A stretch of DNA of 64,000 nucleotides from an uncultured Bacteroidales bacterium. Its GTDB lineage: Bacteria > Bacteroidota > Bacteroidia > Bacteroidales > UBA10428. Below the pieces are notes generated by a model. The model had not been told where the DNA came from, did no database searches, and saw only the letters and a program-made list of their open reading frames with translations. Of the stretch, positions 1 to 64,000 are shown piece by piece (the first letter of the stretch is position 1; each line of letters opens with the position of its first letter). The DNA lies in assembly GCA_963790105.1 (NCBI GenBank), contig CAWBNI010000042.1, positions 27,235-91,234 of the forward strand, in the 5' to 3' direction. The translations under genes and the position numbers were made by a program.

Positions 1-1
1 T

Positions 2-496
2 GCCAAACGGCACAATTTCGACAAGGACGATACCAATGCCATGTGGATGTGGAATACGCTCAAGGAATACAAAAAATTCCTGAATCTTTTTCTTGGCATA
101 CAGATCTTTGTATCCATAATTGGTGCCTTTACCATTATTGCCGGGGTTGTGGGAGTGAGCAATATTATGATCATTGTGGTAAATGAACGGACAAAAGAAA
201 TAGGTATCCGAAAAGCAATCGGCGCAACACCTTACTCAATTGTAGGTATGATCCTTTTTGAAGCAATCCTGATAACAAGCCTGGCCGGTTATATCGGACT
301 GATATCGGGGGTTGGATTACTCAGTCTGATCTCTTCGGTATTGCCTCAAAATGATTTCTTTCTGAATCCGGAGGTGGACTTTACGGTGGCCATTGTTTCA
401 ACACTTGTGCTGATAGTGGCCGGATCACTTGCCGGACTCATGCCTGCTCTGAAGGCCGCGCGCATCAGGCCTGTTGTAGCTTTACGTGATGAATAA
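2..496 (+). CDS. ABC transporter permease, FtsX/MacB family (C-terminal part; 5' end lies outside the window)
   Basis: Frame is open from the window edge (AKRHNFDKDDTNAMWMW...). C-terminal multi-TM FtsX-type domain with ERTKEIGIRKAIGA motif and C-terminal RPVVALRDE, typical of MacB/LolCE-type permeases. Confidence 0.85.
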   Translation, partial: AKRHNFDKDDTNAMWMWNTLKEYKKFLNLFLGIQIFVSIIGAFTIIAGVVGVSNIMIIVVNERTKEIGIRKAIGATPYSIVGMILFEAILITSLAGYIGLISGVGLLSLISSVLPQNDFFLNPEVDFTVAIVSTLVLIVAGSLAGLMPALKAARIRPVVALRDE

Positions 497-512
497 AAAA
501 TAATTACTGAAT

Positions 513-1778
513 ATGTTTGACAGAGACAGGTGGGAAGAAATTTACGCTACGCTGAGAGGAAACAAACTGCGTACCTTCATGACTGCATTCGGCGTATTCT
601 GGGGTATTTTCATGCTGGTCGTCATGATGGGCGCCGGCAATGGACTTCAAAATTCGGTTTTTGACGGTTTCCAGGATTTTGCCACCAACAGTTCCTTTAT
701 GTGGACAAGGCAAACCACTATTCCTTATAAAGGTCTGCCCCGGGGAAGATTTTGGATGTATACCAATGCGGATATGAAGGCATTGCGTGAAAATATTCCG
801 GAAATTGATCTGCTGGCACCCCGTCTCCAACCCTGGTCGGGTAATGGCGACAACAATGTGGTGCGTGGACTGAAATCAGCCTCCTATGATATATTCGGCG
901 ATTATCCCGATTTTTTCCGTATCGACCCGGTAACCATGCTGATGGGACGTGAAGTGAACAACATTGATATTAATGATAAGCGGAAAGTAGCTGTCATTGG
1001 CAACAGGGTGCGGGACGAGCTTTTCAACCCCAATGAAAATCCGATCGGACAGTATATACGCATCCGCGGGGTTTATTTCCAGGTTGTGGGGGTTTTCGAG
1101 CCCAGGAATAAAAATATGAGTTTTGGGGGTGACAAGGAAAAGTCAATTTTCATCCCGTTCACATCCCTCCAGGTGGCCTACAATATGGGAGACGAAGTGC
1201 ATTTTTTTGCTGTTACCGGAAAAGATAACATTCCGGTATCCGTTGTGGAGAAAAAATGCATGGCCCTCGTTGCCGAACGTCATAAGATTGCCCCCGAAGA
1301 TGAACAGGCTTTCGGTCACTTTAACCTGGAAGAACAGTTCAATAAAATGAAGGGTTTGTTTACGGGGATCAGCACCCTGATCTGGCTGGTGGGAATCGGA
1401 ACTCTTTTTGCCGGTGTTATTGGAGTGAGCAATATTATGCTTATTGTAGTCAAAGAAAGAACAAAGGAAATAGGAATACAGCGATCTATCGGTGCATCTC
1501 CCTGGAAAGTAATCAGCCAGATCATCATGGAATCGGTTGTGCTTACTTCTTTTTCCGGCATGATTGGATTGGTAATCGGGGTAACCATCCTTGAATTTGT
1601 TAATCACCAGATGGTGAGTTCAGGAGCCAACACCGATATGTTCAAAAATCCGGGAATTGATTTCAATATTGCCCTGACAGCGCTGGTGGTTCTTATTTTT
1701 TCAGGTATCCTTGCCGGACTGATCCCAGCGCGGAAAGCAGTCAGTGTTCGTCCTGTGGAAGCCTTACGTGCCGAGTAA
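513..1778 (+). CDS. ABC transporter permease, MacB-like (N-terminal TM + periplasmic domain + FtsX domain)
   Basis: Intact 421-aa ORF. Paralogous C-terminus to the preceding gene (ERTKEIGIQRSIGA ... RPVEALRAE). Tandem permease pair followed by an adaptor gene is the usual MacAB-like layout. Confidence 0.9.
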   Translation: MFDRDRWEEIYATLRGNKLRTFMTAFGVFWGIFMLVVMMGAGNGLQNSVFDGFQDFATNSSFMWTRQTTIPYKGLPRGRFWMYTNADMKALRENIPEIDLLAPRLQPWSGNGDNNVVRGLKSASYDIFGDYPDFFRIDPVTMLMGREVNNIDINDKRKVAVIGNRVRDELFNPNENPIGQYIRIRGVYFQVVGVFEPRNKNMSFGGDKEKSIFIPFTSLQVAYNMGDEVHFFAVTGKDNIPVSVVEKKCMALVAERHKIAPEDEQAFGHFNLEEQFNKMKGLFTGISTLIWLVGIGTLFAGVIGVSNIMLIVVKERTKEIGIQRSIGASPWKVISQIIMESVVLTSFSGMIGLVIGVTILEFVNHQMVSSGANTDMFKNPGIDFNIALTALVVLIFSGILAGLIPARKAVSVRPVEALRAE

Positions 1779-1815
1779 TTAATGCGGAAATTAACTATAC
1801 AAATCAAAACAAAAA

Positions 1816-2943
1816 ATGAAAAAATTCTTAAAAATCGGGTTGCTTGTCCTGGTGGTTTGCTCAATCTTCGGTACCATGTTTTACCTGTATCAGAAATCAA
1901 AAAAGAAACCAGTGGTTTATGAGGTAAAATCTCCTTTCATTTCCAATATTGTCAAAAAAACGGTAGCCACAGGTTCAGTTGTTCCCAGGAAAGAAATTCT
2001 GATAAAGCCCCAGGTATCCGGTATTATTGAGGAATTATATATACTGGCCGGTAACCAGGTGAAAAAAGGCGATCTTATCGCCAGGGTAAAGATCATTCCC
2101 AATATGGTTGAGTTGAATAATGCCGAATCAAGGCTGAACAAGGCAAAAATTAATTTTGAAGATGCAAAAACCGTATATGAGCGCCAGAAGAAGGTATTTG
2201 AGCAGGGGGTGATTCCTATGGCTGAATTCCAGCAATACAAACTTACCTATATGAATGCCATGGAAGAACAGGAAACGGCAGAATCAAATCTTCAGCTGAT
2301 CAAGGAAGGCGTTTCAAAGAAACAGGGAGGGGTTACAAACACCCTTATCCGTTCAACCATTGAGGGAATGGTACTTGATGTTCCCGTTGAAGTAGGAAAT
2401 TCAGTTATTGAAGCCAATAATTTCAATGAGGGAACCACGATTGCCAGCGTTGCTGACATGGGTGAGATGATTTTCAAAGGCAAGGTAGATGAAACAGAAG
2501 TCGGCAAACTGAAAATTGGTATGCCGCTGATTCTTTCCATTGGCGCAATTGAAGATGAAAAATTTGATGCCTCACTGGAATATGTTGCTCCGAAAGGAAA
2601 AGAGGAGAACGGCGCAATACAGTTTGAGATTAAGGCCAATGTAAAGCTGAAAAGCAATAATTTCATCCGGGCAGGATACAGTGCCAATGCAGATATTGTT
2701 CTTGATCGACGGGACAGTGTCATGGTAATACCCGAAAGCCTTATCCAGTTTGAAAAAAGCGGTGATTCGGCTTATGTGGAAGTTGAGAAACAGCCCCAGG
2801 TATTCGACAAGAGGTATATTAAGACAGGTTTATCCGATGGTGTTAATATTGAGATAAAGGAAGGCATAACAAAAGATGACAAGATAAAGGGCGCTAAGAT
2901 TGAAGCCACACCGGCTCCTAAGAAAGAAGGAGCACAGGGGTAG
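1816..2943 (+). CDS. Efflux transporter periplasmic adaptor subunit (HlyD/MacA membrane-fusion family)
   Basis: Intact 375-aa ORF with N-terminal membrane anchor, lipoyl-like/coiled-coil/beta-barrel pattern (GDLIARV..., coiled-coil region, ...ANADIVL) and operon context with the two FtsX permeases. Confidence 0.9.
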   Translation: MKKFLKIGLLVLVVCSIFGTMFYLYQKSKKKPVVYEVKSPFISNIVKKTVATGSVVPRKEILIKPQVSGIIEELYILAGNQVKKGDLIARVKIIPNMVELNNAESRLNKAKINFEDAKTVYERQKKVFEQGVIPMAEFQQYKLTYMNAMEEQETAESNLQLIKEGVSKKQGGVTNTLIRSTIEGMVLDVPVEVGNSVIEANNFNEGTTIASVADMGEMIFKGKVDETEVGKLKIGMPLILSIGAIEDEKFDASLEYVAPKGKEENGAIQFEIKANVKLKSNNFIRAGYSANADIVLDRRDSVMVIPESLIQFEKSGDSAYVEVEKQPQVFDKRYIKTGLSDGVNIEIKEGITKDDKIKGAKIEATPAPKKEGAQG

Positions 2944-2949
2944 AAAACA

Positions 2950-2978
2950 GTGAGAGTGACAAGTGACAAGTGACGAGG
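2950..2978 (+). repeat. GTGACAA-type heptamer array (GTGAGA GTGACAA GTGACAA GTGACGA GG) starting 7 nt after the adaptor stop codon; followed by hairpin ATCCCT-gtt-AGGGAT at 2987-3001
   Basis: Read directly from the sequence. Same word family as arrays at 19822, 44878, 47543 and 56989. Confidence 0.8.
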
Positions 2979-3140
2979 AAGATCGAATCCCTGTTAGGGA
3001 TACACTGTTGGTAGAAAACAAGACGGGAATGCCTCAAATAATCCCTTGGCGGTACGTTGCAGGCCCTGAAAAGGAATCAGGTTAGTTGCAATAGTTTACA
3101 CAATGTGTTAATTTCAGGTCTATTATAGGTTAGTAATCAG

Positions 3141-3168
3141 CCCCTGCCAAAACAGGGGTTGTTTTTTT
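3141..3168 (+). terminator. Rho-independent-type terminator (CCCCTG-ccaaaa-CAGGGG followed by TTGTTTTTTT)
   Basis: 6-bp GC stem, 6-nt loop and T-rich tail ~200 nt downstream of the adaptor gene. The 2944-3168 stretch would be a long 3' UTR or a separate small transcript. Confidence 0.6.
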
Positions 3169-3415
3169 GCCCCAGATAAGAATTTTTAATTATTTAACAA
3201 AATAATTAACAAAAATTGTAACAAAATTGTTGAAAAACCTGTTAATAAGTAGTAAATTTACTTTAATTAATATTTCGTAAGCATTTGTTAACTTGACTTA
3301 TGAAGTTGTTTATCAAACGGAATGGTAACTTGTTCATGTTGAGTTCTTAATTTTCGCAGCATTTATTAATTGAGGTAACATTTACGGGCAATCTACTAAC
3401 TAAAACCTTATTAAT

Positions 3416-3622
3416 ATGCTTGATGTAAAGTATAATATTAAAAGTCTCATTTCAAGCATTTATGAATGCCAGAAAAAGATCATTATTAATCGTCGATTCA
3501 TTCGGGAACTTGAATCAGAGGGGAATGATACAAATAAGCTCAGGGGGGAAATTTCCGATCTTGAACGAAAAATCAGTGAATTTCAGAAAGAACTGAGAAA
3601 AAGGTATCAATTCTCTCTTTAA
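3416..3622 (+). CDS. Hypothetical small coiled-coil protein (68 aa)
   Basis: ATG ORF in a markedly AT-rich island, heptad-like charged sequence (RELESEGNDTNKLRGEISDLERKISEFQKELRK), bracketed by two terminator-like hairpins. No family recognised. Confidence 0.35.
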   Translation: MLDVKYNIKSLISSIYECQKKIIINRRFIRELESEGNDTNKLRGEISDLERKISEFQKELRKRYQFSL

Positions 3623-3649
3623 TTAAGGTTTAACCTACACGCTATAACC

Positions 3650-3678
3650 AAAAACCACTCTTTAACGGAGTGGTTTTT
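3650..3678. terminator. Bidirectional terminator hairpin (AAAAACCACTC-tttaacg-GAGTGGTTTTT) between convergent genes
   Basis: 11-bp perfect stem with A-run on one side and T-run on the other, so it reads as stem + U-tract on both strands. Lies between ORF 3416-3622 (+) and the barrel gene (-). Confidence 0.6.
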
Positions 3679-3699
3679 GATTTTAAGGACCTTTATGTC

Positions 3700-4945
3700 C
3701 TAATCGAATTTTGTCTTAATAAACCACCAGTCATGCAGGGAGAAGCTGACCACAATGGAATGGTATCTTTCCCTTATCAGTCCGTTGGTTACGGAACCCC
3801 GTACTCCGCTGTTGTAGGAAACATTTACGGTGGTTTTATTCTTGGCGAAGGGGATACCAAATCCAAGAGAATAGCCGGTTTCATCAATTGATTTATTGTT
3901 GATCTCCACATAATATCCTTCACGGTAAAAGCCCGCACGATAGGCAATTCTTCCCATAAAGCCATATTCATTCATGCGGCCTGGAATATATTCAACACCC
4001 ACCCTGTAGGCATTTGTATTTACATAACTGAACTGCGTGTTGGTGGAATTTTCGTTTACAGCGGACCAGTTTCGATACATATAGTCTGCATTGATACTTA
4101 ATTTATTGAACATATCGAGTGATATACCGCCGCCAATATATAACGGAAAATCGAATGTGCCTTGCTGGGTGATCTTATCTTCAAAAATTTGTCCGTTGGA
4201 TTGCGAAATCTTTAACTCCTCCGTAAAATTCAATTTATGGGTATTGCCAAAGACTCCTCCTATTGACAAACGGGAATCTTTGTTCAGGTTAAAGAAATAT
4301 TGAAATCCGAAATCAACCAGAATCTTATTCACATGGGCCGTTTTGGTAGATGTAATTGTTCCTGCAATCTGGTCATATTGCACAGTTTCTGAAGAATTGA
4401 TAGTCCCAAAAACGTATGAGGTGGTAGCGCCCAGGCTTAGATGATGGAAAAGCACAAAAGCATTGTCCAGGTAAAACTGGGTTAATCCCCCCGATCCTGT
4501 GAGATCAGCTGTAAACAAATCCGTTGTGCCTTCCACATTCTTTGTGGATGTTATTTTATATCCGACTGTGCTGAAAGGTACAATGCCTAATCCGCCAGTC
4601 CAGTTTTTTGCTACTTTGTACCCCATGGCAATATTCCTTATATTGATATCATGACCATGCTGTGTAAGGTAACTCGTTTCATATTTGACGAAATCCATAC
4701 CAAGGCCAAAATCAAAAAAGAAAGAGATACTATCCAGATCATGATAAGAAGCCGGGTTAAGATTATTCAGGTAGTGTCCGGAAGCGTTGGCAATTCCTGA
4801 TTTGCCCATACCCAGGTTTCGGCTTAAACCCTTTGGATTGATCTCACCAATTCCGAAAATAGAGTAGGGCAGATTCGTTCGTACCTGTGCAGAAGCATTC
4901 AATGCAATATAAAAGAAGGAAAAAATGAATGAAGAATCTTCTCAT
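3700..4945 (-). pseudogene. Outer-membrane beta-barrel protein (family not identified); signal peptide sits in a different frame from the barrel
   Basis: The 400-aa ORF 3700-4902 has alternating beta-strand pattern, aromatic C-terminus (...WWFIKTKFD) and starts at TTG with no signal peptide. Just upstream ATG at 4945 encodes MRRFFIHF..., and removing one base of the A6 run at 4920-4925 gives MRRFFIHFSFFYIALNASAQ|VRTN..., a good signal peptide. Confidence 0.6.
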
Positions 4946-4958
4946 GGAAACAATTTTA

Positions 4959-6275
4959 CTAATAATTCATGTAATAAATTTTGAGCTTTACCTTGCTTTC
5001 GCTGTTAATCTGGCTGCCCAGGATGAGCCTGTCTGCAGTTTTGTAGATTTCATTGGGTGTAATAGTGATCAGAAGGGCAGGAATATCATCAGTCTCTTCA
5101 ACAATTTTGGTCTGGATAAAATTGGTAACATCAAATGTGTAACTCGTTCCTTCCTGGTACTCATTGTCAATCACGAGGTTACCTACCAACGGACTTCCTG
5201 TATTCAAATTCAGAACCGGGGCTCCGAAACGGTTATACTTATCGGATTGAAACAAGCTTATTCTTTGAGGCAAAAGTATTGTATTATATGTATTTCTGAT
5301 GGGTTCAAGGATCAGTTCCGCCTTCAGTATCTGCATGTTTTGATGAAGTGCCAGGATACTTTTGAGATAGGGGACCTCAAGACGGGTGACAATTCCGGTT
5401 CCTGCCTGGATATACGATTGTTTATCGGTATATTTTGCAGATAATTTGTCCTTTTGACTTTCAGGCAAATCGATGACGGGATTGGTTATTTCAAAATGAT
5501 TAAACTGGTTAATAGCACAAGCAAAGATTCCAAAATCACGGTACTGGGAAACGCTTGTAAAATCAATATAGTGATAATATAAACGCATAACCGGCGCAGC
5601 AGAGGTGGTTTTAAAACCAACCATTGCCTCATCGGAGATATCACTTTGAATCGTCAATCCCTTGAAATAATTCAACCAGTTATCCAGTTGAAGAATGCGG
5701 TCGTCCTTGTCCAGGAAAAGCTGAAGAAGTTCCTGTCCAAGATCATCGCTCAGCCTGACAGAAACGGTATCCCGGGAAGGAGTATTGGGCCTGGGTTTGA
5801 AAGTCCTTGAACCGAGGGGATCTGCAGAATAGGCAAAATGGGAGGTATTGTACAGATAATTATCCACCCTTACCCGTATTGTCTGCTCCACCCTGTGAAC
5901 ATGAATTGTGAAAGGCTGGAGCGTATCCCCGATTCTATAGTTGTTATCCACCATGATAAGAAGAAGTGAATCATAAACGGCAGTGGAAGGAACAGTGCGG
6001 GTATCAGGCAACTGAAGTTTGAAATAGCTTGATGCAGAGATATCTCCGATTTCAGGATCATGATATTTTCCAACTACTACAGCTCCTTCCCCGTCAGGTA
6101 ATCCGGAGGTACGGAGTGAATCGAGTTTTACAGTAAAACTATTTACAGTGAGAGTATCTATATACCTCAGGTCTGTTTGCACATTAACATATTTACCTCC
6201 GATATCGAAAGATTGATTGTCCTGGTTACAGGAAAAAAAAGCGAGAAGAATCAGAATACCTAAATACTTTGTCAT
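4959..6275 (-). CDS. DUF4270-like lipoprotein
   Basis: Intact 438-aa ORF with lipoprotein signal MTKYLGILILLAFFSC. N-terminal pattern (IDTLTVNSFTVKLDSLRTSG...VVGKYHDPEIGDISA) matches my memory of the Bacteroidota DUF4270 family. Family call is from memory, not from a search. Confidence 0.65.
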   Translation of the reverse strand: MTKYLGILILLAFFSCNQDNQSFDIGGKYVNVQTDLRYIDTLTVNSFTVKLDSLRTSGLPDGEGAVVVGKYHDPEIGDISASSYFKLQLPDTRTVPSTAVYDSLLLIMVDNNYRIGDTLQPFTIHVHRVEQTIRVRVDNYLYNTSHFAYSADPLGSRTFKPRPNTPSRDTVSVRLSDDLGQELLQLFLDKDDRILQLDNWLNYFKGLTIQSDISDEAMVGFKTTSAAPVMRLYYHYIDFTSVSQYRDFGIFACAINQFNHFEITNPVIDLPESQKDKLSAKYTDKQSYIQAGTGIVTRLEVPYLKSILALHQNMQILKAELILEPIRNTYNTILLPQRISLFQSDKYNRFGAPVLNLNTGSPLVGNLVIDNEYQEGTSYTFDVTNFIQTKIVEETDDIPALLITITPNEIYKTADRLILGSQINSESKVKLKIYYMNY

Positions 6276-6671
6276 GTATACTTTTCGTTTAAACTAAGCA
6301 AAGTAAACCACCCATGAAAGGCTTTAAAAATAAAATATACGGTTACGTACAAATTTACCGACAGATTTAATATAATCATCTATATTTTTAACAATCATGG
6401 AAAGGGGTTTACAAAAAAAGATAATAAAATCGGCTGGATGCGAAAGTATTTTAATTTAGTAGATAAAAATAACAATTTCATCTTTAGATTTGCAAACTGT
6501 ATCTAAAACATTTTAATAATCCTTTCAGCGTCTCTATGTTTGCCGAATTCGCCGGAAAGTTAAAAATTATTAATAAAATGAAAACTAACATCAATTAAAC
6601 GGTAAAATCTTGAAAAAAGCATTTATATTCATCACGATTTTTTAAAGCAATTGAAAATAAAATTTAATCAA

Positions 6672-7688
6672 ATGAAAATATACAGAAATCATCTCGCAAT
6701 TGGCTTATTATCAGTAGTTTTATTCTTTACTTCTTTTTCCTGTAAAAAAACCATCAAGCACTGTACTTGTTGGAAACTGGGTTGAACAATCGAGATTTTG
6801 AGGGAGTTGCAAGAAGCAGTGCAACAGCTTTTTCAATTAATGATATCGGATATATCGGTCTGGGATATGACGGGGAATCCAGGTTAAGTGATTTTTGGGC
6901 ATATGATCCCGGGCGCAACAGCTGGACACAGGTTGCAGCTTTTACCGGCATTGCCAGGAATTCAGCCGTTGGCTTTGGTGCTGCGGGTAAAGGATATGTC
7001 GGTTTTGGCTATGATGGGGAGGCAAAGTTGAAGGATTTCTGGCAGTATGATCCGGCCGCTAATAAATGGGATTCTGTTAGTGCACCAAATGGTCCATCAG
7101 CCCGCTATGGTGCGGTGGCCTTTTCAATTGGCGATATTGGTTATGTAGGCACCGGGTATGACGGAAATTACCTGAAGGATTTCTGGGCCTTTGATCCTGC
7201 CGGCAATACATGGACGCAGAAAACCAGTTTTGGCGGTTCAAAGAGAAGAGATGCAGTGAGCTTTGTAATCGACGGTAAAGGGTATATCTGTACCGGCGTA
7301 AATAACGGGAGCTATGAAAAGGATTTTTATATGTATGATCCTTCCAATGACACCTGGACTGCCAAACGCAAGATTTATAATTCAAGTGACCAGTCTTACG
7401 ATGATGATTACGCGATTGTACGAAGCAACGCTGTCGCTTTTGTTATCGGTAATAAGGCATATGTAGCCACCGGAACGATCGGAAGTCTGAAAAATGACGT
7501 TTGGGAATATGATCCGCCAACGGATTTATGGGCACCAAAAACCAATTTTGAAGGAACAACCCGCACAGGATGCTGTTTCATTTTCAATAGCCGGACGTGG
7601 ATTTGTACTCACAGGAAAAAGTACAAGTTATCAGTTTGATGATATATGGGAATTTTTACCCAATGATGATTACAACAAAGAAGACTAA
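6672..7688 (+). pseudogene. Kelch/beta-propeller repeat lipoprotein (frame interrupted at least 3 times)
   Basis: ATG at 6672 gives lipoprotein signal MKIYRNHLAIGLLSVVLFFTSFSC, then the frame breaks at the A7 run 6744-6750. Repeated units (GYVGxGYDG...DFWxYDPxxNxW) in ORF 6767-7639; the C-terminus continues in ORF 7494-7688. Confidence 0.7.
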
Positions 7689-8001
7689 ACGCTACAGGCT
7701 GTTATTGCTTTTATTAGCTATTGCAGTTTTATCTCTTATTGCATACCGGGTTTTCCTTAGCCCGTCAACCGAAACCCTGAATGTGAAAACGTTCAGGGTT
7801 TCCGGCGGATGGGGCTACCAGATCTTCATTCACCAGAAGCCATATATTTACCAGCCTTTTATTCCTGCAATTCCGGGTAAAAAGCCATTTCCAAGCCGGA
7901 TGACTGCCCTTCGTGCGGCAAAAACAGTTAAGGCAAAATTATTACGTGGTCAGCGTCCCGACCTTACAATGGATGATATTATTGAAAACCGGGGTCGATA
8001 G
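7663..8001 (+). CDS. Small membrane-anchored protein, DUF4907-like
   Basis: Inner ATG at 7663 gives MMITTKKTKRYRLLLLLLAIAVLSLIAY (TM anchor), then FRVSGGWGYQIF...IPAIPGKKPF. Resembles the small DUF4907 proteins I recall next to Kelch lipoproteins in Bacteroidota. Start choice and family are from memory. Confidence 0.45.
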   Translation: MMITTKKTKRYRLLLLLLAIAVLSLIAYRVFLSPSTETLNVKTFRVSGGWGYQIFIHQKPYIYQPFIPAIPGKKPFPSRMTALRAAKTVKAKLLRGQRPDLTMDDIIENRGR

Positions 8002-8071
8002 TCTGGGAAATTCGAACTAAATTGCATTTTCAATAGTATCTCCTTTGAACTTCAATAGCGGATTTAATCAA

Positions 8072-8786
8072 ATGAACCGGATTAATTGCCTCATTGTGGA
8101 TGATGAACCTGCTGCACTTGAAGTGCTGGAGCATTTTATAGGCAAGGTATTCTTTCTGCATCTGATCAAAAAATGTCAGCATGCCATTGAGGCCATGCAA
8201 ATCCTGGAAGAAAATAAGATCGACCTGTCTGTTTCTGGATATTAATATGCCGGATGTTGACGGGCTTCAACTGCTAAAAAGCATCAAATCAAAGCCGCTT
8301 GTTATTTTCACCACCGGTTACAAGGAATATGCCCTGAACGGATACGAGTTTGATATTGTTGATTTTCTGCTTAAGCCATTTGATTTTGAAAGGTTTCTGC
8401 GGGCTGTAAACAAAGCCAATAACCAGATCTCAAAATCCTTACGATTGCCGGTAGCGCATGCAGAAGCTCGCAGCAGTTCATCTTTGTCAAGGCTGATTAT
8501 AAACTGGTGAAAATTAACGTGGATGATATCCTGTTTGTGGAAGGACTGAAGGATTACATCAAGATATTCACAAAACAAAAGCTGATCCTGACGCTTATGT
8601 CAATGACAGCCATTGAGGAAAAGCTTCCCGCCGGATGAGTTTTTCAGGCTTCACCGGTCCTATATCATTTCTCTCAGCAAGATTGATTCGGTAAGCCGGC
8701 ACCGGGTGATTATCGGCGAAAAATTCATTCCCATCAGCGTGCCGTACAGGGAAAAGTTTTATTTGATTATTGATAAGAGTATTTAG
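8072..8786 (+). pseudogene. Two-component response regulator, LytTR DNA-binding family (frame interrupted about 3 times)
   Basis: Receiver domain (MNRINCLIVDDEPAALEVL... then FLDINMPDVDGLQLL...FTTGYKEYALNGYEFDIVDFLLKPF) and LytTR domain (INVDDILFVEGLKDYIKIFT..., FFRLHRSYIISLSKIDSV...) are spread over three frames. Stop TAG at 8784-8786. Confidence 0.8.
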
Positions 8787-8787
8787 A

Positions 8788-9072
8788 TTAGGAGGCTTAG
8801 GGGCTTAGGAGCTTAGGGGCTTAGGAGCTAGGCTGCTAGGCTACTAGGCTATAGGCTTCAGGAGTACGGCTGTTTGATATTGCCATTGTTCGGTGCTAAT
8901 ATTCACTTAAAATCAGCGTTCGCATATTCAAAGTTATTTTTAGCAAAATCAACACCGAACAATGGCAACACCAAATACTCATACTCCGAAGATTTCTAGC
9001 TCACAAATCCCTAAGCCCCTAAGCCCCTAGAAGCCCCTAAGCCCCTAAGCCCCTAGAAGCCCTAAGCCCCTA
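8788..9072. repeat. ~285-bp imperfect palindrome filling the whole convergent intergenic region: (GGGGCTTA/GGCTNCTA)n arm, inner 16-bp perfect inverted repeat, (TAAGCCCC)n arm
   Basis: Left arm 8788-8863 is G-rich on +. Right arm 9008-9072 is its reverse-complement word family and overlaps the lpdA stop. Inner inverted repeat TTGCCATTGTTCGGTG (8880-8895) / CACCGAACAATGGCAA (8953-8968) with 57-nt spacer. Confidence 0.85.
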
Positions 9073-10461
9073 AATATGAATCACCTCCCCGTACGCTGCG
9101 GCGGCGGCTTCCATCACGGCTTCCGACATGGTGGGATGCGGGTGGATGGATTTGATAATTTCGTGTCCTGTTGTTTCAAGCTTTTTGGCTATTACCATTT
9201 CTGCTATCATTTCAGTGACATTATCGCCAATGAAATGAGCGCCCAGCAATTCGCCGTATTTTGAATCGAAGATCAGCTTCACAAAGCCTTCCTTGTTTCC
9301 TGCGGCAGTTGCTTTGCCGGATGCTGTATACGGGAACTTGCCAACCTTGATATCATAGCCGGCTTCTTTTGCTGCTTTCTCGGTATATCCAACCGAAGCA
9401 ATTTCGGGAGATGTATAGGTACATCCGGGAATGTTTTTGTAATTAATGGGTTCCGGATCCTTGCCTGCAATTTTTTCCACACACACAATACCTTCTGCCG
9501 ATGCAACATGTGCCAGTGCCGGACCGGGTACAATATCACCGATGGCATAAACACCCTTTACATTCGTCCTGTAAAACTCATCAACCTTTATTTTTCCCTT
9601 ATCCGTTTCAATGCCCAGTTTCTCAAGTCCAAGATCTTCGAGGTTAGCGGTGATTCCAACGGCAGAAAGAACGATTTCAGCCTCCCTTTTCTCAACACCC
9701 TTTGGTGTCTTAATGGTTACCTGGCAGACTTTTCCGGTTGTGTCAACAGATTCCACCGAGGAGGAAGTCATCACTTCCATTCCGGCCTTTTTAAAAGATC
9801 TTTCAAGCTGTTTTGATACTTCTTCATCTTCCACAGGAACAATCGTCGGAAGAAATTCAACCAGGGTCACTTTGGTGCCAATTGAGTTGTAAAAATGGGC
9901 AAACTCGCTGCCTATGGCTCCTGAGCCGACCACCACCATGGATTGTGGCATCGTTTTGAGGGTCATGGCTTCGCGGTACCCGATAATTTTTTTCCCGTCC
10001 TGTTTCAGATTGGGTAATTCCTTTGACCGGGCTCCGGTAGCAATTATAATATGTTTGGCAGTAATTTTTGTTTCCTTTCCATCCTTGTCTGTAACGGAAA
10101 CGGTCTGGTTATCCACCAGTCGCCCGTAACCCGGGATCTGGTCAATTTTGTTCTTTTTAAAAAGAAACTGAACTCCCTTGCTCATTCCATCAGCAACACC
10201 GCGGCTGCGTTCAACCATTTTTTGTACATCAGCATGTGCTGAAGAATCAAACGTAATACCATAATCTCCTGCATGTTTCATGTAATTAAAAACCTGGGCA
10301 CTCTTAAGCAGGGCTTTTGTAGGGATGCAACCCCAGTTTAAGCATATGCCGCCAATTTCAGCTTTTTCCACTACACCCGTTTTCAGACCTAATTGTGATG
10401 CACGAATGGCCGCCACATAACCTCCCGGGCCGCTGCCAATTATAACAAGATCATAGTTCAT
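9070..10461 (-). CDS. lpdA: Dihydrolipoyl dehydrogenase (E3 component)
   Basis: Intact 463-aa ORF with FAD motif GSGPGGYVAAIRA, redox-active disulfide GGICLNWGCIPTK, NAD motif GSGAIGSEFA and C-terminal HPHPTMSEA dimer-interface motif. Confidence 0.95.
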   Translation of the reverse strand: MNYDLVIIGSGPGGYVAAIRASQLGLKTGVVEKAEIGGICLNWGCIPTKALLKSAQVFNYMKHAGDYGITFDSSAHADVQKMVERSRGVADGMSKGVQFLFKKNKIDQIPGYGRLVDNQTVSVTDKDGKETKITAKHIIIATGARSKELPNLKQDGKKIIGYREAMTLKTMPQSMVVVGSGAIGSEFAHFYNSIGTKVTLVEFLPTIVPVEDEEVSKQLERSFKKAGMEVMTSSSVESVDTTGKVCQVTIKTPKGVEKREAEIVLSAVGITANLEDLGLEKLGIETDKGKIKVDEFYRTNVKGVYAIGDIVPGPALAHVASAEGIVCVEKIAGKDPEPINYKNIPGCTYTSPEIASVGYTEKAAKEAGYDIKVGKFPYTASGKATAAGNKEGFVKLIFDSKYGELLGAHFIGDNVTEMIAEMVIAKKLETTGHEIIKSIHPHPTMSEAVMEAAAAAYGEVIHI

Positions 10462-10555
10462 TTTCTTTTTGTTTAATTTTCAATAATTTGAATTCAACTA
10501 CTTCATTTATGTTTTGCAAAAATACTATTATTTTTTTCGCGAACCCTATAATGCC

Positions 10556-11686
10556 CTATTTACGCCTGTAATTAAATCGTATCCAATGACGCTTAAAGTA
10601 TTTTTCCATCAGGGCCCTCGCCGGAGTAAAAGGGGTCAATTCACCCATCAGCACCCTTGCTTCCTGTATTTTCAGCATCTTTTGAATCCGGCGGTCATGA
10701 TAAAAACTGTCCTTCAGGTTTTGGTTTATGGTTTCATACATCCAGTATAAGGATTGGTCCAGTCTTTTCCTTTCGAAATAGCCCTTTTGCTGCATCATTG
10801 TTTTATACTCCAGTATGGTATTCCAGATCTCCTCAATTCCGGTGTTCGTTCTCGATGAACAGGTCATGACCTTCGGTGTCCATCCTGTATTGGACGGGGG
10901 AAATAAATGGATGGCATTTGAATATTCTGCCTTCGCCCTTTCAGTTTTGGCAATATTTTCCCCGTCGGCTTTTGTAATGGCTATGGCATCCGCCATTTCC
11001 ATGATGCCGCGTTTGATTCCCTGTAATTCATCCCCTGCACCCGCCAGCATCAGCAACAGGAAAAAATCCACCATGGAATGTACGGCGGTTTCACTTTGTC
11101 CCACACCCACGGTTTCAATAAAGATTGTATCAAAACCGGCTGCCTCGCATAAAATTATAGTTTCCCGGGTTTTGCGGGCCACACCTCCCAGTGATCCGGC
11201 TGAAGGAGAAGGCCGGATGAAAACATCCGCGGCAACCGACAATTCTTCCATGCGGGTCTTGTCGCCCAAAATACTTCCCTTGCTGCGCTCACTGCTGGGA
11301 TCAATTGCCAGAACGGCCAGCTTACGGTTATTGCGGATCAGATGCAGTCCGAGTGATTCAATAAAGGTGCTTTTGCCAACCCCGGGAACGCCTGTAATGC
11401 CAACGCGAAGAGAATGACCCGACCAGGGAAGGCATTTTTCAATGATTTCCTGGGCAAGCTCGGTGTGATGAGGCAGTGAACTTTCGGTAAGCGTAATGGC
11501 CTGACTTAATACAGTCCGGTTTCCCGAAAGTATGCCATCGAGAAACTCCTTGACGGTAGGCTGCTTGCGCTTTTTTTGCTTGAATATTTTTATTGCTTCC
11601 TCGTTGATATCCGGAGGTTGGGCAATGCCTGAACTGACACTAAGGTTGCTTTTGTATGATGAGCCTTTCATTAGGCAGGTTTTCAA
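10556..11686 (-). CDS. meaB: Methylmalonyl-CoA mutase-associated G3E GTPase (MeaB/ArgK)
   Basis: Intact ORF with P-loop GVPGVGKSTF, ETVGVGQSE and ITKADG motifs characteristic of MeaB/ArgK. True start may be an internal Met. Confidence 0.85.
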   Translation of the reverse strand: MKTCLMKGSSYKSNLSVSSGIAQPPDINEEAIKIFKQKKRKQPTVKEFLDGILSGNRTVLSQAITLTESSLPHHTELAQEIIEKCLPWSGHSLRVGITGVPGVGKSTFIESLGLHLIRNNRKLAVLAIDPSSERSKGSILGDKTRMEELSVAADVFIRPSPSAGSLGGVARKTRETIILCEAAGFDTIFIETVGVGQSETAVHSMVDFFLLLMLAGAGDELQGIKRGIMEMADAIAITKADGENIAKTERAKAEYSNAIHLFPPSNTGWTPKVMTCSSRTNTGIEEIWNTILEYKTMMQQKGYFERKRLDQSLYWMYETINQNLKDSFYHDRRIQKMLKIQEARVLMGELTPFTPARALMEKYFKRHWIRFNYRRK

Positions 11687-11704
11687 AATAAATGTTTACC
11701 CGGC

Positions 11705-12821
11705 TTATTGTTTTTGGGCGACTATTCCATTCAGCCAGAGTATTGTTTTCGACCTTTTCGGATCGTTTGTAATCACTGTAATTGCTTTTTTCTGATTTCC
11801 TTCACGGCCGGCAGGATTGAACACCGTTTTTATCTGTGTGGATTCACCGGGTGCAATGGTGGTTTTGGCCGGCTGAACCGCAGTACAGCCGCAGCTGGCT
11901 CCTACTTTACGGATATACAGGTTTGATTTACCGGTATTGGTCAGGATAAAAACATGCTCTATCACCTTATCGGGACTTGTCGTGCCAAAATCAAAGGTGG
12001 TCTCATCAAATTGAACCACCGGGGCCAGGGCCATTTCTTCAGCCGTAAGGGCCCCGAAATTTTCCTTTGATATTTGCAGTTATGCTGATGCGGTTATTTG
12101 GTGCTGCTTTTCCGTTTATCAGAAGATCAACCCTGTCCACAACATAATCCCAGTTATTTTGAAGTGCGGATGAGTATTCCATGTCAATTCTGCCTTCCTG
12201 TTGCGGCCCCAGGGAAGCAGGGACCATTTTCACACTGATATAGGGAGGTAATTGTTTGAAACTTAATTGCACAGTTGTATCATGTGAGGTATTCATCACC
12301 TTTATGCTGAATTTTCCTGTAGATCCCTTGTAAATTTCTCCAAATGCAGCGTATATGGTCTGAATCCTGACAGGTCCGACTGAAAAACGGTAAACATCCT
12401 CGATTTTTTCAGCCGGTATTACCACGCCCTCGATTACCAGGGTAACAACCGGAAGATCGGCATTGCTGTTCACCTGGATGGTTTTACTAAAGGAGCCGGG
12501 CCTGTTCTTTGGATTAAAGGTAACCCGTATGCTCCCGCTTTTTCCGGGTAAAACAGGCTCTTTTGTCCATTCAGGTGTTGTGCATCCGCAGGATGCCTTC
12601 ACATCGTTCAGGATCAGGGGCACCTTGCCTGTATTTGTAAACTGAAAATCATGTACAACCAATCCGGCAGATTCAGGAAATGTACCAAAATTAAATTCTT
12701 TTTGAGTGAAAGAAATGACCGGCTTTGAATCCTGACCTGCAATACGAAATTGAAAAACGAGAGAGAGCAAAATGAAGAAATAAATACTTTTTTTCATGGG
12801 AATCACTGAAGTTAAAAGCAT
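11705..12821 (-). pseudogene. DUF1573-domain secreted protein (two ASCGCT-motif domains), one frame interruption
   Basis: ORFs 12039-12821 and 11705-12034 each carry a DUF1573-type domain (F.FG...H.F.FTNTG...ASCGCT). Shifting frame at GGAAAATTTCGGGG (~12045-12062) joins them as ...ITANIKGENFGALTAEEMALAPVVQFDE... Confidence 0.7.
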
Positions 12822-12926
12822 ATGGTGGTCAAAGTTAAAAATTTATATGGGAATAGCCAGTAACCGCTTTCGTTTCATATGAACATTCTGAAGGTTTGTT
12901 TTTCGTATTATTGCAAAAAGGTTCAC

Positions 12927-13634
12927 ATGATCCAGCTTGTCCTTACCGGTGATGGTTCACATACCCTGTACATTCCTGAATTGAATGAACATTATCATTC
13001 AACTTACGGTGCATTAACTGAATCGCTTCATGTTTTTATCCGGAGCGGCCTGGATTGTTTTGCCGGCAGCCGCGAGATCTCAATTTTTGAAACCGGATTT
13101 GGAACGGGACTGAATGCACTTCTGACAGCGTTAAGTGCAATGAGGTCGGGCATGAAGGTATGGTATTTTGCCGTTGAGAAGTATCCTGTTGATCCAGAGA
13201 TAGTGAAACAGCTTAATTACCCTCATCTCCTGAAGGATGCTGAAATTGACGCTGAAGCATTATTTAATGCTATTCATGAGGCCGACTGGGAAACCATGAC
13301 TGAAATCCATCCCTGTTTTCATCTGAAAAAGATGAAAGGGGATATGTGCAGTTTTGTTCCGGATGGCAGCTATGACCTGGTTTATTTTGATGCTTTCGCG
13401 CCGGACAAGCAACCGGAAATATGGACGGGTGAGATCATGCAACGCCTTGTTTCATCGATGAAACCTGGCGGTATCTTTACCACATACTGCGTGAAAGGAT
13501 CAGTGAAACGAATTTTGAGAGATTGCGGCCTCACTTTGGAAAAACTGCCCGGCCCGCCAGGGAAGAGGGAGATTCTTAGGGGGACGAGGGACCAGGGACT
13601 AGGGACTAGGGACGAGGGACGAGGGACAGGATAG
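12927..13634 (+). CDS. mnmD: tRNA (mnm5s2U34) methyltransferase MnmD-like (MnmC methyltransferase-domain homologue)
   Basis: Inner ATG at 12927 gives MIQLVLTGDGSHTLYIPELNEHYHSTYGALTES... and SAM fold ETGFGTGLN, YFDAFAP...PEIW. The last ~18 codons (RGTRDQGLGTRDEGRGTG) are translated from the GGGACGA array. Confidence 0.65.
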   Translation: MIQLVLTGDGSHTLYIPELNEHYHSTYGALTESLHVFIRSGLDCFAGSREISIFETGFGTGLNALLTALSAMRSGMKVWYFAVEKYPVDPEIVKQLNYPHLLKDAEIDAEALFNAIHEADWETMTEIHPCFHLKKMKGDMCSFVPDGSYDLVYFDAFAPDKQPEIWTGEIMQRLVSSMKPGGIFTTYCVKGSVKRILRDCGLTLEKLPGPPGKREILRGTRDQGLGTRDEGRGTG

Positions 13635-13824
13635 GAAGAATGAACAATGTGCCGAAGGCATCCCTTCGGGAGAAAACGATTTGCTAGATGTGCCAATGTG
13701 CCAATGTGCTAATATGCCAATGTGCTAATTTTTTTCTATGTTTCTTTGTGCCATGCTAGTGCCTTTGTGGCAAAACTGCAGAACTGCAGAACCAGACTGC
13801 ATAACTGCAGAACCGTATAACTGC
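13579..13824 (+). repeat. Composite mosaic element: (GGGACNA)7 array, hairpin element hp1, (GTGCCAAT)5 array, conserved box GTGCCTTTGTGGCAAAACTGCA, (AACTGCAG)n array
   Basis: GGGACNA array 13579-13630. hp1 13638-13684, with stem CCGAAGG-catc-CCTTCGG at 13652-13669. GTGCCAAT array 13688-13729. Box 13759-13780. AACTGCAG array 13773-13824. Confidence 0.85.
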
Positions 13825-13848
13825 CGGACCTGATAGGTATAAATAATT

Positions 13849-13879
13849 AAACCCCAAAGATTTGCATCCTTTGGGGTTT
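13849..13879. terminator. Bidirectional terminator hairpin AAACCCCAAAG-atttgcatc-CTTTGGGGTTT downstream of rpmH
   Basis: 11-bp perfect stem flanked by A-run/T-run, 25 nt downstream of the rpmH stop (minus strand). Confidence 0.65.
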
Positions 13880-13903
13880 AATTTATATTTTAATTAAAAT
13901 TAT

Positions 13904-14059
13904 TTACTTACTTGCTATTTCGTCGGAAACAGTCAGTCTTTTTCTTCCCTTGGCACGGCGGCTGGATAGTACTTTGCGTCCATTGGCTGTGGACATTCTT
14001 TCCCTGAATCCGTGTTTATTGCGCCTCTTTCTGTTGGATGGCTGATATGTTCTTTTCAT
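13904..14059 (-). CDS. rpmH: 50S ribosomal protein L34
   Basis: Not in the ORF track (51 aa). My translation is [51 protein letters not shown], the universally conserved L34 sequence pattern. Confidence 0.95.
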
Positions 14060-14097
14060 TGCTGTGCTTTTTTATGTATGCTGATAAAATCGGAATG

Positions 14098-14128
14098 CAA
14101 AGGTAAATAATTTTATTTTTCATCCAAA
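14098..14128 (-). promoter_or_regulatory. Candidate Bacteroidota-type promoter of rpmH (TTTG -33 / TACCTTTG -7)
   Basis: Minus strand reads TTTG (14128-14125), 19-nt spacer, TACCTTTG (14105-14098). This fits the published Bacteroides consensus TTTG-N19-21-TAnnTTTG, ~40 nt upstream of the ATG. Confidence 0.45.
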
Positions 14129-14135
14129 TATTTTT

Positions 14136-14300
14136 GGCAATTGTTTCTTGGCAATGTGCTATTATGCTAATGTGCCAATGTGCCAATCTGCCAATGTGCC
14201 ATATGTGCCAATGTGCCAATGTTCATGAATGCCAATGCGCTAATCATATACTATCGTCTCCTTGTGCCTTAGTGCCTTTGTGGCAAAACTGCAAAACTGC
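14136..14300 (+). repeat. Composite element: (GTGCCAAT/GTGCTAAT)n array, box GTGCCTTTGTGGCAAAACTGCA, AACTGCA units. A direct copy of the module on the other side of rpmH
   Basis: Array ~14136-14245, box 14272-14293, AAACTGCAAAACTGCGG to ~14300. Same order and orientation as 13688-13824. Confidence 0.8.
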
Positions 14301-14311
14301 GGACCAGTCCC

Positions 14312-16298
14312 TCACTGGTTCTTACAGGACGTGCGGTAATAGGTAAAAGCATTATCGGGACAGCCAAGATAACCTGAATATATATTATAGAACGAAAACC
14401 AATGAGATTCCGGAATTGTGATTTCCTGCCAGGTTGTGGTACCCACAAGGCGCATTCCCTCTTTCTTTTCATTTGCTATCCCGAAGGGCATCGTAAATCC
14501 GTCCTCAACTCCTGTCCAGCGGAATTTTAACAGTATGCTGTCATTTACATGTTTGTAAACATACGTCAGAACAGGAAGCTGGGTATCGAAAAGGTACTTG
14601 TCGAAAAAAGGTGTATAAGTCAGTTCCTGTATACTCATTTACAAACCGGATAAAATCATAGGAGTCGACTGTGTGATAGCGAAATTTCATCCAGAAATCA
14701 TGGATGATGCCGAAAAATACAGAATCATTATTGATTGTGCACCGGAGGCAGTGAAGCATCATGGCTCCCTTGGTGTAGACATCATTGCTGGCAAAGGTAT
14801 TTTCGTTCACATTACGGTTTTGCACGATGGGCCATATATTGAATATATATTTGGCTTTTTTCGGTCAGCTCATACATATATTCCTCCTTGCCGAAGCGGT
14901 TTTCAATGAACATGAGCTCGGCATAAGTGGCAAATCCCTCATGGATCCATATGTCGGCCATATCTGCTGCAGTTACGGAGTTTCCCCACCATTCATGGGC
15001 TGCTTCATGAACGATTATATAATCGTAGATCATGTTCCTGTACTCAGTACCGTTGTTTTTTTCAAAGCCATTTCCATAGGCAATGGCCGACTGGTGTTCC
15101 ATTCCTTCATAGGATGATTCCACAAGTCCAAACCCGTCGCGATTAAAGGGATAAGGACCAAAGGCCTTATCGTAAAAGCTGACTACATCACGCGTTTGCT
15201 TGAAGTGTTCTTTTGCCTCGATCGAGGTTATAACTCAGCACATTATAGTCCAATCTTACCGTGTCATCCGGATCTTTCAGCGTATCACTGAATGCCACAT
15301 ATTTTCCCACGTAAAAAGTGACATTGTAGTTGTTGATGGGATAGCTGACAAACCATGAAAATTTATCATTGTGTGAATCAACGTGGGTCATTTTTCTCAG
15401 GTTCCCGTTTGATACAGCCTGGTACCCCGAAGGTATGGTCAGATTGATCAGCATGGAATCGGGTTTGTCGCTGAGATGATCCTTGGTGGGCCACCAACTG
15501 CTGGCACCGAGGTGTTCACAGGCTACGCCCAGCCAAAGGTCTTTGTTTTTATCCTTTTGCCAGACAAATCCTCCATCCCAGGGCGGGTTCGGTGCATTCA
15601 TGCGGCTTTCCCTTATAGGCAATACGGATAACCTGGTCGTTGCCGGGCTTTAAAATCTCAGGGAAATCAATGAAAATAGCATTAAACTCCCTTCGATAGG
15701 GTAAGGTAATACCATTCCAGGTTATGCCCGTAACAGTATATCTGTCAAAAAGATCGATCTGAATGGTTTTTGACGGCTGTACAACATGAAAATAGATTGT
15801 ATTGCTTCCCTGAATTTTTTTGCCCCTGGGTATTATCTTTACATCGAGATCATAAAAATAAACGTCAAAACAGGTTCTTTCCGGCCGGAGTGCTCCGCGC
15901 AAGGTGTCAGCCCTTGTGTATTTCGGCCGGTAATTTAATTCAGGATATACTTTCTGATCCTTGTAAAACTGTTTTAGCAACAGGTCACGGACAAACTTGG
16001 GATCGCAAAGAAAACTTACTAACTGCCTGTTTTCATTTGATCCGGCAGCATGGGCAAGATTCAGATCTTCACAGGCCCCTTCTACATCACCCATGTACAG
16101 TTTTGAAATACCACGGTTATTCAGGCAGGAGGCATATCCAGGAGCGAGCTTTAACAGGGTATCCATCTCTTCAATCACCCCAATATAATCCGCCTGATCA
16201 AACCGCTTTAAGCTACTCTGCCAGATGGAATCTTCTGTATTTTGCGCCTGAATCGTAAGAGCAGACAACAAAAGGATGCTGATCCAAATTTTTTTCAT
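14312..16298 (-). pseudogene. M1-family zinc metallopeptidase (aminopeptidase N-like) with N-terminal TPR-like region; frame interrupted at least 4 times
   Basis: Five overlapping ORF fragments on the minus strand. Signal peptide MKKIWISILLLSALTIQAQ. Zincin motif HEAAHEWWGN...WIHEGFATY in fragment 14812-15123. GAMEN-region and C-terminal fragments follow in other frames. Confidence 0.8.
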
Positions 16299-16346
16299 TC
16301 CCGGGGTAATTGATGTTTTAAAATTATATTCTACAGCCGCATATTA

Positions 16347-17348
16347 TTACGGATTATATGAACTCATGTTTAGTATTTTCATATAATCCTTCTCAGCCAT
16401 CAACATGGGCAAGGTAATATCTGAATTTTTAGCCATATAGGCAGTAACAATTTTGTAACCAATCCACACAGCAGCCCTGGCCGGTGATTCACGGCCAAAA
16501 TCTTTTGTATACGGACCCTCGAGTATGAATTTATCAATTGTAAAACGGTCGGTATTAAATAAATATTTCTTTTCGATGAGTTCAGTCCACATGGCTTTTT
16601 CATTTGCAGCACAGTATTCCAGGTTTTTTGCAGAAAAACCCCAGTTGATCGAATCAGGATCGTCGGGAAGCATAGCGCCTGTGAAATACATCATTTTACC
16701 GCGGTAGATCATATTTGAAACCAGGTTGTTTATTGAATCATAAAAAGGAAATTCGGTTTCTCCCCAGAATGTTATGCAATCCGGTGCCAGTTTTTTGGGA
16801 TACATATTCCCGACCAGATATTTGTAAATGCCCGCATCAATGTATAACGGTTCATTGCTGCCAAGATATTTATCCAGTCCCATTGCAATGAGACTATCCC
16901 CTGTAATTGCCGACTGGTTGAAACCGGCTACATAAGTTATGAAGCGGGGAAGCGGCTTTTCAGGAAAATAATAGCGGTAATGCTTATAAGCTTCTTCCAG
17001 CTTAGCTTTGAAGGCATCCACATTCGGATAAACTTCCATAGTGCGTTTATAGATCAGGTAATTGGTATGATCAGTTACAAATAGCGTCAGCCTGTCGGCA
17101 AAATCCGGATCATTAACATTTCCAAGTTTTACAATGTAACTGAAATACTGAAGGAAAGACCCATATCTTTTCTGCCATACCGGAATGGAATCCCTGATTG
17201 CGGATGGATCAGCTGAAAACAGGTCTTTTTCAAATCGATCTATTGTTATGTTTACCTGTATCTTACTTACGTTAACATGTACCTTATCCTGTTTGCAGGA
17301 AATAGCCACCCCGGCCAGGATCAGGATTAGTACGGGGATTAACTTCAT
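16347..17348 (-). CDS. gldB: Gliding-motility lipoprotein GldB-like
   Basis: Inner ATG gives lipoprotein signal MKLIPVLILILAGVAISC. IDRFEKDLF near the N-terminus and ESPARAAVWIGYKIVTAYM near the C-terminus resemble Flavobacterium GldB as I remember it. nadE proximity fits the gldB neighbourhood reported for F. johnsoniae. Confidence 0.55.
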   Translation of the reverse strand: MKLIPVLILILAGVAISCKQDKVHVNVSKIQVNITIDRFEKDLFSADPSAIRDSIPVWQKRYGSFLQYFSYIVKLGNVNDPDFADRLTLFVTDHTNYLIYKRTMEVYPNVDAFKAKLEEAYKHYRYYFPEKPLPRFITYVAGFNQSAITGDSLIAMGLDKYLGSNEPLYIDAGIYKYLVGNMYPKKLAPDCITFWGETEFPFYDSINNLVSNMIYRGKMMYFTGAMLPDDPDSINWGFSAKNLEYCAANEKAMWTELIEKKYLFNTDRFTIDKFILEGPYTKDFGRESPARAAVWIGYKIVTAYMAKNSDITLPMLMAEKDYMKILNMSSYNP

Positions 17349-17503
17349 ATTGATAAAACAGATTGGTAAATTTCCTTTTTCAGATTCGCTCATTTTCGCG
17401 AGATTGCCAGGGCAGGCAAAATTAAGCGCAAATTTATGAATGTCAAAATATTTATTTCCAAACTTCAATAACTTTGTGGGAAATAAACTAAAACTAAATA
17501 ATT

Positions 17504-18160
17504 GTGAAAAAGCTATTTATTTTCTTTATTCTGGTTTACTCTTCCGCATTGTTCGCCCAATCAAAAGTGAGGCTTGGAGCCCATGTAGATCCTGTTTTTA
17601 CATGGTTCTCGCCTAAAACATCGCACATTGAAAAAGACGGGGCCCGGCTTGGATACAACGGAGGACTGATTGTGGAATATTATTTCGCGCCAAACTATGC
17701 TTTGGTTACCGGCCTGAATCTGACCCAGCTGGGCGGTAATCTTCTTTATAAAGAAGAAGTGGATATAACCACAGGTGAAGGTGATCATGTGATACTGCCT
17801 CCCGAGACATCTGTGGCCTTTAATGTGAATTACCTTACTATTCCCATGGCCCTGAAACTCAAATCGAATGAGATCGGTTATCTTACCTATTTTGCTGAAC
17901 TGGGCTTTTCACCCCAGGTCAATATTGGATCGAGAGCCTCTTCAACCGGCGGTGCTCTTGATAAGGATAATGTTTCAAAAGAAATTAATGCTTTTAATGT
18001 ATCTTTCTTTTTTGGAGGAGGCATTGAGAAGAATATAGGAGGTCAGACCTCCTTGATGGGTGGTATCTTTTTCAATAACGGTTTTGGAGATATATTGTCA
18101 GCGGATGCTCACAAGGCCGCCTTAAATTTTGTGAATATCCGGCTTGGCATTATGTTTTGA
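17504..18160 (+). CDS. Small outer-membrane beta-barrel protein (OMP_b-brl_2 / PorT-like family)
   Basis: 218 aa, GTG start, signal peptide MKKLFIFFILVYSSALFAQ, alternating amphipathic strands, C-terminal ...NIRLGIMF. Confidence 0.7.
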   Translation: MKKLFIFFILVYSSALFAQSKVRLGAHVDPVFTWFSPKTSHIEKDGARLGYNGGLIVEYYFAPNYALVTGLNLTQLGGNLLYKEEVDITTGEGDHVILPPETSVAFNVNYLTIPMALKLKSNEIGYLTYFAELGFSPQVNIGSRASSTGGALDKDNVSKEINAFNVSFFFGGGIEKNIGGQTSLMGGIFFNNGFGDILSADAHKAALNFVNIRLGIMF

Positions 18161-18171
18161 AACTTTCTCAC

Positions 18172-19827
18172 ATGAAAATTGCACTCGCTCAACTGAACTA
18201 TACCATTGGAGCATTTGATGAAAATGTAAATAAGATAATATCGGCAATCCGCAGGGCCCGGCACGACAAAGCAGCCCTGGTTGTATTTTCTGAACTGGCT
18301 GTTTGTGGTTATCCTCCCCTGGACCTTCTCGAACACAGAAGCTTTATTGAGAAATGCGATGAGTCAATAATTAAGATTGCTGCCGAATGCCGTGATATTG
18401 CAGCCATTGTTGGCGGTCCATCGGTTAATCCCAATCCATCCGGCAAAAATCTGTACAATTCAGCTTATTTTCTGGCCGATGGTTCCATTCAAAAGGTGAT
18501 TAATAAAACCCTTCTGCCCACCTATGATATCTTTGATGAATACCGTTATTTTGAGCAGAATTCCGATTTCAGTCTGATCCAATACCAGGGTTACAATATT
18601 GCTGTCACTATTTGTGAAGACCTCTGGTTTCGCCAGCCGATCCTCACAGGATTCGGAAAGAACAGGTTATATTCAGTTTGCCCGATGGACAAACTTTCTT
18701 CGCTTGGTCCCGACTTTGTGATCAATCTTTCTGCATCTCCTTTTTCATGCAACCAGGGTGAGATCAAATCGGAGATCCTAATTGACAATGCCAGGCAATA
18801 CAGGATCCCAATTTATTATGTGAACCAGATCGGAGCCCATGCCGAACTTATTTTCGATGGCGGGTCCATGGCCGTGGATGCAAGGGGTGAAATAAAAAGA
18901 ATGAAACTTTTCGAAGAGGATTTCCAGGTTGTTGATACGGAAGATACCTCCCGGGGCGAAGGATTTTCGGTATATATTGATGAGGATAATGATGTTGAAC
19001 TGATTTACCATGCCCTGGTACTGGGGATCAGGGATTACTTTGGCAAGATGGGCCTGAAATCGGGAGTACTTGGCTTATCAGGAGGTATTGATTCGGCCGT
19101 TACGCTGGCCCTGGCAAGTGAAGCGCTGGGTGCATCTTTTATGAGGGTTTTACTGATGCCTTCGCAATATTCTTCCGGTCATTCAATTACCGACGCGGTG
19201 AAACTGGCAGAAAAACTGGGTGTCCGTTACGATATAGTGGATATCCGTTCGATCTACAGCGCATTTACCGAATCGCTTTCTGACTTGTTTAAAGGCAGGC
19301 AGCCTGACCTGAGCGAAGAAAATATCCAGGCCCGTATACGTGGGAACCTGCTCATGGCAGTTTCGAACAAATTCGGAAATATTCTGCTGAACACATCCAA
19401 CAAAAGTGAAGCAGCCGTGGGATATGGCACATTGTATGGCGACATGAGCGGCGGATTGTCTGTTCTGGGAGATGTATACAAAACCGATGTTTACCGCCTG
19501 GCGGCCTACATTAACCGCAATGAAGAAATTATTCCGCTGAACACGATCATCAAGCCACCTTCCGCTGAATTAAGGCCCGACCAAAAGGATTCTGATTCTC
19601 TCCCGGAATACGATATTCTGGATAAGATCCTGTTCAATTATATCGAATTAAAAAAATCAGTTGCAGAGATCATCCAGTTGGGAATCGATGAACGGGTTGT
19701 GGTAAAAACCATTAAGATGGTGAACCAGAATGAATACAAAAGGTACCAGACTCCACCGATACTGCGTGTTTCATCAAAAGCTTTCGGATCAGGCAGGGTG
19801 ATGCCTCTGGTTGCCAAATACGAGTGA
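18172..19827 (+). CDS. nadE: Glutamine-dependent NAD+ synthetase
   Basis: N-terminal nitrilase/CN-hydrolase domain (MKIALAQLNYTIG...FSELAVCGYPP...ICEDLW) plus C-terminal NAD synthetase domain (GLSGGIDSAV...). The stop TGA lies inside the first GTGACAA repeat unit. Confidence 0.9.
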   Translation: MKIALAQLNYTIGAFDENVNKIISAIRRARHDKAALVVFSELAVCGYPPLDLLEHRSFIEKCDESIIKIAAECRDIAAIVGGPSVNPNPSGKNLYNSAYFLADGSIQKVINKTLLPTYDIFDEYRYFEQNSDFSLIQYQGYNIAVTICEDLWFRQPILTGFGKNRLYSVCPMDKLSSLGPDFVINLSASPFSCNQGEIKSEILIDNARQYRIPIYYVNQIGAHAELIFDGGSMAVDARGEIKRMKLFEEDFQVVDTEDTSRGEGFSVYIDEDNDVELIYHALVLGIRDYFGKMGLKSGVLGLSGGIDSAVTLALASEALGASFMRVLLMPSQYSSGHSITDAVKLAEKLGVRYDIVDIRSIYSAFTESLSDLFKGRQPDLSEENIQARIRGNLLMAVSNKFGNILLNTSNKSEAAVGYGTLYGDMSGGLSVLGDVYKTDVYRLAAYINRNEEIIPLNTIIKPPSAELRPDQKDSDSLPEYDILDKILFNYIELKKSVAEIIQLGIDERVVVKTIKMVNQNEYKRYQTPPILRVSSKAFGSGRVMPLVAKYE

Positions 19828-19926
19828 CAAGGGACGGGGACAAGGGACAGAATTGCACTCAGAGACAGGATATTCTGTAACCCCTACCCTGCCGCGCTTG
19901 TCCCTCTGTCCCTCGTCCCTCGTCAC
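19822..19926. repeat. Inverted heptamer arms bridging convergent nadE and recQ stop codons
   Basis: Left arm GAGTGACAAGGGACGGGGACAAGGGACAG (19822-19850). Right arm CTTGTCCCTCTGTCCCTCGTCCCTCGTCAC (19897-19926) is its reverse-complement word family. 46-nt spacer. Both stop codons are the TGA of a GTGAC unit. Confidence 0.85.
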
Positions 19927-21833
19927 TTCTTCGACACCGCCAGTCGCATTTCTTCGTTCAGTTTCAATTCATCATTATCCAGCAGCCATTGCAGTACCTC
20001 TATCACTTTGTCGCGATGAACTGCAACCCGGTCAAATAATTCATCAGGAGATAAGGGTTCAAGATTAAGTACTGCCAGTATTTCTTCGCGTATGAGGTTA
20101 AATTCCTCCTGTCGGAGGACCGATTCTTTTTTTATCCTGCAGATATCGCATTCACCACAGGGTTCGGACCCGGGCTCACCGAAATATTCCAGCAGGGTTT
20201 GGCTCCTGCATTTGTCTGTTGATGAGGCATATTGCAACATTGCCTTAGCCCTTTCGGTATATCGTTCCCTCCTGGTCTGGAAATTTTCCCTTGAGATATA
20301 AATCGCCTTTTCATCCAGTCTTTCCTCAAAGAAAATAACCATGGGGGAGCGCTTCTGCGGGATATAGCTGATCACACCCAGCGCGACAAGCTTGTTAAGG
20401 TATTGTTTTACTACCTCCAGATCCACATTGGCTCTTTTGGCCAGCTGGATTTCATCAATTGCAGAATATTCGGTAAAGATACCGGTGTACGACCGAAGGA
20501 GGAGCTTGATAAATGCATCGAATGGAGAATTGGAAACCTGGAAGCGGTAAAGATCGTCGCGGTTAAGCAAAAATTTAATCCGGCTGGGATTATTAATTTC
20601 CTCTGTCACTTCAAGATATCCTTCCAGCTCAAGAATTTTCAGACTGCTGAAGGAGGTAAACGGGGAAAGACGGTAAGTGCGGGCAAATTCATTGTGATTA
20701 AAATCAAAAGACATCCCCTTTCCCCCGCCTACTGGGATTTGAAGGTAATTCCCCAGGGCCGAATACGTGCTTTTGATGGTTTGCATATCCGGAAAATTGG
20801 CGATGATCCGCTGGTTAACAGTGAGTATATCCGAAGCGGAATACAGGAGGATGGCAAATGCTTTCCTGCCATCACGGCCTGCCCGTCCTGCTTCCTGGAA
20901 ATAGGCTTCCGGAGAGTCCGGCATATCCACATGGATCACAAACCTGACATCGGCTTTGTCGATTCCCATTCCAAAAGCATTGGTGGCCACAATCACCCGT
21001 ATCTTACCCGTGGTCCAGTTTTGCTGCACCTCATTCCGCACCGGATGTTCCAAACCCGCGTTATAATAGGAAGCGGAGATACCTTCCCGCGTCATGGTTT
21101 TAGCGATCTCGATACTTTTTCTCCTGCTCCTCACATAAACAATACCGCTTCCCTTCAGCTTTCTTACCATATCCAGCACATCGCGGTCCTTGTTTTCAGT
21201 TGTCTTCACCGCGTAAATAAGGTTTTCCCTCCTGAAACTTGATTTCAGCAGATTTTTTGCTTTAAACTGCAGCTTAAGCTGGATATCCTCAATTACGGGT
21301 CTGGTTGCAGTGGCCGTTAGTGCCAGCACGGGTACCTCCGGATGAAATTGCCTGAGATCGGAGATTTTGAGATAGGAAGGTCTGAAATCATAACCCCATT
21401 GTGAAATACAATGTGCCTCATCTACGGTGATCAGGTTAACCGGCATATCCAGGAACCGTGTTCTGAACAGTTCAGTGGAAAGCCGTTCAGGTGAAACATA
21501 CAGGAATTTGTAGCCCCCGTAAAGGCAATTATTCAGAGCAACATCAATTTCATCACGGGTACATCCCGAATGTACGGCTACTGCCTTGATCTCCAATTTC
21601 TTCAGATTTTCAACCTGATCCTTCATCAGGGCAATCAACGGGGTGACCACCAGGCATAAGCCGGGCATTGTCATCGCAGGTACCTGAAATGTAAGTGATT
21701 TCCCCCCGCCGGTAGGCATAAGTCCCAATGTATCTTTTCCGGCAAGTACTGAACGGATGATTTCTTCCTGCAGAGGTCTGAAGGAGTTGAATCCCCAGTA
21801 TTTCCTAAGGGTATCGTGATAGTCGGACATCAA
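19923..21833 (-). CDS. recQ: ATP-dependent DNA helicase, RecQ family
   Basis: Intact 636-aa ORF with helicase motifs TGGGKS, DEAHCISQWGYDFRP, SAT-type LTATAT, ATNAFGMGIDK, QEAGRAGRDG and a RecQ C-terminal Zn-binding cysteine cluster (CR...C..CD.C). Confidence 0.9.
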   Translation of the reverse strand: MMSDYHDTLRKYWGFNSFRPLQEEIIRSVLAGKDTLGLMPTGGGKSLTFQVPAMTMPGLCLVVTPLIALMKDQVENLKKLEIKAVAVHSGCTRDEIDVALNNCLYGGYKFLYVSPERLSTELFRTRFLDMPVNLITVDEAHCISQWGYDFRPSYLKISDLRQFHPEVPVLALTATATRPVIEDIQLKLQFKAKNLLKSSFRRENLIYAVKTTENKDRDVLDMVRKLKGSGIVYVRSRRKSIEIAKTMTREGISASYYNAGLEHPVRNEVQQNWTTGKIRVIVATNAFGMGIDKADVRFVIHVDMPDSPEAYFQEAGRAGRDGRKAFAILLYSASDILTVNQRIIANFPDMQTIKSTYSALGNYLQIPVGGGKGMSFDFNHNEFARTYRLSPFTSFSSLKILELEGYLEVTEEINNPSRIKFLLNRDDLYRFQVSNSPFDAFIKLLLRSYTGIFTEYSAIDEIQLAKRANVDLEVVKQYLNKLVALGVISYIPQKRSPMVIFFEERLDEKAIYISRENFQTRRERYTERAKAMLQYASSTDKCRSQTLLEYFGEPGSEPCGECDICRIKKESVLRQEEFNLIREEILAVLNLEPLSPDELFDRVAVHRDKVIEVLQWLLDNDELKLNEEMRLAVSKK

Positions 21834-21906
21834 CCCCGGTTAATTGTATTTTTCAAACCAATATTACTTCTTTTTTTGTAATTTCGCACCATTTATAAAT
21901 ATTGCC

Positions 21907-23376
21907 ATGACACAACTCGCCAATAAAATCATCTTTGAAGCATTGACTTTTGATGATGTACTTTTGGTTCCCAGTTATTCCGAAGTTTTGCCAAAAGAAG
22001 TGGATATCACCAGTCAGCTTACAAGGAATATAAAGCTCAACGCACCAATTGTTTCCGCGGCGATGGATACGGTAACCGAATCCACACTGGCGATTGCCAT
22101 AGCCCGCGAGGGGGGCATCGGAGTTATTCACAAGAACATGAGTGTTGAGGAGCAGGCCAAGCAGGTGAAAACGGTAAAACGGGCTGAAAACGGGATGATC
22201 TACGATCCTATCACGATACGACCCAATGCAAATGTAGGAGATGCACTTACCCTGATGAAGGAGTACAAAATTGGCGGAATTCCTGTAGTTGACGGGCAGC
22301 ACAAACTGGTAGGCATTGTTACAAACCGGGATCTGCGATTTGAACATGAGCTTAGAAGGCCGATCCGCGAAATAATGACCAAGGAAAACCTGGTAACCAC
22401 AAGCCAGCAGACCACACTTGAAATGGCTGCTGACATACTTCAGAACTACAAAATAGAAAAGCTGCCGGTGGTGGATGACAATTATAAGCTGATTGGACTC
22501 ATCACCTATAAAGATATTACCAAGGCAAAGGACAGGCCCAATGCCTGCAAGGATACAATGGGAAGATTAAGGGTTGCTGCCGCAGTTGGTGTTACAAAAG
22601 ACACGCTCGAACGGATTGAAGCGCTTGTAAAATCGGATGTGGATGCCATCGTAATTGATACCGCACATGGCCATTCCTTGCGGGTTATGGAAACTCTTAA
22701 AAAAGCCAGGAAAAAATTCAGCAGTCTCGAAATTATTGTTGGCAATATTGCCACCGCTGAAGCAGCTCTTGCACTTGTAAAAGCCGGGGCAGACGGTGTA
22801 AAAGTAGGTATCGGACCTGGTTCCATTTGCACCACCCGCGTCATTGCAGGTGTGGGCGTTCCCCAGTTATCGGCTATTTTCAATGTGGCAGGCGCACTGA
22901 AAGATACAGGCGTTCCTGTCATTGCTGATGGGGGAATACGTTATTCAGGCGATATTGTCAAGGCCATTGCTGCCGGAGCCAGTTCAATAATGGCCGGTTC
23001 ATTGTTTGCCGGTGTTGAAGAATCACCGGGGGAAACCATCATTTATAACGGACGAAAATATAAATCATACCGGGGCATGGGTTCAATTGAAGCCATGCAG
23101 CAAGGTTCACGGGACCGCTATTTCCAGGATTCGGAAGATGATATTTTAAAGCTTGTGCCTGAGGGAATTGTTGCCCAGGTGCCCTTTAAAGGTTCTCTTT
23201 CAGAAGTGGTATATCAGATGATCGGCGGTTTGAGAGCCGGCATGGGATATTGCGGAGCGGGAAGTATTCCTGAACTCATGAATGCCAAATTTGTAAGGGT
23301 AACCTCTTCAGGTATCACGGAAAGCCATCCGCATGATGTTAATATCACAAGAGAGGCCCCTAATTACAGCCGATAA
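21907..23376 (+). CDS. guaB: IMP dehydrogenase
   Basis: Inner ATG at 21907 ([22 protein letters not shown]...), tandem CBS domains, catalytic loop [12 protein letters not shown]-terminal ...[14 protein letters not shown]. Confidence 0.95.
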
Positions 23377-23404
23377 CATACACTTACATTACAGTAGTCT
23401 AATT

Positions 23405-25348
23405 ATGAAAAAATTAAGGAGCTTTGCACTGTTGCTAGTCTTTTTACCTCTTGCAGCCTGGTGCCAGGATGAGGTACTGCTTACAATCGGCGATCAGCCT
23501 GTGATGCGTTCGGAATTTGAACGGATATATCACAAGAATAACAGGGTGGACGGGTATGAACAAAAATCAGTGGAAGATTACCTTGAACTGTTTATTAATT
23601 TCAAATTGAAGGTACTGGAAGCTAAAAACCAGGGATATGATACCATGCGCTCCTTTGTTACAGAACTGGCAGGATACAGGGACCAGCTGGCAAAACCCTA
23701 TCTTCAGAACAGGAAGGTCATTGAAAGCCAGATAAAGGAAGCCTATGATCATACCATCAACGAGGTAAATGCCAGCCATATTATGGCAAAACTGCCGGCC
23801 AATCCCAGTCCTGCCGACACGCTCAAAGCCTATAATAAAATTATGGATATCCGTAAACGGATCCTGGCCGGTGAGTCATTTGAAAAAATTGCCCGTGAAG
23901 AGTCTGACGATCCGTCAGCCAAACAAAACGAAGGACGTCTCGGTTGGTTCTCCGCCTTTATGATGGTATTTCCTTTTGAAGATGCGGCGTATCGTACACC
24001 GGTGGGATCACTTTCAATGCCTGTAAGGTCGAAATATGGCTATCATCTTATTAAGGTAAATGCGGTAAGACCTGCGCTGGGTGAAATAAAACTGTCTCAC
24101 ATAATGACCCGGGCAACAAAAAATGATACTCCCGATAAAATAGCCCAGGCAAAGGATAAGATTTTCAAATACTACGATATGCTTAAAAACGGCACTCCCT
24201 TTGCTGAGGTAGCCCGGAATTATTCGGAAGATGCCGGGAGTGCAAAGTCCGGCGGACAAATGCGCTGGCTCAAGTCAGGTGAACTGCCTCCGGATATTGA
24301 AGAAGTGGTATATGCGCTGAATGACAGCAATGACTACAGCGTACCCCTGCAATCTGATTACGGGTGGCACATTTTCCAGTTGCATCAGAAACGTCCTGTG
24401 GCATCCTATGAAAAGATGAAGAACATTCTTGAGGAAAGAATAATGAGTGATGACAGGGGCAAGATAGCTGAGCAGTCAAAAATTGCTGAAATAATGAAGG
24501 AATCAGGCTTTGTGAAGTATTCCGAAAATATTGACGCAGTTGCCCAGGTAATGGATAGCGCTGTATATAAAGGCACCTGGAATCCTGCACCAGCCGGTGA
24601 CTTAATAGAACCTGTATTCGCTATTAACGGAAAGGAGTACACGCAAAATGACCTGGCTTCCTATATTATTCAAACAAAACGTTACCGGAAAGAGCTTACC
24701 CTGCTGCAGATTGCAAGAACAAAATGTGATGAACTGATAAACAAGGAACTGCTCGCTTATGAGAGTAGCCAGCTCGAACAAAAATACCCGGAATTCAAGT
24801 ATCTGATGGAAGAATATCATGATGGTATCCTGTTGTTCAATATAACCGACAACCAGGTGTGGAGTAAGGCTGTGAAGGATTCAGCAGGCTTAAAGGCTTA
24901 TTTTGCACTGCACCAGGGTGAGTATACCTGGAATGAGCGCGCAGATGTATCTGTTTATGCATTGAAAGATGCAGGCAAATTGAACGATGTGAAGAAACTC
25001 GCAGCGAAACGGTCATCCAAAAAATTGTCATCTGCAGAATTCATTAAAATGGTATGTCCGAACGATTCTGTTCCCTGCATGACAATTACAGATGGCCGCT
25101 ATGAGCAAGGCGATACGGCAGTCACAGGAAAATTCGCATGGAAGAAAGGCTCCGTGACGGTAAGTGATAATGGGAAAAAGGTAGTTTTTGTAAATGCCAT
25201 TCTGGCACCGGCTCCCAAGACATTAAATGAAATTCGCGGACAGGCTACCGCGGATTACCAGAATTATCTCGATCAGCAATGGATAGCTGAACTCAGGACA
25301 AAATATCCGGTGAAAATTAACCAGGAAGTATTAAAAAATGTCCGTTAA
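23405..25348 (+). CDS. Periplasmic peptidylprolyl isomerase with two parvulin domains (PpiC/PpiD/SurA-like)
   Basis: Inner ATG gives signal peptide MKKLRSFALLLVFLPLAAWCQ. Two rotamase domains (ASHIM...GRLGWFSA...YGYHLIKV and LSHIM...GGQMRWL...YGWHIFQL). Confidence 0.8.
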   Translation: MKKLRSFALLLVFLPLAAWCQDEVLLTIGDQPVMRSEFERIYHKNNRVDGYEQKSVEDYLELFINFKLKVLEAKNQGYDTMRSFVTELAGYRDQLAKPYLQNRKVIESQIKEAYDHTINEVNASHIMAKLPANPSPADTLKAYNKIMDIRKRILAGESFEKIAREESDDPSAKQNEGRLGWFSAFMMVFPFEDAAYRTPVGSLSMPVRSKYGYHLIKVNAVRPALGEIKLSHIMTRATKNDTPDKIAQAKDKIFKYYDMLKNGTPFAEVARNYSEDAGSAKSGGQMRWLKSGELPPDIEEVVYALNDSNDYSVPLQSDYGWHIFQLHQKRPVASYEKMKNILEERIMSDDRGKIAEQSKIAEIMKESGFVKYSENIDAVAQVMDSAVYKGTWNPAPAGDLIEPVFAINGKEYTQNDLASYIIQTKRYRKELTLLQIARTKCDELINKELLAYESSQLEQKYPEFKYLMEEYHDGILLFNITDNQVWSKAVKDSAGLKAYFALHQGEYTWNERADVSVYALKDAGKLNDVKKLAAKRSSKKLSSAEFIKMVCPNDSVPCMTITDGRYEQGDTAVTGKFAWKKGSVTVSDNGKKVVFVNAILAPAPKTLNEIRGQATADYQNYLDQQWIAELRTKYPVKINQEVLKNVR

Positions 25349-25398
25349 TTCTGAAATAACCATGAAGCTGTCACGTATACCTGATCCTCTTTGTTACT

Positions 25399-26208
25399 TT
25401 GGTTGGGTGTGCGAAGCCAACGGCCACTGTCACTGAAAAACCAGTGGCGCGTGTGCTGGATCATTATCTTTACAAATCCGACATGGCAGGATTTATTCCT
25501 GCCGGAATAACAGGTGCGGACAGTATTGCCATGGTGCGGGATTTTAAGGAAAGATGGATCAGGAATCAGTTATTGTTGAATAAGGCTGAACTGAATCTTA
25601 CGGATGAGGAGAAAAATGTGGAACAACAAATCGAAAATTACCGGAGTTCCCTGCTAATTTATGCCTACGAACAAAGCTATATAAGGCAACACCTGGATAC
25701 GGTAGTAACAGATACCGAAATTGAAAATTTCTATAAGGAGAACCAGTCGAATTTTATTCTCAACGGTGCGCTCATGAAGGGAGTTTTTATTAAAATTCCT
25801 GTGAAGGCACCCGATGCCTATAAGGTGAGGCAATGGTACAGGTCAGATAACCCGGAGAATATTAAGAGTCTGGAAGGATACTGCTTTAAGCATGCCACCG
25901 TATATGACCATTTTAATGACGGATGGGTAAAGCTCAATGAGGTATTGCCCATGATACCTGCAGTACCTGGTAATTCAGAGGCAGCCATCCTCTCAAGGAG
26001 GTATATAGAAACACGGGATACTGCATTTTTATATTTTCTGAATGCAAAAGAAATTGCTCCCTCGGGTAATGTTTCGCCCCTCGAAATCGTTAAGAATGAT
26101 ATTGAAAGTATTATTCTCAACAAACGAAAGATTAACCTGATCAATGAGCTGGAATCAAATATTTATTCCGATGCCCAGAATAGGGATCATTTTACAATTT
26201 ATCAATAA
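25399..26208 (+). CDS. Hypothetical lipoprotein of the guaB-PPIase-SurA cluster
   Basis: 269-aa ORF from TTG. The upstream ATG at 25362 (MKLS...) is in another frame, and a one-base correction near 25370 would give MKLSHVYLILFVTLVGC|AKP..., a lipoprotein signal. No family recognised. Confidence 0.5.
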   Translation: MVGCAKPTATVTEKPVARVLDHYLYKSDMAGFIPAGITGADSIAMVRDFKERWIRNQLLLNKAELNLTDEEKNVEQQIENYRSSLLIYAYEQSYIRQHLDTVVTDTEIENFYKENQSNFILNGALMKGVFIKIPVKAPDAYKVRQWYRSDNPENIKSLEGYCFKHATVYDHFNDGWVKLNEVLPMIPAVPGNSEAAILSRRYIETRDTAFLYFLNAKEIAPSGNVSPLEIVKNDIESIILNKRKINLINELESNIYSDAQNRDHFTIYQ

Positions 26209-26217
26209 ACAAACGCA

Positions 26218-27566
26218 ATGCGCAATTTTTTCTTAATCATTCTTTCCGTTTTTCCAGGTATTGCAGAATATTTCAGCCCAACGTAAAATTATTGATGAGG
26301 TGGTGGCTGTGGTAGGAGACAAGCGGATACTGTATTCGGATATAGAACAAAACTACCTGCAGCAAAAAGCCCAGGGGGAAAAGGTGGATGAAAATTCCAA
26401 ATGTGCGATTCTCGAAAATATGCTGGTTCAGAAGCTTTTGCTGAATCAATCCGAGATTGATAGTCTTGAAGTAACCGATTCGCAGGTGGATCAGGAACTT
26501 GATTCACGTATGAAGTATTTTATTAATGCTATTGGTTCACAGGAAAAACTGGAAGAATACTTTAAAAAAACAACTCTTGAGATAAAGGAGGATTTTCGTG
26601 ATGAGATCAGGGATGGATTGCTTAACCGGCAAAATGAGGCAAAAGATCACAGAAGGATTATCCGTTACACCTTCTGAAGTACAGGGCCTATTTTAAGACC
26701 ATTCCGCAGGACAGTCTGCCCGTATATCAATTCGGAAGTTGAGTATAACCAGATCCTCATGTACCCGAAATCAAATGAAAAATCGATCATTGATGTGAGA
26801 GAGAAGCTTCTCAACATCCGCGAAAGGATTATGAACGGTGAAAGCTTTGCAACTCTGGCTGTGGTTTATTCCGAAGATCCGCAATCAGCCGTTAAGGGTG
26901 GTGATATCGGGTGGATGACCAAAACAGAGCTCGAACCGGAGTATGCCAAGGTTGCTTTTACGCTTAAAAAAGGGACAGATTTCGAAGATCGTTGAAACTT
27001 CTTTTGGATTTCATATAATTCAATGTCTTGAAAGGACGGAAGACAGGGTTCATACAAGGCATATTTTACTGCGACCCACCATTGCACCTGATGAAAAGAG
27101 ACATATTATCGCCCGGCTCGACAGTGTGATCCGGCTGGTGCGGCTGGATTCAGTGAAATTTGATGTGGCCGCCATCCGATGGAGTGAGGACCAGGACACT
27201 AAGACTAAACGGGGGACAGGCCGTTAATCCTTATAAGGGAGGTACATTCTGGGGAATGGATGAGTTTCGTCCGAATGAATTGAGCATCATCAATAGTCTG
27301 AAGGTAGGTGAGATTTCTGAACCTTATGAATCCATGGACAGCAAGGGAAAGACTGTTACAAGGTGATCTGGTTGAAGAAACGGACAAATCCCCATGTGGG
27401 AAATCTGAAAGATGATTATAATCTTTTCAAGGCCAGGGCTGCACAGTCCAAACAGAATGACCTGGTTAACGAATGGGTAGAAGAGAAAATTAAGACGACC
27501 TATATAAAGATTTCCGATAAGTACAGAAGTTGTCCGTTTGCAATGCATGGATGGCTTAAAAATTAG
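26218..27566 (+). pseudogene. SurA-like periplasmic chaperone / parvulin PPIase (frame interrupted about 5 times)
   Basis: Signal peptide in the ATG frame (MRNFFLIILSVF) switches at the T5 run 26249-26253 to ...QNISAQRKIIDEVVAVVGD (SurA N-domain). Parvulin segments (FATLAVVYSEDP..GGDIGW; FGFHIIQ; HTRHILL...) lie in ORFs 26759, 26943, 27160 and 27363. Confidence 0.7.
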
Positions 27567-27600
27567 GTTATCTGAAAAGAAACCTTAATGACAGTAAATT

Positions 27601-29104
27601 TTGATTTTTAGCAGAAAATCTCTTCTCTGTGGGCTGTTCCTGATTATAGCAGGAGTCCTTCATTCCCAGGTGCCCAAAAAGGTGGAGCATCACGAGAACT
27701 TTATGGAGTTTGACAAGAGTATTGCGGGAGGTGCCTACCGTCTTATTGGAAATGTTTCGTTTAAACATGAAGGAGCACTGATGTATTGCGACAGTGCCTA
27801 CTTTTATGCCAGCAGCAACTCATTGGATGCATTCAGCAATGTTCATATCGTTCAGGGTGATACGGTGGACCTTTACGGGGAATTTTTGCATTACGAAGGA
27901 AATACGAGGATTGCACAAATCAGGCAAAAGGTAAGCTGATCGGTAAGAATACAAAATTAGCTCACCCGGGCCCTCGATTTTGACCTGGGCCGGAATATCG
28001 GCTATTATAAAAATCATGCGGATATTGAAAGCGGTGAAAATAAACTCAGCAGCCGCCAGGGATATTATTATTCAAGGGAACAGATGTATTATTTCAGAGA
28101 CTCTGTAATACTGCGGAATCCTGACTATACTATCTATTCTGATACACTCCAGTACCTGACCACCACCAAAGTGGCCTTTTTTTTCGGCCCTACCCGGATT
28201 ATTGGGGACAGCAGTTATATTTATTGTGAAAAAGGATGGTATAACACGGAGACTAACAAGAGCATGCTTAAACAGAAAGCATGGGTAAGAAACAAAAAGC
28301 AGACCATCCGCGGCGATAGTTTGTATTATGAGAGGGAAACCACGTATGGCGAGGGATTCAGTAATATAGAATTACTTGATGAGGAACAGAACATAATTCT
28401 TCGTGGTAACCATGCATTCGTGAACCAGCTTGAGAACCGGGCCTTGCTGACAGACAGTGCCATGTTTATCTATATTATGGAAGATGATTCGGCATTTGTG
28501 CATGCTGATACGCTGAGAACAATGACAGATTCTGCCGGGCACCGGCTGTTGAAAGGATATCACCATGTGCGGTTGTTTAAATCCAATCTTCAGGGTATTT
28601 GTGATTCATTATTTTACACAACCCGGGACTCTATTCTGAAGTTATATCATAAACCCGTCCTGTGGTCGGGAGGAAACCAGCTTTCTTCGGAATATATTGA
28701 AATCTGGACAAAAAACAGGGAAGTCCACGAGTTGCATATGCAACAGCTTGCCTTCCTGATTAACCAGGAGGATTCCACGAGATTTAACCAGATCAAGGGG
28801 AAAACAATGATTTGCCATTTCGAACACAATCAGCTATATCGCATTGATGTAAACGGAAACGGGCAAACGGTATATTATGCCAAAGACAAGGACGATCATG
28901 ATCGGGGTAAATGTTGCACAAAGCAGTGACCTTGTGATCACAGTGAAGGATAATAAACCGGATATCATCCGTCTTTATAACAAAGCCAACGGCAACGTTA
29001 TATCCGGTTGGACTGGCTCCAAAAGAAGAATTGATCCTGAAAGATTTTAAATGGAATGAATCTCTGCGACCCGTAAACAGATTCGATATATTCAGAAAAT
29101 ACTA
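27601..29104 (+). pseudogene. OstA-like (LptA/LptD N-terminal type) envelope protein (frame interrupted about 3 times)
   Basis: TTG start with signal peptide MIFSRKSLLCGLFLIIAGVLHSQ. OstA-like repeats (GNVSFKHEGALMYCDSAYFY..., VILRNPDYTIYSDTLQY...). The reading frame continues in other frames to TAA at ~29102-29104. Confidence 0.6.
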
Positions 29105-29323
29105 ATACTCATCTTCATTGAAGAAGAAATCATCTTTGCTGGGATAATCCGGCCACAAATCCTCAATGCTTTCATAGATTTCCCCTTCATCTTCAATTTC
29201 CTGTAAGTTTTCAATTACTTCAAGGGGTGCACCCGAGCGAATGGCAAAATCGATCAACTCCTCCTTGCTGGCAGGCCAGGGTGCATCTTCAAGTTTTGAT
29301 GCTAATTCGAGTGTCCAATACAT
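29102..29323 (-). CDS. Small acidic protein, DUF2795-like
   Basis: Intact 73-aa ORF (...WPASKEELIDFAIRSGAPLEVIENLQEIEDEG...). The WPASKxELI/ApxeVI pattern matches my memory of DUF2795. Confidence 0.5.
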   Translation of the reverse strand: MYWTLELASKLEDAPWPASKEELIDFAIRSGAPLEVIENLQEIEDEGEIYESIEDLWPDYPSKDDFFFNEDEY

Positions 29324-29387
29324 ATGGGTGTAACTTTAATGAGATCTTATTTTAAAAATTGTGCAAATATAAAAAATTAAACAAGAA

Positions 29388-29936
29388 TTACAATTCCGGT
29401 TTCCAAGGGATATCATTTAGTCCAAAATCACGCAAAACCTTACGCGAGAGCACAAAAAGATAATCTGACAATCGGTTCATATATTTTATTACGGTATCCG
29501 GAACAAAAAGTTCGGCAGATAATCTTATTATTTCTCTTTCTGCCCTGCGACAAACTGTTCGTGAAATATGACATTGCGAGGATATGCTGTTGCCACCGGG
29601 CAGTATAAATGAATTTAAGGGCTCCAGCGTTAATTCCATTTCGTCAATGGCATTTTCCAGGCTTTTTACATCCGCATTCCGGAGTTCGGGAATTTTTACG
29701 GGACAATCCTCACAGTCAGCCGCCAGAATTGCCGCACAGGTCATAAGCCTGTCTTCAATCCAGAGCAGGTAACTTTTCAGATCGGCATTGCCTGTCATAT
29801 CCCGCAAAAGCGATATATGAGCAATTACTTCATCTACTGACCCATAGGCCTCTATTCTTGCATGAGTTTTTGAGACAGGAGTTCCGCCAACCAGCGTAGT
29901 TTTTCCTTTATCTCCTGTACGGGTGTATATTTTCAT
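29388..29936 (-). CDS. ATP:cob(I)alamin adenosyltransferase, PduO type
   Basis: Intact 182-aa ORF with N-terminal MKIYTRTGDKGKTTLVGG and ...LNSFILPGG...CHISRTVCRRAER, hallmark PduO/MMAB motifs. Confidence 0.9.
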   Translation of the reverse strand: MKIYTRTGDKGKTTLVGGTPVSKTHARIEAYGSVDEVIAHISLLRDMTGNADLKSYLLWIEDRLMTCAAILAADCEDCPVKIPELRNADVKSLENAIDEMELTLEPLNSFILPGGNSISSQCHISRTVCRRAEREIIRLSAELFVPDTVIKYMNRLSDYLFVLSRKVLRDFGLNDIPWKPEL

Positions 29937-30005
29937 TTTTTAGGGTACCTGAAAATGTAACACGGAAGATAATACATTGTTTTTAACGGCAGCACATATA
30001 TGATC

Positions 30006-31690
30006 TTAAAGTTTGTAGGAAAGTCCGAACATAAAATTAAAACGCTGTGCAGGATATTGACTCCAGATCATATAGCTTCTGTCGGCCATGTTATACAGAT
30101 CGGCAAAAATTGTAAGTGCCTTTGAATAATTGTAATTTACCTTCAGGTTAAGATCGGCAAAAGGTTTGAGCTTTTCCTTGCCTTCGGGCAAATAATAATT
30201 TTTTATCCACCGGTTGCCAATAAAATTAAAACCTCCCTGGACTGTGAGATTTTTACCAAAGAGATAGGAAGCTTCCAGGCCGATTCTGAAATCAGGTTTA
30301 TGCCATGGTTTTTCTTCGGCCAGCATTGAATAATCGAAATACTTTCCATCCAGCGAAATATTGCAGCTTACTGAGATGGCTGAATAACGAGTTGTCCGTG
30401 GTAGGTTATCAGGTCCACTTCGTCATACACACCGACAAACTTATTTTGCAGCAGATCACCTGCACTGGTGTCATTCACAAAGAAGTGCATGTTCTTAAAC
30501 AGGGTATATGAAACGTCTGCCCTGAAGCGTACGGATGAACTGATGCTTCCCTTTAAACCGCCGTATACGATCAGATTGCTGCTTGTGCCTTTCAGATTCA
30601 GACCGGGAACAATGAATGTATTTTCATCAAAAAGATCCATGTAGGAATTCTTTTGAAATTCTCCGGTTAATCCGATAAACGGAACAAGCACTTTTTCTAT
30701 GATAATAATGTCGAGTGAAGCGTGGGGATAGAAATAGTAATGGGTAATATCACCAATGTCTGCCACTGTTTCAAATCCCAGCAGGAATTTCCAGTCCTTG
30801 CTTCGTTTACTGATCCAGGGACTAAACCGGAATACCGTATTGGAAACCGAATCGAGTGTGGCCTTGGTTTTCGAATAGTCAAGTGAAATATCGAGCCCTC
30901 CCAGTAAACCATTGAAATTTTTATTCAATCCTCCTTCAATGCGAAACCTGTTTTCGTTGTTTTTAAGCTTGTCCCAGAAATAATCATAGTGCAGGTCCAG
31001 ATTGTAATTCAAATGCGAGGAATCGGTATATGTGGAGGCCAGGCCGATATCCAATCCTGCCGTGTAAGTCTGCATCTTGAGGCTGTCCTTATCAAGATCA
31101 GGCACAGAATCAAGATACAGGCCTGTATTGTATCCATAATAATTGAATCCATGGTGGTCGAATCGTACATCGCCCGTTAGTTTCATTTTCGGATAAATGC
31201 TTCTTCCATACAGCTTCACATTATCCAGTCCATATCCTGCAGGTACCTTCTGATCATTGGCCAGTATAACCTTGCCAGCTGATGATTTATGGTAGAGATA
31301 TAGACCATAGGCATACTGTTTTGACCTGACATTGCTTATGTTTAGTTCAGCGAGGGAGGTGGAATAATTTCCAAGTCCGACCTTCAGCCAGCTGTTGTAT
31401 ATTTTCGGGAGGGAAGTAGCAACTGTTTTTGCAGGTTTGATCAGGTCAGGGGTAAAGCTGTTTTCAAGTTTTTTTGGAGCAATCGAATAGTCGAAATGCG
31501 GTATGGTGGTTTCCACCTGGTTGTTTTCGGGAAGGAAGTTGAATTTAACGGCATCCGACAGTGTGGGCTCATACGGTCTTACCACATACACCTCCTTGTT
31601 AAGATCCTGCGCTGAAACACCCATGTTATTCATCAGGAGCATCAAACCCAAAAACAATGGAGACAGAATGATTATTTTTTTTCTCAACAT
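30006..31690 (-). pseudogene. Putative porin / large outer-membrane beta-barrel protein (one frame interruption)
   Basis: ORF 30368-31690 (signal peptide MLRKKIIILSPLFLGLMLLMNNMGVSAQ, beta-strand-rich) and ORF 30006-30326 (C-terminal strands ending ...FMFGLSYKL) form one barrel. Sits downstream of the big TPR gene, a pairing I recall as common in Bacteroidota. Confidence 0.6.
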
Positions 31691-31739
31691 ATTGTCAGTA
31701 TTATCTGTTTAATCAATTCATTTCATTTTTAGAGCCATA

Positions 31740-31764
31740 AGAGATGGGTTTCAAACCCATCTCT
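31740..31764. other. Perfect palindromic hairpin AGAGATGGGTTT-c-AAACCCATCTCT between the TPR gene and the porin gene
   Basis: 12-bp perfect arms read directly. No adjacent U-tract in the minus (transcribed) sense. Confidence 0.7.
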
Positions 31765-31820
31765 ACATTCCAATATAGCCGGATACTGAATACCGATCAC
31801 CGAATCATCCTGATTACCGG

Positions 31821-34800
31821 TTACTTCATCTGAATCTCCTCCTCTTCCTCCTGAACCTTAGGCTTACTTGTCTTTTCCTGGTTATCAGAAAGCTGTTTCT
31901 TTTTTGCCTTTGCCTCATCGAGAATGCCATCATCGGTTTTCTGATAGTAATCAATCAGGCTCTGCAAGGTTTGTATCGCCTGGAAATCATCTCCCTTATC
32001 CCTGAAAATATCTGCCCACAGCAGGAAGCTTTTGGCCATCCAGTACTGGTGCGGAGTACTTTTGTCTGCAAAATCAGAGATTTCCTTTTCAGCATTCTGC
32101 ATTTCCTTGCGTTGATAGTAAATTTCTGCAACCCGGAACTTGGATTCAGCTCCTTCAACACTTTTTACTTCTGTTGGCAACTTTCTTGAATTCATCCAGT
32201 GCCAGAACCTGCCTGTCTCTTGCCAGAAGTGCCTTTGCTTTGGCAAAACGGGTTTCACGTTCCTGCTCCGGGGACAATTTTTCAGTAAGCAAAATTTTAT
32301 CTGCCAGGTCGGTTACCTTGTCATATTGTTCAAGCAATGAATAGCACTTGAGCATACCCATGCGCGCTTCGAGGAGATTACTTTTTACTTCGGCAACCTC
32401 TTCGAGCTTACTGTAATATTCTGCCGCCTTCTGGTAATCCTTTTGTCTGAATTCAATTCGTGAAGCGCCCAGGAGTGCAGGTTCTGTAAATCTGCTCTGT
32501 GGCCTGTCAATGATATAATTAAAGGATTGCAGTGCCTCATCATTTTCATTGGCCCTGTAATTGCAGTCTCCCTTGTAAAAGTTTGCATTGAGAACGAAGC
32601 GGCCATCCGGGTGTTTCTGAATATAATTTTTAAAGCTTTGGGAGGCCCTGGCATAATCTCCGCTCATATAGATCTTTTCAGCGGCCTGGTAACTGAGAGA
32701 ATCCTGTTCAATAAGATCGGCTGAGGTGAGCACACCCAAACCATTCACAAATGAATAATAGGAATCTACATCATTCATATCAACATATACATTCTTGAGT
32801 CCGATGAGTGCATTTTCAGCCTCCGGCGTGCCGGGATAATCATTGATGACTTGCTTATAACACTGGATAGCCTCGTTATTCCGGTTGGAATTAAAGTAGA
32901 TCAATCCCATTCCCACCAGGGACTTCTTTACGTAGCTGCTTTTCGGATAATCGGTGATTACTTTCTTATAGGTGGTCAATGCTTTGTCGGTCTGATTCAG
33001 TTTAACATAACTTTCGGCCATCTGGAAAAGCACATCTGCTTTCAGGGTGGAATTTGGATTTGTGCTGATGATCTTATTCAGCGTGGTTATCTTTTCATTA
33101 TCTTTTCCTGACACGCCCAGTGCAAGTGCCTTCTGGAACAAGAGCATAATCAGTATTTCCTTTTCCGTTTTTAATAGCCATGTCATAATAAGAAACTGCT
33201 TTTGCATACTCCATCTGCACAAATGAACAGTCTCCGAGCCGGTTATAGGCATCTGTCATAATTTCGGGCTGCTTGCTGTATCCTGTTGCAGTGAAACGGT
33301 TGAACCATATGGCAGCATCAGGATACTGATGAAGGCTGAAATAGCAATAACCCAGGTTATAAAGGGCCGGAGCATATTCATTCAGCTTTTCAAGCGCCGG
33401 TCTGTGAAATAAAACCTGAATAATTGTCAATTGCCTTCTGGTAATCTGAGGATCTGTAATAGGCTTCTCCCTTCCAGTAAAGGCTTAAGGCATATAATTT
33501 CTGATCATAGGTGCCATAACGGGTGGAGGAGGTGAGCAGATCTACGGCTTCTGTAAATTTGCCGTTGCTGATCAATTCAAGTCCCCTGTAATAGGCAATT
33601 TTCTGATAGGCTTTTTTGATCTCATTGTTTTTATCCCTGATTTTATCAATAGAAGAAAGAGCCAGGGTGTAATTTTTCGCATTCAGATAGGCCATGACGA
33701 GAAAGTTGTTTGCCTCATCGCTCCTTTTGGAATTCGGATACTTGTCGAGATATTCATTCAAAGCCTGAACAGCTTCATTAAACGGAGAATAATCAAGTTC
33801 ATAGGTCAGTAAGGCGCTATTGAACAGGGAATTTTCCTGGATTTCCGGGTCGAAGTCCATTTTGGCAGCTGATGAAAATGCCATCCTGGCCTTGTTTTTA
33901 TCATTCAGTTTCAACTGGCAATCAGCCAGGTGATATAGTGCATTCTGGCTCAGTGCTGATTCGGTTCCCGTGATCTGGCCAAAGAGAGCGGCTGCTTTGG
34001 CATAATCATTTGTTTTATAATAGGCATAGGCCAGGCTGTATTTATCCTCGCGGCTGGCGGAGGCAGAGCGATGCCATATATTTTTCAAGGTATGGAATGG
34101 CTTCTTCATACAGGTTAAGCTGGGCATAAGATTCGCCGATTATCCTGGAAACTTCGGGCGCTCTTTTTTCCGTAACATTCTGCATGAGGTTGGGACCATA
34201 TTTCACCACCTCGTCGAATTTTTTCTGCTTGTAATAGATCTGGGTAAGATAATAGGGAACAATGGGTCCGAAATTTGGATCATCTTTCAGGCGCAGGAAA
34301 CCTTCGAGTGCTGTTTCGTAATTTCCCTGGGTGTAGTTGATGTGGGAATAATAATACAAGGCCGGGGTCGTATATTTGGTATCGAGGTCCTTGATCTGGC
34401 TAAAGGCGTACCTGGCTTTATCATAATTCTCATCCAGAAAATAACAGTAGCCGCTTTTAAAGTAATATTCCGACAAATCATCACGGCTTAAACGGGAAGT
34501 TTCCACCTGGGAATAGTAATCCATTGCTTTATTGTAGCTCTTGCGCTGGTAAAAATATCCGGCAAGGTTAAGGATGGCCTCATTTCTCAGCGGATTTTCA
34601 GGATTTTTTGCCAGGAAGGTCAATGTTCTGCTTTCTGCATCGTTGTTAAATAACTTTACCGATGACATGGCGGAATAGAATTCACTGTTTGATACAAGGT
34701 CGGAGTTTTCCAGGCTATGCTCCTTCAGGTAACGGTCGAAATACTCCTGTGCTGCGCTGTATTTTCCATTGTTATATAACTCCAGGCCCTGCCTGTACTG

Positions 34801-34896
34801 GGCTTCCGTATTTGTGTTATAGTCGGTCTGCTGGGCTGTCAGAAACGCACTGAAAGACAGTGCAACCAACATATTTACAAGGTGTTTCAGATTCAT
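31821..34896 (-). pseudogene. Large (~1000 aa) tetratricopeptide-repeat protein (frame interrupted about 4 times)
   Basis: Five overlapping minus-strand ORFs (34042-34896, 33390-34127, 33098-33430, 32155-33252, 31821-32258), all with TPR-type A/Y/L periodicity. Signal peptide MNLKHLVNMLVALSFSAFLTAQ. Acidic C-terminal tail. Confidence 0.75.
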
Positions 34897-35069
34897 TTGT
34901 ATATGTTTTCAGGCTAAAATTACTGATTAATAACGTATAAATACCCCCGCTTATTCTATTTAAATTAACAGGTAGGTGTTAATTATGGAACAGCAATTAT
35001 GATTTTTAATCAGTATTTTTGAAATTTAGTAATAAATCTTTTCCGACAATCATGGTTGAAGAATCAACA

Positions 35070-35145
35070 CCGGTACCAGAAGAAATAACTCCGGATACCG
35101 GAAGAAATAGCACCGATACCAGAAGAAACTGCACCTGTACCGGCT
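35070..35145 (+). repeat. 21-nt (7-codon) tandem repeat x3.5 immediately upstream of ftsE, encoding P-x-P-E-E-x-x units
   Basis: Units are CCGGTACCAGAAGAAATAACT (35070-35090), CCGGATACCGGAAGAAATAGCA (35091-35112, 22 nt), CCGATACCAGAAGAAACTGCA (35113-35133) and CCTGTACCGGCT... An ATG at 35052 lies upstream. Confidence 0.8.
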
Positions 35146-35152
35146 AGAAAAG

Positions 35153-35845
35153 GTGGTTGTTTTTGAAAATGCTTCTATTTTCCAGGAAGATCACCTGGTC
35201 ATGTCGGGTGTTAACTTTTCCCTGGCCCGTGGCGAGTTTGTTTACCTGATAGGTCGGGTAGGTAGCGGGAAATCGAGTCTGATTAAAACTATTACGGCTG
35301 AACTGCCTTTAAAAGAAGGATCAGTGAGCGTGGTGGGATTTCAGCTTGAGTCACTCAGATCCAGGCAAATTCCCTTATTAAGACGGAAACTGGGAATTGT
35401 ATTCCAGGATTTTCAATTGCTGATCGACCGTTCTGTATATGACAACCTGTATTTTGTATTGCATGCCACCGGATGGAAGAATAAAGAGGAGATTGACCAG
35501 CGGATCATGCAGGTACTGGAAAAAGTGGAGCTGCAGAATAAGGGTTATAAGATGCCTCACCAGTTATCAGGCGGAGAGCAGCAGCGTGTTGTGATTGCCA
35601 GGGCATTGCTCAATGACCCGGAAATCATTCTTGCCGATGAGCCTACTGGTAATCTCGATCCTGAAACTTCGGAGGGAATAATGAATCTCCTGCGGGAGAT
35701 CAGTGAAAGCGGTTGTTCAGTATTGATGGCCACCCATAACTATACCCTGCTGAAAAAGTATCCGGCCCGCACAATGAAATGCCAGGACGGAAAGCTGGTG
35801 GAGATTCAGGAAAGTGATGAAATCGATTTTTCCACGCTGGATTGA
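35153..35845 (+). CDS. ftsE: Cell-division ABC ATPase FtsE
   Basis: GTG start. Walker [11 protein letters not shown]-loop, signature LSGGEQQRV, Walker [13 protein letters not shown]-loop. A possible N-terminal proline/glutamate repeat extension from ATG 35052 needs two frame corrections. Confidence 0.85.
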
Positions 35846-36341
35846 AGGAGGGACAAGGGACGAGGGACGAGGGACGAGCAGGAAATATCCTTTTAGAGGA
35901 TATCTGGCAGTAGAAGAAGTTACGGGGGATAAGGAATTCATCTGATATTATTTCCAGTTATACAATCCATTAACGATTTTGAATTTATTGGAATTACCAG
36001 AGGGTAATTTTAAAGTGGAAGGTCTTTATGTAGGGACGAGGGACGAGGGACAAGGAAGTTTTGCAGTTTTGCAGTTACTAGCGGTTCTGCGATCATGCAG
36101 TCGTGCAGTCGTGGGCAGATAAACTGTTCTGCGGTTCTGCAGTTAAGGTGCCGGAAAATGCGCGTAGCGCATTAATTATTGTAGAATGTGCAGTATGCTG
36201 CAGTTTTGAATGGTGTAGTCGAGACAGCCTCGGAGAGGCCTGATTTCAATAACCGTGGTGTACCCACGGAGAATGAGTGCGTTGTCTCTCAGCCCGAGGG
36301 CTGACAAAAATCGTAAATCGTATATCGTAAATCGTAAATCA
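35846..36341 (+). repeat. Composite mosaic region with arrays, hairpins and hp2 element A
   Basis: GGGACGA array 35846-35882. Hairpins ATATCC..GGATAT (~35886-35903) and ATTACC-agag-GGTAAT (~35993-36008). Second GGGACGA array 36030-36055. TGCAG arrays 36058-36144. Hairpin AATGCGC-gta-GCGCATT 36157-36173. hp2 copy A 36227-36269 (GCCTC-gga-GAGGC, TGATTTCAATAACC, CCGTGG-tgtac-CCACGG). AATCGTA array 36307-36341, ending 7 nt before the MORN gene ATG. Confidence 0.85.
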
Positions 36342-36348
36342 AATTCCC

Positions 36349-37020
36349 ATGAAAACCCAAGTCATTTTAGCATTTCTTTTCTTCCCTTTATGCCTGGCAA
36401 ATAGCCAGGAAAAAGAGGAATGCAAGGTTCTGGTCCCCGCCCTGGCCGGTGTTTATCAGGGCGGATGCAAAGACGGTCTGGCTCATGGTAAAGGCACAGC
36501 CAGCGGCACAGATGCGTATACCGGAGTGTTCAGAAACGGGTATCCCAATGGTAAGGGTACCTATACCTGGGCATCAGGCAATACTTACAAAGGTGATTGG
36601 AATATGGGAAAGCGCGACGGGGATGGAATATTTACAGGCAGATTGGATGGAAAGGATACTGTACTGGCAGGCCTTTGGAAGGATGATAATTTCATAGGAG
36701 CTAAACCTAGCCCTCCGAGAATTATAATGAAATATAATGTGGTAAGTACAACTTTTACGCGTACCGGCGATGGAAATAAAATTTCAATCTCTTTTTACCA
36801 GAATGGCATGATCAACAATGTGATGTCTTTGTCAATTGTCAGTAATTGCGGGAGTGAAGTTAAAAGTGGAAATATTACCAATTACTTTGATATTCATTTC
36901 CCCTTTCACTGTAAAATCAATTATCAGTCGTGGAATGGACTCAGAACGCAGCTTTTCGATTGTGTACTTGAATTTGAGATAACCCAGCCGGGAAGCTGGG
37001 ATCTGCGGGTGGGGAACTAA
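36349..37020 (+). CDS. Secreted MORN-repeat protein with uncharacterised C-terminal domain
   Basis: Intact 223-aa ORF with signal peptide MKTQVILAFLFFPLCLANSQ. MORN-type units (YQGGCKDGLAHGKGT, YTGVFRNGYPNGKGTYTW, YKGDWNMGKRDGDG). Confidence 0.75.
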   Translation: MKTQVILAFLFFPLCLANSQEKEECKVLVPALAGVYQGGCKDGLAHGKGTASGTDAYTGVFRNGYPNGKGTYTWASGNTYKGDWNMGKRDGDGIFTGRLDGKDTVLAGLWKDDNFIGAKPSPPRIIMKYNVVSTTFTRTGDGNKISISFYQNGMINNVMSLSIVSNCGSEVKSGNITNYFDIHFPFHCKINYQSWNGLRTQLFDCVLEFEITQPGSWDLRVGN

Positions 37021-37022
37021 GA

Positions 37023-37228
37023 AGTTCTGCGGTTCTGCAGTTCTGCAGTTCTGCGGTTATGCGGTTATGCAGTTCTGCAGTTCTGCAGTCGTGCAGGTCG
37101 GGCCTCGAAGAGGCCTCGATCTCAATAACCGGGTGTGAAAACCCACGGAAAATCGTAAATTGCAATCGGCAAATCGTAAATAGCAAATCTAAATCGTAAA
37201 TGCAATCGTAAATCGTAAATCGTAAATC
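37023..37228 (+). repeat. Composite mosaic element: (GTTCTGCA)n, hp2 element B, (AATCGTA)n. A direct copy of the module upstream of the MORN gene
   Basis: GTTCTGCR octamers 37023-37098. hp2 copy B 37101-37148 (GGCCTC-gaa-GAGGCC, TCGATCTCAATAACC, imperfect second stem). AATCGTA-type units 37150-37228, ending 5 nt before the GT4 ATG. Confidence 0.85.
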
Positions 37229-37233
37229 CCTTT

Positions 37234-38434
37234 ATGTCCTCCGTTTGCATGATATCCTCCCTCCACGGTCTCTATGATGACCGTATTTATTGGAAGGAGG
37301 CCCTGTCATTAAAAAATCATGGATATGACGTGATCCATGTTACTACAGGAGACAAAGATCTGGATTTTATCTCTGAACATGGAATCCGGTTAATCCAGGT
37401 AAAAAAGAAAAGGTATTTCCGGAATCCTTATCTGGACATACTGTTCCGCAAAATTACTTTCCGGCCGGATGTATATAAAAAGATGTTTCGGATTTGCGCA
37501 GCTCTGCATGCAGATGTTTATCATTATCATGATATTCAGATAAACCGTTTCAGCAGAAAATTAAAGCAGCTTTCGCATTCCCCGGCAGTGATCTATGATG
37601 TGCATGAGGACTTTTCCGATCTTATCCTTTCCGGCAGGCCATTAAACAGTCCGGTGAGATGGTTTTTCCAGCTGTATGCGGACTGGCTCAACCGGTGGGA
37701 GCTTTCCCGCGCTTCCTCCTGTGATTTTATTATCGCTGCTGTTGATCATATTTGTCAGAAATTTGAAAAGATGGCAGCACACGGGAAAGGCAGCGGTGAT
37801 TTATAATTATACAACCCTGCAGCCTGATACGATAACGCCGGCAGAAAAAAAGAAATACGATGCCATTTATTGCGGGCAGATAAATCCGGTGAGAGGGGGA
37901 ATGGAGATTGCACAGGCAGTGGTTCTTGCAAGGAAAGTGATTCCCGGGATTAAGGTTTTGCTGCTGGGTCCGGTTCCGGATGCGCAATATAAAAAGAAAC
38001 TGCTTGATGTGATTGAAAAAAACAATCTTCAGGACAATCTGATTCTTTATGGAAATGTGCCTTATAGTGAAATCGAAACATTCTACCAGGATAGCCGGAT
38101 AGGACTTGGAATTTTCATGCCTGTGAGCATATTTTATTATGGAATTCAGATTAAGACATTTGAATATATGGCGTTTGGTCTGCCTGTTATTTGCAGTAAC
38201 TTTGGAACCATTGATCAGATCATTCGTGAAACAGGATCAGGAATTACAGTTGATCCCCGTTCTCCTGAAGCCATCAGCAACGCCCTGATTACGCTCCTTA
38301 CAGATAAAGAATTATACAAAACCTGCAGCACAAACGGAAGACTTGCAGTAAAGAATAAATACAACTGGAAAACCGAGGAAGCCAAATTGCTTGATATTTA
38401 TAGGGGACTGTCACGTTTGCACGGAAATGCTTAG
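37234..38434 (+). pseudogene. Glycosyltransferase family 4 (GT-B fold), one frame interruption
   Basis: The N-terminal half (ORF 37234-37806) and the C-terminal half with the EYMAFGLPVICSN...G motif (ORF 37676-38434) overlap in different frames. Confidence 0.75.
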
Positions 38435-38469
38435 ATTTACAGTAGATTAAAAATCCAAATTCACAGAAC

Positions 38470-39946
38470 TTGATATTTGGCGAAAGATCCATACATTCTA
38501 ACAGGCAGATCCGGGATTTTATCTTTTATCTTTCAGGTTCTTTGATCCTGGCCCTGATTGCAATTGTAAGGCTTCCTGTTTTTACCAGTCACTTTTCACC
38601 GGCGGAATTTGGATTGTTCAGCCTGGTTTCAATTACCTATACCTACCTTTCCGTTGCCCTTTACAATTGGATCAATTCATGTGTATACAGGTATTATCAT
38701 GAATATGAAGAAAGCGGACAGTTGCAAATTCTGTACAGCAATATTTTTCTTCTTTTTCTCACTGCCAGTGCTGTTTTGCTGCTTGTATCCGTAGCCTGGT
38801 ATATTTCTGCCGGGGGAAAAGAGATCCGATCGCTCGTGGTCCCGGCCTTTTGCTTTCTTTTTACAAACCAGATTTTCAGTATTTTGCTTGTAATTTATAA
38901 AATCCGGGGGAAGGCATTAATTTTTAACCTTTTTCAGGCGCTGCAGGCAGTTTTTTCCTTTCTTCTTATCCTCCTGTTGATTTTCAACATGAACGTGGGC
39001 ATAAATGCTATTTTTATAGGTCAGGCCGGAATAAACCTGGTATTGACCATTATTCTGCTGGTCCTGAACCGTTCTATTGCTGGGTGAAATTTCCCCGGCA
39101 TCCTTATCGGTAGTGTTTATGCGTAAAATGATGCATTACGGATTTGTTGGCTTTATCAGTTCAATGGGCATATTTATTCTTATTTCATCAGACAGGTATG
39201 TTATTGCCCTCTTTCAGGATGTAAGCCAGGTAGGGATTTATAACCAGGTTTACCAGGTGGGACAGGTGAGTGTTTACTTCCTGGTCACTGTTTTCTTCAA
39301 TACCATCACACCCGGATTCAACAAATTGCTGACGGGATTTTCAAAGGAAAATGAAAAGCATACTGATGAATTATGTGTATGCATTTGTGCTTCTCATTTT
39401 ACCCCTGACTTTTTATGTTTCCATTTTTGCCCGGCAGGTAGCGGATTTTTTATTGGGGAAGGAATTCAGGCAGGGATTTGCAATGATTCCCTGGATTGTG
39501 ACCAGTTCATTTTTATATGGACTGACCCTGTTTAACGAGACTAAAATGAAATTTGAACATCGGTTCAGGCCGGTATTATGGGGCGTTATTATTGCCTGCG
39601 TGTTGAATGCAGCGCTGAACTTTATTTTTGTGCCCTTGTGGGGATATTCATGGGCCGCTATTTCCACATTTATCGCCTACCTGTTTCTTTTCCTTTATTA
39701 TTATTTAAAGGATGATTTTCCCTACTTGCGGGATAAGGGTCTTATCAGGATTGTACTGATCAGCATGACCATCCTGTTGTCGAAATGGCTATTGATATCA
39801 TGATCAGGAAAGGATTTTCAATTGATCTCAACAAATGGTTTACCCTGGCGGAAGGAGTTGTTTTTCTGGGAATATATGTGGGATTGGTATTACGTTTCAG
39901 GCTTATCCCGGATCAGATAGTCATCATTTTATCGGAAATAGATTAG
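38470..39946 (+). pseudogene. Polysaccharide/oligosaccharide flippase (Wzx/MOP superfamily), frame interrupted about 3 times
   Basis: Polytopic membrane protein spread over ORFs 38470-39087, 39077-39535 and 39351-39803 plus a further open frame to TAG at 39944-39946. Adjacent to the GT4 gene. Confidence 0.65.
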
Positions 39947-40053
39947 GCCGGAATAATGGCATCCTGTTAGCGAGGATCGATAGCAAGTAATGCGCTCCGC
40001 TCAATCAACTGCAGAATCCGTCACCGAGATGGCTGCAGACACTGTCAACCTGA

Positions 40054-40086
40054 CTCAATCAACAATCAACTATCAACAATCAACTA
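40054..40086 (+). repeat. (CAATCAAC)n degenerate octamer array
   Basis: CTCAATCAACAATCAACTATCAACAATCAACTA. A related single unit lies at 40001-40010, a hairpin ATCCT-gttagcg-AGGAT at ~39961-39977, and the same word family occurs at 50283-50312 and (reverse) 57916-57946. Confidence 0.75.
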
Positions 40087-40203
40087 AATCCCGATAGGGT
40101 AAAAACCGGGTTTCGGGTCTTAAATACAGAAAAGCTTTTCAAACGATATTAAAACCATAAACGAAAGAAATTAAAGTTATCCAACAATAAATAAATAGCA
40201 ATC

Positions 40204-41513
40204 ATGAAAACAATTGTAACAAACATGAGTAAGGGCCTGGCCATGATGCTGCTGGTTTTCTCAATCACCGCCATGCAAGCCAAAGGTTCAGTTTTTAGCC
40301 ATTCAAGGGCTGCAAAGGATACAGCTTTCCGCACATTTACCGGTAAGGTAATTGATAACACCACTAAAAAACCAGTCGTATTTGCCAACGTATATCTCAT
40401 CGGAAGTAGTCTGGGAACCGTAACAAACGCCGAAGGAGAATTTGTGTTAAAGGTTCCGGTAACTGAATTAGACCGTAAAGTGGGCTTTTCCTACCTGGGA
40501 TATAACAACATGGTGGTAGCGCTGGCCGATATGAAGGAAAAGGACAATGTAGTGAAACTTGAGACTTCCGCCGTATCGCTCGATGCAGTTGTTATCCGTA
40601 CAGATGATCCGGTTGATTTGCTCAATATGGCCTTCAGGAAAATCAGCGAGAACTATAAGAGTGATCCTGAAATGCTTATCGGCTTTTACAGGGAAACAGT
40701 AAAACAGAACAAGAGTTACGTTGCAGTTGCAGAGGCAGTGCTGGATGTTTACAAGTCTTCGTATAACAGCATGATTGACTATGACAGGGTACAGATTTAT
40801 AAAGGCCGTAAAAGCCAGGATGTTAAGAAAATGGATACCCTGATGTTCAAACTGCAGGGTGGTCCCAGGACAAGCTTTCTGCTTGATGTTGTGAAGAATC
40901 CGGGTGAATTGCTGTCAGAAGATTATCTTGAGAACTACAATTTCAGGTTTGCAGGTTTTGCATACCATTGATGGCAGGGACAACTATGTGATTGAATTTG
41001 ACCAGAAGCAAAATGTTGAATTGCCGCTGTACAAGGGCCGCATTTATCTCGATACCAAGAATATGGCCTTTGCCCGACTGGAATTCTCCCTGAGTGATAA
41101 AGCACTTGTGCTGGCCAGCAGCGACCTTGTTCGCAAAAAACCCATGGATTTGAAGGGTTGACGTTCTGGGAGCTGACTACCTGGTTAACTACAGGGTGCT
41201 GAATGATAAATGGTATCTGAATCATGTGAGATCAGAACTTACCTTCCGCTGCAACTGGAAAAAGAAACGTTACAATTCAACCTATACCACAGCGCTCGAA
41301 ATGGCAGTAACTGACAGGGATACGATCAATATCAACAAGTCGAGATACAAAGATCAGTCAAAATCATCGGATATATTTGCCGACAAGGTTAATTCATACA
41401 AGGATGAAAACTACTGGGGAGAATACAACTACATCAAACCCGATGAATCGATAGAATCGGTCATCAACAAGCTCAACAGGAAACTTAAATGGAAAGCAAT
41501 CGGAGAAAACTAA
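40204..41513 (+). pseudogene. CarboxypepD_reg-like domain protein with ~330-aa uncharacterised C-terminal region (2 frame interruptions); paralogue of 43275-44895
   Basis: Signal peptide MKTIVTNMSKGLAMMLLVFSITAMQA. Carboxypeptidase-regulatory-like domain FTGKVIDNTTKKPVVFANVYLIGSSLGTVTNAEGEFVLKV. The C-terminal region aligns by eye with the STN protein (GFYRE..., YKGRIYLD/YKGRILLD, YWGEYNYI/FWGEYNFI). Confidence 0.6.
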
Positions 41514-41663
41514 TCCATATATGATCATCATCCCCCTGGACTACCGTCTTAATAAAAGGCAAAATGGGACAGGGGGGTGATTTATTTAAGAAGCAAACAT
41601 GGAAAATAAAGATGATAATTGTAGATTTACGATCCTTGAAAAGATGATAAAAAACAACCGTCG

Positions 41664-42209
41664 ATGATTGTACAGGCCGAAACGGTAACCATGGGTCAGA
41701 TCTCACTCGGAAATCTGAAAGCATACGAAATGTTGTTCAGGCAATATTACCAGATGCTTTGCAGCTATTCCCTTAAATTTGTGGGTGATCCTGATGTGGC
41801 CGAAGAAATTGTGCAGGATCTTTTTTACACACTGTGGGAAAAAAGAATGGAACTGCAGATCAATACTTCGGTGAAATCCTACCTGTTTTCAGCCGTACAT
41901 AACCGGTGCCTGAAATTCATAGAACACCGTAATGTGGAACAAAAATACAGGAGCTATTACCTTCAGCATGAATCGGAAATTGACAGTGAACCGTTTGATT
42001 CAGCCAATGTGGGTGAGATGCAGCAGATTATTAATCAAACATTGGATTCACTGCCCGAAAGATGCGGAAGAATTTTCAGGCTGAACCGGTTTGAAGGACT
42101 TAAGTACCATGAAATTGCAAATAAGTTAAGTATTTCTGTAAAAACAGTAGAAGCCAATATGGGCAAGGCGCTTAAAGATTTTGCGCAAGAATTTGAAAGA
42201 GTTTGTTGA
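41664..42209 (+). CDS. RNA polymerase ECF-type sigma-70 factor
   Basis: Region 2 (AEEIVQDLFYTLWEKR) and region 4 HTH (LKYHEIANKLSISVKTVEANMGKAL). Followed by a FecR-type anti-sigma gene. Confidence 0.9.
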   Translation: MIVQAETVTMGQISLGNLKAYEMLFRQYYQMLCSYSLKFVGDPDVAEEIVQDLFYTLWEKRMELQINTSVKSYLFSAVHNRCLKFIEHRNVEQKYRSYYLQHESEIDSEPFDSANVGEMQQIINQTLDSLPERCGRIFRLNRFEGLKYHEIANKLSISVKTVEANMGKALKDFAQEFERVC

Positions 42210-42230
42210 AGTAGCATAATACAATACGAT

Positions 42231-43243
42231 ATGTTCACCAAAAGTAAAACAGATTGGGGCCTTCTGGCCAAGTATCTCGCAGGAGAAACCAATGAGAAGG
42301 AAAAGGCAGCCGTGGAAAAATGGCTTGGCCAAAGCGCGGAAAACCGTGCGGAATTTGGAAAATTAAGATCAGACTGGAAGATAATGGAAAGTATGAAACA
42401 ATTTGATGTAGATAATGCATGGAAAAAGCTCCATGGCAGGATTCTTGAAAATGAAGAACCTGTTCTGTCAGATAGCGGAAAAAGCGCTGATATGCATCGC
42501 CGGATATCATGGGGAACTCCGCTCCGGATTGCAGCATCCCTGTTGTTGTTGATTGCCCTCGGTGCTTCTGTTGCAATTGCAGTCGGCAGGTTCCAGAAAG
42601 TGACAGTCACCACTTCCGCAAATGAACGGTTAAAGAATGTAACTCTTCCCGACGGTTCGACGGTGACGATGAATTCCAATACCACGCTGAGTTACATGAA
42701 ACATTTCCGTCGCAATACAAGGAATGTTAACATTAACCGGTGAAGCTTTCTTTGAAGTTACACCGGATAAATCCAGGCCCTTTATTATCCAGACTGATGA
42801 AGCTGACATAAGGGTAGTAGGAACCTCATTCAATGTGGATACCAGAGGAAGTTCTTCCACTGTTGGAGGTATATGTTTCTACGGGCATTGTGGAAGTATA
42901 TAAACCTGAAAGCAGGAATAACAGTGTCTTTCTTCATCCGGGTGAGATGGGAACGGTTTCAAACAAAATCATTCACAGCAAGAAAGCAAGCAATGAAAAT
43001 GCCATTGCCTGGAAAACAGGAAGAATGGATTTTCGTGATATTCCCTTGTCTGAAGCCGTTGAGATGTTGAATAAAATGTACAATGTGAATATCATCCTCA
43101 AAGAACCGGGATTAGCCTCAATTAGAACAGTGGGCGAATACAGGTATCCTGAAGAACCGCTGGATACAATCCTTCGGGTTTTTTGCCAACAAAATTTTCT
43201 TAGAATTGAAAAATCCGATAACAAGATATATCTTTCGAAATAA
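42231..43243 (+). pseudogene. FecR-family anti-sigma factor / transmembrane sensor (one frame interruption)
   Basis: N-terminal anti-sigma part plus TM (ORF 42231-42743: ...LLAKYLAGETNEKEKAAVEKWL...). FecR and C-terminal domain (ORF 42833-43243: ...IAWKTGRMDFRDIPLSEAVEMLNKMYNVNI...). Confidence 0.8.
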
Positions 43244-43274
43244 ATAGGCTGAAATCCTGGTTTATTTCGGAAAA

Positions 43275-44895
43275 ATGGAAATCTGTAAACAAAATATACC
43301 CTTTATAGGATCATCCATTCCCCTTTCAGATGATAAACATCACAATAAAACCTGCCGGAATTTCCGTGACAGGTTTTATTTGTTTTTGATCCTGTGCCTG
43401 ACGGGATTGCCGTTTGTTTCAGCCCAGGATTCCTTGCTGGTTCAGCATTTCACGGTTCCTGATACAACCTGTACGGTGGATGCAGCCATGCAATTGATAG
43501 AACAGCAAACCGGCCTGTCTTTTTCATATAATACGGATATCATCAACAAGAAGAAAGTCATCACCCTGCATGGCGGACCGGAATGAATTGATCCACATTC
43601 TTGAAAATACCTTTAACGATCCGCAGTTAAACTTCAGCATCATTGGACGCCATATTGTGGTTTACCAGACCCAGCGGACCCTCTCTGCCAATCCCGAAAG
43701 GCCCAGGGATTCGGTGTATTTTTTTGAGATCAGGGGAAGGGTGCTTGATAAATCGGATAAGCAACCCCTGCCTTATTCCAGTATTTATCTTTCAGGCAAA
43801 GCAATAGGAACTGTTACAAACGATAACGGGCAATTCCAGTTAAAACTGCCTTCGAAATACCTGGCTGATACGCTTATTGTTTCATGTATCGGATATAAGC
43901 GGATCAAGGCGCCGGTTTCAAGCTTCCTGAGTGAAGAAAAGGATTACCTGTTAAAACCTGATGTGATATCAATCCAGGAAGTGATCATCCGGAAAATCAG
44001 TCCGGTTAATCTGCTTCAGTCTGCCACAGAAGCGGTGTTTGAGAATTATCCCGACAAGCCGGCCATTCTCAATTCATTTTACAGGGAAATGATCAAAAAG
44101 GGAAGCCGTTATATGATGGTTTCAGAAGCTATTCTTGAAAACTATAAACCGGGCTATGACAGGACAGCAGCTTCTGACCAGGTTAAAATATCTGAAGGGA
44201 AGAAAAAGCCAGGATCCGGGAACAAAGGATACAGTGATCCTGAAACTGAAAGCCGGGCTGAATACAATGCTTCAGCTGGATGTGGTGAAAAACATGCCCG
44301 ATTTCTTAACCGGCGAAAATACGCAGGATTATGATTACAAAATGTCGGATATCGTTGTGGATAATGGAAGGGAACAATATGCCATTGAATTTTCACCTAA
44401 AAAAGGCTCGGAAAATATATTTTATAAGGGACGAATATTGCTCGATGTAAGGAATCTTGCTTTTACCTGGGTAGAATTTTATGTCGATCCGGAAAAGCTT
44501 GACATGGCAACGAAGAATTTTATTGTAAAGAAGCCTTCCTATATGAAGGTGAAAGTTCTGAAAGCCAGTTATAAAATTGCTTTCCGGTTGACAGGCAACA
44601 AGTATTACCTGCACATGATTGAATGTGAAACGGAATTCAGGATCAAGGACAGACATCAGATTCTCAGGATCGGTATATCATACAGGACTTGGAAATGGTT
44701 GTTACAGAAATTGATACCATAAATGCTGCCCGGTTCAAATTCAGGGAAACTGCCCGGTTAAATGAGTTTTTTACCGACCAGCTGGGCGCTTATGATGAGT
44801 CCTTCTGGGGGGAATATAATTTCATCAGTCCGGAAGAATCTTTGGAGCAGGCACTGGTTAAGCTGGCGAAGAAGAAAGTGACGAGTGACGAGTGA
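43275..44895 (+). pseudogene. STN-domain + CarboxypepD_reg-like protein lacking a TonB-dependent plug/barrel (about 3 frame interruptions)
   Basis: STN-like signalling domain (VDAAMQLIEQQTGLSFSYNTDIINKKKVIT...), then IRGRVLDKSDKQPLPYSSIYLSGKAIGTVTNDNGQFQLKL, then the same C-terminal region as 40204-41513. Total ~540 aa, too short for a SusC/FecA barrel. The last codons (KKVTSDE) come from the GTGACGA array. Confidence 0.6.
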
Positions 44896-45117
44896 CAAGT
44901 GACAATGTGCTAATGTGGCGAATGTGGTAGGATGTGCAAATGTGCTAATCGTGCCAATGCCATGTGCCAAAGGGCAATGTGCAAACTATGCCAACGTGCA
45001 AAACTGCAAGACTCATAAACTATATTTCTTATGTGCCATGGCAATGCCTTTGTGGCAATAACTGCAAAACTGCATAACTTCATAATCATAATTCATAATT
45101 CATAATTCTTAATTTCT
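44878..45117 (+). repeat. Continuous 240-bp chain of drifting short tandem arrays: GTGACGA, GTGACAA, TGTGCTAA/GTGCCAA, GTGCAAAAC, box, TGCAAAAC/TGCATAAC, CATAATT
   Basis: GTGACGA/GTGACAA 44878-44905. ATGTGC/GTGCCAA units 44904-45000. 10-bp palindrome TGCCATGGCA 45034-45043. Box TGCCTTTGTGGCAATAACTGCA 45045-45066. CATAATT units 45079-45117. Confidence 0.85.
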
Positions 45118-45154
45118 TATTTTTGTCTATCTTTAAATCAAATAAAGGCAGATC

Positions 45155-45767
45155 ATGGAAGACATTAGGGATGCGAATACAAGAGAATTCATCAGCACCG
45201 CATCTGATTTCTGCAAGTTAATGGAACAGGCTCCAAAGATGCGTACAGGTGAATTATTTAGCCAGTTACAGCAAATGTTACCGGTTATTTATGCCAAAAG
45301 CGCAAGATTATCCAAGCCAAAGTACTGTTATGAGGAGGAACCCAAAGAGGTTCGTTGGCGAGGAGGAATATGCCCGGGTACATGATGCAATACAGCAAAA
45401 AATTGAATTGTATTTTGGCATAACACAAATGTCGCCTGGCACGGGTCCCAGCCAGTTTGAGATCATGAGTTTCAGCATGGCTGAAGGATTTGCCGACCTG
45501 TACGAGCAACTGAAGAATTGTGTTAAACTTTATAATGTGGAAATTCCACAGGCAATGAATGATGCAATCTGGCTTTACTATGATAATTTTATAACAAGCC
45601 TGGGTTTAAAGTTAATTGAAAGTCTCAGATCACTTCACCAACTCCTTTACAGTAAAAGCACCGAGGGGTCACGTGCAATACAGGACAATGATTTTGAGCT
45701 GAATAGGGACGAGGAGGAACCCTGGTATTCCGATGATCAGGAGGAGGTATATGGAGATGATGAATGA
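45155..45767 (+). pseudogene. DUF5063-like protein (one frame interruption)
   Basis: ORFs 45155-45385 and 45249-45767 overlap in two frames. Acidic C-terminus. The family call rests on the remembered synteny DUF5063 / 3'-5' exonuclease / rRNA methyltransferase in Bacteroidales, so it is tentative. Confidence 0.45.
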
Positions 45768-46354
45768 AAATGGCTACTTCAAAGCCGTTGAAGATGAATA
45801 CATAAAATCACTCCCTGCTGGTAGTTTTTCAGGACAAGTTTTTGTGGTTGATCATCCCGGTATATTGAATGAAGTGCGGGATGCGCTGGACGGTAATTCT
45901 GTTCTTGGATTTGATACCGAGACCAAACCTTCGTTTAAAAAAGGGCGTTTTCACCAGGTTGCCCTGCTGCAGATTTCCACCCAGGACAAGGCATTTTTAT
46001 TCCGACTGAACAAGATACCCCTGCCTCCATTTGTAATTGATATCATGGAAGATCCTTCCATTGTGAAAGTGGGTGTGGCACTGAAAGATGACCTGAATGC
46101 ATTGATGAAGCTAACTCCCTTTAAACCCCAGGGATTTATTGATCTTCAGCAATTTGTAAAGCAATTTGGCATTGAAGACAACGGATTAAAAAAACTGGTT
46201 GCCAACATCCTGGGATTTCGCATTTCCAAGCGTTTTCAGACTTCCAACTGGGAACAGGAAGTATCTGGGACCCGAACAGCTTTGCTATGCCGCTACCGAT
46301 GCCTGGGCCTGCCACCAGATATATACATCCCTCATAAACAATTTAATCAATTAA
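45733..46354 (+). pseudogene. 3'-5' exonuclease domain protein (RNase D/DnaQ-like), C-terminal frame interruption
   Basis: Exo motifs (VLGFDTETKPSF..., ALLQIST...). After ...SNWEQE the frame must shift (~46265-46290) to give ...YAATDAWACHQIYTSLINNLIN, then TAA at 46352-46354 abutting the rlmI ATG. Start (45733/45751/45757) is uncertain. Confidence 0.7.
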
Positions 46355-47543
46355 ATGGAGCCATTCAGTCGCGTTATCCTGAAATCGGGGAAAGAACAAT
46401 CAATCAAGCGCCTTCATCCCTGGATTTTTTCAGGTGCCATAAAGAAAATCGAGGGAAAGCCGGCTGAAGGTGACACTGTGGAAATATTTTCCGGCACCGG
46501 AGAATACCTGGCAACCGGTCATTACCAGATAGGATCCATTGCAGTGCGGATTTATTCTTTTCACCAGGTCACTACCGGATTTTGATTTCTGGAGAATGAA
46601 ATTCAAGTCTGCCTTGGATTTGCGCACTACACTCGGACTCACTGATAATAAAGACACCAATGTATACCGGCTTGTAAACGGTGAAGGTGATGGCATGCCC
46701 GGTTTTATTGTCGATTATTACAATGGCATCGTGGTGATGCAAATGCATTCCGTTGGCATGTACCTTTTGAGGGAACAGCTGGCAGAGGTAATAAAGGCCT
46801 TGTATGGCGACAAATTACTGTCCATTTATGATAAAAGCGAGGGTACAATTCCTGTGAAAGCCGGGTTAGGGATCAAAAACAAGTTCATTTACGGTGATCA
46901 GTCCGTTATTGAGATCATTGAAAACGGCTGCCGTTTTTCAATCGATGTTATTTCCGGACAAAAAACAGGATTTTTTATTGATCAGCGTGAAAACCGCGAA
47001 CTTCTTACCCGGTACATCAAAGGCAAAGATGTGCTCAATATGTTTTGCTATACCGGAGGATTTTCGGTTTATGCCTTGCATGGCGGCGCTGCTTCGGTTG
47101 ATTCTGTTGATAGTTCGGCCCAGGCCGTGGAACTTACCAAACAGAATGTTAGCCTGAATCCTGAAGGTACCGGCAGGCATCAGACCTATATTGCCGATGC
47201 GTTTTCCTTTTTAAATGACATCGCTGATAAATATGATGTGATCATTCTCGATCCCCCTGCGTTTGCCAAGCATACCGATGCACTCGACAATGCACTGATG
47301 GCTTATAAACGGCTTAATGCCAAAGCAATTGAACAGATCAGGCCGGGAGGGATCATTTTTACATTTTCCTGTTCCCAGGTAGTGAACAGGGAGAATTTCA
47401 GGCGGTCGGTTTTTGTAGCCGCAGCCAATACCGGGCGCAATGTCAGGATACTTCATCAGCTTGTCCAGCCACCGGATCATCCCGTCAGCATCTTTCATCC
47501 CGAGGGGGAATACCTGAAGGGACTTGTGCTGCAGGTGGAATAG
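46355..47543 (+). pseudogene. rlmI: Class I SAM-dependent rRNA (cytosine-C5) methyltransferase, RlmI-like (one frame interruption)
   Basis: N-terminal PUA-like part (MEPFSRVILKSGKEQSIKRLHPWIFSGAI...) in ORF 46355-46585. Methyltransferase core (VLNMFCYTGGFSVYA..., ILDPPAF...) in ORF 46539-47543. Confidence 0.75.
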
Positions 47544-47783
47544 AGTGACAAGGGACAAGGGACTAGGGACAAGTCAGTTTGAATGTTGCCGAAGTCATCA
47601 CTTTGGGACACCAAAACAAATTTCGAAAATGTGAAAATGTAGACTAAGATTCAATTTGTAGAATCCTTTGTGCCTGTTGTGGCAGAAATATTCACGCCGA
47701 CTTTAGAACATTCGCTCAGAAGCCTGCAGAACCTGCAGAACTGCAGAACCTACTTGTTACTCGTCACCTGTCCCTTGTCACTC
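47543..47783. repeat. Mosaic element between convergent rlmI and MORN genes, with inverted heptamer arms
   Basis: Left arm GAGTGACAAGGGACAAGGGACTAGGGACAAGT (47543-47574). hp1 variant CCGAAGT-catc-ACTTTGG (47589-47606). Box variant CCTTTGTGCCTGTTGTGGCAGAAAT (~47665-47690). CTGCAGAA array 47722-47750. Right arm ACTTGTTACTCGTCACCTGTCCCTTGTCACTC (47752-47783), the inverted heptamer arm. Confidence 0.85.
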
Positions 47784-48223
47784 TTAACAAGTTCTCCTTT
47801 ATCGTACATCCCGCTCTGGCTGGTGCCATTAGCCCAGGTATATTTTCCCTGTCCCTGGAAAAGGTTATCCTTGAAGTAGCCGGTATATTTATCCCCGTTG
47901 GGATAGAAATAAATGCCATATCCGTTTTGAATTCCCTGTTCCCAGGCGCCTATATATTTTGATCCATCGGACCATATGTATGTGCCCTGGCCCTGGAATT
48001 TATCCTTTACCCACATGCCGTCATAGGAACTGCCGTCATTGCCCTTCAGCATGCCCCGGCCTTCTCTTAGTCCGTTCACAAAACCTCCTTCATAGGAAAA
48101 CCCGTTTGAATATCGATAGGTTCCCTTTCCATTTTCACAATTTCCATATACACATCCCTGCTTGTCCTGTGCATAGGCCATCACCGGTAAGAAGAAAATC
48201 AGGTAAAGAATCGTTCTTAGCAT
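47750..48223 (-). CDS. Secreted MORN-repeat protein (157 aa)
   Basis: Signal peptide MLRTILYLIFFLPVMAYAQ. About 6 MORN units (YEGGFVNGLREGRGM, YDGMWVKDKFQGQGTY, YIGAWEQGIQNGYGIY, YTGYFKDNLFQGQGKY). The last 9-10 codons (SDKGQVTSNK) are encoded by the heptamer arm. Confidence 0.8.
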   Translation of the reverse strand: MLRTILYLIFFLPVMAYAQDKQGCVYGNCENGKGTYRYSNGFSYEGGFVNGLREGRGMLKGNDGSSYDGMWVKDKFQGQGTYIWSDGSKYIGAWEQGIQNGYGIYFYPNGDKYTGYFKDNLFQGQGKYTWANGTSQSGMYDKGELVKSDKGQVTSNK

Positions 48224-48323
48224 TTCTTTTATTATTAAAATTGTATATGCTTTTACGCACGATTTTATTTATCAGTTACATCAAACCCTGAAATTATACC
48301 GTCATCCTGCATAAAATCTCCAA

Positions 48324-49894
48324 ATGAAAACCTACAACCAAGAAAATACCCGATCTGCTCTGGACAGGTCTCATCGCAATTTTTACACTTGTGGTGCATA
48401 TGGCCACATACAATACCCTGGGTTTTCACCGGGATGAACTGCTTTACCTTGCTCTGGGCAGGCATCTTGCCGCAGGATACTGGTCAAATCCGCCCTTAAT
48501 TGGATTTATAAGTTATTTTACGCAGCTTCTGCCGGGCAGTACACTCTTTACTTTGAGATTATTTCCTGCCCTGGCCGGTGCTTTGCTGATCATCATAACC
48601 GGACTGATGACACGGGAACTGGGTGGCAAAACCTATGCCCAGGTACTGGCCTGCATCTGCCCTGGCTGTTTCACTTCTTTTCATGCGTGCCTTTTCCATG
48701 TTCCAGCCTGTTTGCTTTGATATTCTGTTCTGGTCGCTTATTCTGTATGCCTTTTTGCGGTATATCAACACCGAAAAACCTGTATATCTGATCCTTGTCG
48801 GAGTGGCATTCGGTTTTGGCTTTCTGAATAAATACATGGTGATTTTCCTGGCAGCCGGACTGGCACTTGGCTGTCATACCCACACCATACCGAAGGCTGT
48901 GGATAAACAAGTATTCATGGTTGGCCATTCTCATTGCGCATGCTGTTGTTGCTTCCAAATATCATCTGGCAGTATATTCATGGTTTTCCGGTTCTGCATC
49001 ATATGAAGGAATTGAAGGAAACCCAGCTTGTGAATGTTAAGCGAATGAATATTGTTATGGATCAGATCCTGATGTTTACAATCAGCGCCCTGGTATGGGT
49101 GGCCGGGTTGATATGGCTGCTCAAATCGCTGAATGCCAAAAAATTCAGGGTATTCGGATATGCCTATGTGGCGATCATGCTTATCTTTCTATTCCTGCGC
49201 GGGAAAAGTTATTATATGGCAGGGCTTTATCCCATCCTGTTTGCAGCCGGTGGTGTTTCATGGGAAAAGTCGCTGAAAAGAACAGTTTCGCGGATACTCC
49301 TGGTTCTTTTTATTATTCTTCTCACCATCCCGATTCTGCCCGGTGCCATTCCATTTATGTCAGCTCCCAAGCTGGTTTCTTATTTCAGCAGGATTCCGCC
49401 TAAAATGGGCGGTGAGGCACTGGTTACGCTGGGAAGACGGTAAAATGCACCCGTTGCCGCAGGATTATGCGGATATGCTGGGCTGGGATGAACTGGGCAG
49501 CGTTGTGTTGAAAGCCTGTGATACCATTAAGGACAAAAAAAGTATCATGATTTACTGTGAAAATTATGGACAGGCCGGAGCGGTGGATTATTGCAACAGA
49601 TGTCACGGGCTGCCTGAAGTTATAAGTTTTGCAGATGCCTACCGGCTATGGGCACCGGATACGATCAGCAAAGCAAAGAATATCTTTTTGTATGTAAATA
49701 ATGAACTGGGTGGGGATGTGGATTCCCTTTTTGCAAATATTATAGTTGCAGGAAGCATCACAAATCCCTATGCGAGGGAAAAGGGAACTACTGTGTACAT
49801 GTGCCGCGAGCCAAGAGCGGACTTTCCGGCGTTTTGGAAGAGGAGGATGGAGGAGGTGAGAGGGGAGAGGGGAGAGGTGAGAGAGGAGAGGTGA
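48324..49894 (+). pseudogene. Glycosyltransferase family 39 (ArnT / dolichyl-phosphate-mannose-type membrane glycosyltransferase), frame interrupted at least 4 times
   Basis: ATG 48324 (MKTYNQE) shifts at the A4 run 48343-48346 to KIPDLLWTGLIAIFTLVVH...GFHRDELLYLALGRHLAAGYWSNPPL. Further polytopic segments lie in ORFs 48391, 48623, 48934, 49095 and 49343. The C-terminal tail (EEVRGERGEVREER) is translated from the purine-rich array. Confidence 0.7.
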
Positions 49895-50312
49895 GATATG
49901 AGTAGGGAGTAGTAAGAAGTAAGGAGTAAGGAGTAAGGAGTAGGGAGTAGGGAGTGAGGAGTAAGGAGTAATGGAGTGAGGAGTAGGAGTAATTCCTTTA
50001 GGGGTGAGACATTGGGGCGAATAATGAACAATGAGCAATGTGCCGAAGGCATCCCTTCGGGGAGAACTATTTGCAATTTGCAATATGCAATGTGAAAAGC
50101 AAATGTGCAATGTGCTAATGTGCAAATGTGCAAATGTGCTAATGTGCTAATGTGCAAATGTGCTGACTCAGTTATGCATAAACAAGGTACATATTACCCT
50201 GGAAGAATCAAATCACTGATTTGCAGTTACTGCCATTCACCATTCACCATTCACCATTCACTTTTTCAACCGCAGAACTACCTATCAACTATCAACCATC
50301 AACAATCAACTA
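49838..50312 (+). repeat. Largest composite mosaic region (~475 bp) with six array types and an hp1 copy
   Basis: GAGAGGG/GGTGAGA and GGAGTAA purine arrays 49838-49992. hp1 50023-50074, with stem CCGAAGG-catc-CCTTCGG at 50043-50060. AATGTGC-type array 50069-50165. CATTCAC array 50233-50261. CAATCAAC array 50283-50312, overlapping the CE15 stop. Confidence 0.85.
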
Positions 50313-51683
50313 TTTTTCAAAATACCGGCTTGCAAAATCAAGGAAAACAGGCCAGTTGGGAGCCGGGGTATGACCCCCGTCGTGCTGGCGAAAGGCAATT
50401 TCACCCTGAACCAGGGAAGTGCCTACTGGTGGAAATATATGGGTTCCAAGATCATTTTTACCGAGTAACTTATAAACCGGGCCGGCCGCAACAGCAGCCA
50501 TAAACATCCCCCTGGCATCCACCCAGGCATCACCAACTTCTCCACTGCTGATAAATACCGGCCGGGGTGCGCATAATGCGATCAGCTCATGAGCATCCAC
50601 GGGCAGATCGTCCCATGTCAGCGGTCCGGCATATTTCATGAAATTTCCGGCCATCCAGTGGTACTCTCCTGAACTGGCAATATTTTCAACCAGTTCACCG
50701 GCATTTCTCCTGTGCAGTTTAACTCCTGCCTCTCCCGAAGAACTTATAAACACAATGGCAAACCGGCTGTCATAAGCCATGGCCACAGCGGCTGCTTTTC
50801 CAAACCGGGAATGTCCTTCCATTCCAACATGTCTGGCATCAATCGATTTATCCGTTTCCATATAATCAAGAACCCGGCTGGCACCCCAGGCCCAGGCACG
50901 GAGAGCACCCCAATCGTCCGGTTTGCGGGGTTTTCCGCCATTCACCAGACCAATTATTCCCCTTGTTAATCCGGCCCCATAATCCGCCTGTACACTGGTG
51001 GGTAGATAAACCGCATAACCCCAGCCCCGGTTAAGTACCTGCTGCTGCCAGGAGGGTTGGTCGTTTCCGGCACTTCCCATGGGAGGGGGCGGAAGTTTAA
51101 AGCCCTTCGGAAAAACATAACCGAATTCCATGATTACAGGAACCGGTTTTGAAATATTGGCGGGTAGCGTGATAGTTACCTGTATATCTACCTGCACGGA
51201 GGGACAGGCAGAATTATCCACATGACCCACGAGTTTTTTTGAAATCACGCGTACATTGCCTTCCATTGTTTTTGTAATGCTGATTAGTTCCCATTTCACA
51301 GAAGGTGTTTTAGATGGCACACGGCCGTATATTTCCCTGTCAAAATCTTCCACAATTTCAGGACGTCGTTCTTTCCACCAAATTTCAGGAGTGTCGACTT
51401 TTCTGCCATTTTTCAAAACCAGGGGGTCGGGCAGTCTGGGATATGGATTTGCCTTGCTTTCATCATAATTGGCTGCATTGGGAGCATTCGGATCCATCCC
51501 GTTTACTCCCGGCCTGAGGGAAGTTATGTTCAGCAGTCCCATCATATATTGATGATCCTGTTCGGTTATCCTTTTGATACTATCCCATGCCGGACCCGGC
51601 TGCGCTGACAAATAGCTGCATGTTAAAACATAAAGGAAAACGATCGAAAGCAGGATTTTTAGTTTATGGGATATCATCACCAA
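50310..51683 (-). CDS. Carbohydrate esterase family 15-like glucuronoyl esterase (alpha/beta hydrolase)
   Basis: Intact 457-aa ORF with signal peptide. Nucleophile motif GHSRFGKAA (bacterial CE15 G-x-S-R-x-GK type) and C-terminal FRQHDGGH. Adjacent to a GH115 gene. Family call is from remembered motifs. Confidence 0.6.
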   Translation of the reverse strand: MVMISHKLKILLSIVFLYVLTCSYLSAQPGPAWDSIKRITEQDHQYMMGLLNITSLRPGVNGMDPNAPNAANYDESKANPYPRLPDPLVLKNGRKVDTPEIWWKERRPEIVEDFDREIYGRVPSKTPSVKWELISITKTMEGNVRVISKKLVGHVDNSACPSVQVDIQVTITLPANISKPVPVIMEFGYVFPKGFKLPPPPMGSAGNDQPSWQQQVLNRGWGYAVYLPTSVQADYGAGLTRGIIGLVNGGKPRKPDDWGALRAWAWGASRVLDYMETDKSIDARHVGMEGHSRFGKAAAVAMAYDSRFAIVFISSSGEAGVKLHRRNAGELVENIASSGEYHWMAGNFMKYAGPLTWDDLPVDAHELIALCAPRPVFISSGEVGDAWVDARGMFMAAVAAGPVYKLLGKNDLGTHIFPPVGTSLVQGEIAFRQHDGGHTPAPNWPVFLDFASRYFEK

Positions 51684-51693
51684 TAATTAGAAA

Positions 51694-51750
51694 TTTTCAA
51701 ATCTTCAAATTTTCAAATCTTCAAATCAACAAATCAATAAATCAATAAAT
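51694..51750. repeat. (TTCAAAT / ATCAATAA)n degenerate array filling the GH115-CE15 intercistronic gap
   Basis: TTTTCAAATCTTCAAATTTTCAAATCTTCAAATCAACAAATCAATAAATCAATAAATTCA, read directly. It spans essentially the whole 67-nt gap. Confidence 0.8.
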
Positions 51751-54735
51751 TCATTTGTGAAAACTTTCCGGTGGTCCCAGGTAACCTGGTTTTACACCGC
51801 CGGTATTAACAACTATTTTTTGCAGCACTATACCCGGATCAACCATCCAGATTTTCAGGGTATGATAGCCAGGCAAACTGATTGAATGCCGGCTGGATCC
51901 CATCCTGAAATTATCACTTACAGTTTGTTCCCAGTCGATATTACCGTTTTTGGCATCATAATCCCTGGGAACAAGCGTAATAATCTGCGGTTTTTCATCA
52001 TCCAGGCTGATCGCATATCTCACATCCCGGCCTGGCATGAAATTCAGGGAAGGCCCAAAAACCGGATTTACCCTGATATCGCCGGAAGTGAACAAATACA
52101 TCCGGTACTCAAGGCATGGCGAATTTATACCCGGAGCAAGGGAATCATAAACATCCGCATACGTCCGCATACCGGAAAGTGTATGCCCGTACTCTTCAAT
52201 TTTTTCCCAGCGGCTTTGCATGATGCCATCCGTTTTCCTTGTATAATGTTCCGCTTCCATCGAAACACAGCCATTGCTTTCAACAAAACCATCCAGTTTA
52301 TCCGGAGTTGGCTCAGCTGGATTATTGACTGTAACATACACCTCTACTTCCTGTGAAGCCCCGTTAATTTTAAGCATACCCTTTATTTTCCCTCCCGGCA
52401 CCTTAGCCCAGTCGATGCTGATCCAAATCCGTTCCTGGGTATTTACTGTTCCCTTTGTTTCACTAATCCTTATCCATTTGGCTTTTGTGGAGACCCGGAA
52501 TTCAAAATCAGTTTTTCCCTTATTGAAAATCTCAACATACGAGGTTTGGCGGTTAAAGACATCAAATTCAGGGAGGATCGCCTGTCCGGATGCCCCTGGC
52601 CAGGCTTTTTCAGATCCTTCAATACTCACGCCCATAGACGGCTTATCTGTTGGTTGTAATTGTTTTAGTTTGATTGCCTCCAGGCTGTTATAAGGCGGAT
52701 CCCTCCAGCCGGTGTAACCCAGGTGAGGCTGATCCATGAAATGTTTCCATCTTCCGTCGGCGAATTTGTTATTGAAATAACCCATTAAACTGGTATCCTC
52801 CTGAAACAGTGACCGGGTTTTCAGGGCCATTTCGTTTGTGCTTGTTCTTCCCTGGTTGAAATACAATTCATTTTTGCCTGCAGTAATATAAAGTTCATTT
52901 ACCAGGGCACTGGCTTTAACAGGAAAAAGTACCAGCTGATAAAATGCATCCCGTTTATATCCGGGCAATTGATTATAAATATCTTCTGCCTGGGCAGCCA
53001 GAAGCTGAAAATCGCTCATGACAGTTTCAGCTTCCCGGTAATTTGTGAGGCTGTAGGTATCTGGCGCCAGCAGTTCAGGCTTGCGACGGCCATTGAATCG
53101 GGTATATCCCGAAATGATACTGGCAATTTCTTTCGAATGGGCCTCCCCAAATTGCTCCACTGACCACCTGCGGGTATATTCCTGCAAATTGTCGTTAGTC
53201 AGGCTATCCTTGTACCATGCCAGGTTTAGAAAGAATTCCATGGGAAACTCGTAGCCTTTCAGATGACCGACGTTGACTATCCAGATCCTGTCCGCACCAT
53301 ACTGCCGGGCCAGTGACATCTGATCCCAGATTTTCGGAATCGGGTTGCTGTTGATCCATTGATAGCTTCGCGGCCCGCCATGGTAATCGAAATGATAATA
53401 AATTCCCGCACCGCCGCTCCTGTTGAGCTCATCTTTCGTTGGCAGCCGCCGGATATTTCCCCAGTTATCCTCGGCCCACAGAAGGGTGACATCATCCGGT
53501 ACACGCATCCCTGCCTTATAATAGTCCAGCACTTCCTTATACAGGCACCACATCTGCGGCACACGGGTCACATCCTTATTTATTTCTTCCGAAATAATCC
53601 CGCGCTGAACATTCACTATTTCCTCAAGCAGACTTCGGTTTGCATCCGGACCACCCGGGGCCATTTCGGTGTCATCGGCACCACGCAGGCCAAGCGTGAT
53701 AATACTTTCATAGGATTTGTTCCGCCTGATCCCGTCTCTCCAGAATTGCCGGAGAGTATCTCCGTGTTTCACATAGTTCCAGCTACCCAGGGTGGACTTA
53801 TAGCGCCGGTCCCATTCCTTTTGCGCACGAAGCATGGGTTCCTGGTGTGATGTGCCCATCACTATACCATATTCATCTGCCAGCCGGGCGTTAAGGGAAT
53901 CATCTTCATTGAAGGCATTATTCCACATGGCAGGCCATAGATAATTTCCCTTTAGCCGCAGGATAAGTTCAAACACCCTGCCGTAAAATTCATGGTTGTA
54001 ATTGGCCACACCGTTTGGAATGGGGGGATGATCACCCGGCTTTACGGTCCCGAATTTCGCATAGATCCAGTTGGTAAGGTCAGGAGCCTCGTCATTCAAA
54101 AAAATTCCACGGTATTTCACCGAGGGAGGTCCCTCAGAATAAACTCCTCTTTTTACACAGATTACATCCCTGTGTTCGGGCTTTACATCGGCCCACCAAT
54201 ACCAGGGCGACACTCCTATTTTTTTTGAGAGTTCGTATATTCCATAAATAGTACCTCTCTTGTCGCTTCCGGCAATAACAAGTGCTTCATCAACACCCGG
54301 GAAGGGATTTTTGACTACCAGGATACGGAACATTTCCCACTGGCCTTTGATATCATTTGTCAATAGCCCGGAATTAACCAGTTTATCAATGATGGGACTG
54401 CCAATGGTTCCGGCGATCAGAATCTTTCTTCCTGCAGGAATTGTATCAAAATACAGGGTGGGTTTAGTATTGGTAACGACATCAATATCGCGCTGCAGAT
54501 CCCTGAATGTCCTGATAACACCGGGGTAATCGGCTGAACTGATTAACATTGGCACTGATTTTCCCCGGGCAGAAATACAAAATCCGTCTGTTGTATCATT
54601 TGTAATTACCAGTCCTTTTGAAGATTTATCCAATGGATCCTTCAAGCCTGAAGTTTCTGTGGCTGCATGCGATCTGTTGATGAAAAGGATCAGCAAAAAG
54701 CAGAGGATTATTTTTTTGAACTGGTAAAGTGACAT
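51751..54735 (-). CDS. Glycoside hydrolase family 115 (xylan alpha-1,2-glucuronidase)
   Basis: Intact 994-aa ORF with signal peptide. N-terminal and catalytic regions carry GSDKRGTIYGIYELSKKIGVSPWYWWADV and VKYRGIFLNDEAP, patterns I associate with GH115. Confidence 0.8.
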   Translation of the reverse strand: MSLYQFKKIILCFLLILFINRSHAATETSGLKDPLDKSSKGLVITNDTTDGFCISARGKSVPMLISSADYPGVIRTFRDLQRDIDVVTNTKPTLYFDTIPAGRKILIAGTIGSPIIDKLVNSGLLTNDIKGQWEMFRILVVKNPFPGVDEALVIAGSDKRGTIYGIYELSKKIGVSPWYWWADVKPEHRDVICVKRGVYSEGPPSVKYRGIFLNDEAPDLTNWIYAKFGTVKPGDHPPIPNGVANYNHEFYGRVFELILRLKGNYLWPAMWNNAFNEDDSLNARLADEYGIVMGTSHQEPMLRAQKEWDRRYKSTLGSWNYVKHGDTLRQFWRDGIRRNKSYESIITLGLRGADDTEMAPGGPDANRSLLEEIVNVQRGIISEEINKDVTRVPQMWCLYKEVLDYYKAGMRVPDDVTLLWAEDNWGNIRRLPTKDELNRSGGAGIYYHFDYHGGPRSYQWINSNPIPKIWDQMSLARQYGADRIWIVNVGHLKGYEFPMEFFLNLAWYKDSLTNDNLQEYTRRWSVEQFGEAHSKEIASIISGYTRFNGRRKPELLAPDTYSLTNYREAETVMSDFQLLAAQAEDIYNQLPGYKRDAFYQLVLFPVKASALVNELYITAGKNELYFNQGRTSTNEMALKTRSLFQEDTSLMGYFNNKFADGRWKHFMDQPHLGYTGWRDPPYNSLEAIKLKQLQPTDKPSMGVSIEGSEKAWPGASGQAILPEFDVFNRQTSYVEIFNKGKTDFEFRVSTKAKWIRISETKGTVNTQERIWISIDWAKVPGGKIKGMLKINGASQEVEVYVTVNNPAEPTPDKLDGFVESNGCVSMEAEHYTRKTDGIMQSRWEKIEEYGHTLSGMRTYADVYDSLAPGINSPCLEYRMYLFTSGDIRVNPVFGPSLNFMPGRDVRYAISLDDEKPQIITLVPRDYDAKNGNIDWEQTVSDNFRMGSSRHSISLPGYHTLKIWMVDPGIVLQKIVVNTGGVKPGYLGPPESFHK

Positions 54736-54798
54736 TTTAGGTGTATTTCAATTTCTAAATTAGCCTTTTTAGCGTTAATTTGTGAAAGATTCAACAGA

Positions 54799-55551
54799 AT
54801 GGGGAAAAAACTTTCTCAAAAAACGGCTATCATCACAGGCGGAGCCACGGGTTTGGGTTTTGCCATGGCTCAAAAATTTGTAGAGCACAATATACGTATC
54901 ATCCTCATTGGCCGGAACGAAACAAAGTTAAAAGACGCATGCCAGTCCCTGGGTCCGCTCGCCAGCTTTGTGAGCCTTGATCTTACAAGGCTTGACGAGA
55001 TACCGAAAGCAGTAAATTCTATAGCAGAACAATGGGGATCAATTGATATCCTGGTAAACAATGCAGGTATCCATTTAAAGAAAGCCTTGCTGGAAGTATC
55101 AAACGATGAATTCCAGGGCATCATATTAACCAACCAGACAGCAGTTTTCACCATTACGCGCGAGGTGGCGGCTATCATGAAGAAACAGGGTTTTGGTTCA
55201 GTTCTGAACATAAGTTCGATGGCATCGAAGTATGGGATACCGCAAGCGATTGCCTATTCCGCCGCCAAATCCGCCATTGAAGGAATGACCCGGGCCATGG
55301 CGGTTGAATTGTCACCATTTGGTATACGGGTTAACTGCATTGCACCGGGATTCATAAGGACCAACATGTCCTCAAAGGCACTTGACAATGATTTGGAACG
55401 AAAGCGCAAGGTACTTTCAAGAACCCCTCTAGGTCGTTTGGGCGAACCGGCAGAAGTAGCGGAAGCGGCTTATTTTCTAGTTTCCGATGCAGCAGCCTTT
55501 ATAACAGGTGTTGTTCTGCCTGTTGACGGTGGAAATTCAATTGGTTTCTGA
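54799..55551 (+). CDS. SDR-family oxidoreductase (gluconate/mannonate-type dehydrogenase context)
   Basis: Intact 250-aa ORF with TGGATGLG cofactor motif, NNAG, and catalytic S...YSAAK. Precedes the ManD-type dehydratase. Confidence 0.85.
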   Translation: MGKKLSQKTAIITGGATGLGFAMAQKFVEHNIRIILIGRNETKLKDACQSLGPLASFVSLDLTRLDEIPKAVNSIAEQWGSIDILVNNAGIHLKKALLEVSNDEFQGIILTNQTAVFTITREVAAIMKKQGFGSVLNISSMASKYGIPQAIAYSAAKSAIEGMTRAMAVELSPFGIRVNCIAPGFIRTNMSSKALDNDLERKRKVLSRTPLGRLGEPAEVAEAAYFLVSDAAAFITGVVLPVDGGNSIGF

Positions 55552-55589
55552 TTTGAAATTATTGGTGCTACTAATTAATACTTCAAGCC

Positions 55590-56797
55590 GTGAAAATTAC
55601 AAATGCCAAAGTGATTATTTGCAGTCCGGGAAGGAATTTTGTCACTCTCAAGATATTCACAGACGAGGGAGTATACGGCCTGGGGGATGCCACCCTCAAT
55701 GGGATGGAGAAGGCTGTTGTTTCTTTTCTTGAAAGCTACTGCATCCCAGCCCTGATTGGTATGGATCCGCGGAATACAGAAGATATCTGGCATTATTTTT
55801 ATCGGGGCATTTACTGGAAAAGGGGCTCTGTAAGCATGGCGGCCATTTCCGCCATTGATATGGCCCTTTGGGATATCAAGGGAAAGATGCTAAACACTCC
55901 GTTGTATAATCTCATTGGTGGTAAAAGCCGTGACAAGGTGTTGGTGTATGTGCATGTAAACGGAAATGACCTGAATGAAGTGTTTGAAAAAGCGAAAATG
56001 GCTATTGAGTCAGGCTATGAAGCCATCCGCATACAATGCGGGATTCCGGGCATTTCGCATTCATATGGAGTTTCAAAGGATGCCCGGTTTTATGAACCTG
56101 CCGAAAAAGGCTTACCTCCGGTTCAATATTGGGATACCTCCAAATATCTGAATTTTGTGCCTCACCTTTTTGAAAAAATACGGGCTGCAGTCGGTGATTC
56201 GATCCATCTTTTGCATGATGTGCACCATCGTTGTACGCCAGTTGAGGCTGCCCGGCTTGCCCATGAACTGGACCCGTTTCATTTATTCTGGCTTGAGGAC
56301 CCGGTTTCAGGCGAGTTGCAGGAGGGTCTTCGCCTGATCAGGCAGCATTCGCATACACCTATTGCCATTGGAGAGGTTTTTAATACAGGATATGATTATA
56401 CAACCCTGATCACGGAACAACTGATCGATTTTATCCGGATGCCGGTATCGCACGGGGGAGGAATAACCCATCTGCAGAAAGTGATGGCATTGGCCTCTTT
56501 TTATCATATTCAATCCGGATTTCACGGGGCCACCGATCTTTCACCTGTATGCCTGGCTGCATCACTGCATTTCAACCTGGCGGTCAACAATTTCGGGATA
56601 CAGGAATACATGCCGCATAATGATATGGTAAATGAAGTTTTCAGGGTGAATTACCATCTTGACAAGGGACATCTCTATATCAATGATAATCCGGGCATTG
56701 GAGTAGATATAGACGAAGAGAGTGCCGCAAAATTTCCCTATGTCAAGGCTTCCTTCCGGTGAACCGGAAGACAGATGGTACTTTGTTCTATTGGTAG
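55590..56797 (+). pseudogene. manD: Enolase-superfamily D-mannonate dehydratase (ManD), frame interruption in the last ~15 codons
   Basis: MKITNAKVIICSPGRNFVTLKIFTDEGVYGLGDATLNG... is typical of the ManD subgroup. ORF 55590-56762 ends ...FPYVKASFR. Shifting at GGCTTCCTTCCGG (~56745-56757) gives ...FLPVNRKTDGTLFYW, then TAG at 56795-56797, a ManD-like C-terminus. Confidence 0.8.
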
Positions 56798-56804
56798 TGA
56801 ATAT

Positions 56805-57000
56805 GTTCTGCAGTCCTGCGGTTTTGCAGTTTTGCAGTTTTGAAGTCATGCAGTCTCAGTCGTGCAGTCGTGCAGTCATGCAGTCGCCTTCGTGCAGTTC
56901 TGCGGTTTTGCAGTTTTGCAGTTTCAGTCACTCCCTCTCAATTCTCATCTCTCATCTCTCATCTCTCATCTCTCATCTCTCATCTCTCGTCACTCGTCAC
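56805..57000. repeat. Composite: (GTTTTGCA/GTCGTGCA)n TGCAG-type arrays, near-perfect (TCTCATC)6.5 array, inverted GTGACGA units overlapping the next gene's stop
   Basis: TGCAG-type units 56805-56929. TCTCATC array 56943-56988. GTCACTCGTCAC 56989-57000 (GTGACGAGTGAC on the minus strand), abutting the TAG stop of the minus-strand gene 57000-57911. Confidence 0.85.
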
Positions 57001-57911
57001 TACTTCATCCACTTCACCGGCCATGGCAGCATATTCCGCGTGATCACCGGGTAATGTGTGACAACTGAACCAAATCCCGAATTAAAATAGGCGATACCGG
57101 GGATATTGGATCCGGCAAAATCAAAGACGAGTCCTGAACCTGCGTTCTTGCTGATCATATGATTCACCAGCATATACATTGCCTGGTTTTCCTTTCCTTT
57201 TTCCGTGGATGCGCATACCTGGAACAGGCACCTTCCCAGGGTAGTAATAAACCATCCGGCAGCAACGAGTTCACCCGTATGGCTGTATACGCCAACAATC
57301 TCTCCGGTTGCCTGCTGAACGCTTGCAGATGTGATCCTTAAAAGGGTCGGGTAAAATGTTTTCCGGGTACCGGTGAGTTGTTTCTCCAGGTTATTTTTAA
57401 TAAAACGGGTGAATGCAGAAGGGGAAGGTCCCTGCTTTACAATCAGCCCGGCATGTATCGCCTTTTGAATATTCCTTCGGCAATTGCGGTGATAATTACT
57501 GGTTAGCTCAATTGAGGAAGGGTGCAAATCAAGAATAAAGTTTTTTCGGGTTGAAAAGGTGATATCGGAATGCTGAACGTTGTTATCTGAATTAAGTTGA
57601 ATTTGGACATATTTGTATTTCAGCGGGATCGCTGATAAAAATTCAGTGATTGTCTCCGGCCTGACCGGGGAGGGTGAAAAAATCCCCAATTGCTGGGTGA
57701 AGTAAGGTTGATACAGGTAATTGATCCCGAATTTACGGCCATGGGTTAAGGGCATTACGGCGAGGAAGTCATCCTCGACCAGGGCATCCCATTCCGGGCA
57801 TACGGCATCGAGCCACCATGAAAGGGCGTAGGGTAGCCTGTTTTGGGAGTTTGCGATGCAGGCGTCCCATTTTTGCAGGTCGATGGAGGAGTGGGGGAGG
57901 TGGTGGATCAT
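57000..57911 (-). CDS. Hypothetical protein, FemAB/GNAT-fold-like (tentative)
   Basis: Intact 303-aa ORF. The N-terminal pattern (IDLQKWDACIANSQNRLPYALSWWLDAVCPEWDALVEDDFLAVMPL...YQPYFTQQLGIFS) resembles conserved Bacteroidota proteins I recall as annotated GNAT/FemAB-like. Weak call. Confidence 0.4.
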   Translation of the reverse strand: MIHHLPHSSIDLQKWDACIANSQNRLPYALSWWLDAVCPEWDALVEDDFLAVMPLTHGRKFGINYLYQPYFTQQLGIFSPSPVRPETITEFLSAIPLKYKYVQIQLNSDNNVQHSDITFSTRKNFILDLHPSSIELTSNYHRNCRRNIQKAIHAGLIVKQGPSPSAFTRFIKNNLEKQLTGTRKTFYPTLLRITSASVQQATGEIVGVYSHTGELVAAGWFITTLGRCLFQVCASTEKGKENQAMYMLVNHMISKNAGSGLVFDFAGSNIPGIAYFNSGFGSVVTHYPVITRNMLPWPVKWMK

Positions 57912-57915
57912 ATTT

Positions 57916-58061
57916 TAGTTGATTTGGTTGATAGTCTGCTGGTTGCTTCACCCGGGGTTATTGAGATTGAAGCACTTCGTGCTTGAGTTCATCTTTCCCG
58001 CACGGTATTCATAGCATCTGCGGATTGGTTATTGCAGATTGAAGCACTTCGTGCTTTTTTT
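57916..58061 (-). repeat. Reverse-oriented CAATCAAC-type units plus two tandem hp2 elements (copies C and D)
   Basis: 57916-57946 is TAGTTGATTTGGTTGATAGTCTGCTGGTTGC. Copy C 57949-57984 (CACCCGGGGTTATTGAGATTGAAGCACTTCGTGCTT). Copy D 58027-58056 (GGTTATTGCAGATTGAAGCACTTCGTGCTT) is followed by a T-run. On the minus strand each reads AAGCAC-gaa-GTGCTT + CAATCTCAATAACC, matching hp2 copies A and B. Confidence 0.8.
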
Positions 58062-58094
58062 GTTTCCTGAACGAATGCCTACAGCACACCTATT

Positions 58095-58175
58095 CATTGT
58101 TCACTGTTCATCGTTCTTCGTTCCTCGTCCCTTCTGTCTCTCCTTGTCCCTCGTCTCATCGTCCCTCGTCCCTTC
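58095..58175 (-). repeat. Graded heptamer array drifting from CATTGTT to TCGTCCC (GGGACGA on the minus strand), overlapping the 3' end of the minus-strand gene
   Basis: CATTGTT CACTGTT CATCGTT CTTCGTT CCTCGTC CCTTCTG TCTCTCC TTGTCCC TCGTCTC ATCGTCC CTCGTCC CTTC. The first five units each differ from the previous one by 1-2 substitutions. Confidence 0.85.
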
Positions 58176-59488
58176 TTCAACCATTCCCTCAAACACCTCT
58201 CTCCACCCTTTCCAGATTCCCTGTCCGGAGAGAGATTCGTTATGCCACAGGCTGAGGAAAGTTCCTTCAACCTGCTTTACCTGCCGGAGGATATTCTTTA
58301 TTCGATCAAGTGCCTCATCGGGGAGTAAGCGCCCGATATTGCTGCAGGGTAACATCCATAACAGCAAAGGGAAATATGACAAGGTCCGTCTCACTTTCAT
58401 TCGTCAGATCATAAAAATTAAAGGAGGAACAGGTGCCGGCCCTGAAACCGGGATAAGAGGCATATCCCATGGAATAGTCCTCCCTGATTCCCATTTCAGC
58501 GAGCCGGCGGTATGTTTCAGGAAACCGCAGGATAAGGAAATGCTGGCGGCTGATATTTGGGAGATTGCCTGCGATCTCTGCATACCGTTTCTGTTCAACC
58601 GGAAGAAGCCCTGCATGATCATTTGACCGCAGGGAAGGATGAATGCCTGTCCTGTGATCCTGGCCGATCTGTTGAACCAGCTGTCTGAAATGCGGCGTAT
58701 TCAGAGTGTAATTACAATCAAACCTGTCATAATCTGCAAACAGGAAAAAGAAAATTGATTTGAAATTATATTTCATTTCAATGCTCCGGATATACCCGTA
58801 GGTATCAAACGGATCCTGCATGGAACCCCGGAGTACTGAAAGTCTCTGGCTAAAATCGGCATAACGTGCCTGCCATAAGGCTTTCAGACTTCCTGCGACA
58901 CTTCTTACTAATCCCTTATGCAGGAAAGACCAGGGATTGTCGATGTCAAACGTGGAAATGTAGTGGAACGACTGTGGCGGAAAAACCAGGTCAGGGAATT
59001 TTTTTTGCAGTAATTTTTTAAAAAGAATGAGCCATTGGTCGATGACCGGCTCTTCAAGGAAACCGTTTCTGAATGCCAGGCTCTGGTCGGCTTCAAAACG
59101 TCCGTATTGATCGGGCTCAAAGGGAAGATATTCTTCATATCGTGATAAGCAGGAAAAAGCAGGCTGAGAACAGATCAAACGGCAGATTGAATCCTTCGGG
59201 GGCCGGATAAAGATACGTCTGGCCTTCCTTTCGAAAATAGCCGGTTTCGTGTTTTTTGAACCCTGTTTCGGATAGTAGTCCGCTGGCGAAAATATTGAAG
59301 CTGTCTTCAAGCGGATTTGTACCATAATTAATTATGATCCCGCCGGAGGAAAGGCTGTCCTTGATGAACTGACCGGTCCGGATTAATTTGAAGGCGCATC
59401 CAAGCCGTGTGGAAATAAATCGTGTTATGTATTTCATCCGGTCGGAAACGACCGGGCTAAGCAGGATTATTTCAACAGGTGCTTGCAT
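58101..59488 (-). pseudogene. Hypothetical protein, polysaccharide-deacetylase-like (tentative), 2 frame interruptions
   Basis: Fragments 59135-59572 (real start probably MQAPVEIILLSPVV... at 59488), 58315-59325 (...YISTFDIDNPWSF...) and 58101-58400 (...LSLWHNESLSGQGIWKGWREVFEGMVEEG, then a repeat-encoded tail). Family call is weak. Confidence 0.35.
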
Positions 59489-59492
59489 AGTG

Positions 59493-61965
59493 TCAGAAAT
59501 CAAGTGATACGAGGGTAATTCCGGCTCCTCCCCGTTCCACATGCTCATCCCTGCATGATCGCACAATATCAAGTGAATTGAGATATTCGCGCACCATATT
59601 TTTAAGTATTCCGTTTCCCTTGCCGTGCAAGATCCTCAACTCTGAAACACCCACTACCAGGGCGTCATCTACCAGGTGCCTGACAAGGTCTACAGCTTCC
59701 TCACCCCGTTTCCCGCGGATATCTATATCCGGCTTAAAATTGAGCTTACGCTGGCTTAAACTCCAGTCGAACCGGGCTGGTTTTGCTGAATCCTGTGACG
59801 AGCGCGGACCTTTGACGGCCTGCTTTTCAAGGTTTGAAAGCTTCACCGATGTGATCATGCTCTCGCCATACGTTACAAGGGCATTTTCCCCGTTAATTTC
59901 GAGTACATCGCCCCGGGTGCCCAGGTTTTTAATAAACACTTCATCCCCGGCTGTGATCACATTGTTTTCCGCAGATTCTGCCGGCTTTTCGGATTCCAGT
60001 CGGTTCCCGCCTGAACTTTTTTACCTGTTTGCGCACTTCCCCGATCTTTCCGTCCAGCTGCAATTCGCCCGGGGTTTGATCCTCAGGAATATTTTTACGG
60101 TATTCCTCCAGTTCCTTTCTTGCTTCCCTTGTCTGATCCTTATCTGCCTGAGTTTCCCGGATTACCCGGATGGTTTTTTCAATTTCCTTATTTACATTCG
60201 ACAACAGGTCGGCGGCTTCCTTGCGGGCTGTTTCCAGAATTTCCTTCCGCATTTTCTTTGTTTGCCCGAGTTCTGTTTCGTATTGTTCAAGCATTGATGT
60301 CAGTCGCTTTTCCGATATTCTGATCCGGTCTCGTTTTTCCTCCCAGTACCGCTTATCGCGAAGGATTTCCCTCAAATGTTTGTCGAAATTAATATGATCT
60401 TCCCCTACATTCGAGGCTGCCTTATCCAGTATATCATTCGGAAGCCCGATCTGCCTGGCAATGTCAATGGCAAAGGAACTCCCCGGTTTTCCAATTTCAA
60501 GCCTGAACAGTGGTTTCATCTTTCCCGAATCAAACAGCATCGCGCCATTCACAATACCTTCTGCACCTGAGGCATAATGCTTCAGGTTTGAATAATGGGT
60601 GGTGATCACCCCGTATGTTTTTTTCTGGTTGAGCGATTCGAGTATGGCCTCCGCAATGGCGCCCCCGATATGGGGTTCAGTTCCCGTACCAAATTCATCG
60701 ATCAGGATCAGGCTTGAGGGGGAAGCATGGCGCAGGAAATTCTTCATGTTAAGAAGATGGGAACTATAGGTACTCAGGTCATTTTCAATCGATTGCTCAT
60801 CACCAATGTCGAGAAGGATATCACTGAAAATTCCTGTCTCCGAGCTTTCCACCATGGGCACCAGCAAACCGCATTGAAGCATATACTGGAGCAAACCGGT
60901 TGTTTTCAGGCACACCGATTTTCCGCCTGCGTTAGGACCTGAAATCAGCAGGATACGGTTCTTTTCATCCAGGTACAGGTCAAGCGGAACCACTTCCTTG
61001 CCTTCCTTTTTCAGATGCAGCAGGAGCAGCGGGTGGATTGCCTGTTTCCAGCGAAATCCGGGACTATCGACAAGGGCTGGCAAACCGGCATCAATTTTGA
61101 TGGCCAGCAAAGCCTTGGCCCGGATGAAATCGATCATGCCAAGAAAATCATAGGTTACCAGCAGGTCATCAATATACGGCCGGATAGAATCGGTAAAGCC
61201 GATCAATATTTTTACGATTTCACGGATTTCGGCGATTTCAAGTTCACGGATCTCATTGTTCAGTTCCACAACCTCTGCCGGTTCAACATAAGCCGTGCGG
61301 CCGGTAGCAGATTCATCGTGAACAATACCGCTGATCTTCCGCTTATTGGCGGCAGGAACCGGGATCACGGGACGCCCGTTCCGGATAGAAATTGTTGTGT
61401 CCTTTTCAATAAAGCCATCATCCATGGCTTTTTTCAAAAGGCTTTGTATCCTTTTGCCTGCGGATGCCTGCTTCTGCACGATTTCACCCCGGATCCTCCG
61501 CAATTCAGGGGAAGCATTATCCCTTATCCTTCCCTGCTTTGAAAGGATGGCATCAATGCGCTCATCCACATAACTGTAATACTTCACATTGCCGACCAGT
61601 TTCTTCAGCAGGGGATATTTTTCATGCGGCGTATTCTTAAAAAACCGCAGGATGCTCTTGATTGTTTCAAGGGAGCGCTTGAGATCCCATACTTCTTCCG
61701 TTTCGAGATAGGTACCCTCAATACGTGCCTTTTTCAAACCAGGCGTGAGATCGTGAAAATTGTCGGTTGGAAAATTATCTTCAAAAACACAGATTTGCTT
61801 GAATTCTGCTGTCTGGCCCAACACTTCTTTCAGAACAGCATAATTGGTCATAAAACGGATTTCATCCACTTTCTGTCTTCCGGGGGGAAACAGGCACTGA
61901 TCTTTTACCAGTTCCCTGATCTGGTCGAACCCGGTTTTGATCTCGAAATTGGAAGGATATATCAA
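59493..61965 (-). pseudogene. mutS2: Endonuclease MutS2 (MutS domain V ATPase + C-terminal Smr domain), one frame interruption
   Basis: Likely TTG start at 61965 (LIYPSNFEIKTGFDQIRELV). Walker A ISGPNAGGKS, DEFGTGTEP. The frame switches at the T6 run 60016-60021 (A6 on the coding strand) into ORF 59493-59960, which carries the Smr domain (DIRGKRGEEA...LRILHGKGNGILK). Confidence 0.85.
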
Positions 61966-62079
61966 GTGTGTATGGATTTGTGGTACAAAAATAGCTGAAA
62001 ATGGAAGCGATTTTAGTCTTCGAAAAACAAATTCCTCTTTTTGGTTGTTAGTGAGGTAAAATTTAATAAATAGTTCACA

Positions 62080-62815
62080 ATGCATATACACCCAAAAAAT
62101 CAGGCAGGTAAAAACAGTATAATTCGAAATTTGCAGTCGGCATCGCCTGCTGTTGAAACGATCACCCTGAGAAAGGTTTACAGATTGCACGAGATCAGAT
62201 ATTTAACCGGGGACACGTATGTCATGCGTTTTGACCGCAATGCCATGCCATTCCGTGCCGGCCAACACATTACCCTGGGCATACCGGGCAATAATCAGGT
62301 TCGTGAATATTCAATTTACAGCACAGAGCAGGACAACGCCCTGGAAGTTCTTATAAAAGAGGTGGAAACCGGTTCAGTCTCCAAACAGTTGAGTAAGCTC
62401 ATACCGGGTGAACTCCTCGAGGTGGATGGACCCTTTGGCTATTTTACACTGGATGAGAAACAAGGTGCAGGTAAGGAATATCTTTTCGTTGCAACCGGCA
62501 CAGGAATTGCTCCGTTTCATAGCCTGGCAGGTTCGAATCCCGGGTCTGAATTATACAGTGCTGCATGGTGTCCGCTATGGCACAGAGGCGTATGAATCCT
62601 TTTCTTTCCCGAAGAACAGGCACATTCTTTGCACATCACGCGACAGCGAGGGAGATTTTCATGGCCGGGTAACCGATTACCTTAAGCAAAAAGAGCTTAA
62701 AATTGATACAATGGTATATCTTTGCGGAAATTGTGACATGATTTATGATGTCTACGATTTACTGACTTCACGGGGGTTTCCGTCGGGAAACATTAAAACG
62801 GAAGTCTATTTCTGA
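62080..62815 (+). pseudogene. Ferredoxin-NADP reductase-like FAD/NAD(P)-binding oxidoreductase (one frame interruption)
   Basis: FAD-binding part (FRAGQHITLGIP...REYSIYS) and NAD-binding motif LFVATGTGIAPF in ORF 62080-62595. The C-terminal half (VLHGVRY...YLCGNCDMI...) is in ORF 62408-62815. The switch lies near 62530-62550. Confidence 0.7.
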
Positions 62816-62838
62816 CGCATTTTTTTATTGACGTATCG

Positions 62839-64000
62839 ATGAAATATCATATTTTGACGCTTGGCTGCCAGATGAATAAATCCGACAGCGAACGCGTTCG
62901 TACCGTGATCGAGGGGATGGGCTACCAGTGGACTGAAGATGAGGAAGAGGCCAGCCTTCTTGGCATATTGGCCTGTTCGGTACGGCAAAAATCAATTGAC
63001 AAGGTATATTCCCGCATTGCCCGGTGGAATAAACGGAAGAACAGGCAAAACCTGCTCACCTTTGTGTCAGGATGCGTGTTGCCGGCTGACAAGGTAAAGT
63101 TTCTGAAACTTTTCGATCTGGTTTTCACCATGAGCGAATTGCCCGACTTTCCGGATATGATCCGGCAATATGGCGTCACCAGCCGGGTCGCTGTGGCAGC
63201 CGCTGTAGGTAACGGAAACAATTGGCCGCCGCAGAATGCATCCGGAAAAAGAAGCAACATTCAGCAGCAGGATGCAGGAATCAGCAGTGGTTGGCAGATA
63301 CAGGGAGCAGTGGTTGATGGCAAAGACAATCAGCCGGTGAGTTCCTTGCGGCCTGAAGCCGGAATACGGGATTTCTGGAAATTACAGCCTTCTTATTTGT
63401 CGGATTTTGAAGCGTATATTCCCATTCAGAACGGATGTGATAAATTCTGTACTTTTTGCGCCGTGCCTTATACCCGCGGAAGGGAGATATCCCGTCCTTC
63501 GGAAGAAATAATGGAAGAATTGAAATTCCTGGTGAATAAAGGGTACAAGTCGATCACCCTGCTCGGACAGAATGTAAATTCATATGGACTCGATAAAAAG
63601 GGCGCTGAGCTGAGCTTTCCGGGACTACTCCGGCAGATTGGAGAATATGGAAGGATTTCAGGACATGAGTTCTGGGTTTATTTTACCTCACCGCATCCGC
63701 GCGACATGAGTGATGAGGTGCTTGAGGTAATTGCAGAATACGACTGCCTGGCCAAACAAATCCACCTTCCGCTGCAGTCAGGTGATAACAAGGTGCTGAT
63801 CCGGATGAACCGGAAGCATTCCATGGCGGATTATTCCCATATAATTGAATCCATCCGGAAGATATTGCCACAGGCAACAGTTTTTACCGATATTATCGTT
63901 GGATTTACGGGTGAAACCGATGAGCAGTTTGAAAACACGCGGAAGGCCATGGAGACTATTCATTTTAACATGGCTTATATTGCCATTTATTCACCCCGGC
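62839..64000 (+). CDS. MiaB-family radical-SAM methylthiotransferase (3' end outside the window)
   Basis: Not in the ORF track because it has no stop in the window. My translation from ATG 62839 is MKYHILTLGCQMNKSDSERV...LACSVRQ...SGCV (three N-domain cysteines) and radical-SAM motif NGCDKFCTFCAVPYTRG. The frame stays open to position 64000. Confidence 0.8.
   Translation, partial: MKYHILTLGCQMNKSDSERVRTVIEGMGYQWTEDEEEASLLGILACSVRQKSIDKVYSRIARWNKRKNRQNLLTFVSGCVLPADKVKFLKLFDLVFTMSELPDFPDMIRQYGVTSRVAVAAAVGNGNNWPPQNASGKRSNIQQQDAGISSGWQIQGAVVDGKDNQPVSSLRPEAGIRDFWKLQPSYLSDFEAYIPIQNGCDKFCTFCAVPYTRGREISRPSEEIMEELKFLVNKGYKSITLLGQNVNSYGLDKKGAELSFPGLLRQIGEYGRISGHEFWVYFTSPHPRDMSDEVLEVIAEYDCLAKQIHLPLQSGDNKVLIRMNRKHSMADYSHIIESIRKILPQATVFTDIIVGFTGETDEQFENTRKAMETIHFNMAYIAIYSPR

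Follow-up and report, generated by a model that had tools for sequence, protein, structure and literature searches.

Facing sense-strand G[GT]GAC repeat arrays at the convergent nadE/recQ-family junction of an uncultured Bacteroidales bacterium

Background

Cyanobacteria, Xanthomonas and Beggiatoaceae have for decades been known to carry lineage-specific bursts of heptamer repeats in their intergenic DNA. The closest known kind to the repeats described here are the G-rich heptamer SSRs of Xanthomonas (GGGAATC) and Nostoc (GGGGA(C/T)T) (Rehm et al. 2015, PLoS One; PMC4692102). These heptamers are located mostly 0-50 bp from a stop codon and on the coding strand, some of them overlapping the stop; they are rare between divergent ORFs, have a conserved position with variable length and sequence, and form 70-75 convergent (inverted) pairs per genome (PMC4692102). 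Other examples include (i) the cyanobacterial STRR heptamers and the long SSRs of 5-11 nt, as covered by the summary of Mrazek et al. 2007 in PMC4679880, (ii) the TAACTGA repeats of Beggiatoaceae, cyanobacteria and a few Bacteroidetes (MacGregor 2015), and (iii) assemblages of several heptamer families per intergenic region, which are reported for Gramella, Aequorivita and Elizabethkingia (MacGregor 2015; PMC4679880). Replication slippage is the mechanism proposed for heptamer repeats generally. The REPs of Escherichia coli lie between convergent (about 60%), tandem (about 40%) or divergent (about 1%) genes, their hairpins act as partial terminators or decay blocks, and their locations differ between strains (bioRxiv 10.64898/2026.03.23.713779).

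The nadE/recQ-family junction

The window analysed here (the whole 64-kb stretch of DNA) belongs to an uncultured Bacteroidales bacterium and has a GC content of 43.6%. The following features are found at and around the junction under study:

18172..19827, + strand: nadE, glutamine-dependent NAD+ synthase (NCBIfam NF010588, 642 bits against a cutoff of 479)
19822..19850, + strand: left arm, the nadE sense-strand G-rich array, GAGTGACAAGGGACGGGGACAAGGGACAG, 29 nt
19851..19896, no strand: spacer, the hairpin loop, 46 nt
19897..19926, - strand: right arm, the G-rich array on the sense strand of the recQ-family gene, CTTGTCCCTCTGTCCCTCGTCCCTCGTCAC, 30 nt
19923..21830, - strand: RecQ-family ATP-dependent DNA helicase gene (TIGR00614, 402 bits against 219.8)

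The likely starts are ATG 18172 for nadE and ATG 21830 for the recQ-family gene; gene calls in the window are crude calls of our own, and some genes are frameshifted. The second gene had been named recQ in the preliminary description. It does encode a RecQ-family helicase, but its product scores under the cutoff for RecQ proper in the profile search. Read from ATG 21830, this protein is identical to one encoded on ENA ERZ25039503 contig_22837, in which the Pfam domains DEAD, Helicase_C and RecQ_Zn_bind are present.

The two genes are convergent, with 95 nt between their stop codons, and the arms that flank the spacer are two separate head-to-tail arrays of one SSR family, G[GT]GAC plus a linker of 1-3 nt. 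Indeed, the left arm is composed of the units GAGTGAC-AA-GGGAC-G-GGGAC-AA-GGGAC-AG and the right arm, read on the - strand, of GTGAC-GA-GGGAC-GA-GGGAC-AGA-GGGAC-AAG, the linker positions of the two arms mismatching each other. The coordinates, the arm sequences, the 95-nt gap and the 46-nt spacer of the preliminary description are exact, and so is its statement that both stops are the TGA of a GTGAC unit: the nadE stop (19825-19827, +) is carried by the left arm and the recQ-family stop (19923-19925, -) by the right arm. The word heptamer, which had been applied to the arms, is approximate, since Tandem Repeats Finder reports a period of 7 (3.4-3.6 copies per arm, with 77% matches in the left arm and 94% in the right arm) but the units are 6, 7 or 8 nt long. 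The conserved NadE residues end in ...VAKY, and the final GAG (Glu) together with the TGA makes up the first repeat unit, GAGTGAC; among 80 relatives the NadE C-termini are mostly ...A[KR]Y*, against ...AKYE* in the window.

The array family across the window

Further arrays of the G[GT]GAC family are present in the window:

2955..2974, + strand: single array (AGTGACA x3), 12 nt past the stop of the + gene 1816..2943, at a co-directional junction
13581..13627, + strand: array (GGGACNA x7) encoding part of the C-terminus of the + gene 12879..13634, without inverted partner
35848..35878, + strand: array (GGGAC[AG]A x4), 3 nt past the stop of the + gene 35153..35845, co-directional, predicted unpaired
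44877..44903, + strand: array (AGTGAC[GA] x4) that overlaps the stop codon of the + ORF 44689..44895
47544..47573, + strand: array right after the TAG of the + gene 46539..47543, left arm of the second convergent inverted pair
47755..47785, - strand: array encoding part of the C-terminus of the - gene 47750..48223 and forming the right arm of that second pair
56986..57001, - strand: array (TGACGAG x2) located at the stop codon of the - gene 57000..57911, with ATGAGAG x8 after it
58142..58173, - strand: array (GGGACGA units) encoding part of the C-terminus of the - ORF 58101..58400

The family is specific to this Bacteroidales lineage. Indeed, 11 clusters of G[GT]GACNN are found in the window (0.81 in shuffles), 5 in L001, a related species, and 2 in L161, a strain of the same species, against just 1 across 158 other Bacteroidales loci totalling 1.55 Mb; the word GGGACNNGGGAC occurs 16 times in the window for 0.12 expected. 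Array density is about 14 nt per kb in the window, and 68 of 80 related loci have zero arrays. Non-coding DNA, which makes up 22% of the window, holds 92% of the array bases. All but one of the 11 clusters adjoin or overlap the 3' end of a gene with the same orientation, and the approximately nine divergent junctions of the window are without any. The gene-proximal unit is usually a GTGAC variant whose TGA is the stop codon of the gene. Inverted arrays of a same family are present at three convergent junctions, the arms of the second pair listed above being 167 nt apart, and the five arrays at 2955, 13581, 35848, 44877 and 58142, all at co-directional junctions, have no inverted partner and are predicted to be single-stranded.

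The polarity of the arrays is strict. In all 18 period-7 or period-8 arrays located within 20 nt of a stop, G outnumbers C on the sense strand (273 to 67 in total), whereas array-free 3' flanks divide into 21 with G>C and 21 with C>G. Many stop-adjacent arrays of AGTGACA, ATGAGAG and TTGATNG units, which have no G-tracts, share this polarity. The sense orientation of the arrays is G-rich and C-poor and has three times more stop triplets than the antisense one: 39 of 63 frames are closed by a stop when the arrays are read in sense, compared with 13 of 63 in antisense. The polarity may be kept by selection at the RNA or translation level. A three-frame stop trap as the sole cause of the polarity was considered and is only partly supported: pure GGGAC[AG]A arrays are without stops, and each nadE/recQ arm closes one frame only.

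These arrays resemble the heptamers of Xanthomonas and Nostoc in several respects: they are G-rich tandem arrays that have a strong intergenic bias and seldom lie between divergent ORFs; they are stop-proximal on the coding strand; their position is conserved among relatives with extensive variation in length and sequence; and they frequently form convergent pairs with stem-loop potential. They differ in their unit (G[GT]GACNN) and host, in the proximal unit supplying the stop codon, and in showing no evident preference for four G-tracts, GTGAC variants breaking the tracts; at least four G3 tracts are found only in some arrays other than the nadE/recQ arms. Furthermore, many Xanthomonas arrays also lie on the non-coding strand upstream of ORFs, whereas the polarity is absolute in the 64-kb sample studied here. 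With the STRR and TAACTGA repeats the arrays share the character of lineage-specific bursts of intergenic heptamer tandem repeats, some of which, owing to stops within their unit, extend over the stop codon of the gene upstream. However, TAACTGA arrays are found mainly just upstream of starts, and the G[GT]GAC arrays, at 3' ends, correspond to that type neither in unit nor in location; the 5' position fits the AAATCGT class, a separate class of arrays in the window that is 5'-proximal and near starts.

Other repeats were also observed in the window. A rare family, TTAGGGGC, occurs only twice, flanking one convergent junction (8786/9070), and the region 8786-9070 forms a palindrome of 285 nt that encloses an inner inverted repeat of 43 nt. 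Two loci share an identical hairpin module of 25 nt.

Comparison with related genomes

The comparison of orthologous junctions comprises two relatives, L001 and L161. In a genome scan with NadE, recQ adjoins nadE in one of 80 loci, that of L001, and a metagenome scan with RecQ (best match 57% identical) revealed no further orthologous junctions. Absence of the arms from close relatives had been named in the preliminary description as evidence against its reading; both close relatives that share the junction have arms, namely L001, whose NadE is 92% identical to that of the window, and L161, which has 98.5% nucleotide identity to the window and an identical RecQ. An assembly artefact is ruled out, the structure being found in three independent assemblies.

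The arms differ between the three genomes in their units, copy number, spacer and even stop codon. In L001, the stop codon is the TAG of a TAGGGAC unit and recQ runs 6 codons into the array. The spacer is unconserved, with 46 nt in the window, about 85 nt in L001 and 21 nt of unrelated sequence in L161. Nevertheless, the arrays extend right up to the last conserved codon, which they abut exactly on both sides in all three genomes despite their unequal lengths. In the alignment of the window with L161, 43 of 105 columns differ at the junction (41%), against 82 of 7836 elsewhere (1%); at two other array-bearing junctions, 12.7% and 25.8% of the columns differ, against 0-2.7% in other intergenic or coding DNA. 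The arrays therefore change very fast between strains, and replication slippage probably causes this rapid change.

Folding and terminator features

The arms had been described as able to pair into a long imperfect hairpin on either transcript, and RNA folding agrees with this description. The predicted energy is -53.3 kcal/mol on the + strand (z -6.55) and -67.7 kcal/mol on the - strand (z -7.99), a stability that none of 200 shuffles matches, and the DNA fold is predicted at -25.3 kcal/mol (z -5.2). The predicted stem has 25-29 bp, is imperfect with internal mismatches, and closes the 46-nt spacer as its loop; in each of the three genomes, both strands are predicted to form very stable stems at this junction. 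A gapless inverted-repeat finder missed the arms because their linkers are unequal in length.

The hairpin is not a canonical terminator. A consensus scan for a stem followed by a T-tract gave no match in 19828-19922, in line with the earlier statement that a conventional terminator is absent; the overall match count of such scans is at chance level, and they are too crude to compare array-bearing with array-free ends. A U-tract (at least 5 U in 8) is absent after either arm, the tails UUCUUCGA and GUAUUUGG having 4 U in 8 each, and the loop is longer than the 3-8 nt expected above the GC-rich stem of an intrinsic terminator. No Rfam family matched at gathering thresholds across the whole window. 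Like bidirectional intrinsic terminators, the structure is a single hairpin common to two convergent transcripts, but it lacks flanking A and U tracts, its loop is large, and its mismatched stem contains the stop codons. A canonical terminator is present at 3138-3161, 165 nt beyond the array at stop 2943. A canonical bidirectional intrinsic terminator was also observed in the window, at 3643-3685.

Co-adaptation of the arms was assessed with a duplex-energy matrix. Cognate arm duplexes have energies of -45.3, -33.1, -54.7 and -43.5 kcal/mol, non-cognate ones reach -51.2 and -54.9 kcal/mol, and the cognate arm is the best partner in two of the four rows. There is no clear cognate advantage, and the hypothesis of a selected hairpin is therefore unsupported.

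Origin and possible role of the hairpin

The arms are separate sense-strand arrays, the inverted repeat is most probably a by-product of polarity and orientation, and the hairpin may act in a REP-like manner. The arrays face each other because nadE and the recQ-family gene converge, and strand polarity combined with this convergent orientation yields an inverted repeat without a co-adapted palindrome. According to the folding models, the facing arrays let a read-through transcript or single-stranded DNA form the 25-29-bp imperfect stem.

The preliminary description had instead seen the structure as a dedicated bidirectional terminator or insulator, that is, arms selected as a hairpin that stops transcription of both genes. 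The great stability of the stems on both strands in three genomes, the lack of any other terminator-like site in the 95-nt gap, the persistence of the arms across about 88-98% nucleotide identity, and the reports that REPs at convergent gene pairs of E. coli terminate transcription or block decay are all consistent with this proposal. As stated, however, it is unsupported: no U-tract follows either arm, the loop has 46 nt and the imperfect stem has mismatched linkers, G[GT]GAC arrays also stand singly at co-directional gene ends, and non-cognate arms pair equally well. The unconserved spacer also speaks against it, as does the canonical terminator at 3138-3161, which lies downstream of an array and therefore indicates that arrays do not generally replace terminators. 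We consider a dedicated terminator or insulator rather unlikely. A quite improbable broader reading would be a strand-polar intergenic "punctuation" made of at least ten array families of 7-8 nt, in which G-rich, C-poor arrays would cap ORFs and supply stops, AAATCGT arrays would stand immediately before starts and other octamers between the two. Such a system would be maintained and read by a factor of its own, either a protein that binds the repeats in RNA or DNA or Rho loaded on the C-rich antisense, and facing 3' arrays like those of nadE/recQ would form a class of bidirectional terminators without U-tract that replaces canonical ones at some convergent junctions.

Rho prefers C-rich, G-poor, unstructured RNA, and the antisense RNA of the arrays, with a YC every 7 nt, could load Rho and stop transcription entering the 3' end of a gene, including convergent read-through. 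The G>C bias of all 18 stop-adjacent arrays on the sense strand, hence C>G on the antisense strand, and the partly Rho-dependent termination at REP325 would fit such a guard, but the arms are only about 30 nt long and the C-rich arm is predicted to be sequestered by pairing with the G-rich arm of the same transcript, which makes it very unlikely. Folding of GGG tracts 4 nt apart into an active G-quadruplex in DNA or RNA, as proposed for GGGNATC, is suggested by the unit design (GGG plus 4 nt) and by related heptamers that form G-quadruplexes in vitro (PMC4692102); the G3N1-7 x4 motif occurs at 13581 (7 tracts) and 35850 (4 tracts), and in L001 at 7695, 7812 and 2137 (4 tracts each). However, the nadE/recQ arms have too few G-tracts because GTGAC units break them (3 and 3 in the window, 1 and 2 in L161), and the stop-adjacent AGTGACA, ATGAGAG and TTGATNG arrays have the same polarity with no G-tracts at all; this highly improbable explanation was dropped for the nadE/recQ locus on the basis of the tract counts. 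Lastly, a MITE-like or REP/BIME-like mobile element of palindromic structure, integrated between the genes and bounded by the arrays as terminal inverted repeats, could account for the same-family inverted arrays at three convergent junctions, for the 285-nt palindrome and its inner repeat at 8786-9070 and for the duplicated 25-nt hairpin module. Here the arms are direct tandem repeats that are also found alone, and they meet the last conserved codon exactly in three genomes with differing lengths, both of which count against insertion, a very unlikely explanation; a MITE was rejected on account of the interior, unconserved even between strains 98.5% identical, and of the lack of a target-site duplication flanking the arms.

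With the arms taken as separate sense-strand arrays, the hairpin would probably behave like REP elements between convergent E. coli genes, blocking 3'-to-5' exonucleases and hindering convergent read-through. A terminating ribosome would have to melt the outer half of the stem because the stem begins inside each stop codon. By analogy, a role as a REP-like barrier or 3'-end protector is plausible. The arrays are similar to REP/BIME elements in being extragenic, associated with 3' UTRs, and located between tandem or convergent genes. However, a REP unit is itself an imperfect palindrome of 20-40 nt, whereas a G[GT]GAC array is a direct repeat without self-complementarity, which pairs only with a second, oppositely oriented array. 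The TTAGGGGC pair at 8786/9070, with the inner repeat, hints that junction arms may not always be independent and could arise by template switching or from a palindromic element.

Significance

This Bacteroidales lineage adds a dense and clean case to the known lineage-specific heptamer bursts; its arrays provide stop codons and code for C-terminal tails that vary. Two warnings for annotation follow: hypermutable repeats determine where genes end in such genomes, and inverted repeats between convergent genes are not necessarily terminators. Furthermore, the stop-proximal placement on the sense strand recurs independently in a third phylum, which speaks for a shared constraint on transcription or translation and against chance.

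Layout and folding of the nadE/recQ junction

The plus-strand ORF ending at 19827 encodes a glutamine-dependent NAD+ synthase (NadE) (NF010588, 642 bits), and the minus-strand ORF ending at 19923 encodes a RecQ-family helicase, which passes TIGR00614 but scores under the RecQ equivalog cutoff. A neighbouring gldB gene places the organism in the Bacteroidota. A 95-nt gap separates the two stop codons, and the junction is composed of the following elements:

19822-19850, nadE (+) side: left arm, 29 nt
between the arms: spacer, 46 nt
19897-19926, recQ (-) side: right arm, 30 nt

The preliminary description of this sequence was exact. In both genes a GTGAC unit supplies the TGA stop codon. The arm units measure 6-8 nt, "heptamer" being approximate (Tandem Repeats Finder). 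The proposed pairing of the arms on either transcript was reproduced by RNA folding, with a strong minimum free energy across the junction on both the nadE strand (-53.3 kcal/mol, z -6.55) and the recQ strand (-67.7 kcal/mol, z -7.99); the DNA fold gave -25.3 kcal/mol (z -5.2). A consensus terminator scan detected none in the gap, in agreement with the reported absence of a conventional terminator, and Rfam returned no family match anywhere in the 64-kb window. The reading of this structure as a bidirectional terminator or insulator is only partly supported: the arms are predicted to fold into a hairpin, but they are independent arrays, and the hairpin looks like a by-product.

The repeat family in the window

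The window contains 16 copies of the motif GGGACNNGGGAC (0.12 expected). Tandem Repeats Finder identified dozens of period-7 or -8 arrays, belonging to at least ten unit families. A stringent detector of our own assigned 902 nt to such arrays, 92% of them inside non-coding DNA, which makes up 22% of the window, and no array nucleotides in 20 shuffled controls. Clusters containing at least two G[GT]GAC units were distributed as follows.

Clusters of G[GT]GAC units by source
Window (64 kb): 11 (0.81 expected)
Related species (L001): 5
Co-specific strain (L161): 2
158 other Bacteroidales loci (1.55 Mb): 1

In the window, 10 of the 11 clusters adjoin or overlap a gene 3' end on the same strand, the eleventh is mid-intergenic and flanked by two co-oriented genes, and none of the 11 lies at a divergent junction. 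The unit nearest the gene is usually GTGAC (with its TGA), and the distal units are GGGAC. Where ORFs run into arrays (13579-13634; 47750-47785; 58101-58175; L001 7816-7836), short C-terminal tails such as ...GTRDEGRGT are repeat-encoded; that of the gene ending at 13634 has 18 aa in the window versus 4 aa in L001.

Strand polarity

Counting every 7-8-nt family, 18 arrays are located within 20 nt of a stop codon, and all of them have more G than C in the mRNA-sense orientation (273 G versus 67 C), as do the two arrays read through by ORFs, whereas 3' flanks without arrays are evenly divided (21 G>C versus 21 C>G). Arrays of opposite orientation can lie no more than a few hundred bases apart, hence the polarity tracks the gene and not the direction of replication. 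An array adjoining or overwriting a gene end would be tolerated only if the ORF still terminates. Stop triplets close 39 of 63 frames on the sense strand versus 13 of 63 on the antisense strand, and this excess accounts for part of the polarity. It is not the full cause, because pure GGGAC[AG]A arrays contain zero stops and each nadE/recQ arm shuts one frame only, the one used by its own gene.

Comparison with relatives

Among the 80 loci recovered by a genome scan with NadE, recQ is convergent with nadE only in L001, an uncultured Bacteroidales MAG (NadE 92% identical; nucleotide identity ~88-90%; synteny spanning window positions 12018-25755). An exact-protein look-up yielded L161 (ENA ERZ25039503 contig_22837), whose RecQ is identical and whose nucleotide identity is 98.5%. 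No close relative was found in a metagenome scan. Both orthologous junctions carry facing arrays, with differing details:

L161 junction: arms GAGTGACTAGTGACGGGGGACAA and CTTGTCCCTCGTCACTCGTCCCTTGTCAC; spacer of 21 nt, unrelated to that of the window
L001 junction, nadE side: nadE stop is the TAG of a TAGGGAC unit
L001 junction, recQ side: recQ runs six codons into its own array, ending on GGGACTAG; spacer ~85 nt

Long stems are predicted for the junctions of all genomes compared, including these two. Aligned to L161, the window differs across arms and spacer in 43 of 105 columns, versus 82 of 7836 elsewhere; two more array-bearing junctions, also present on contig_22837, differ in 12.7% and 25.8% of columns, versus 0-2.7% for non-array intergenic and coding DNA. 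Numbers of G[GT]GAC-family units also vary between L001 and the window, at gene ends 13634 (2 versus 7) and 14312 (4 versus 1). NadE ends in ...A[KR]Y* in relatives and in ...AKYE* in the window, so that the array starts at the last conserved codon. Most other Bacteroidales loci lack arrays of this sort, 68 of 81 sources scoring zero, and those with arrays have units unrelated to those of the window.

Origin of the hairpin

Several results point to the nadE/recQ hairpin being a by-product. Five G[GT]GAC arrays at co-directional junctions have no inverted partner and are predicted to be unpaired; the convergent ends at 49894/50310 carry different families, incapable of pairing; and the variable linkers of the left and right arms are mismatched. 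A matrix of duplex energies shows each nadE/recQ arm pairing no less well with arms of unrelated loci than with its cognate partner (-51.2 kcal/mol for the 35850 array with the recQ arm versus -45.3 kcal/mol for the cognate pair). However, in two of the four matrix rows no arm pairs better than the cognate one, and the rare TTAGGGGC family is confined to one convergent junction (8786/9070), which it borders on either side; its arrays and a 43-nt inner inverted repeat lie there within a palindrome of 285 nt (fold -132.8 kcal/mol, z -9.3). The arms of a junction may therefore undergo some exchange, for example through template switching inside their hairpin. As for termination, the array at stop 2943 is followed 165 nt further on by a canonical terminator (3138-3161), so the arrays are not general terminator substitutes.

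Other features of the window

Canonical intrinsic terminators exist in this genome: a bidirectional A-tract/stem/T-tract hairpin (3643-3685) between the convergent ORFs 3416..3622 and 3700..4902, and a terminator (13840-13880) after rpmH (~13909-14067, minus strand).

The ~285-nt palindrome already mentioned takes up the entire intergenic region 8786-9073, whose flanking genes encode a LytTR response regulator (+) and a dihydrolipoyl dehydrogenase (-); TTAGGGGC octamer arrays lie at both gene ends, with the stop codons inside repeat units, and the regulator stop is TAG or TAA depending on the strain. At 8045-8786 and 14312-16298, single-base insertions break up the gene of the 236-aa LytTR regulator and a 668-aa gene into several ORFs, although contig_22837 or L001 carries them intact; these insertions are most likely indel errors of the window assembly, not pseudogenes. 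From the window sequence alone, two adjacent ORFs at 58101-59325 look like one frameshift-split gene.

AAATCGT arrays (36308-36340; 37150-37228), ending 9 and 6 nt upstream of the ATG starts 36349 and 37234, form a separate 5'-proximal class resembling the TAACTGA repeats upstream of Beggiatoaceae start codons. A 25-nt hairpin module, AATGTGCCGAAGGCATCCCTTCGGG, is identical at 13646-13670 and 50037-50061, with degenerate copies at 47581 and L001 ~7727; G-rich 3' arrays come before it and AATGTGCY octamer arrays after it, a recurring order that suggests composite 3'-flank cassettes copied between loci. Further octamer families (AATGTGCY, GCAGAACT, GCAAAACT and GCAGTCGT) occupy the middle of long intergenic regions in mixed orientation relative to genes, often flanking a conserved GTGCCTTTGTGGCAAAACTGCA core; they lie at 13688-13824, 14152-14300, 36057-36144, 37023-37089, 44904-45079, 47717-47751, 50102-50164 and 56805-56924. 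Octamer arrays AAATCTTC and CAAATCAA fill the whole 67-nt gap (51684-51750) between two co-directional minus-strand genes, from stop 51751 to start 51683. Following a plus-strand ORF, 140 nt (49853-49992) are nearly all purine without C, made up of GAGGGGA/GAGGTGA and AGTAAGG x12 arrays, with abundant Shine-Dalgarno-like AAGGAG; Bacteroidota generally lack Shine-Dalgarno initiation.

Published parallels and significance

G-rich heptamers (GGGAATC in Xanthomonas, GGGGA(C/T)T in Nostoc) are intergenic and depleted between divergent ORFs, mostly occupy the coding strand at 0-50 bp from a stop codon or overlapping it, keep their position between Xcc and Xac while varying extensively in length and sequence, and form 70-75 convergent two-array arrangements per genome, with stem-loop potential (Rehm et al. 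2015, PMC4692102). The nadE/recQ structure agrees with them on all points tested but one, the preference for four G-tracts: the window arms have 3 and 3, those of L161 have 1 and 2. TAACTGA heptamers of Beggiatoaceae, cyanobacteria and a few Bacteroidetes include stop-carrying units that overlap upstream stop codons, and polymerase slippage was proposed by Mrazek as the origin of heptamers (both in MacGregor 2015, PMC4679880). The nearest functional analogue is the E. coli REP element, which is 3'-UTR-associated, lies between convergent genes in ~60% of cases, and is reported to act both as partial terminator and as stabiliser (bioRxiv 10.64898/2026.03.23.713779); a REP-like barrier or terminator effect of the nadE/recQ hairpin is plausible, as an inference.

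In summary, the facing arms and the stop codons within their units are confirmed. Each arm is an independent 3'-end array on the sense strand, hypervariable and drawn from a heptamer family specific to this lineage; the two arrays cap both ORFs and provide the stop codons of both, and a hairpin results because the genes converge. Repeats of this kind were already described, and what is new here is the phylum and the repeat unit.

Follow-up and report, generated by a model that had tools for sequence, protein, structure and literature searches.

The 64,000-nt stretch of DNA analysed here (hereafter the window), from an uncultured Bacteroidales bacterium, contains a gene for a MORN-repeat protein bracketed by two similar composite repeats. 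This arrangement raises the question of whether the gene is a variable cargo, as a sequence-only reading of the window had proposed, or whether consecutive genes share one 5′-leader module, the other possibility raised by that reading.

Anatomy of the two spacers

The features of the locus are as follows (positions of the window).

35153..35845, + strand: FtsE-like ABC ATPase gene, the conserved left neighbour (Pfam ABC_tran, E = 1.6e-32)
35850..35878, + strand: GGGACRA heptamer array, putative 3′ trailer, beginning 4 nt past the FtsE stop (TRF)
35951..36029, + strand: conserved non-repeat block of ~80 nt, kept in L003, L004, L005 and L007
36033..36055, + strand: second GGGACGA array (TRF)
36058-36077, 36081-36113 and 36126-36145, + strand: three patches of TGCAG-type octamer arrays
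36157..36173, + strand: small GC hairpin AATGCGCGTAGCGCATT, another recurrent module
36224..36307, + strand: hp2, complete upstream copy with hairpins A (36227-36239), B (36253-36269) and C (36290-36303) and the core TCAATAACC (36246-36254); covariance model R1, 50.3 bits, E = 7.9e-9
36308..36340, + strand: AAATCGT heptamer array (x4.7), start-proximal leader before the MORN ATG at 36349
36349..37020, + strand: MORN-repeat protein gene, 223 aa (Pfam PF02493 (MORN), E = 2e-11)
37024..37096, + strand: GTTCTGCAG octamer array (x8.4), beginning 4 nt past the MORN stop
37099..37148, + strand: hp2, partial downstream copy lacking hairpin C, with hairpin A (37100-37116), core (37122-37130) and hairpin B (37129-37148); R1, 36.9 bits, E = 6.2e-6
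37149..37228, + strand: AAATCGT-type heptamer array of ~11 units, partly degenerate, stopping 5 nt short of the ATG at 37234
37234..38434, + strand: GT4-family glycosyltransferase gene (GT), the conserved right neighbour (Pfam Glyco_trans_4_4 and Glycos_transf_1)

The bracket itself is genuine. In both MORN spacers a TGCAG-type array, a copy of the element called hp2 and an AAATCGT array follow one another in a common order on the + strand, where the sequence-only reading had placed them, and the AAATCGT arrays end 7 nt and 5 nt upstream of the two start codons. The match to PF02493 also bears out the MORN identity given to the gene between the modules. The flanking repeats exceed chance: shuffled sequences give an expectation of 0.00 for the strict hp2 pattern, and nine of the 13 occurrences of AATCGTA on the + strand fall within the two MORN-flanking arrays. 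The model R1, used to score hp2, was built solely from unrelated metagenome copies.

The two modules are not identical. The upstream one is longer and interrupted, with ~80 nt of unrelated sequence between its TGCAG patches and hp2, and over ~900 nt the flanks share no exact match longer than 19 nt, which speaks against the recombinogenic direct repeats of ~200-280 bp that had been suggested. Stem A, GCCTC/GAGGC, is common to both MORN-flanking hp2 copies and occurs in none of the other aligned copies. Such sharing is consistent with one flank having been copied locally from the other or converted by it, so that the two are not fully independent. Tandem duplication of the present downstream module is insufficient to explain the upstream one, since hairpin C, present in the upstream hp2, is missing from the downstream hp2 and its orthologues.

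In the conserved block at 35951-36029, covariation is weak (2 of 21 predicted RNA pairs in an alignment of five sequences only), and neither an Rfam match nor, by eye, a conserved small ORF end was found. The small GC hairpin has similar GCGCGGAGCGCATT...TTGTAGA sequences in L001 and L203. A sigma-70 promoter and terminator scan of 35846-37233 outside the MORN coding sequence, uninformative for Bacteroidota promoters, returned one promoter-like match (36301-36328) and only two small terminator-like hairpins (36157-36173 and 36189-36202).

The MORN gene keeps its place among the relatives recovered

According to the cassette explanation, the direct repeats would be recombination substrates or recognition sites permitting deletion, duplication or exchange of the MORN gene. 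Consistent with it are the modules' common order in direct orientation, the stem A found, among the aligned copies, in these two hp2 only, and the link of the hp2 family to a DNA-cutting enzyme (see below). Against it stands the comparison of relatives. In all of the roughly eight recovered (L001-L005, L007 and L204, one JGI contig of 7 kb, and L010 as the outgroup), the MORN gene lies between the FtsE-like gene and GT; the order TPR, FtsE-like, MORN, GT and flippase is found in L001, L002, L004, L005, L007, L010 and the JGI contig, and partially in L003 and L204. The FtsE-like protein is 80-99% identical across the syntenic loci. In the outgroup (FtsE 80% identical) the MORN spacers measure 66 and 21 nt and are free of repeats. 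No FtsE-GT junction devoid of MORN was seen among the relatives recovered, which were sampled at the species level and compared at this locus leaving out the closest one, P0001 (90% identity). The view of MORN as variable cargo is thus not sustained, given the fixed site of the gene in all of these relatives.

The upstream hp2 is found in the window only, being absent from the orthologous spacer of L001, L003, L004, L005, L007 and L204; the bracket is therefore younger than the residence of the gene. The window, L003, L004 and L005 all carry the downstream hp2, of which L001 and L204 keep remnants and L007 nothing; this copy is ancestral to several species. Moreover, the bracket is not peculiar to MORN: unrelated genes of the window are likewise flanked, with array-bearing spacers on both sides of rpmH, of a 455-aa gene (50310-51677) and of gene 57000-57911. 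As hp2 occupies ~3 of ~45 spacers, an adjacent pair would arise by chance with p ~0.13, by our own estimate. Together with the short exact identity of the flanks, these observations make a cassette very improbable.

The protein itself belongs to a conserved orthologue group of 222-226 aa present in 226 species-level genomes, and 61 homologues of 33-90% identity were found. An exact-sequence look-up of the window protein returned no record. Its N-terminus looks like a signal peptide. In the window the adjacent GT gene is split by a frameshift into two ORFs; L002 and the JGI contig have one ORF there, of 399-402 aa. Split genes are numerous in the window and in L001, and are typical of long-read indel errors.

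A related explanation is that of integron-like attC sites around a gene cassette. The hp2 copies are imperfect structured palindromes in direct orientation around a single promoterless-looking gene. The consensus of the attC R′ site is GTTRRRY, and the terminus of hairpin C, GTTGAAT, fits it. However, hp2 consists of three local hairpins devoid of the end-to-end pairing of attC (R″/L″, L′/R′), and it also occurs in inverted pairs and tandem runs. Neither an integrase gene nor attI is evident in the stretch read in detail, the neighbours are conserved genes of housekeeping type, and the enzyme linked to hp2 is an HUH Y1 transposase. As there is no attC-type pairing and no integrase was noticed in that stretch, the integron explanation was rejected as little short of impossible.

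hp2 is a REP-like family linked to a Y1 transposase

The hp2 element spans ~90 nt and comprises hairpin A, TAAATC-TCAATAACC, a conserved hairpin B (CCGTGGGTG.AACCCACGG), ~20 nt and hairpin C. The search pattern is matched by more than 120 metagenome stretches; of 133 matches read, 78 have a stem-loop at the place of hairpin A together with the hairpin-B core. In the alignment 93% of cells are paired, compensatory changes occur in 12 of 20 pairs, and none of 500 shuffles was as good. G-U wobbles, found in 13 and 21 sequences at two pairs, indicate that one strand is structured. Genuine copies are ~90% intergenic, and tandem and inverted-pair forms exist as well. We counted 3-4 copies in the 64-kb window and seven in ~44 kb of clade loci. 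Those of the window include two beyond the MORN locus.

57911..57986, - strand: third hp2 copy, whose stem A differs (GCAC/GTGC), just before the start codon of gene 57000-57911; R1, 29.1 bits, E = 3e-4
58006..58058, - strand: partial hp2 (hairpin A and core); R1, 14.2 bits, E = 0.5, weak alone and backed by sequence identity to the neighbouring copy

At the gathering threshold, Rfam gave no family in the window and none for hp2 in 20 hp2-bearing loci; a permissive scan of 35800-37300 gave chance-level matches only. The hp2 core strings retrieved only unrelated primer matches from the full-text literature.

In 12 of 12 loci (L148, L112, L160, L156, L114, L121, L141, L187, L190, L196, L205 and L206, including two Mb-scale contigs), a forward hp2 and an inverted hp2 enclose a gene for a 148-aa HUH/Tyr Y1 protein. 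This ORF matches Pfam Y1_Tnp (E = 4.8e-22) and passes the NCBIfam transpos_IS200 cut-off (61.7 bits, cut-off 55); its score for REP_Tyr_transpos, 23.7 bits, is far under the cut-off of 80. The HUH motif is invariant, and 10 of 11 sequences conserve the Tyr as well as the motif YIKNQQEHH, that is Y---Q--HH. Source names include Mariniphaga, Prolixibacteraceae and Bacteroidales, and each exact sequence occurs on one to a few contigs of the protein collection. No tnpB partner was seen adjoining the Y1 gene, and no Y1 gene of this family was found in the 64-kb window or in the clade loci (L001-L083). By analogy, hp2 would be mobilised in trans by the Y1 enzyme.

Could hp2 instead be mainly a cis-acting RNA element, such as a leader, an attenuator or a 3′-end stabiliser, selected at each site, with the Y1 link being secondary? 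The compensatory changes and wobbles single out one structured strand, each of the four copies in the window points the same way as the gene downstream, whose ATG follows 40-90 nt later, orientation in the metagenome loci favours the downstream gene by 46 to 24, and the MORN-GT copy is kept in four species. Yet the wobble pairs fit single-stranded-DNA hairpins equally well, distances to genes vary, and tandem runs, convergent inverted pairs and all contexts of gene orientation are encountered. The constant bracketing of the transposase gene by inverted copies and the absence of the family from Rfam also argue against a primary RNA function, which we judge distinctly unlikely. Mobile and RNA roles are not exclusive in any case, as illustrated by the REPs of E. 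coli, which are mobile and affect mRNA too.

The closest known systems are the REPtrons, made of REP elements or REPINs and RAYT (TnpA_REP) genes (Nunvar 2010; Bertels & Rainey 2011, PMC3116915; Ton-Hoang 2012; Quentin 2018, PMC6006769). Like REPs, hp2 is short, structured, extragenic and present in many copies, which occur singly, in inverted doublets or in clusters. A small HUH/Tyr Y1 gene, whose exact sequence is found on one to a few contigs of the protein collection, is enclosed by inverted copies, and orthologous sites retain their copies across species. In contrast to REPs, hp2 has no GT[AG]G (or CGTC) guide tetranucleotide at the hairpin foot: hairpin B is preceded by TCAATAA, and GTGG occurs solely within the stem (CCGTGGGT). 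It is moreover a three-hairpin composite with a conserved TCAATAACC linker, and its enzyme carries the IS200-type signature Y---Q--HH where class-2 RAYTs have Y---N. This signature, a short core and a range in Bacteroidetes and Cyanobacteria define TnpA_Y1 subclass 1.2, described as generally lacking flanking IS200-type secondary structures (Quentin 2018, PMC6006769). With its YIKNQQEHH motif, ~148 aa, conserved C-terminal tail and Bacteroidetes range, the hp2-linked protein fits this subclass, but its genes are tightly bracketed by hp2 in all loci examined, and hp2 copies are dispersed. A literature search for TnpAY1 or REPtron work since 2018 returned only Quentin et al. The IS200/IS605 family and PATEs share with hp2 a Y1 HUH enzyme over the IS200 equivalog cut-off, hairpin-containing ends and dispersed gene-less copies. 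They differ in that the left- and right-end hairpins of IS200/IS605 lie on one strand, whereas the hp2 flanks are inverted (12/12); in addition, the hp2-linked Y1 has no adjoining tnpB and its exact sequences are confined to one or a few contigs. We regard hp2 as an undescribed REP-like family.

Arrays lie at gene boundaries in a strand-specific way

Tandem arrays reach 0.47 per kb in the clade versus 0.054 per kb in 76 other MORN loci, a ~9-fold difference, with units such as AAATCGT, GGGACGA, GTTCTGCAG, AATGTGCY and others. All purine-rich arrays of the window (11/11) lie 3′ of a stop codon on the sense strand of that gene, and those scored in L003, L004, L007 and L197 are in the sense orientation too. 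The GTTCTGCAG arrays follow the stops of the MORN gene, a second MORN gene, rpmH and genes 14312-14638 and 55704-56762; some of them are located in convergent spacers, 3′ of stops where a start codon is absent. On the other side, AAATCGT arrays adjoin both ATGs in six other species, with variable copy number.

This organization is conserved at the MORN locus. Purine-rich arrays orthologous to 35850-35878 are found in L001, L003, L004, L005, L007 and L204, and the corresponding spacer before MORN contains a TGCAG array in L004 and L204. The leader array orthologous to 36308-36340 precedes the MORN ATG in L001, L003, L004, L005, L007 and L204. Orthologues of the array at 37024-37096 exist in L001, L002, L003, L004, L005 and L204, and those of 37149-37228 have an identical AAATCCCTTTATG ending in L004 and L005. 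The arrays are lineage-wide, strand-specific fillers of gene boundaries, with TGCAG and GGGACGA units on the stop side and A-rich heptamers on the start side. Copies of hp2 may be intact, degenerate or lacking regardless of the arrays, so the three parts do not form one unit. The idea of a 5′-leader module shared by consecutive genes holds for the AAATCGT arrays, start-proximal leaders kept in orthologues; it fails for the TGCAG arrays, which behave like 3′ trailers of the preceding gene, and for hp2, a separate repeat.

One could argue that the position of the arrays means nothing, these being either neutral debris of slippage or artefacts of assembly, in line with the split genes of the window and L001 and with the copy numbers that vary among species. 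However, the same arrays are present in the short-read contigs L003, L007 and L204, the strand rule has no exception in the window, the enrichment concerns one clade, and species with MORN proteins of 68-86% identity retain the unit sequence at their orthologous sites. We give this explanation very little credence. That orthologous sites keep the AAATCGT unit unchanged even goes beyond what simple slippage predicts, and hints at selection or a sequence-specific process. Nor are the arrays a by-product of hp2 or its Y1 enzyme, because hp2-bearing metagenome loci show only ~2-fold the background density as against ~9-fold in the clade. Formation of G-quadruplexes by the GGGACGA arrays was also dropped as a general explanation, because orthologous arrays, for instance that of L003 (AGTGACG), have no G3 tracts. 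When 37018-37260 is folded as RNA, the GTTCTGCAG array after the MORN stop is predicted to make a single long hairpin (~37027-37088), and the whole stretch has z = -6.2 relative to shuffles. Judging from their position, strand and predicted folding, the arrays may function as trailers and leaders at the RNA level.

The cyanobacterial STRR, which go back to Mazel in 1990, are reportedly intergenic heptamer direct repeats. Comparable TAACTGA repeats are known in Beggiatoaceae, cyanobacteria and some Bacteroidetes (MacGregor 2015, PMC4679880). The arrays of the clade resemble both as tandem 7-mers in spacers, forward-oriented and often a few nt from start codons, with several array types per spacer, close relatives having short array-free spacers, and 7-nt indel steps; translational roles have been proposed for such repeats. 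The differences are that other units, and octamers besides heptamers, are used here, that there is a clear division between stop-proximal and start-proximal arrays with a strand rule, and that the unit is conserved at orthologous sites in several species.

Origin of the bracket and its significance

Altogether, the anatomy, the synteny, the conservation and strand rule of the arrays, the covariation of hp2 and its association with the transposase make it likely that the MORN gene is stable and vertically inherited, its flanks being ordinary spacers of this clade composed of three independent parts, a trailer array, a REP-like hp2 and a leader array. To these observations our scenario adds mobilisation in trans, slippage and trailer and leader roles at the RNA level, which we infer. 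The stop of the upstream gene is followed by a putative 3′ trailer array, whose sense-strand units are GTTCTGCAG octamers or heptamers of the GGGACGA type; the TGCAG array is self-complementary and predicted to fold into one long hairpin. Next comes hp2, a REP-like, non-autonomous element of the family that brackets, in inverted orientation, the small Y1 HUH gene; most likely, by analogy with REP/RAYT and IS200/IS605, the Y1 enzyme copies it as single-stranded DNA. Finally, the AAATCGT 5′ leader array adjoining the downstream start probably keeps the initiation region unstructured beside strong hairpins. In Bacteroidota, translation starts without reliance on Shine-Dalgarno pairing. The arrays would expand and contract by slippage and stay in place across species, while hp2 copies would be gained, replaced and left to decay independently of them. 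In the genome of the window, hp2 fortuitously lies in both MORN spacers, hence the look of a bracketed cassette.

A bolder proposal, which we consider rather unlikely taken as a whole, is that hp2 is the cognate REP of TnpA_Y1 subclass 1.2 and that, at the same time, the arrays are selected gene-boundary punctuation read by a protein. If this were true, hp2 and subclass 1.2 would constitute an unrecognised type of REPtron whose repeat is a composite of three hairpins. The arrays would be read by a nucleic-acid-binding protein in a register of ~7 nt and kept by selection, so that they would be more than slippage debris.

The question of MORN as cargo thus receives a clean negative answer, the bracket being a by-product of the way in which this lineage fills its spacers. 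As a widespread and strongly covarying element that is absent from Rfam and closely encloses a small Y1 gene, hp2 would bring under the REP/RAYT idea an IS200-like subclass believed to be devoid of cognate hairpins. With its strand rule, its stop and start classes and its orthologous units, the clade offers an unusually clear comparative case of STRR-like arrays. This brings the old question of the purpose of intergenic heptamer repeats closer to a test, for instance through metatranscriptomics on the Microflora Danica-type samples containing these MAGs.

Anatomy of the spacers around the MORN gene

The three-part modules (TGCAG array, hp2, AAATCGT array) that the sequence-only reading had described on both sides of the 223-aa MORN gene are indeed present, in that order and at the following positions; hp2 is a REP-like element of about 90 nt.

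Features of the two spacers around the MORN gene
35843-35845: stop codon of the FtsE-like gene, start of the upstream spacer
35850-35878: GGGACRA heptamer array
35951-36029: non-repeat block
36033-36055: second GGGACGA array
36058-36145: TGCAG-type octamers in three patches
36157-36173: small hairpin, within about 80 nt of other sequence between the TGCAG patches and hp2
36224-36307: hp2, upstream copy
36308-36340: AAATCGT array, before the MORN ATG at 36349
37018-37020: MORN stop codon, start of the downstream spacer
37024-37096: GTTCTGCAG array
37099-37148: hp2, downstream copy
37149-37228: AAATCGT-type array, before the GT4 glycosyltransferase (GT) ATG at 37234

The chance expectation of the strict hp2 pattern is zero, and the two sites score 50.3 bits (upstream) and 36.9 bits (downstream) with R1, a covariance model derived from unrelated metagenome copies. 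No exact match between the flanks is longer than 19 nt; they are alike in kind, not in sequence. As a separate observation, the block at 35951-36029 (about 80 nt) is kept in four related loci (L003, L004, L005 and L007) and missing from two (L204 and L001); a GGGACGA array of its own comes after it, as at a gene end. It has no Rfam match and its covariation is weak; it could be a candidate sRNA or promoter.

The MORN gene is a resident of its locus

One suggestion had been that such direct repeats could mark MORN genes as variable cargo, a proposal that the comparison of loci contradicts. The protein (Pfam MORN) is one of a conserved family whose members are 222-226 aa long; the protein collection contains 61 homologues, and relatives were found in 226 stretches of species-representative genomes. 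The order FtsE-like/MORN/GT is identical in L001, L002 (= L006), L004, L005, L007 and a 7-kb JGI contig, and is kept in part in L003 and L204; beyond GT, where the sequence is long enough, a flippase, a CarboxypepD_reg protein, an ECF sigma factor and FecR follow in the same order. The outgroup L010 (FtsE 80% identical, MORN 57%) has all three genes too, and its spacers, 66 and 21 nt long, contain no repeats; the MORN gene is therefore older than the repeats. No FtsE-GT junction without MORN was found among the loci examined, MORN presence being sampled at the species level and 64 kb of the source genome being covered. We therefore rejected a cassette of MORN and repeats: the gene is stable in place. 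Nor are MORN genes special in being bracketed, since several unrelated window genes also have array-bearing spacers on both sides; within its lineage, the MORN locus is an ordinary one.

Many window genes, including those for a TPR protein, the GT4 glycosyltransferase and the flippase, are broken into two or three ORFs (32155-34896, 37234-38434, 38470-39803, 26209-28083 and 40204-41500). They are single ORFs in L002 and fragmented likewise in L001, which makes indel errors in a long-read MAG likelier than real pseudogenes. The relatives of the window genome are Microflora Danica 'MFD' bins.

Intergenic arrays obey a strand rule

Among all the window spacers, 13 carry arrays of 7-8-nt units. 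The purine-rich types (GGGACRA, AGTGACR, GAGTAAGG and GAGAGGTGA) start 0-17 nt past a stop codon, or further along the same trailer, and in 11/11 window arrays the purine-rich strand is that gene's sense strand, including the arrays of the convergent spacers 19828-19922, 47544-47749 and 56763-56999; the scored purine-rich arrays of L003, L004, L007 and the locus L197 are in sense orientation too. Arrays of GTTCTGCAG follow the stops of five window genes, the array at 45055 being the lone exception to this placement.

Window genes with a GTTCTGCAG array past the stop codon
the MORN gene
47750-48223, minus strand: second MORN gene
13904-14059, minus strand: rpmH
14312-14638: gene
55704-56762: gene

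The A-rich heptamers AAATCGT, CAATCAA, TTCATAA and AAATCAA adjoin start codons in the window. Because the arrays split by the strand rule into stop-side and start-side classes, the module is a composite of one gene's 3' trailer, hp2 and the next gene's 5' leader. The other explanation first offered, a 5'-leader module used by consecutive genes, thus holds for the AAATCGT arrays; the TGCAG arrays behave as the 3' trailer of the preceding gene, and hp2 is separate. In the fold predicted for 37018-37260 (z = -6.2), the whole TGCAG array forms one long hairpin beginning 9 nt past the stop, and the AAATCGT array stays mostly single-stranded in the centroid structure.

The clade of related loci has 0.47 arrays per kb; in 76 other Bacteroidales loci with a MORN gene the density is 0.054 per kb. 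An AAATCGT array adjoins the MORN ATG in L001, L003, L004, L005, L007 and L204, and one of this type abuts the GT ATG in those of the six that extend to the GT gene, with AAATCAA units mixed in in L007 and L204. Copy number varies between species, the junction AAATCCCTTTATG is identical in L004 and L005, and a TGCAG array lies past the MORN stop in L001-L005 and L204. The exact AAATCGT unit is retained although the MORN proteins are only 68-86% identical (L002 67%), which points to selection or concerted evolution. The window arrays resemble cyanobacterial STRR and also the TAACTGA repeats of MacGregor 2015 (PMC4679880); Bacteroidetes spacers with several heptamer arrays, and short, repeat-free spacers in close relatives, are described in the same work. 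Start-proximal heptamers are reported to affect expression in a Nostoc preprint.

Several further repeats were seen in the window. The previously unlisted small gene at 13904-14059 (minus strand) encodes ribosomal protein L34 (rpmH) and has array-rich spacers on both sides. Octamer arrays TTAGGGGC and GCTTAGGG occupy opposite strands of one spacer (8788-8857 and 9009-9073), each array being in sense with the gene on its own side; their unit includes the vertebrate telomere hexamer TTAGGG, probably a coincidence. A second recurrent hairpin module, AATGTGCCGAAGGCATCCCTTCGGG(G)AGAA, lies at 13645-13675 and 50035-50065 inside AATGTGCY octamer arrays (arrays at 13688-13729, 14152-14222, 44904-44959 and 50102-50164). 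Another module, GCCTTTGTGGCA(A/G)AACTGCAGAAC, at 13745-13800, 14265-14305, 45035-45080 and 47665-47749, joins a TGCAG array to a minus-strand gene's stop codon in 3/4 cases.

hp2 is a structured REP-like element

At least 120 metagenome stretches matched the scan pattern TCAATAACCG-N(4-14)-CCCACGGA; among the matches listed, 78/133 have a stem-loop at the place of hairpin A together with the hairpin-B core. In the alignments A2 and A3, hp2 consists of hairpin A GCCNCGAAGNGGC, TAAATC then TCAATAACC, hairpin B CCGTGGGTG.AACCCACGG, about 20 variable nt, hairpin C CAGCCCYGAARGGGTTG and AAT. Across 57 distinct sequences, paired cells amount to 93.3% versus 85.8% in shuffles, 12/20 pairs are changed on both sides, and the covariation score is matched by 0/500 shuffles, the invariance of the core and part of hairpin B being partly imposed by the search pattern and the covariation in hairpins A and C not; slid controls are less than 50% paired. 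G-U and U-G wobbles (in 21 and 13 sequences) mark the listed strand as the structured one, be it as RNA or single-stranded DNA. Rfam holds no family matching hp2.

About 90% of copies are intergenic, and their orientation modestly favours that of the downstream gene (46 to 24). Single copies, tandem copies with a 68-nt period (L112, L127) and convergent inverted pairs (L166, L174, L192, L202) all occur. The hairpin-B half is also multiplied in tandem, at about 21 nt per repeat (GAGTGGGTGTGAGCCCACGGA...), in L119, L142, L196 and L170, so part of hp2 can form its own arrays. The metagenome contig L109, which bears a TGCAG array/hp2/AAATCAAC array arrangement, also carries a DUF805 RNA motif (Rfam RF03081, 71.7 bits) at 1737-1805 on the minus strand.

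At the MORN locus, R1 detects an hp2 copy between MORN and GT in L003, L004 and L005; L001 and L204 have remnants only, and L007 none. The L004 copy shares a 23-nt insert in loop B with an L001 copy from an unrelated spacer, which indicates that copies at different loci can replace or convert one another. Upstream of MORN, hp2 occurs in the window genome only; the TGCAG and AAATCGT arrays there are common to the window, L004 and L204. Both window copies have stem A GCCTC/GAGGC, no other aligned copy does, and this suggests that there was local copying or gene conversion between the flanks. Simple duplication of the present downstream module is insufficient, because hairpin C is in the upstream copy and missing from the downstream copy and its orthologues. 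Given that about 3 of about 45 spacers contain hp2, its presence in two neighbouring ones is not improbable (p ~0.13, our own estimate).

hp2 is associated with a Y1 transposase gene

Two identical direct hp2 copies 883 nt apart in the metagenome locus L160 led to a 148-aa ORF, which matches Pfam Y1_Tnp (E = 4.8e-22) and passes the NCBIfam IS200 equivalog (61.7 bits, cut-off 55); against REP_Tyr_transpos (NCBIfam) it falls far short (23.7 bits, cut-off 80). Homologues at 67-85% identity adjoin hp2 in eleven further metagenome loci, and a distant one in L143. The HUH motif is invariant in the alignment, and the tyrosine aligned with ISDra2 Y132 is kept in 10/11 sequences (YIKNQQEHH). In the L160 copy at 10788-11234, Asn replaces the catalytic Tyr (NNIRDQQEHH versus YIKNQQEHH in 10 homologues); either inactivation of this copy or a sequencing error may explain it.

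With R1, the gene lies between a forward and an inverted hp2 copy in all ten informative loci, the inverted copy 5-12 nt past the stop codon, and two more, Mb-scale contigs (L205, L206) have the same arrangement. The family comprises at least 1,533 clusters, named IS200/IS605 transposase (Mariniphaga, Prolixibacteraceae, Bacteroidales) or RayT at source. Neither the 64 kb of the source genome nor the clade loci showed a Y1 gene. In L205 (4133-4916) and L206 (751-1516) a HigB-toxin/HTH_3 antitoxin pair is found no more than about 2 kb from the Y1 gene, on opposite sides of it, and may reflect coincidence or a shared island.

By analogy, hp2 and the Y1 gene would work like a REP/RAYT REPtron. 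However, hp2 lacks the GTAG guide tetranucleotide, its Y1 protein lacks the class-2 RAYT signature, and the pair differs from IS200/IS605 in a negative same-strand-ends test; because of these three results we file it as a variant of the REP/RAYT kind, in neither family. The motif Y---Q--HH of the hp2-linked protein is the signature of TnpA_Y1 subclass 1.2, described as low-copy, largely restricted to Bacteroidetes and Cyanobacteria and as a rule lacking hairpins on its flanks (Quentin et al. 2018, PMC6006769); no later paper on the TnpA_Y1/REPtron subject was found in the library searched. Of moderate interest, then, are an undescribed REP-like family linked to a Y1 subclass and the clean strand rule that the intergenic arrays follow.

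Follow-up and report, generated by a model that had tools for sequence, protein, structure and literature searches.

Layout of the intergenic tract

Positions 44878-45117 of the window (the whole 64-kb stretch of DNA analyzed here, from an uncultured Bacteroidales bacterium) make up an entire intergenic spacer between two co-directional genes. This spacer is a compound hypervariable SSR tract of 7-8-nt units, and it is non-coding by ORF calls and Pfam searches. From left to right, its modules are GTGACRA, AATGTGCN, a core, AACTGCAR, TCATAAT, and a TAnnTTTG-type promoter box (Table 1). TRF reports arrays at 44877-44903 (period 7), 44904-44927 (period 9), and 44899-44959 (period 17), and in the right part of the tract at 45055-45079 (period 8) and 45073-45114 (period 7).

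Table 1. Features of the spacer and its flanking genes, in window coordinates
Feature	Position	Strand	Basis
CarboxypepD_reg-like gene, upstream	43275..44895	+	ORFs and Pfam matches
Family H heptamer array, G[GT]GAC[GA]A: GTGACGA GTGACGA GTGACAA GTGACAA	44878..44905	+	TRF, sequence
Family B octamer array, AATGTGCN family, degenerate, ~11 units, several phase-breaking indels	44904..44999	+	TRF, orthologues
Two AACTGCAR-like units (GCAAAACTGCAAGAC)	44998..45012	+	sequence
47-nt core TCATAAACTATATTTCTTATGTGCCATGGCAATGCCTTTGTGGCAAT, mostly non-periodic	45013..45059	+	copy of dispersed module
Family C octamer array AACTGCAA AACTGCAT AACT	45060..45079	+	TRF
Family D heptamer array TCATAAT/TCTTAAT, running into promoter	45080..45120	+	TRF, orthologues
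Putative promoter -7 box TATTTTTG, matches TAnnTTTG, 30 nt 5' of ATG	45118..45125	+	sequence
DUF5063 gene, downstream; this assembly has a frameshift that divides it in two	45155..45767	+	ORFs and Pfam

The upstream CarboxypepD_reg-like gene, itself preceded by an ECF sigma/FecR pair, is broken into three ORFs by single-base insertions in this assembly; its orthologue in L001, a 94%-identical relative, is intact (538 aa). Its TGA stop codon (44893-44895) lies inside the GTGACRA array. At the other end, the TCATAAT array adjoins the putative -7 box. TAnnTTTG is the Bacteroidetes -7 consensus known from Bacteroides promoters, and TATTTTTG matches it in sequence. In a four-sequence alignment (A1) this box is unchanged and the promoter-proximal 35 nt are invariant, with copy changes falling farther upstream. 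Phase-variation (contingency) SSRs sit inside an ORF or between promoter elements, where a change in unit number switches expression; next to them, the spacer offers an array that adjoins the putative -7 box and copy changes that stay outside these 35 nt. The only demonstrated roles of the tract at this locus are to supply the stop codon of the upstream gene and A+T-rich DNA directly 5' of the downstream promoter.

We found no excess of RNA folding in 44878-45117 (z=-0.34), where inverted repeats are limited to 10-11-nt matches at chance level and no palindrome or terminal inverted repeats are seen. Rfam returned no match at gathering score in the entire 64-kb window. The spacer is therefore not a hairpin or terminator of the kind located at 8780-9080, and it has no terminator-like site. 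A CRISPR array, with 23-50-nt repeats and unique spacers of similar length, is ruled out as well because the 7-8-nt units abut directly. The earlier note had seen the same behavior at 8788-8863; units do drift there, but the structure is another one, as this segment is one arm of a ~290-nt inverted-array hairpin (fold z=-9.3).

Similarity of neighboring units

The earlier note had described the spacer as a word ladder, in which neighboring units differ by 1-2 bases and distinct array families are joined by gradual single-step changes. Re-reading of the sequence located its listed units where it had placed them, the list skipping some misfit sequence, among it irregular units (for example TGTGGTAGGA and TGTGCCAAAGGGCAA) and most of the 47-nt core (45013-45059). 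We tiled 44878-45117 into 29 units, a partition that is partly subjective, and obtained adjacent edit distances of 0,1,0,3,2,3,4,3,4,2,10,5,5,3,2,3,7,7,2,3,8,4,1,2,4,0,0,2. Neighbors thus differ by one or two bases inside blocks but not between them, and only 12 of the 28 steps take at most two edits. The likeness of neighbors nevertheless holds up in the comparison that had been proposed, with a mean normalized edit distance of 0.318 for adjacent versus 0.541 for non-adjacent units (p=5e-5 in 20,000 permutations of unit order). Distance grows with separation to ~4 units and then reaches a plateau (Mantel rho 0.43, p=2e-4). Steps of at least three edits average 0.447, versus 0.577 for random pairs differing by at least three (Mann-Whitney p=5e-4). 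Likeness between neighbors is thus real, and the steps between arrays measure 3-10 edits, which confirms the described ladder in part. For whole arrays, a weak effect is seen: abutting and unlinked TRF arrays differ by 3.29 versus 3.93 edits in the window (n=7, p~0.10), by 3.21 versus 3.85 when three orthologous, non-independent loci are added (n=19, p=0.014), and by 3.45 versus 3.81 at 119 loci of other Bacteroidota (p=0.0016).

These numbers bear on a purely local origin, in which serial duplication with error would morph one array into the next by copying of neighbors, with no outside input. Such an origin could account for the neighbor similarity and its decay with distance inside the spacer, for in-phase drifting ladders in other Bacteroidota (the isolate genome L031, L037, and L010), and for a viral contig (L131) that alternates AATGTGCC-type and GCCAGACT-type units in one phase. 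It sits poorly with the large steps between arrays and with abutting arrays being barely closer than unlinked ones. In addition, higher-order TRF periods of 14, 16, 21, 24, and 26 nt match better than the basic unit, indicating that blocks of two to three units were duplicated. ABAB and three-unit higher-order repeats require multi-unit duplication, which slippage or unequal exchange fits better than does a strict one-unit copy-and-append process with error. We consider a purely local origin distinctly unlikely, also in view of the recurrence and conservation described below.

That the ladder is an assembly or polishing artefact of low-complexity sequence appears extremely unlikely. The assembly does contain errors: over 13 kb of coding sequence, comparison with a 94%-identical relative shows 17 single bases inserted and 2 deleted (~1 per 700 nt), which breaks many genes in the window. 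The L001 orthologue also has a clean (AATGTGCT AATGTGCA)n array where the window has its degenerate AATGTGCN array, which is far more irregular and contains phase-breaking indels. However, only ~0.3 errors are expected per 240 nt, far too few to make the ladder pattern, and, isolated single indels aside, the measured rate is also far too low for the irregular units to be sequencing errors. Six independent assemblies, one of them short-read (L125), show this architecture at the orthologous site. Equivalent arrays were found in Illumina assemblies and in the isolate genome L031.

Array turnover at orthologous sites and recurrence at other loci

We compared seven orthologous spacers, the check suggested by the earlier note. 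Flanks and promoter are kept, copy numbers vary, and whole arrays are swapped. Copy number shifts in whole-unit steps, from 2 to 4 for TCATAAT, from 0 to 7 for AACTGCAN, and from 0 to 11 for AATGTGCN, with the promoter-proximal TCATAAT units conserved. Replacement can occur in phase, as where GTGACGA gives way to TGAACAA and the TGA is retained. In L123, just two promoter-proximal TCATAAT units remain in this spacer, beside an IS insertion, and in syntenic relatives with 72-75% protein identity the spacers measure 93 nt (shown to be array-free) and 63 nt. Two viral contigs, L136 and L139, have identical 800-nt left flanks and arrays that differ by exactly four octamer units. The spacer tract is thus clade-specific extra DNA in which array counts and types vary among close relatives, and a given locus can do without its arrays, as shown by the L123 remnant, the short spacers in syntenic relatives, and the absence of a composite from L002 (see below). 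Not everything turns over, however. The unit that joins the AACTGCA array to the TCATAAT array, AACTTCAT, is common to lineages that are ~80% identical in DNA and thus represents an old, stable junction rather than a fresh copying error; conservation of junction units over such distances speaks against purely local copying.

The spacer's module order recurs. An AATGTGCY array followed by a 40-50-nt core (TTTCTTTGTGCC..TGCCTTTGTGGCAA) and an AACTGCAR array is found again in relatives and, within the window, at 13687-13800 and 14150-14302. Core copies lie at ~13737-13773 and ~14243-14286 in the window and also in L001, and the invariant core 14-mer TGCCTTTGTGGCAA occurs exactly three times in the window. 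The composites at the three window loci are 75-84% identical. Two copies within one genome (L125a and L125b) are 91% identical, versus 73% to their orthologues, and the window copy is only 81% identical to its L001 orthologue, against 94% for the flanks. Over several loci, the module order reads stop, H, M, hairpin, B, core, C, K/D, start. Recurrence of the same order and core, together with intragenomic copies that are closer to each other than to orthologues, indicates that sequence also moves between loci, and it counts against purely local copying. It likewise counts against the view that nothing prefabricated is involved. Of the proposed serial local duplication with error, the whole-unit gains and losses among orthologues support the duplication, but an origin purely in place is not supported.

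Recurrence could also be explained if the spacer consisted of copies of a non-autonomous mobile element, similar to a MITE or to REP/BIME, that was inserted 3' of genes as a prefabricated piece with its arrays included. Apart from the repeated composite, this would fit a ~190-nt composite in the spacer 3' of an RlmI-like gene, which behaves as an indel, being present in the window and L001 and missing from the orthologous spacer of L002. It would also fit a REP-like hairpin, GCCGAAGGCATCCCTTCGGG, which has copies at 13651 and 50042, a diverged one at 47588, and tandem multiples in L125, as well as the fact that short-read contigs terminate in these sequences. Like REP/BIME and MITEs, the arrays are abundant, intergenic, dispersed, and lineage-specific, and the REP-like hairpin accompanies them elsewhere in the window. 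The spacer itself, however, has neither hairpin nor terminal inverted repeats, and its boundaries fall at arrays rather than at clean ends. A non-systematic look through the 64-kb window identified no defined ends, target-site duplications, or transposase for the composite, and the IS in L123 is unrelated. The core 21-mer TGCCTTTGTGGCAAAACTGCA has no match in 185,579 species-representative genomes and one in JGI metagenomes, at a contig end; a mobile element, if there is one, would thus be confined to one lineage. A 32-mer of the conserved promoter region has no metagenome match. We regard the mobile-element explanation as very unlikely.

The spacer was probably made by slippage or unequal exchange, re-amplification, and exchange between loci. 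Slipped-strand mispairing or unequal exchange would gain or lose one to three units per event, as the differences between strains suggest. Point-mutated units would re-amplify into sibling blocks, which would produce the similarity of neighbors seen as a ladder, and a variant unit could take over an array in phase. Ectopic recombination, gene conversion, or template switching may carry entire array-core-array composites from one locus to another, since many spacers hold identical units, and such exchange would keep a genome-specific unit vocabulary homogenized. The word ladder is the look expected of compound tandem repeats under slippage, point mutation, and re-amplification. Neutral slippage leaves unexplained that AATGTGCY arrays occur in many Bacteroidota orders, that their variation is limited to four positions, and that G[GT]GAC[GA]A arrays lie in sense orientation at stop codons; these three regularities may reflect selection or a sequence-specific factor.

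Array families across Bacteroidota and related repeat systems

Arrays of 6-9-nt units take up 1,612 nt of the window, more than 10-fold above the 37-154 nt that 20 simulations with a first-order Markov model gave, and account for 10.8% of its non-coding but 0.4% of its coding DNA. In all ten clear cases in the window, G[GT]GAC[GA]A arrays are in sense orientation and lie on or just past stop codons. A scan for AATGTGCY arrays alone located them at more than 119 loci, nearly all in Bacteroidota of many orders, and in 15 viral contigs. Phylum-wide, variation in these octamers is limited to positions 1, 4, 7, and 8, giving R-A-T-N-T-G-M-Y (chi-square p=7e-13), and their drift is therefore not unconstrained. 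The arrays do not usually form inverted pairs (12 of 119 loci only), and their orientation is tied neither to transcription nor to replication (54:45 relative to genes, 55 of 111 relative to GC skew). By eye, the unit matches a DnaA box, a CRP half-site, or a Bacteroidetes promoter box only partially and with misfitting spacing. Selection for stop codons within units was dropped, also by eye, because the variable positions destroy such stops. Full-text literature searches with six unit strings returned no paper, and a keyword-level search for octamer repeats in Bacteroidota gave nothing specific.

Several of these observations would be accounted for if the arrays were functional elements, either sites for Bacteroidota DNA- or RNA-binding proteins or 3'-UTR elements (G-rich, G-quadruplex-like, terminator-associated), with selection preserving the vocabulary of units and the order of modules. 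The phylum-wide, position-restricted octamers argue for such a function, as do the conserved module order and the sense heptamers at stop codons, which follow a rule like that published for G-rich heptamers of Xanthomonas and Nostoc. At orthologous sites, however, the arrays are polymorphic for presence and absence, and syntenic relatives have array-free spacers. Moreover, AATGTGCY has no orientation preference, the spacer has no excess RNA structure, and the GTGACRA heptamer has no G-tracts. We thus think it unlikely that the arrays are functional elements in this sense. The arrays might also be the product or target of a sequence-specific Bacteroidota system, for example a protein binding R-A-T-N-T-G-M-Y or a templated repeat-adding or template-switching activity. 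We judge this distinctly improbable; if true, it would explain the occurrence of the octamer in many orders and in viral contigs (possibly of their phages), its four-position variation, the sense heptamers on stop codons, and the fixed module order.

With slippage and exchange between loci as our preferred explanation, the spacer is a fine instance of a bacterial repeat type already known, and no new copying mechanism is needed. As far as the account in PMC4679880 goes, the expansion of prokaryotic LSSR5-11 (Mrazek, Guo and Shah 2007) is ascribed to polymerase slippage with no specific physiological role, and the ten genomes richest in 5-11-nt repeats held no Bacteroidetes. The features that define LSSR5-11 are found in the spacer and the window: tandem 5-11-nt units, an excess over composition, and whole-unit length polymorphism. 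On the same account, the spacer resembles these repeats in its tandem head-to-tail units above chance, its overwhelmingly intergenic setting, its strain-variable length, and the prominence of heptamers, but differs in that it chains several families in recurrent order, shares a dispersed core, and shows apparent homogenization between loci.

Two regularities, the sense heptamers at stop codons and the phylum-wide, position-restricted AATGTGCY arrays, are a hint of selection or of a sequence-specific factor, and the former is already known from Xanthomonas and Nostoc. There, GGGAATC and GGGGA(C/T)T heptamers are stop-proximal and in coding-strand sense, and the Xanthomonas intergenic repeats differ in length and sequence among species (Rehm et al. 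2015, PMC4692102). Stop-proximal heptamers of this class are recognized by a coding-strand array that overlaps the stop codon or lies 0-50 nt from it. The G[GT]GAC[GA]A arrays of the window similarly read in sense on or just past stop codons, and they vary among close relatives. They differ in unit sequence and phylum, and no chaining to other families is described for the Xanthomonas and Nostoc repeats. A G-quadruplex takes four or more G3+ tracts, and GTGACGA and GTGACAA contain no GGG; the GTGACRA repeat therefore cannot form the G-quadruplex proposed for those heptamers. Sister arrays of GGGACGA at 13581, 35850, and 36033 fit G3N4, as judged from their letters.

Direct repeats of TAACTGA and other heptamers are found in Beggiatoaceae, Cyanobacteria, and a few Bacteroidetes, where a post-transcriptional regulator has been proposed, and spacers of Gramella and Aequorivita carry several different heptamer arrays (MacGregor 2015, PMC4679880). 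Our arrays resemble the TAACTGA system and the cyanobacterial STRR heptamers in being direct repeats in spacers, often a few nt from start codons. The K (AAATCGT) and D (TCATAAT) arrays, which sit just 5' of start codons in the window, are analogous to these start-proximal arrays. The units themselves are different, and no tandem TAACTGA (at least two units) is present on either strand of the window.

Eukaryotic compound and interrupted microsatellites and minisatellite variant repeats form sibling blocks, lose similarity with distance, contain higher-order repeats, and undergo concerted evolution. In eukaryotic compound satellites, stable interrupted junctions lie beside unstable pure runs, and whole arrays turn over. 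The spacer shares with them its sibling blocks, similarity decay, higher-order repeats, stable junctions, and array turnover; it is unlike them in being bacterial, in having 7-8-nt units, and in using a vocabulary common to many short spacers genome-wide. In this lineage, ~11% of the non-coding DNA (in the 64-kb window) consists of 7-8-nt arrays that draw on a common vocabulary, follow a recurrent order, and turn over more quickly than their surroundings. Such arrays could be used as strain-typing markers and offer a natural system for the concerted evolution of bacterial repeats. They also break short-read assemblies, and we found array-bearing elements at the ends of short-read contigs.

Relatedness of neighbouring units

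The spacer holds a real tract, hypervariable and non-random, whose units are related from neighbour to neighbour. We tiled the entire stretch 44878-45117, including sequence omitted in the earlier note, into 29 units, and obtained adjacent edit distances of 0,1,0,3,2,3,4,3,4,2,10,5,5,3,2,3,7,7,2,3,8,4,1,2,4,0,0,2. Neighbouring units are clearly closer than non-adjacent ones (0.318 versus 0.541, permutation p=5e-5), as the note's reading requires, and distance rises with separation, to ~4 units. Steps of at least three edits, too, fall below random pairs differing by three or more (0.447 versus 0.577, p=5e-4). These tests together indicate that a gradient exists along the spacer. Its steps had been described as one or two bases each, which holds for 12 of the 28 (<=2 edits) and fails for the remainder. 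The joining of array families by single steps was likewise overstated: the relation between whole arrays is weak in this window (3.29 versus 3.93 edits, n=7, p ~0.1), in the lineage (3.21 versus 3.85, n=19, p=0.014) and in 119 other Bacteroidota loci among the matches listed (3.45 versus 3.81, p=0.0016). A second site, 8788-8863, had been said to behave in the same way; its structure differs, being one arm of a hairpin of inverted arrays. Here, at 8780-9080, inverted (TTAGGRGC)n and (GCYCCTAA)n arrays together with an inner inverted repeat give a predicted ~290-nt hairpin (MFE -132.8 kcal/mol, z=-9.3) located between convergent genes. The spacer at 44878-45117 folds no better than shuffled sequences (z=-0.34), and we found in it no terminator-like site, no meaningful inverted repeat and no Rfam match.

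According to ORF calls and domain hits, the spacer is flanked by two co-directional genes: upstream a CarboxypepD_reg-like gene, preceded by an ECF sigma factor and a FecR-like gene, and downstream a DUF5063 gene, followed by genes for a 3'-5' exonuclease and an RlmI-like methyltransferase. The putative promoter box fits TAnnTTTG, the Bacteroidetes -7 consensus. Gene order is the same in the relatives, in which the genes are intact; in the window they are in pieces. Homologous proteins of named source are labelled Bacteroidales, and the nearest contigs come from long-read metagenome assemblies, the L003 relative being a deposited uncultured Bacteroidales MAG. In 13 kb of coding sequence, comparison with the relative's contig L001 (94% nucleotide identity) shows the window to have 17 single-base insertions and 2 single-base deletions, none of them in a homopolymer; they occur within 40055-54851 (e.g. 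42171, 43580, 44192, 44660, 44691, 45347, 46574), and at least six genes are fragmented. We read these indels as assembly error at ~1 per 700 nt, which would be too infrequent to produce a 240-nt repeat pattern. The unusual insertion-biased error profile probably stems from unpolished long-read assembly.

Features of the spacer, with stop-proximal heptamer arrays and hairpins elsewhere in the window
Feature	Window coordinates	Remark
Four GTGACRA heptamers	44878-44905	upstream gene's TGA inside, at 44893-44895
~11 degenerate AATGTGCN octamers	44904-44999	
Two AACTGCAR-like units	44998-45012	
Core, mostly non-periodic	45013-45059	
AACTGCAA AACTGCAT	45060-45079	
TCATAAT heptamers	45080-45120	decaying to TCTTAAT TTCTTAT
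TATTTTTG	45118-45125	putative -7 promoter box
ATG	45155	DUF5063 gene
H arrays	2956, 13581, 19824, 19906(-), 35850, 44878, 47545, 47754(-), 56987(-), 58118-58172(-)	
REP-like hairpin GCCGAAGGCATCCCTTCGGG	13651-13670, 47588-47607, 50042-50061	stem CCGAAGG/CCTTCGG; between stop-proximal heptamers and AATGTGCY arrays

Orthologous spacers in relatives

The same spacer is present in seven relatives, and the comparison of orthologues suggested in the earlier note reveals arrays that vary by whole units: TCATAAT (D) has 2-4 copies, AACTGCAR (C) 0-7 and AATGTGCY (B) 0-11. The interior is not conserved; what is conserved are the upstream gene's final codons and a 60-nt stretch that starts at the last TCATAAT units and extends across the promoter as far as the ATG. 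All lineages, down to ~80% DNA identity, have AACTTCAT as the unit joining C to D. In L001 the higher-order array (AATGTGCT AATGTGCA)n is clean; its counterpart in the window is irregular. In the relatives' contigs L002 and L003, TGAACAA units replace the GTGACGA array in phase, with the TGA retained, and in L125 the hairpin GCCGAAGGCATCCCTTCGGG is found in two copies. An IS element (DDE_Tnp_1 and DUF4372 ORFs; 1106-2618) interrupts the orthologous spacer of L123, where two promoter-adjacent TCATAAT units alone are left between the insertion and the DUF5063 gene. Since the spacers of syntenic relatives at 72-75% protein identity measure 93 nt (array-free) and 63 nt, ~170-250 nt of array DNA are a gain of this clade.

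Array vocabulary and probable exchange between loci

In the window, 47 TRF rows of period 6-9 cover 1,612 nt (37-154 nt in simulations), and such arrays fill 10.8% of non-coding versus 0.4% of coding DNA. They draw on a limited vocabulary, arranged in an order that recurs: stop codon, G[GT]GAC[GA]A heptamers (H), GAACAAT heptamers (M), the hairpin, B octamers, a core TTTCTTTGTGCC..TGCCTTTGTGGCAA, C octamers and, immediately before start codons, AAATCGT (K) or D heptamers. In all ten clear cases in the window, H arrays lie on or just past stop codons, in sense to that gene, and thus inverted H arrays end convergent gene pairs. Some would be translated as C-terminal tails (e.g. ...EEGTRDDETRDKERQKGRGTKNDEQ), and arrays of AATGAAC and GACAAGA occupy equivalent positions in the distant relative L126. 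C arrays occur in either orientation. At 2556-2610 and 5225-5335 of L125, the hairpin is multiplied two-/three-fold with flanking AATGAACAATG or CTAAAAG units. A second dispersed module (GGCCTCGAAGAGGCC then AATAACCGGGTGTGAAAACCCACGG, two small hairpins; 36226-36290 and 37101-37148) precedes AAATCGT arrays reaching the start codons at 36349 and 37234. At the end of a PMT_2 gene, a long purine-rich tract (49853-49992) consists of (GAGGGGA)n and then ~9-12 units of (AGTAAGG)n, which repeat TAAGGAG, a perfect Shine-Dalgarno-like word; 49 nt of this tract are missing from L001.

The earlier note had proposed local serial duplication with error, involving no prefabricated elements. Whole-unit copy differences, higher-order periods of 14-26 nt, which TRF fits better than the basic unit, and a length difference between viral contigs are, at the level of sequence, evidence for slipped-strand or unequal-exchange events. 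In the viral pair, L136 (7520-7680, minus strand) and L139 (3310-3410), the left flank is identical over 800 nt, and the (GCYAATGT)n arrays measure 128 versus 96 nt, a four-unit difference, with GCT/GCC units in different order. A purely local origin is made unlikely by the composite of B array, core and C array, which recurs at 13687-13800 and 14150-14302, as direct copies either side of the ribosomal protein L34 gene (rpmH, minus strand, ~13905-14060). The spacer composite shares 81% identity with its orthologue in L001, which in turn shares 84% with the paralogous window copy at 14.2 kb; two L125 composites, which have their own core version in common, are 91% identical mutually and 73% to orthologues. 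This pattern of recurrence and identity is characteristic of homogenisation among loci, or of dispersal from one to another; the route could be gene conversion, a template switch from array to array, or a mobile element that has escaped recognition. Downstream of the RlmI-like gene, the window and L001 both have an H-hairpin-B-core-C composite in the spacer; in L002 this spacer is 62 nt long and lacks the composite, and in L003 (9330-9490; ~80% DNA identity) three tandem 57-nt units (CAAGCGGAACATCTTTCTACAATAATTGATCCTCTCCGAGGATCTTATG) replace the short-unit composite. The best explanation is a compound SSR spacer shaped by slippage, after which variant units would be re-amplified, and by composite modules that would be exchanged between loci.

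Known repeat classes and AATGTGCY arrays in Bacteroidota

The tract is a fresh example of a kind of repeat already described in bacteria. Long SSRs with 5-11-nt units, among which heptamers are prominent and for which polymerase slippage is held responsible (Mrazek 2007, summarised in PMC4679880), share their defining features, as summarised there, with the spacer. Heptamer direct repeats near start codons, including Bacteroidetes spacers with several repeat types, have also been described (PMC4679880). G-rich heptamers of Xanthomonas and Nostoc lie 0-50 nt past stops on the coding strand, sometimes over the stop, and vary among close relatives (PMC4692102); the spacer follows this positional rule but lacks the G-tract feature. 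Tandem-unit, inverted-repeat, fold and Rfam checks set it apart from the TAACTGA repeat, CRISPR and known RNAs, and probably from REP/MITE, and a full-text literature search returned no paper matching its unit strings.

A search with pattern ATGTGCYAATGTGCYAATGTGC returned at least 119 genome-contig loci (L004-L122) with AATGTGCY arrays. Among the matches listed, almost all are Bacteroidota of many orders (Bacteroidales, Flavobacteriales, Chitinophagales, Saprospiraceae, Sphingobacteriales and others, including a Capnocytophaga gingivalis isolate), and 15 IMG/VR viral contigs (L128-L142) match as well. The contigs of the Polynucleobacter and Didemnitutus MAGs that match are short, and these matches may represent binning contamination. 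Among the loci listed, the arrays are intergenic in 110/119, are oriented without preference with respect to either genes (54:45) or GC skew (55/111), and rarely have an inverted partner (12/119). In-phase flanking-unit variation is strongly non-uniform (32, 7, 4, 34, 15, 7, 42 and 20 arrays with a deviating unit at positions 1-8; chi-square p=7e-13), falling at positions 1, 4, 7 and 8 to give R-A-T-N-T-G-M-Y. This phylum-wide position-restricted octamer, the stop-anchored sense orientation and the fixed module order are unexplained regularities, which as correlations could make the lineage interesting.

Several AATGTGCY arrays drift lengthwise as in the spacer. In the isolate C. gingivalis CCUG 13096 (L031, 560-800), a ~240-nt ladder in a single 8-nt phase begins just past a TATTTTTG promoter-like box and runs through CAATGTGT, CAATGTGC, TAATTTGA, CAATTTGC, TAATTGAC, TCATCAAC and TAATCGGC ... 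CAATTAA. In the viral contig L131 (5350-5500, minus strand), AATGTGCC-type units are interleaved, in phase, with the units GCCAGATT and GCCAGACT; the latter resemble the AACTGCAR family, and thus two octamer families can share one array.
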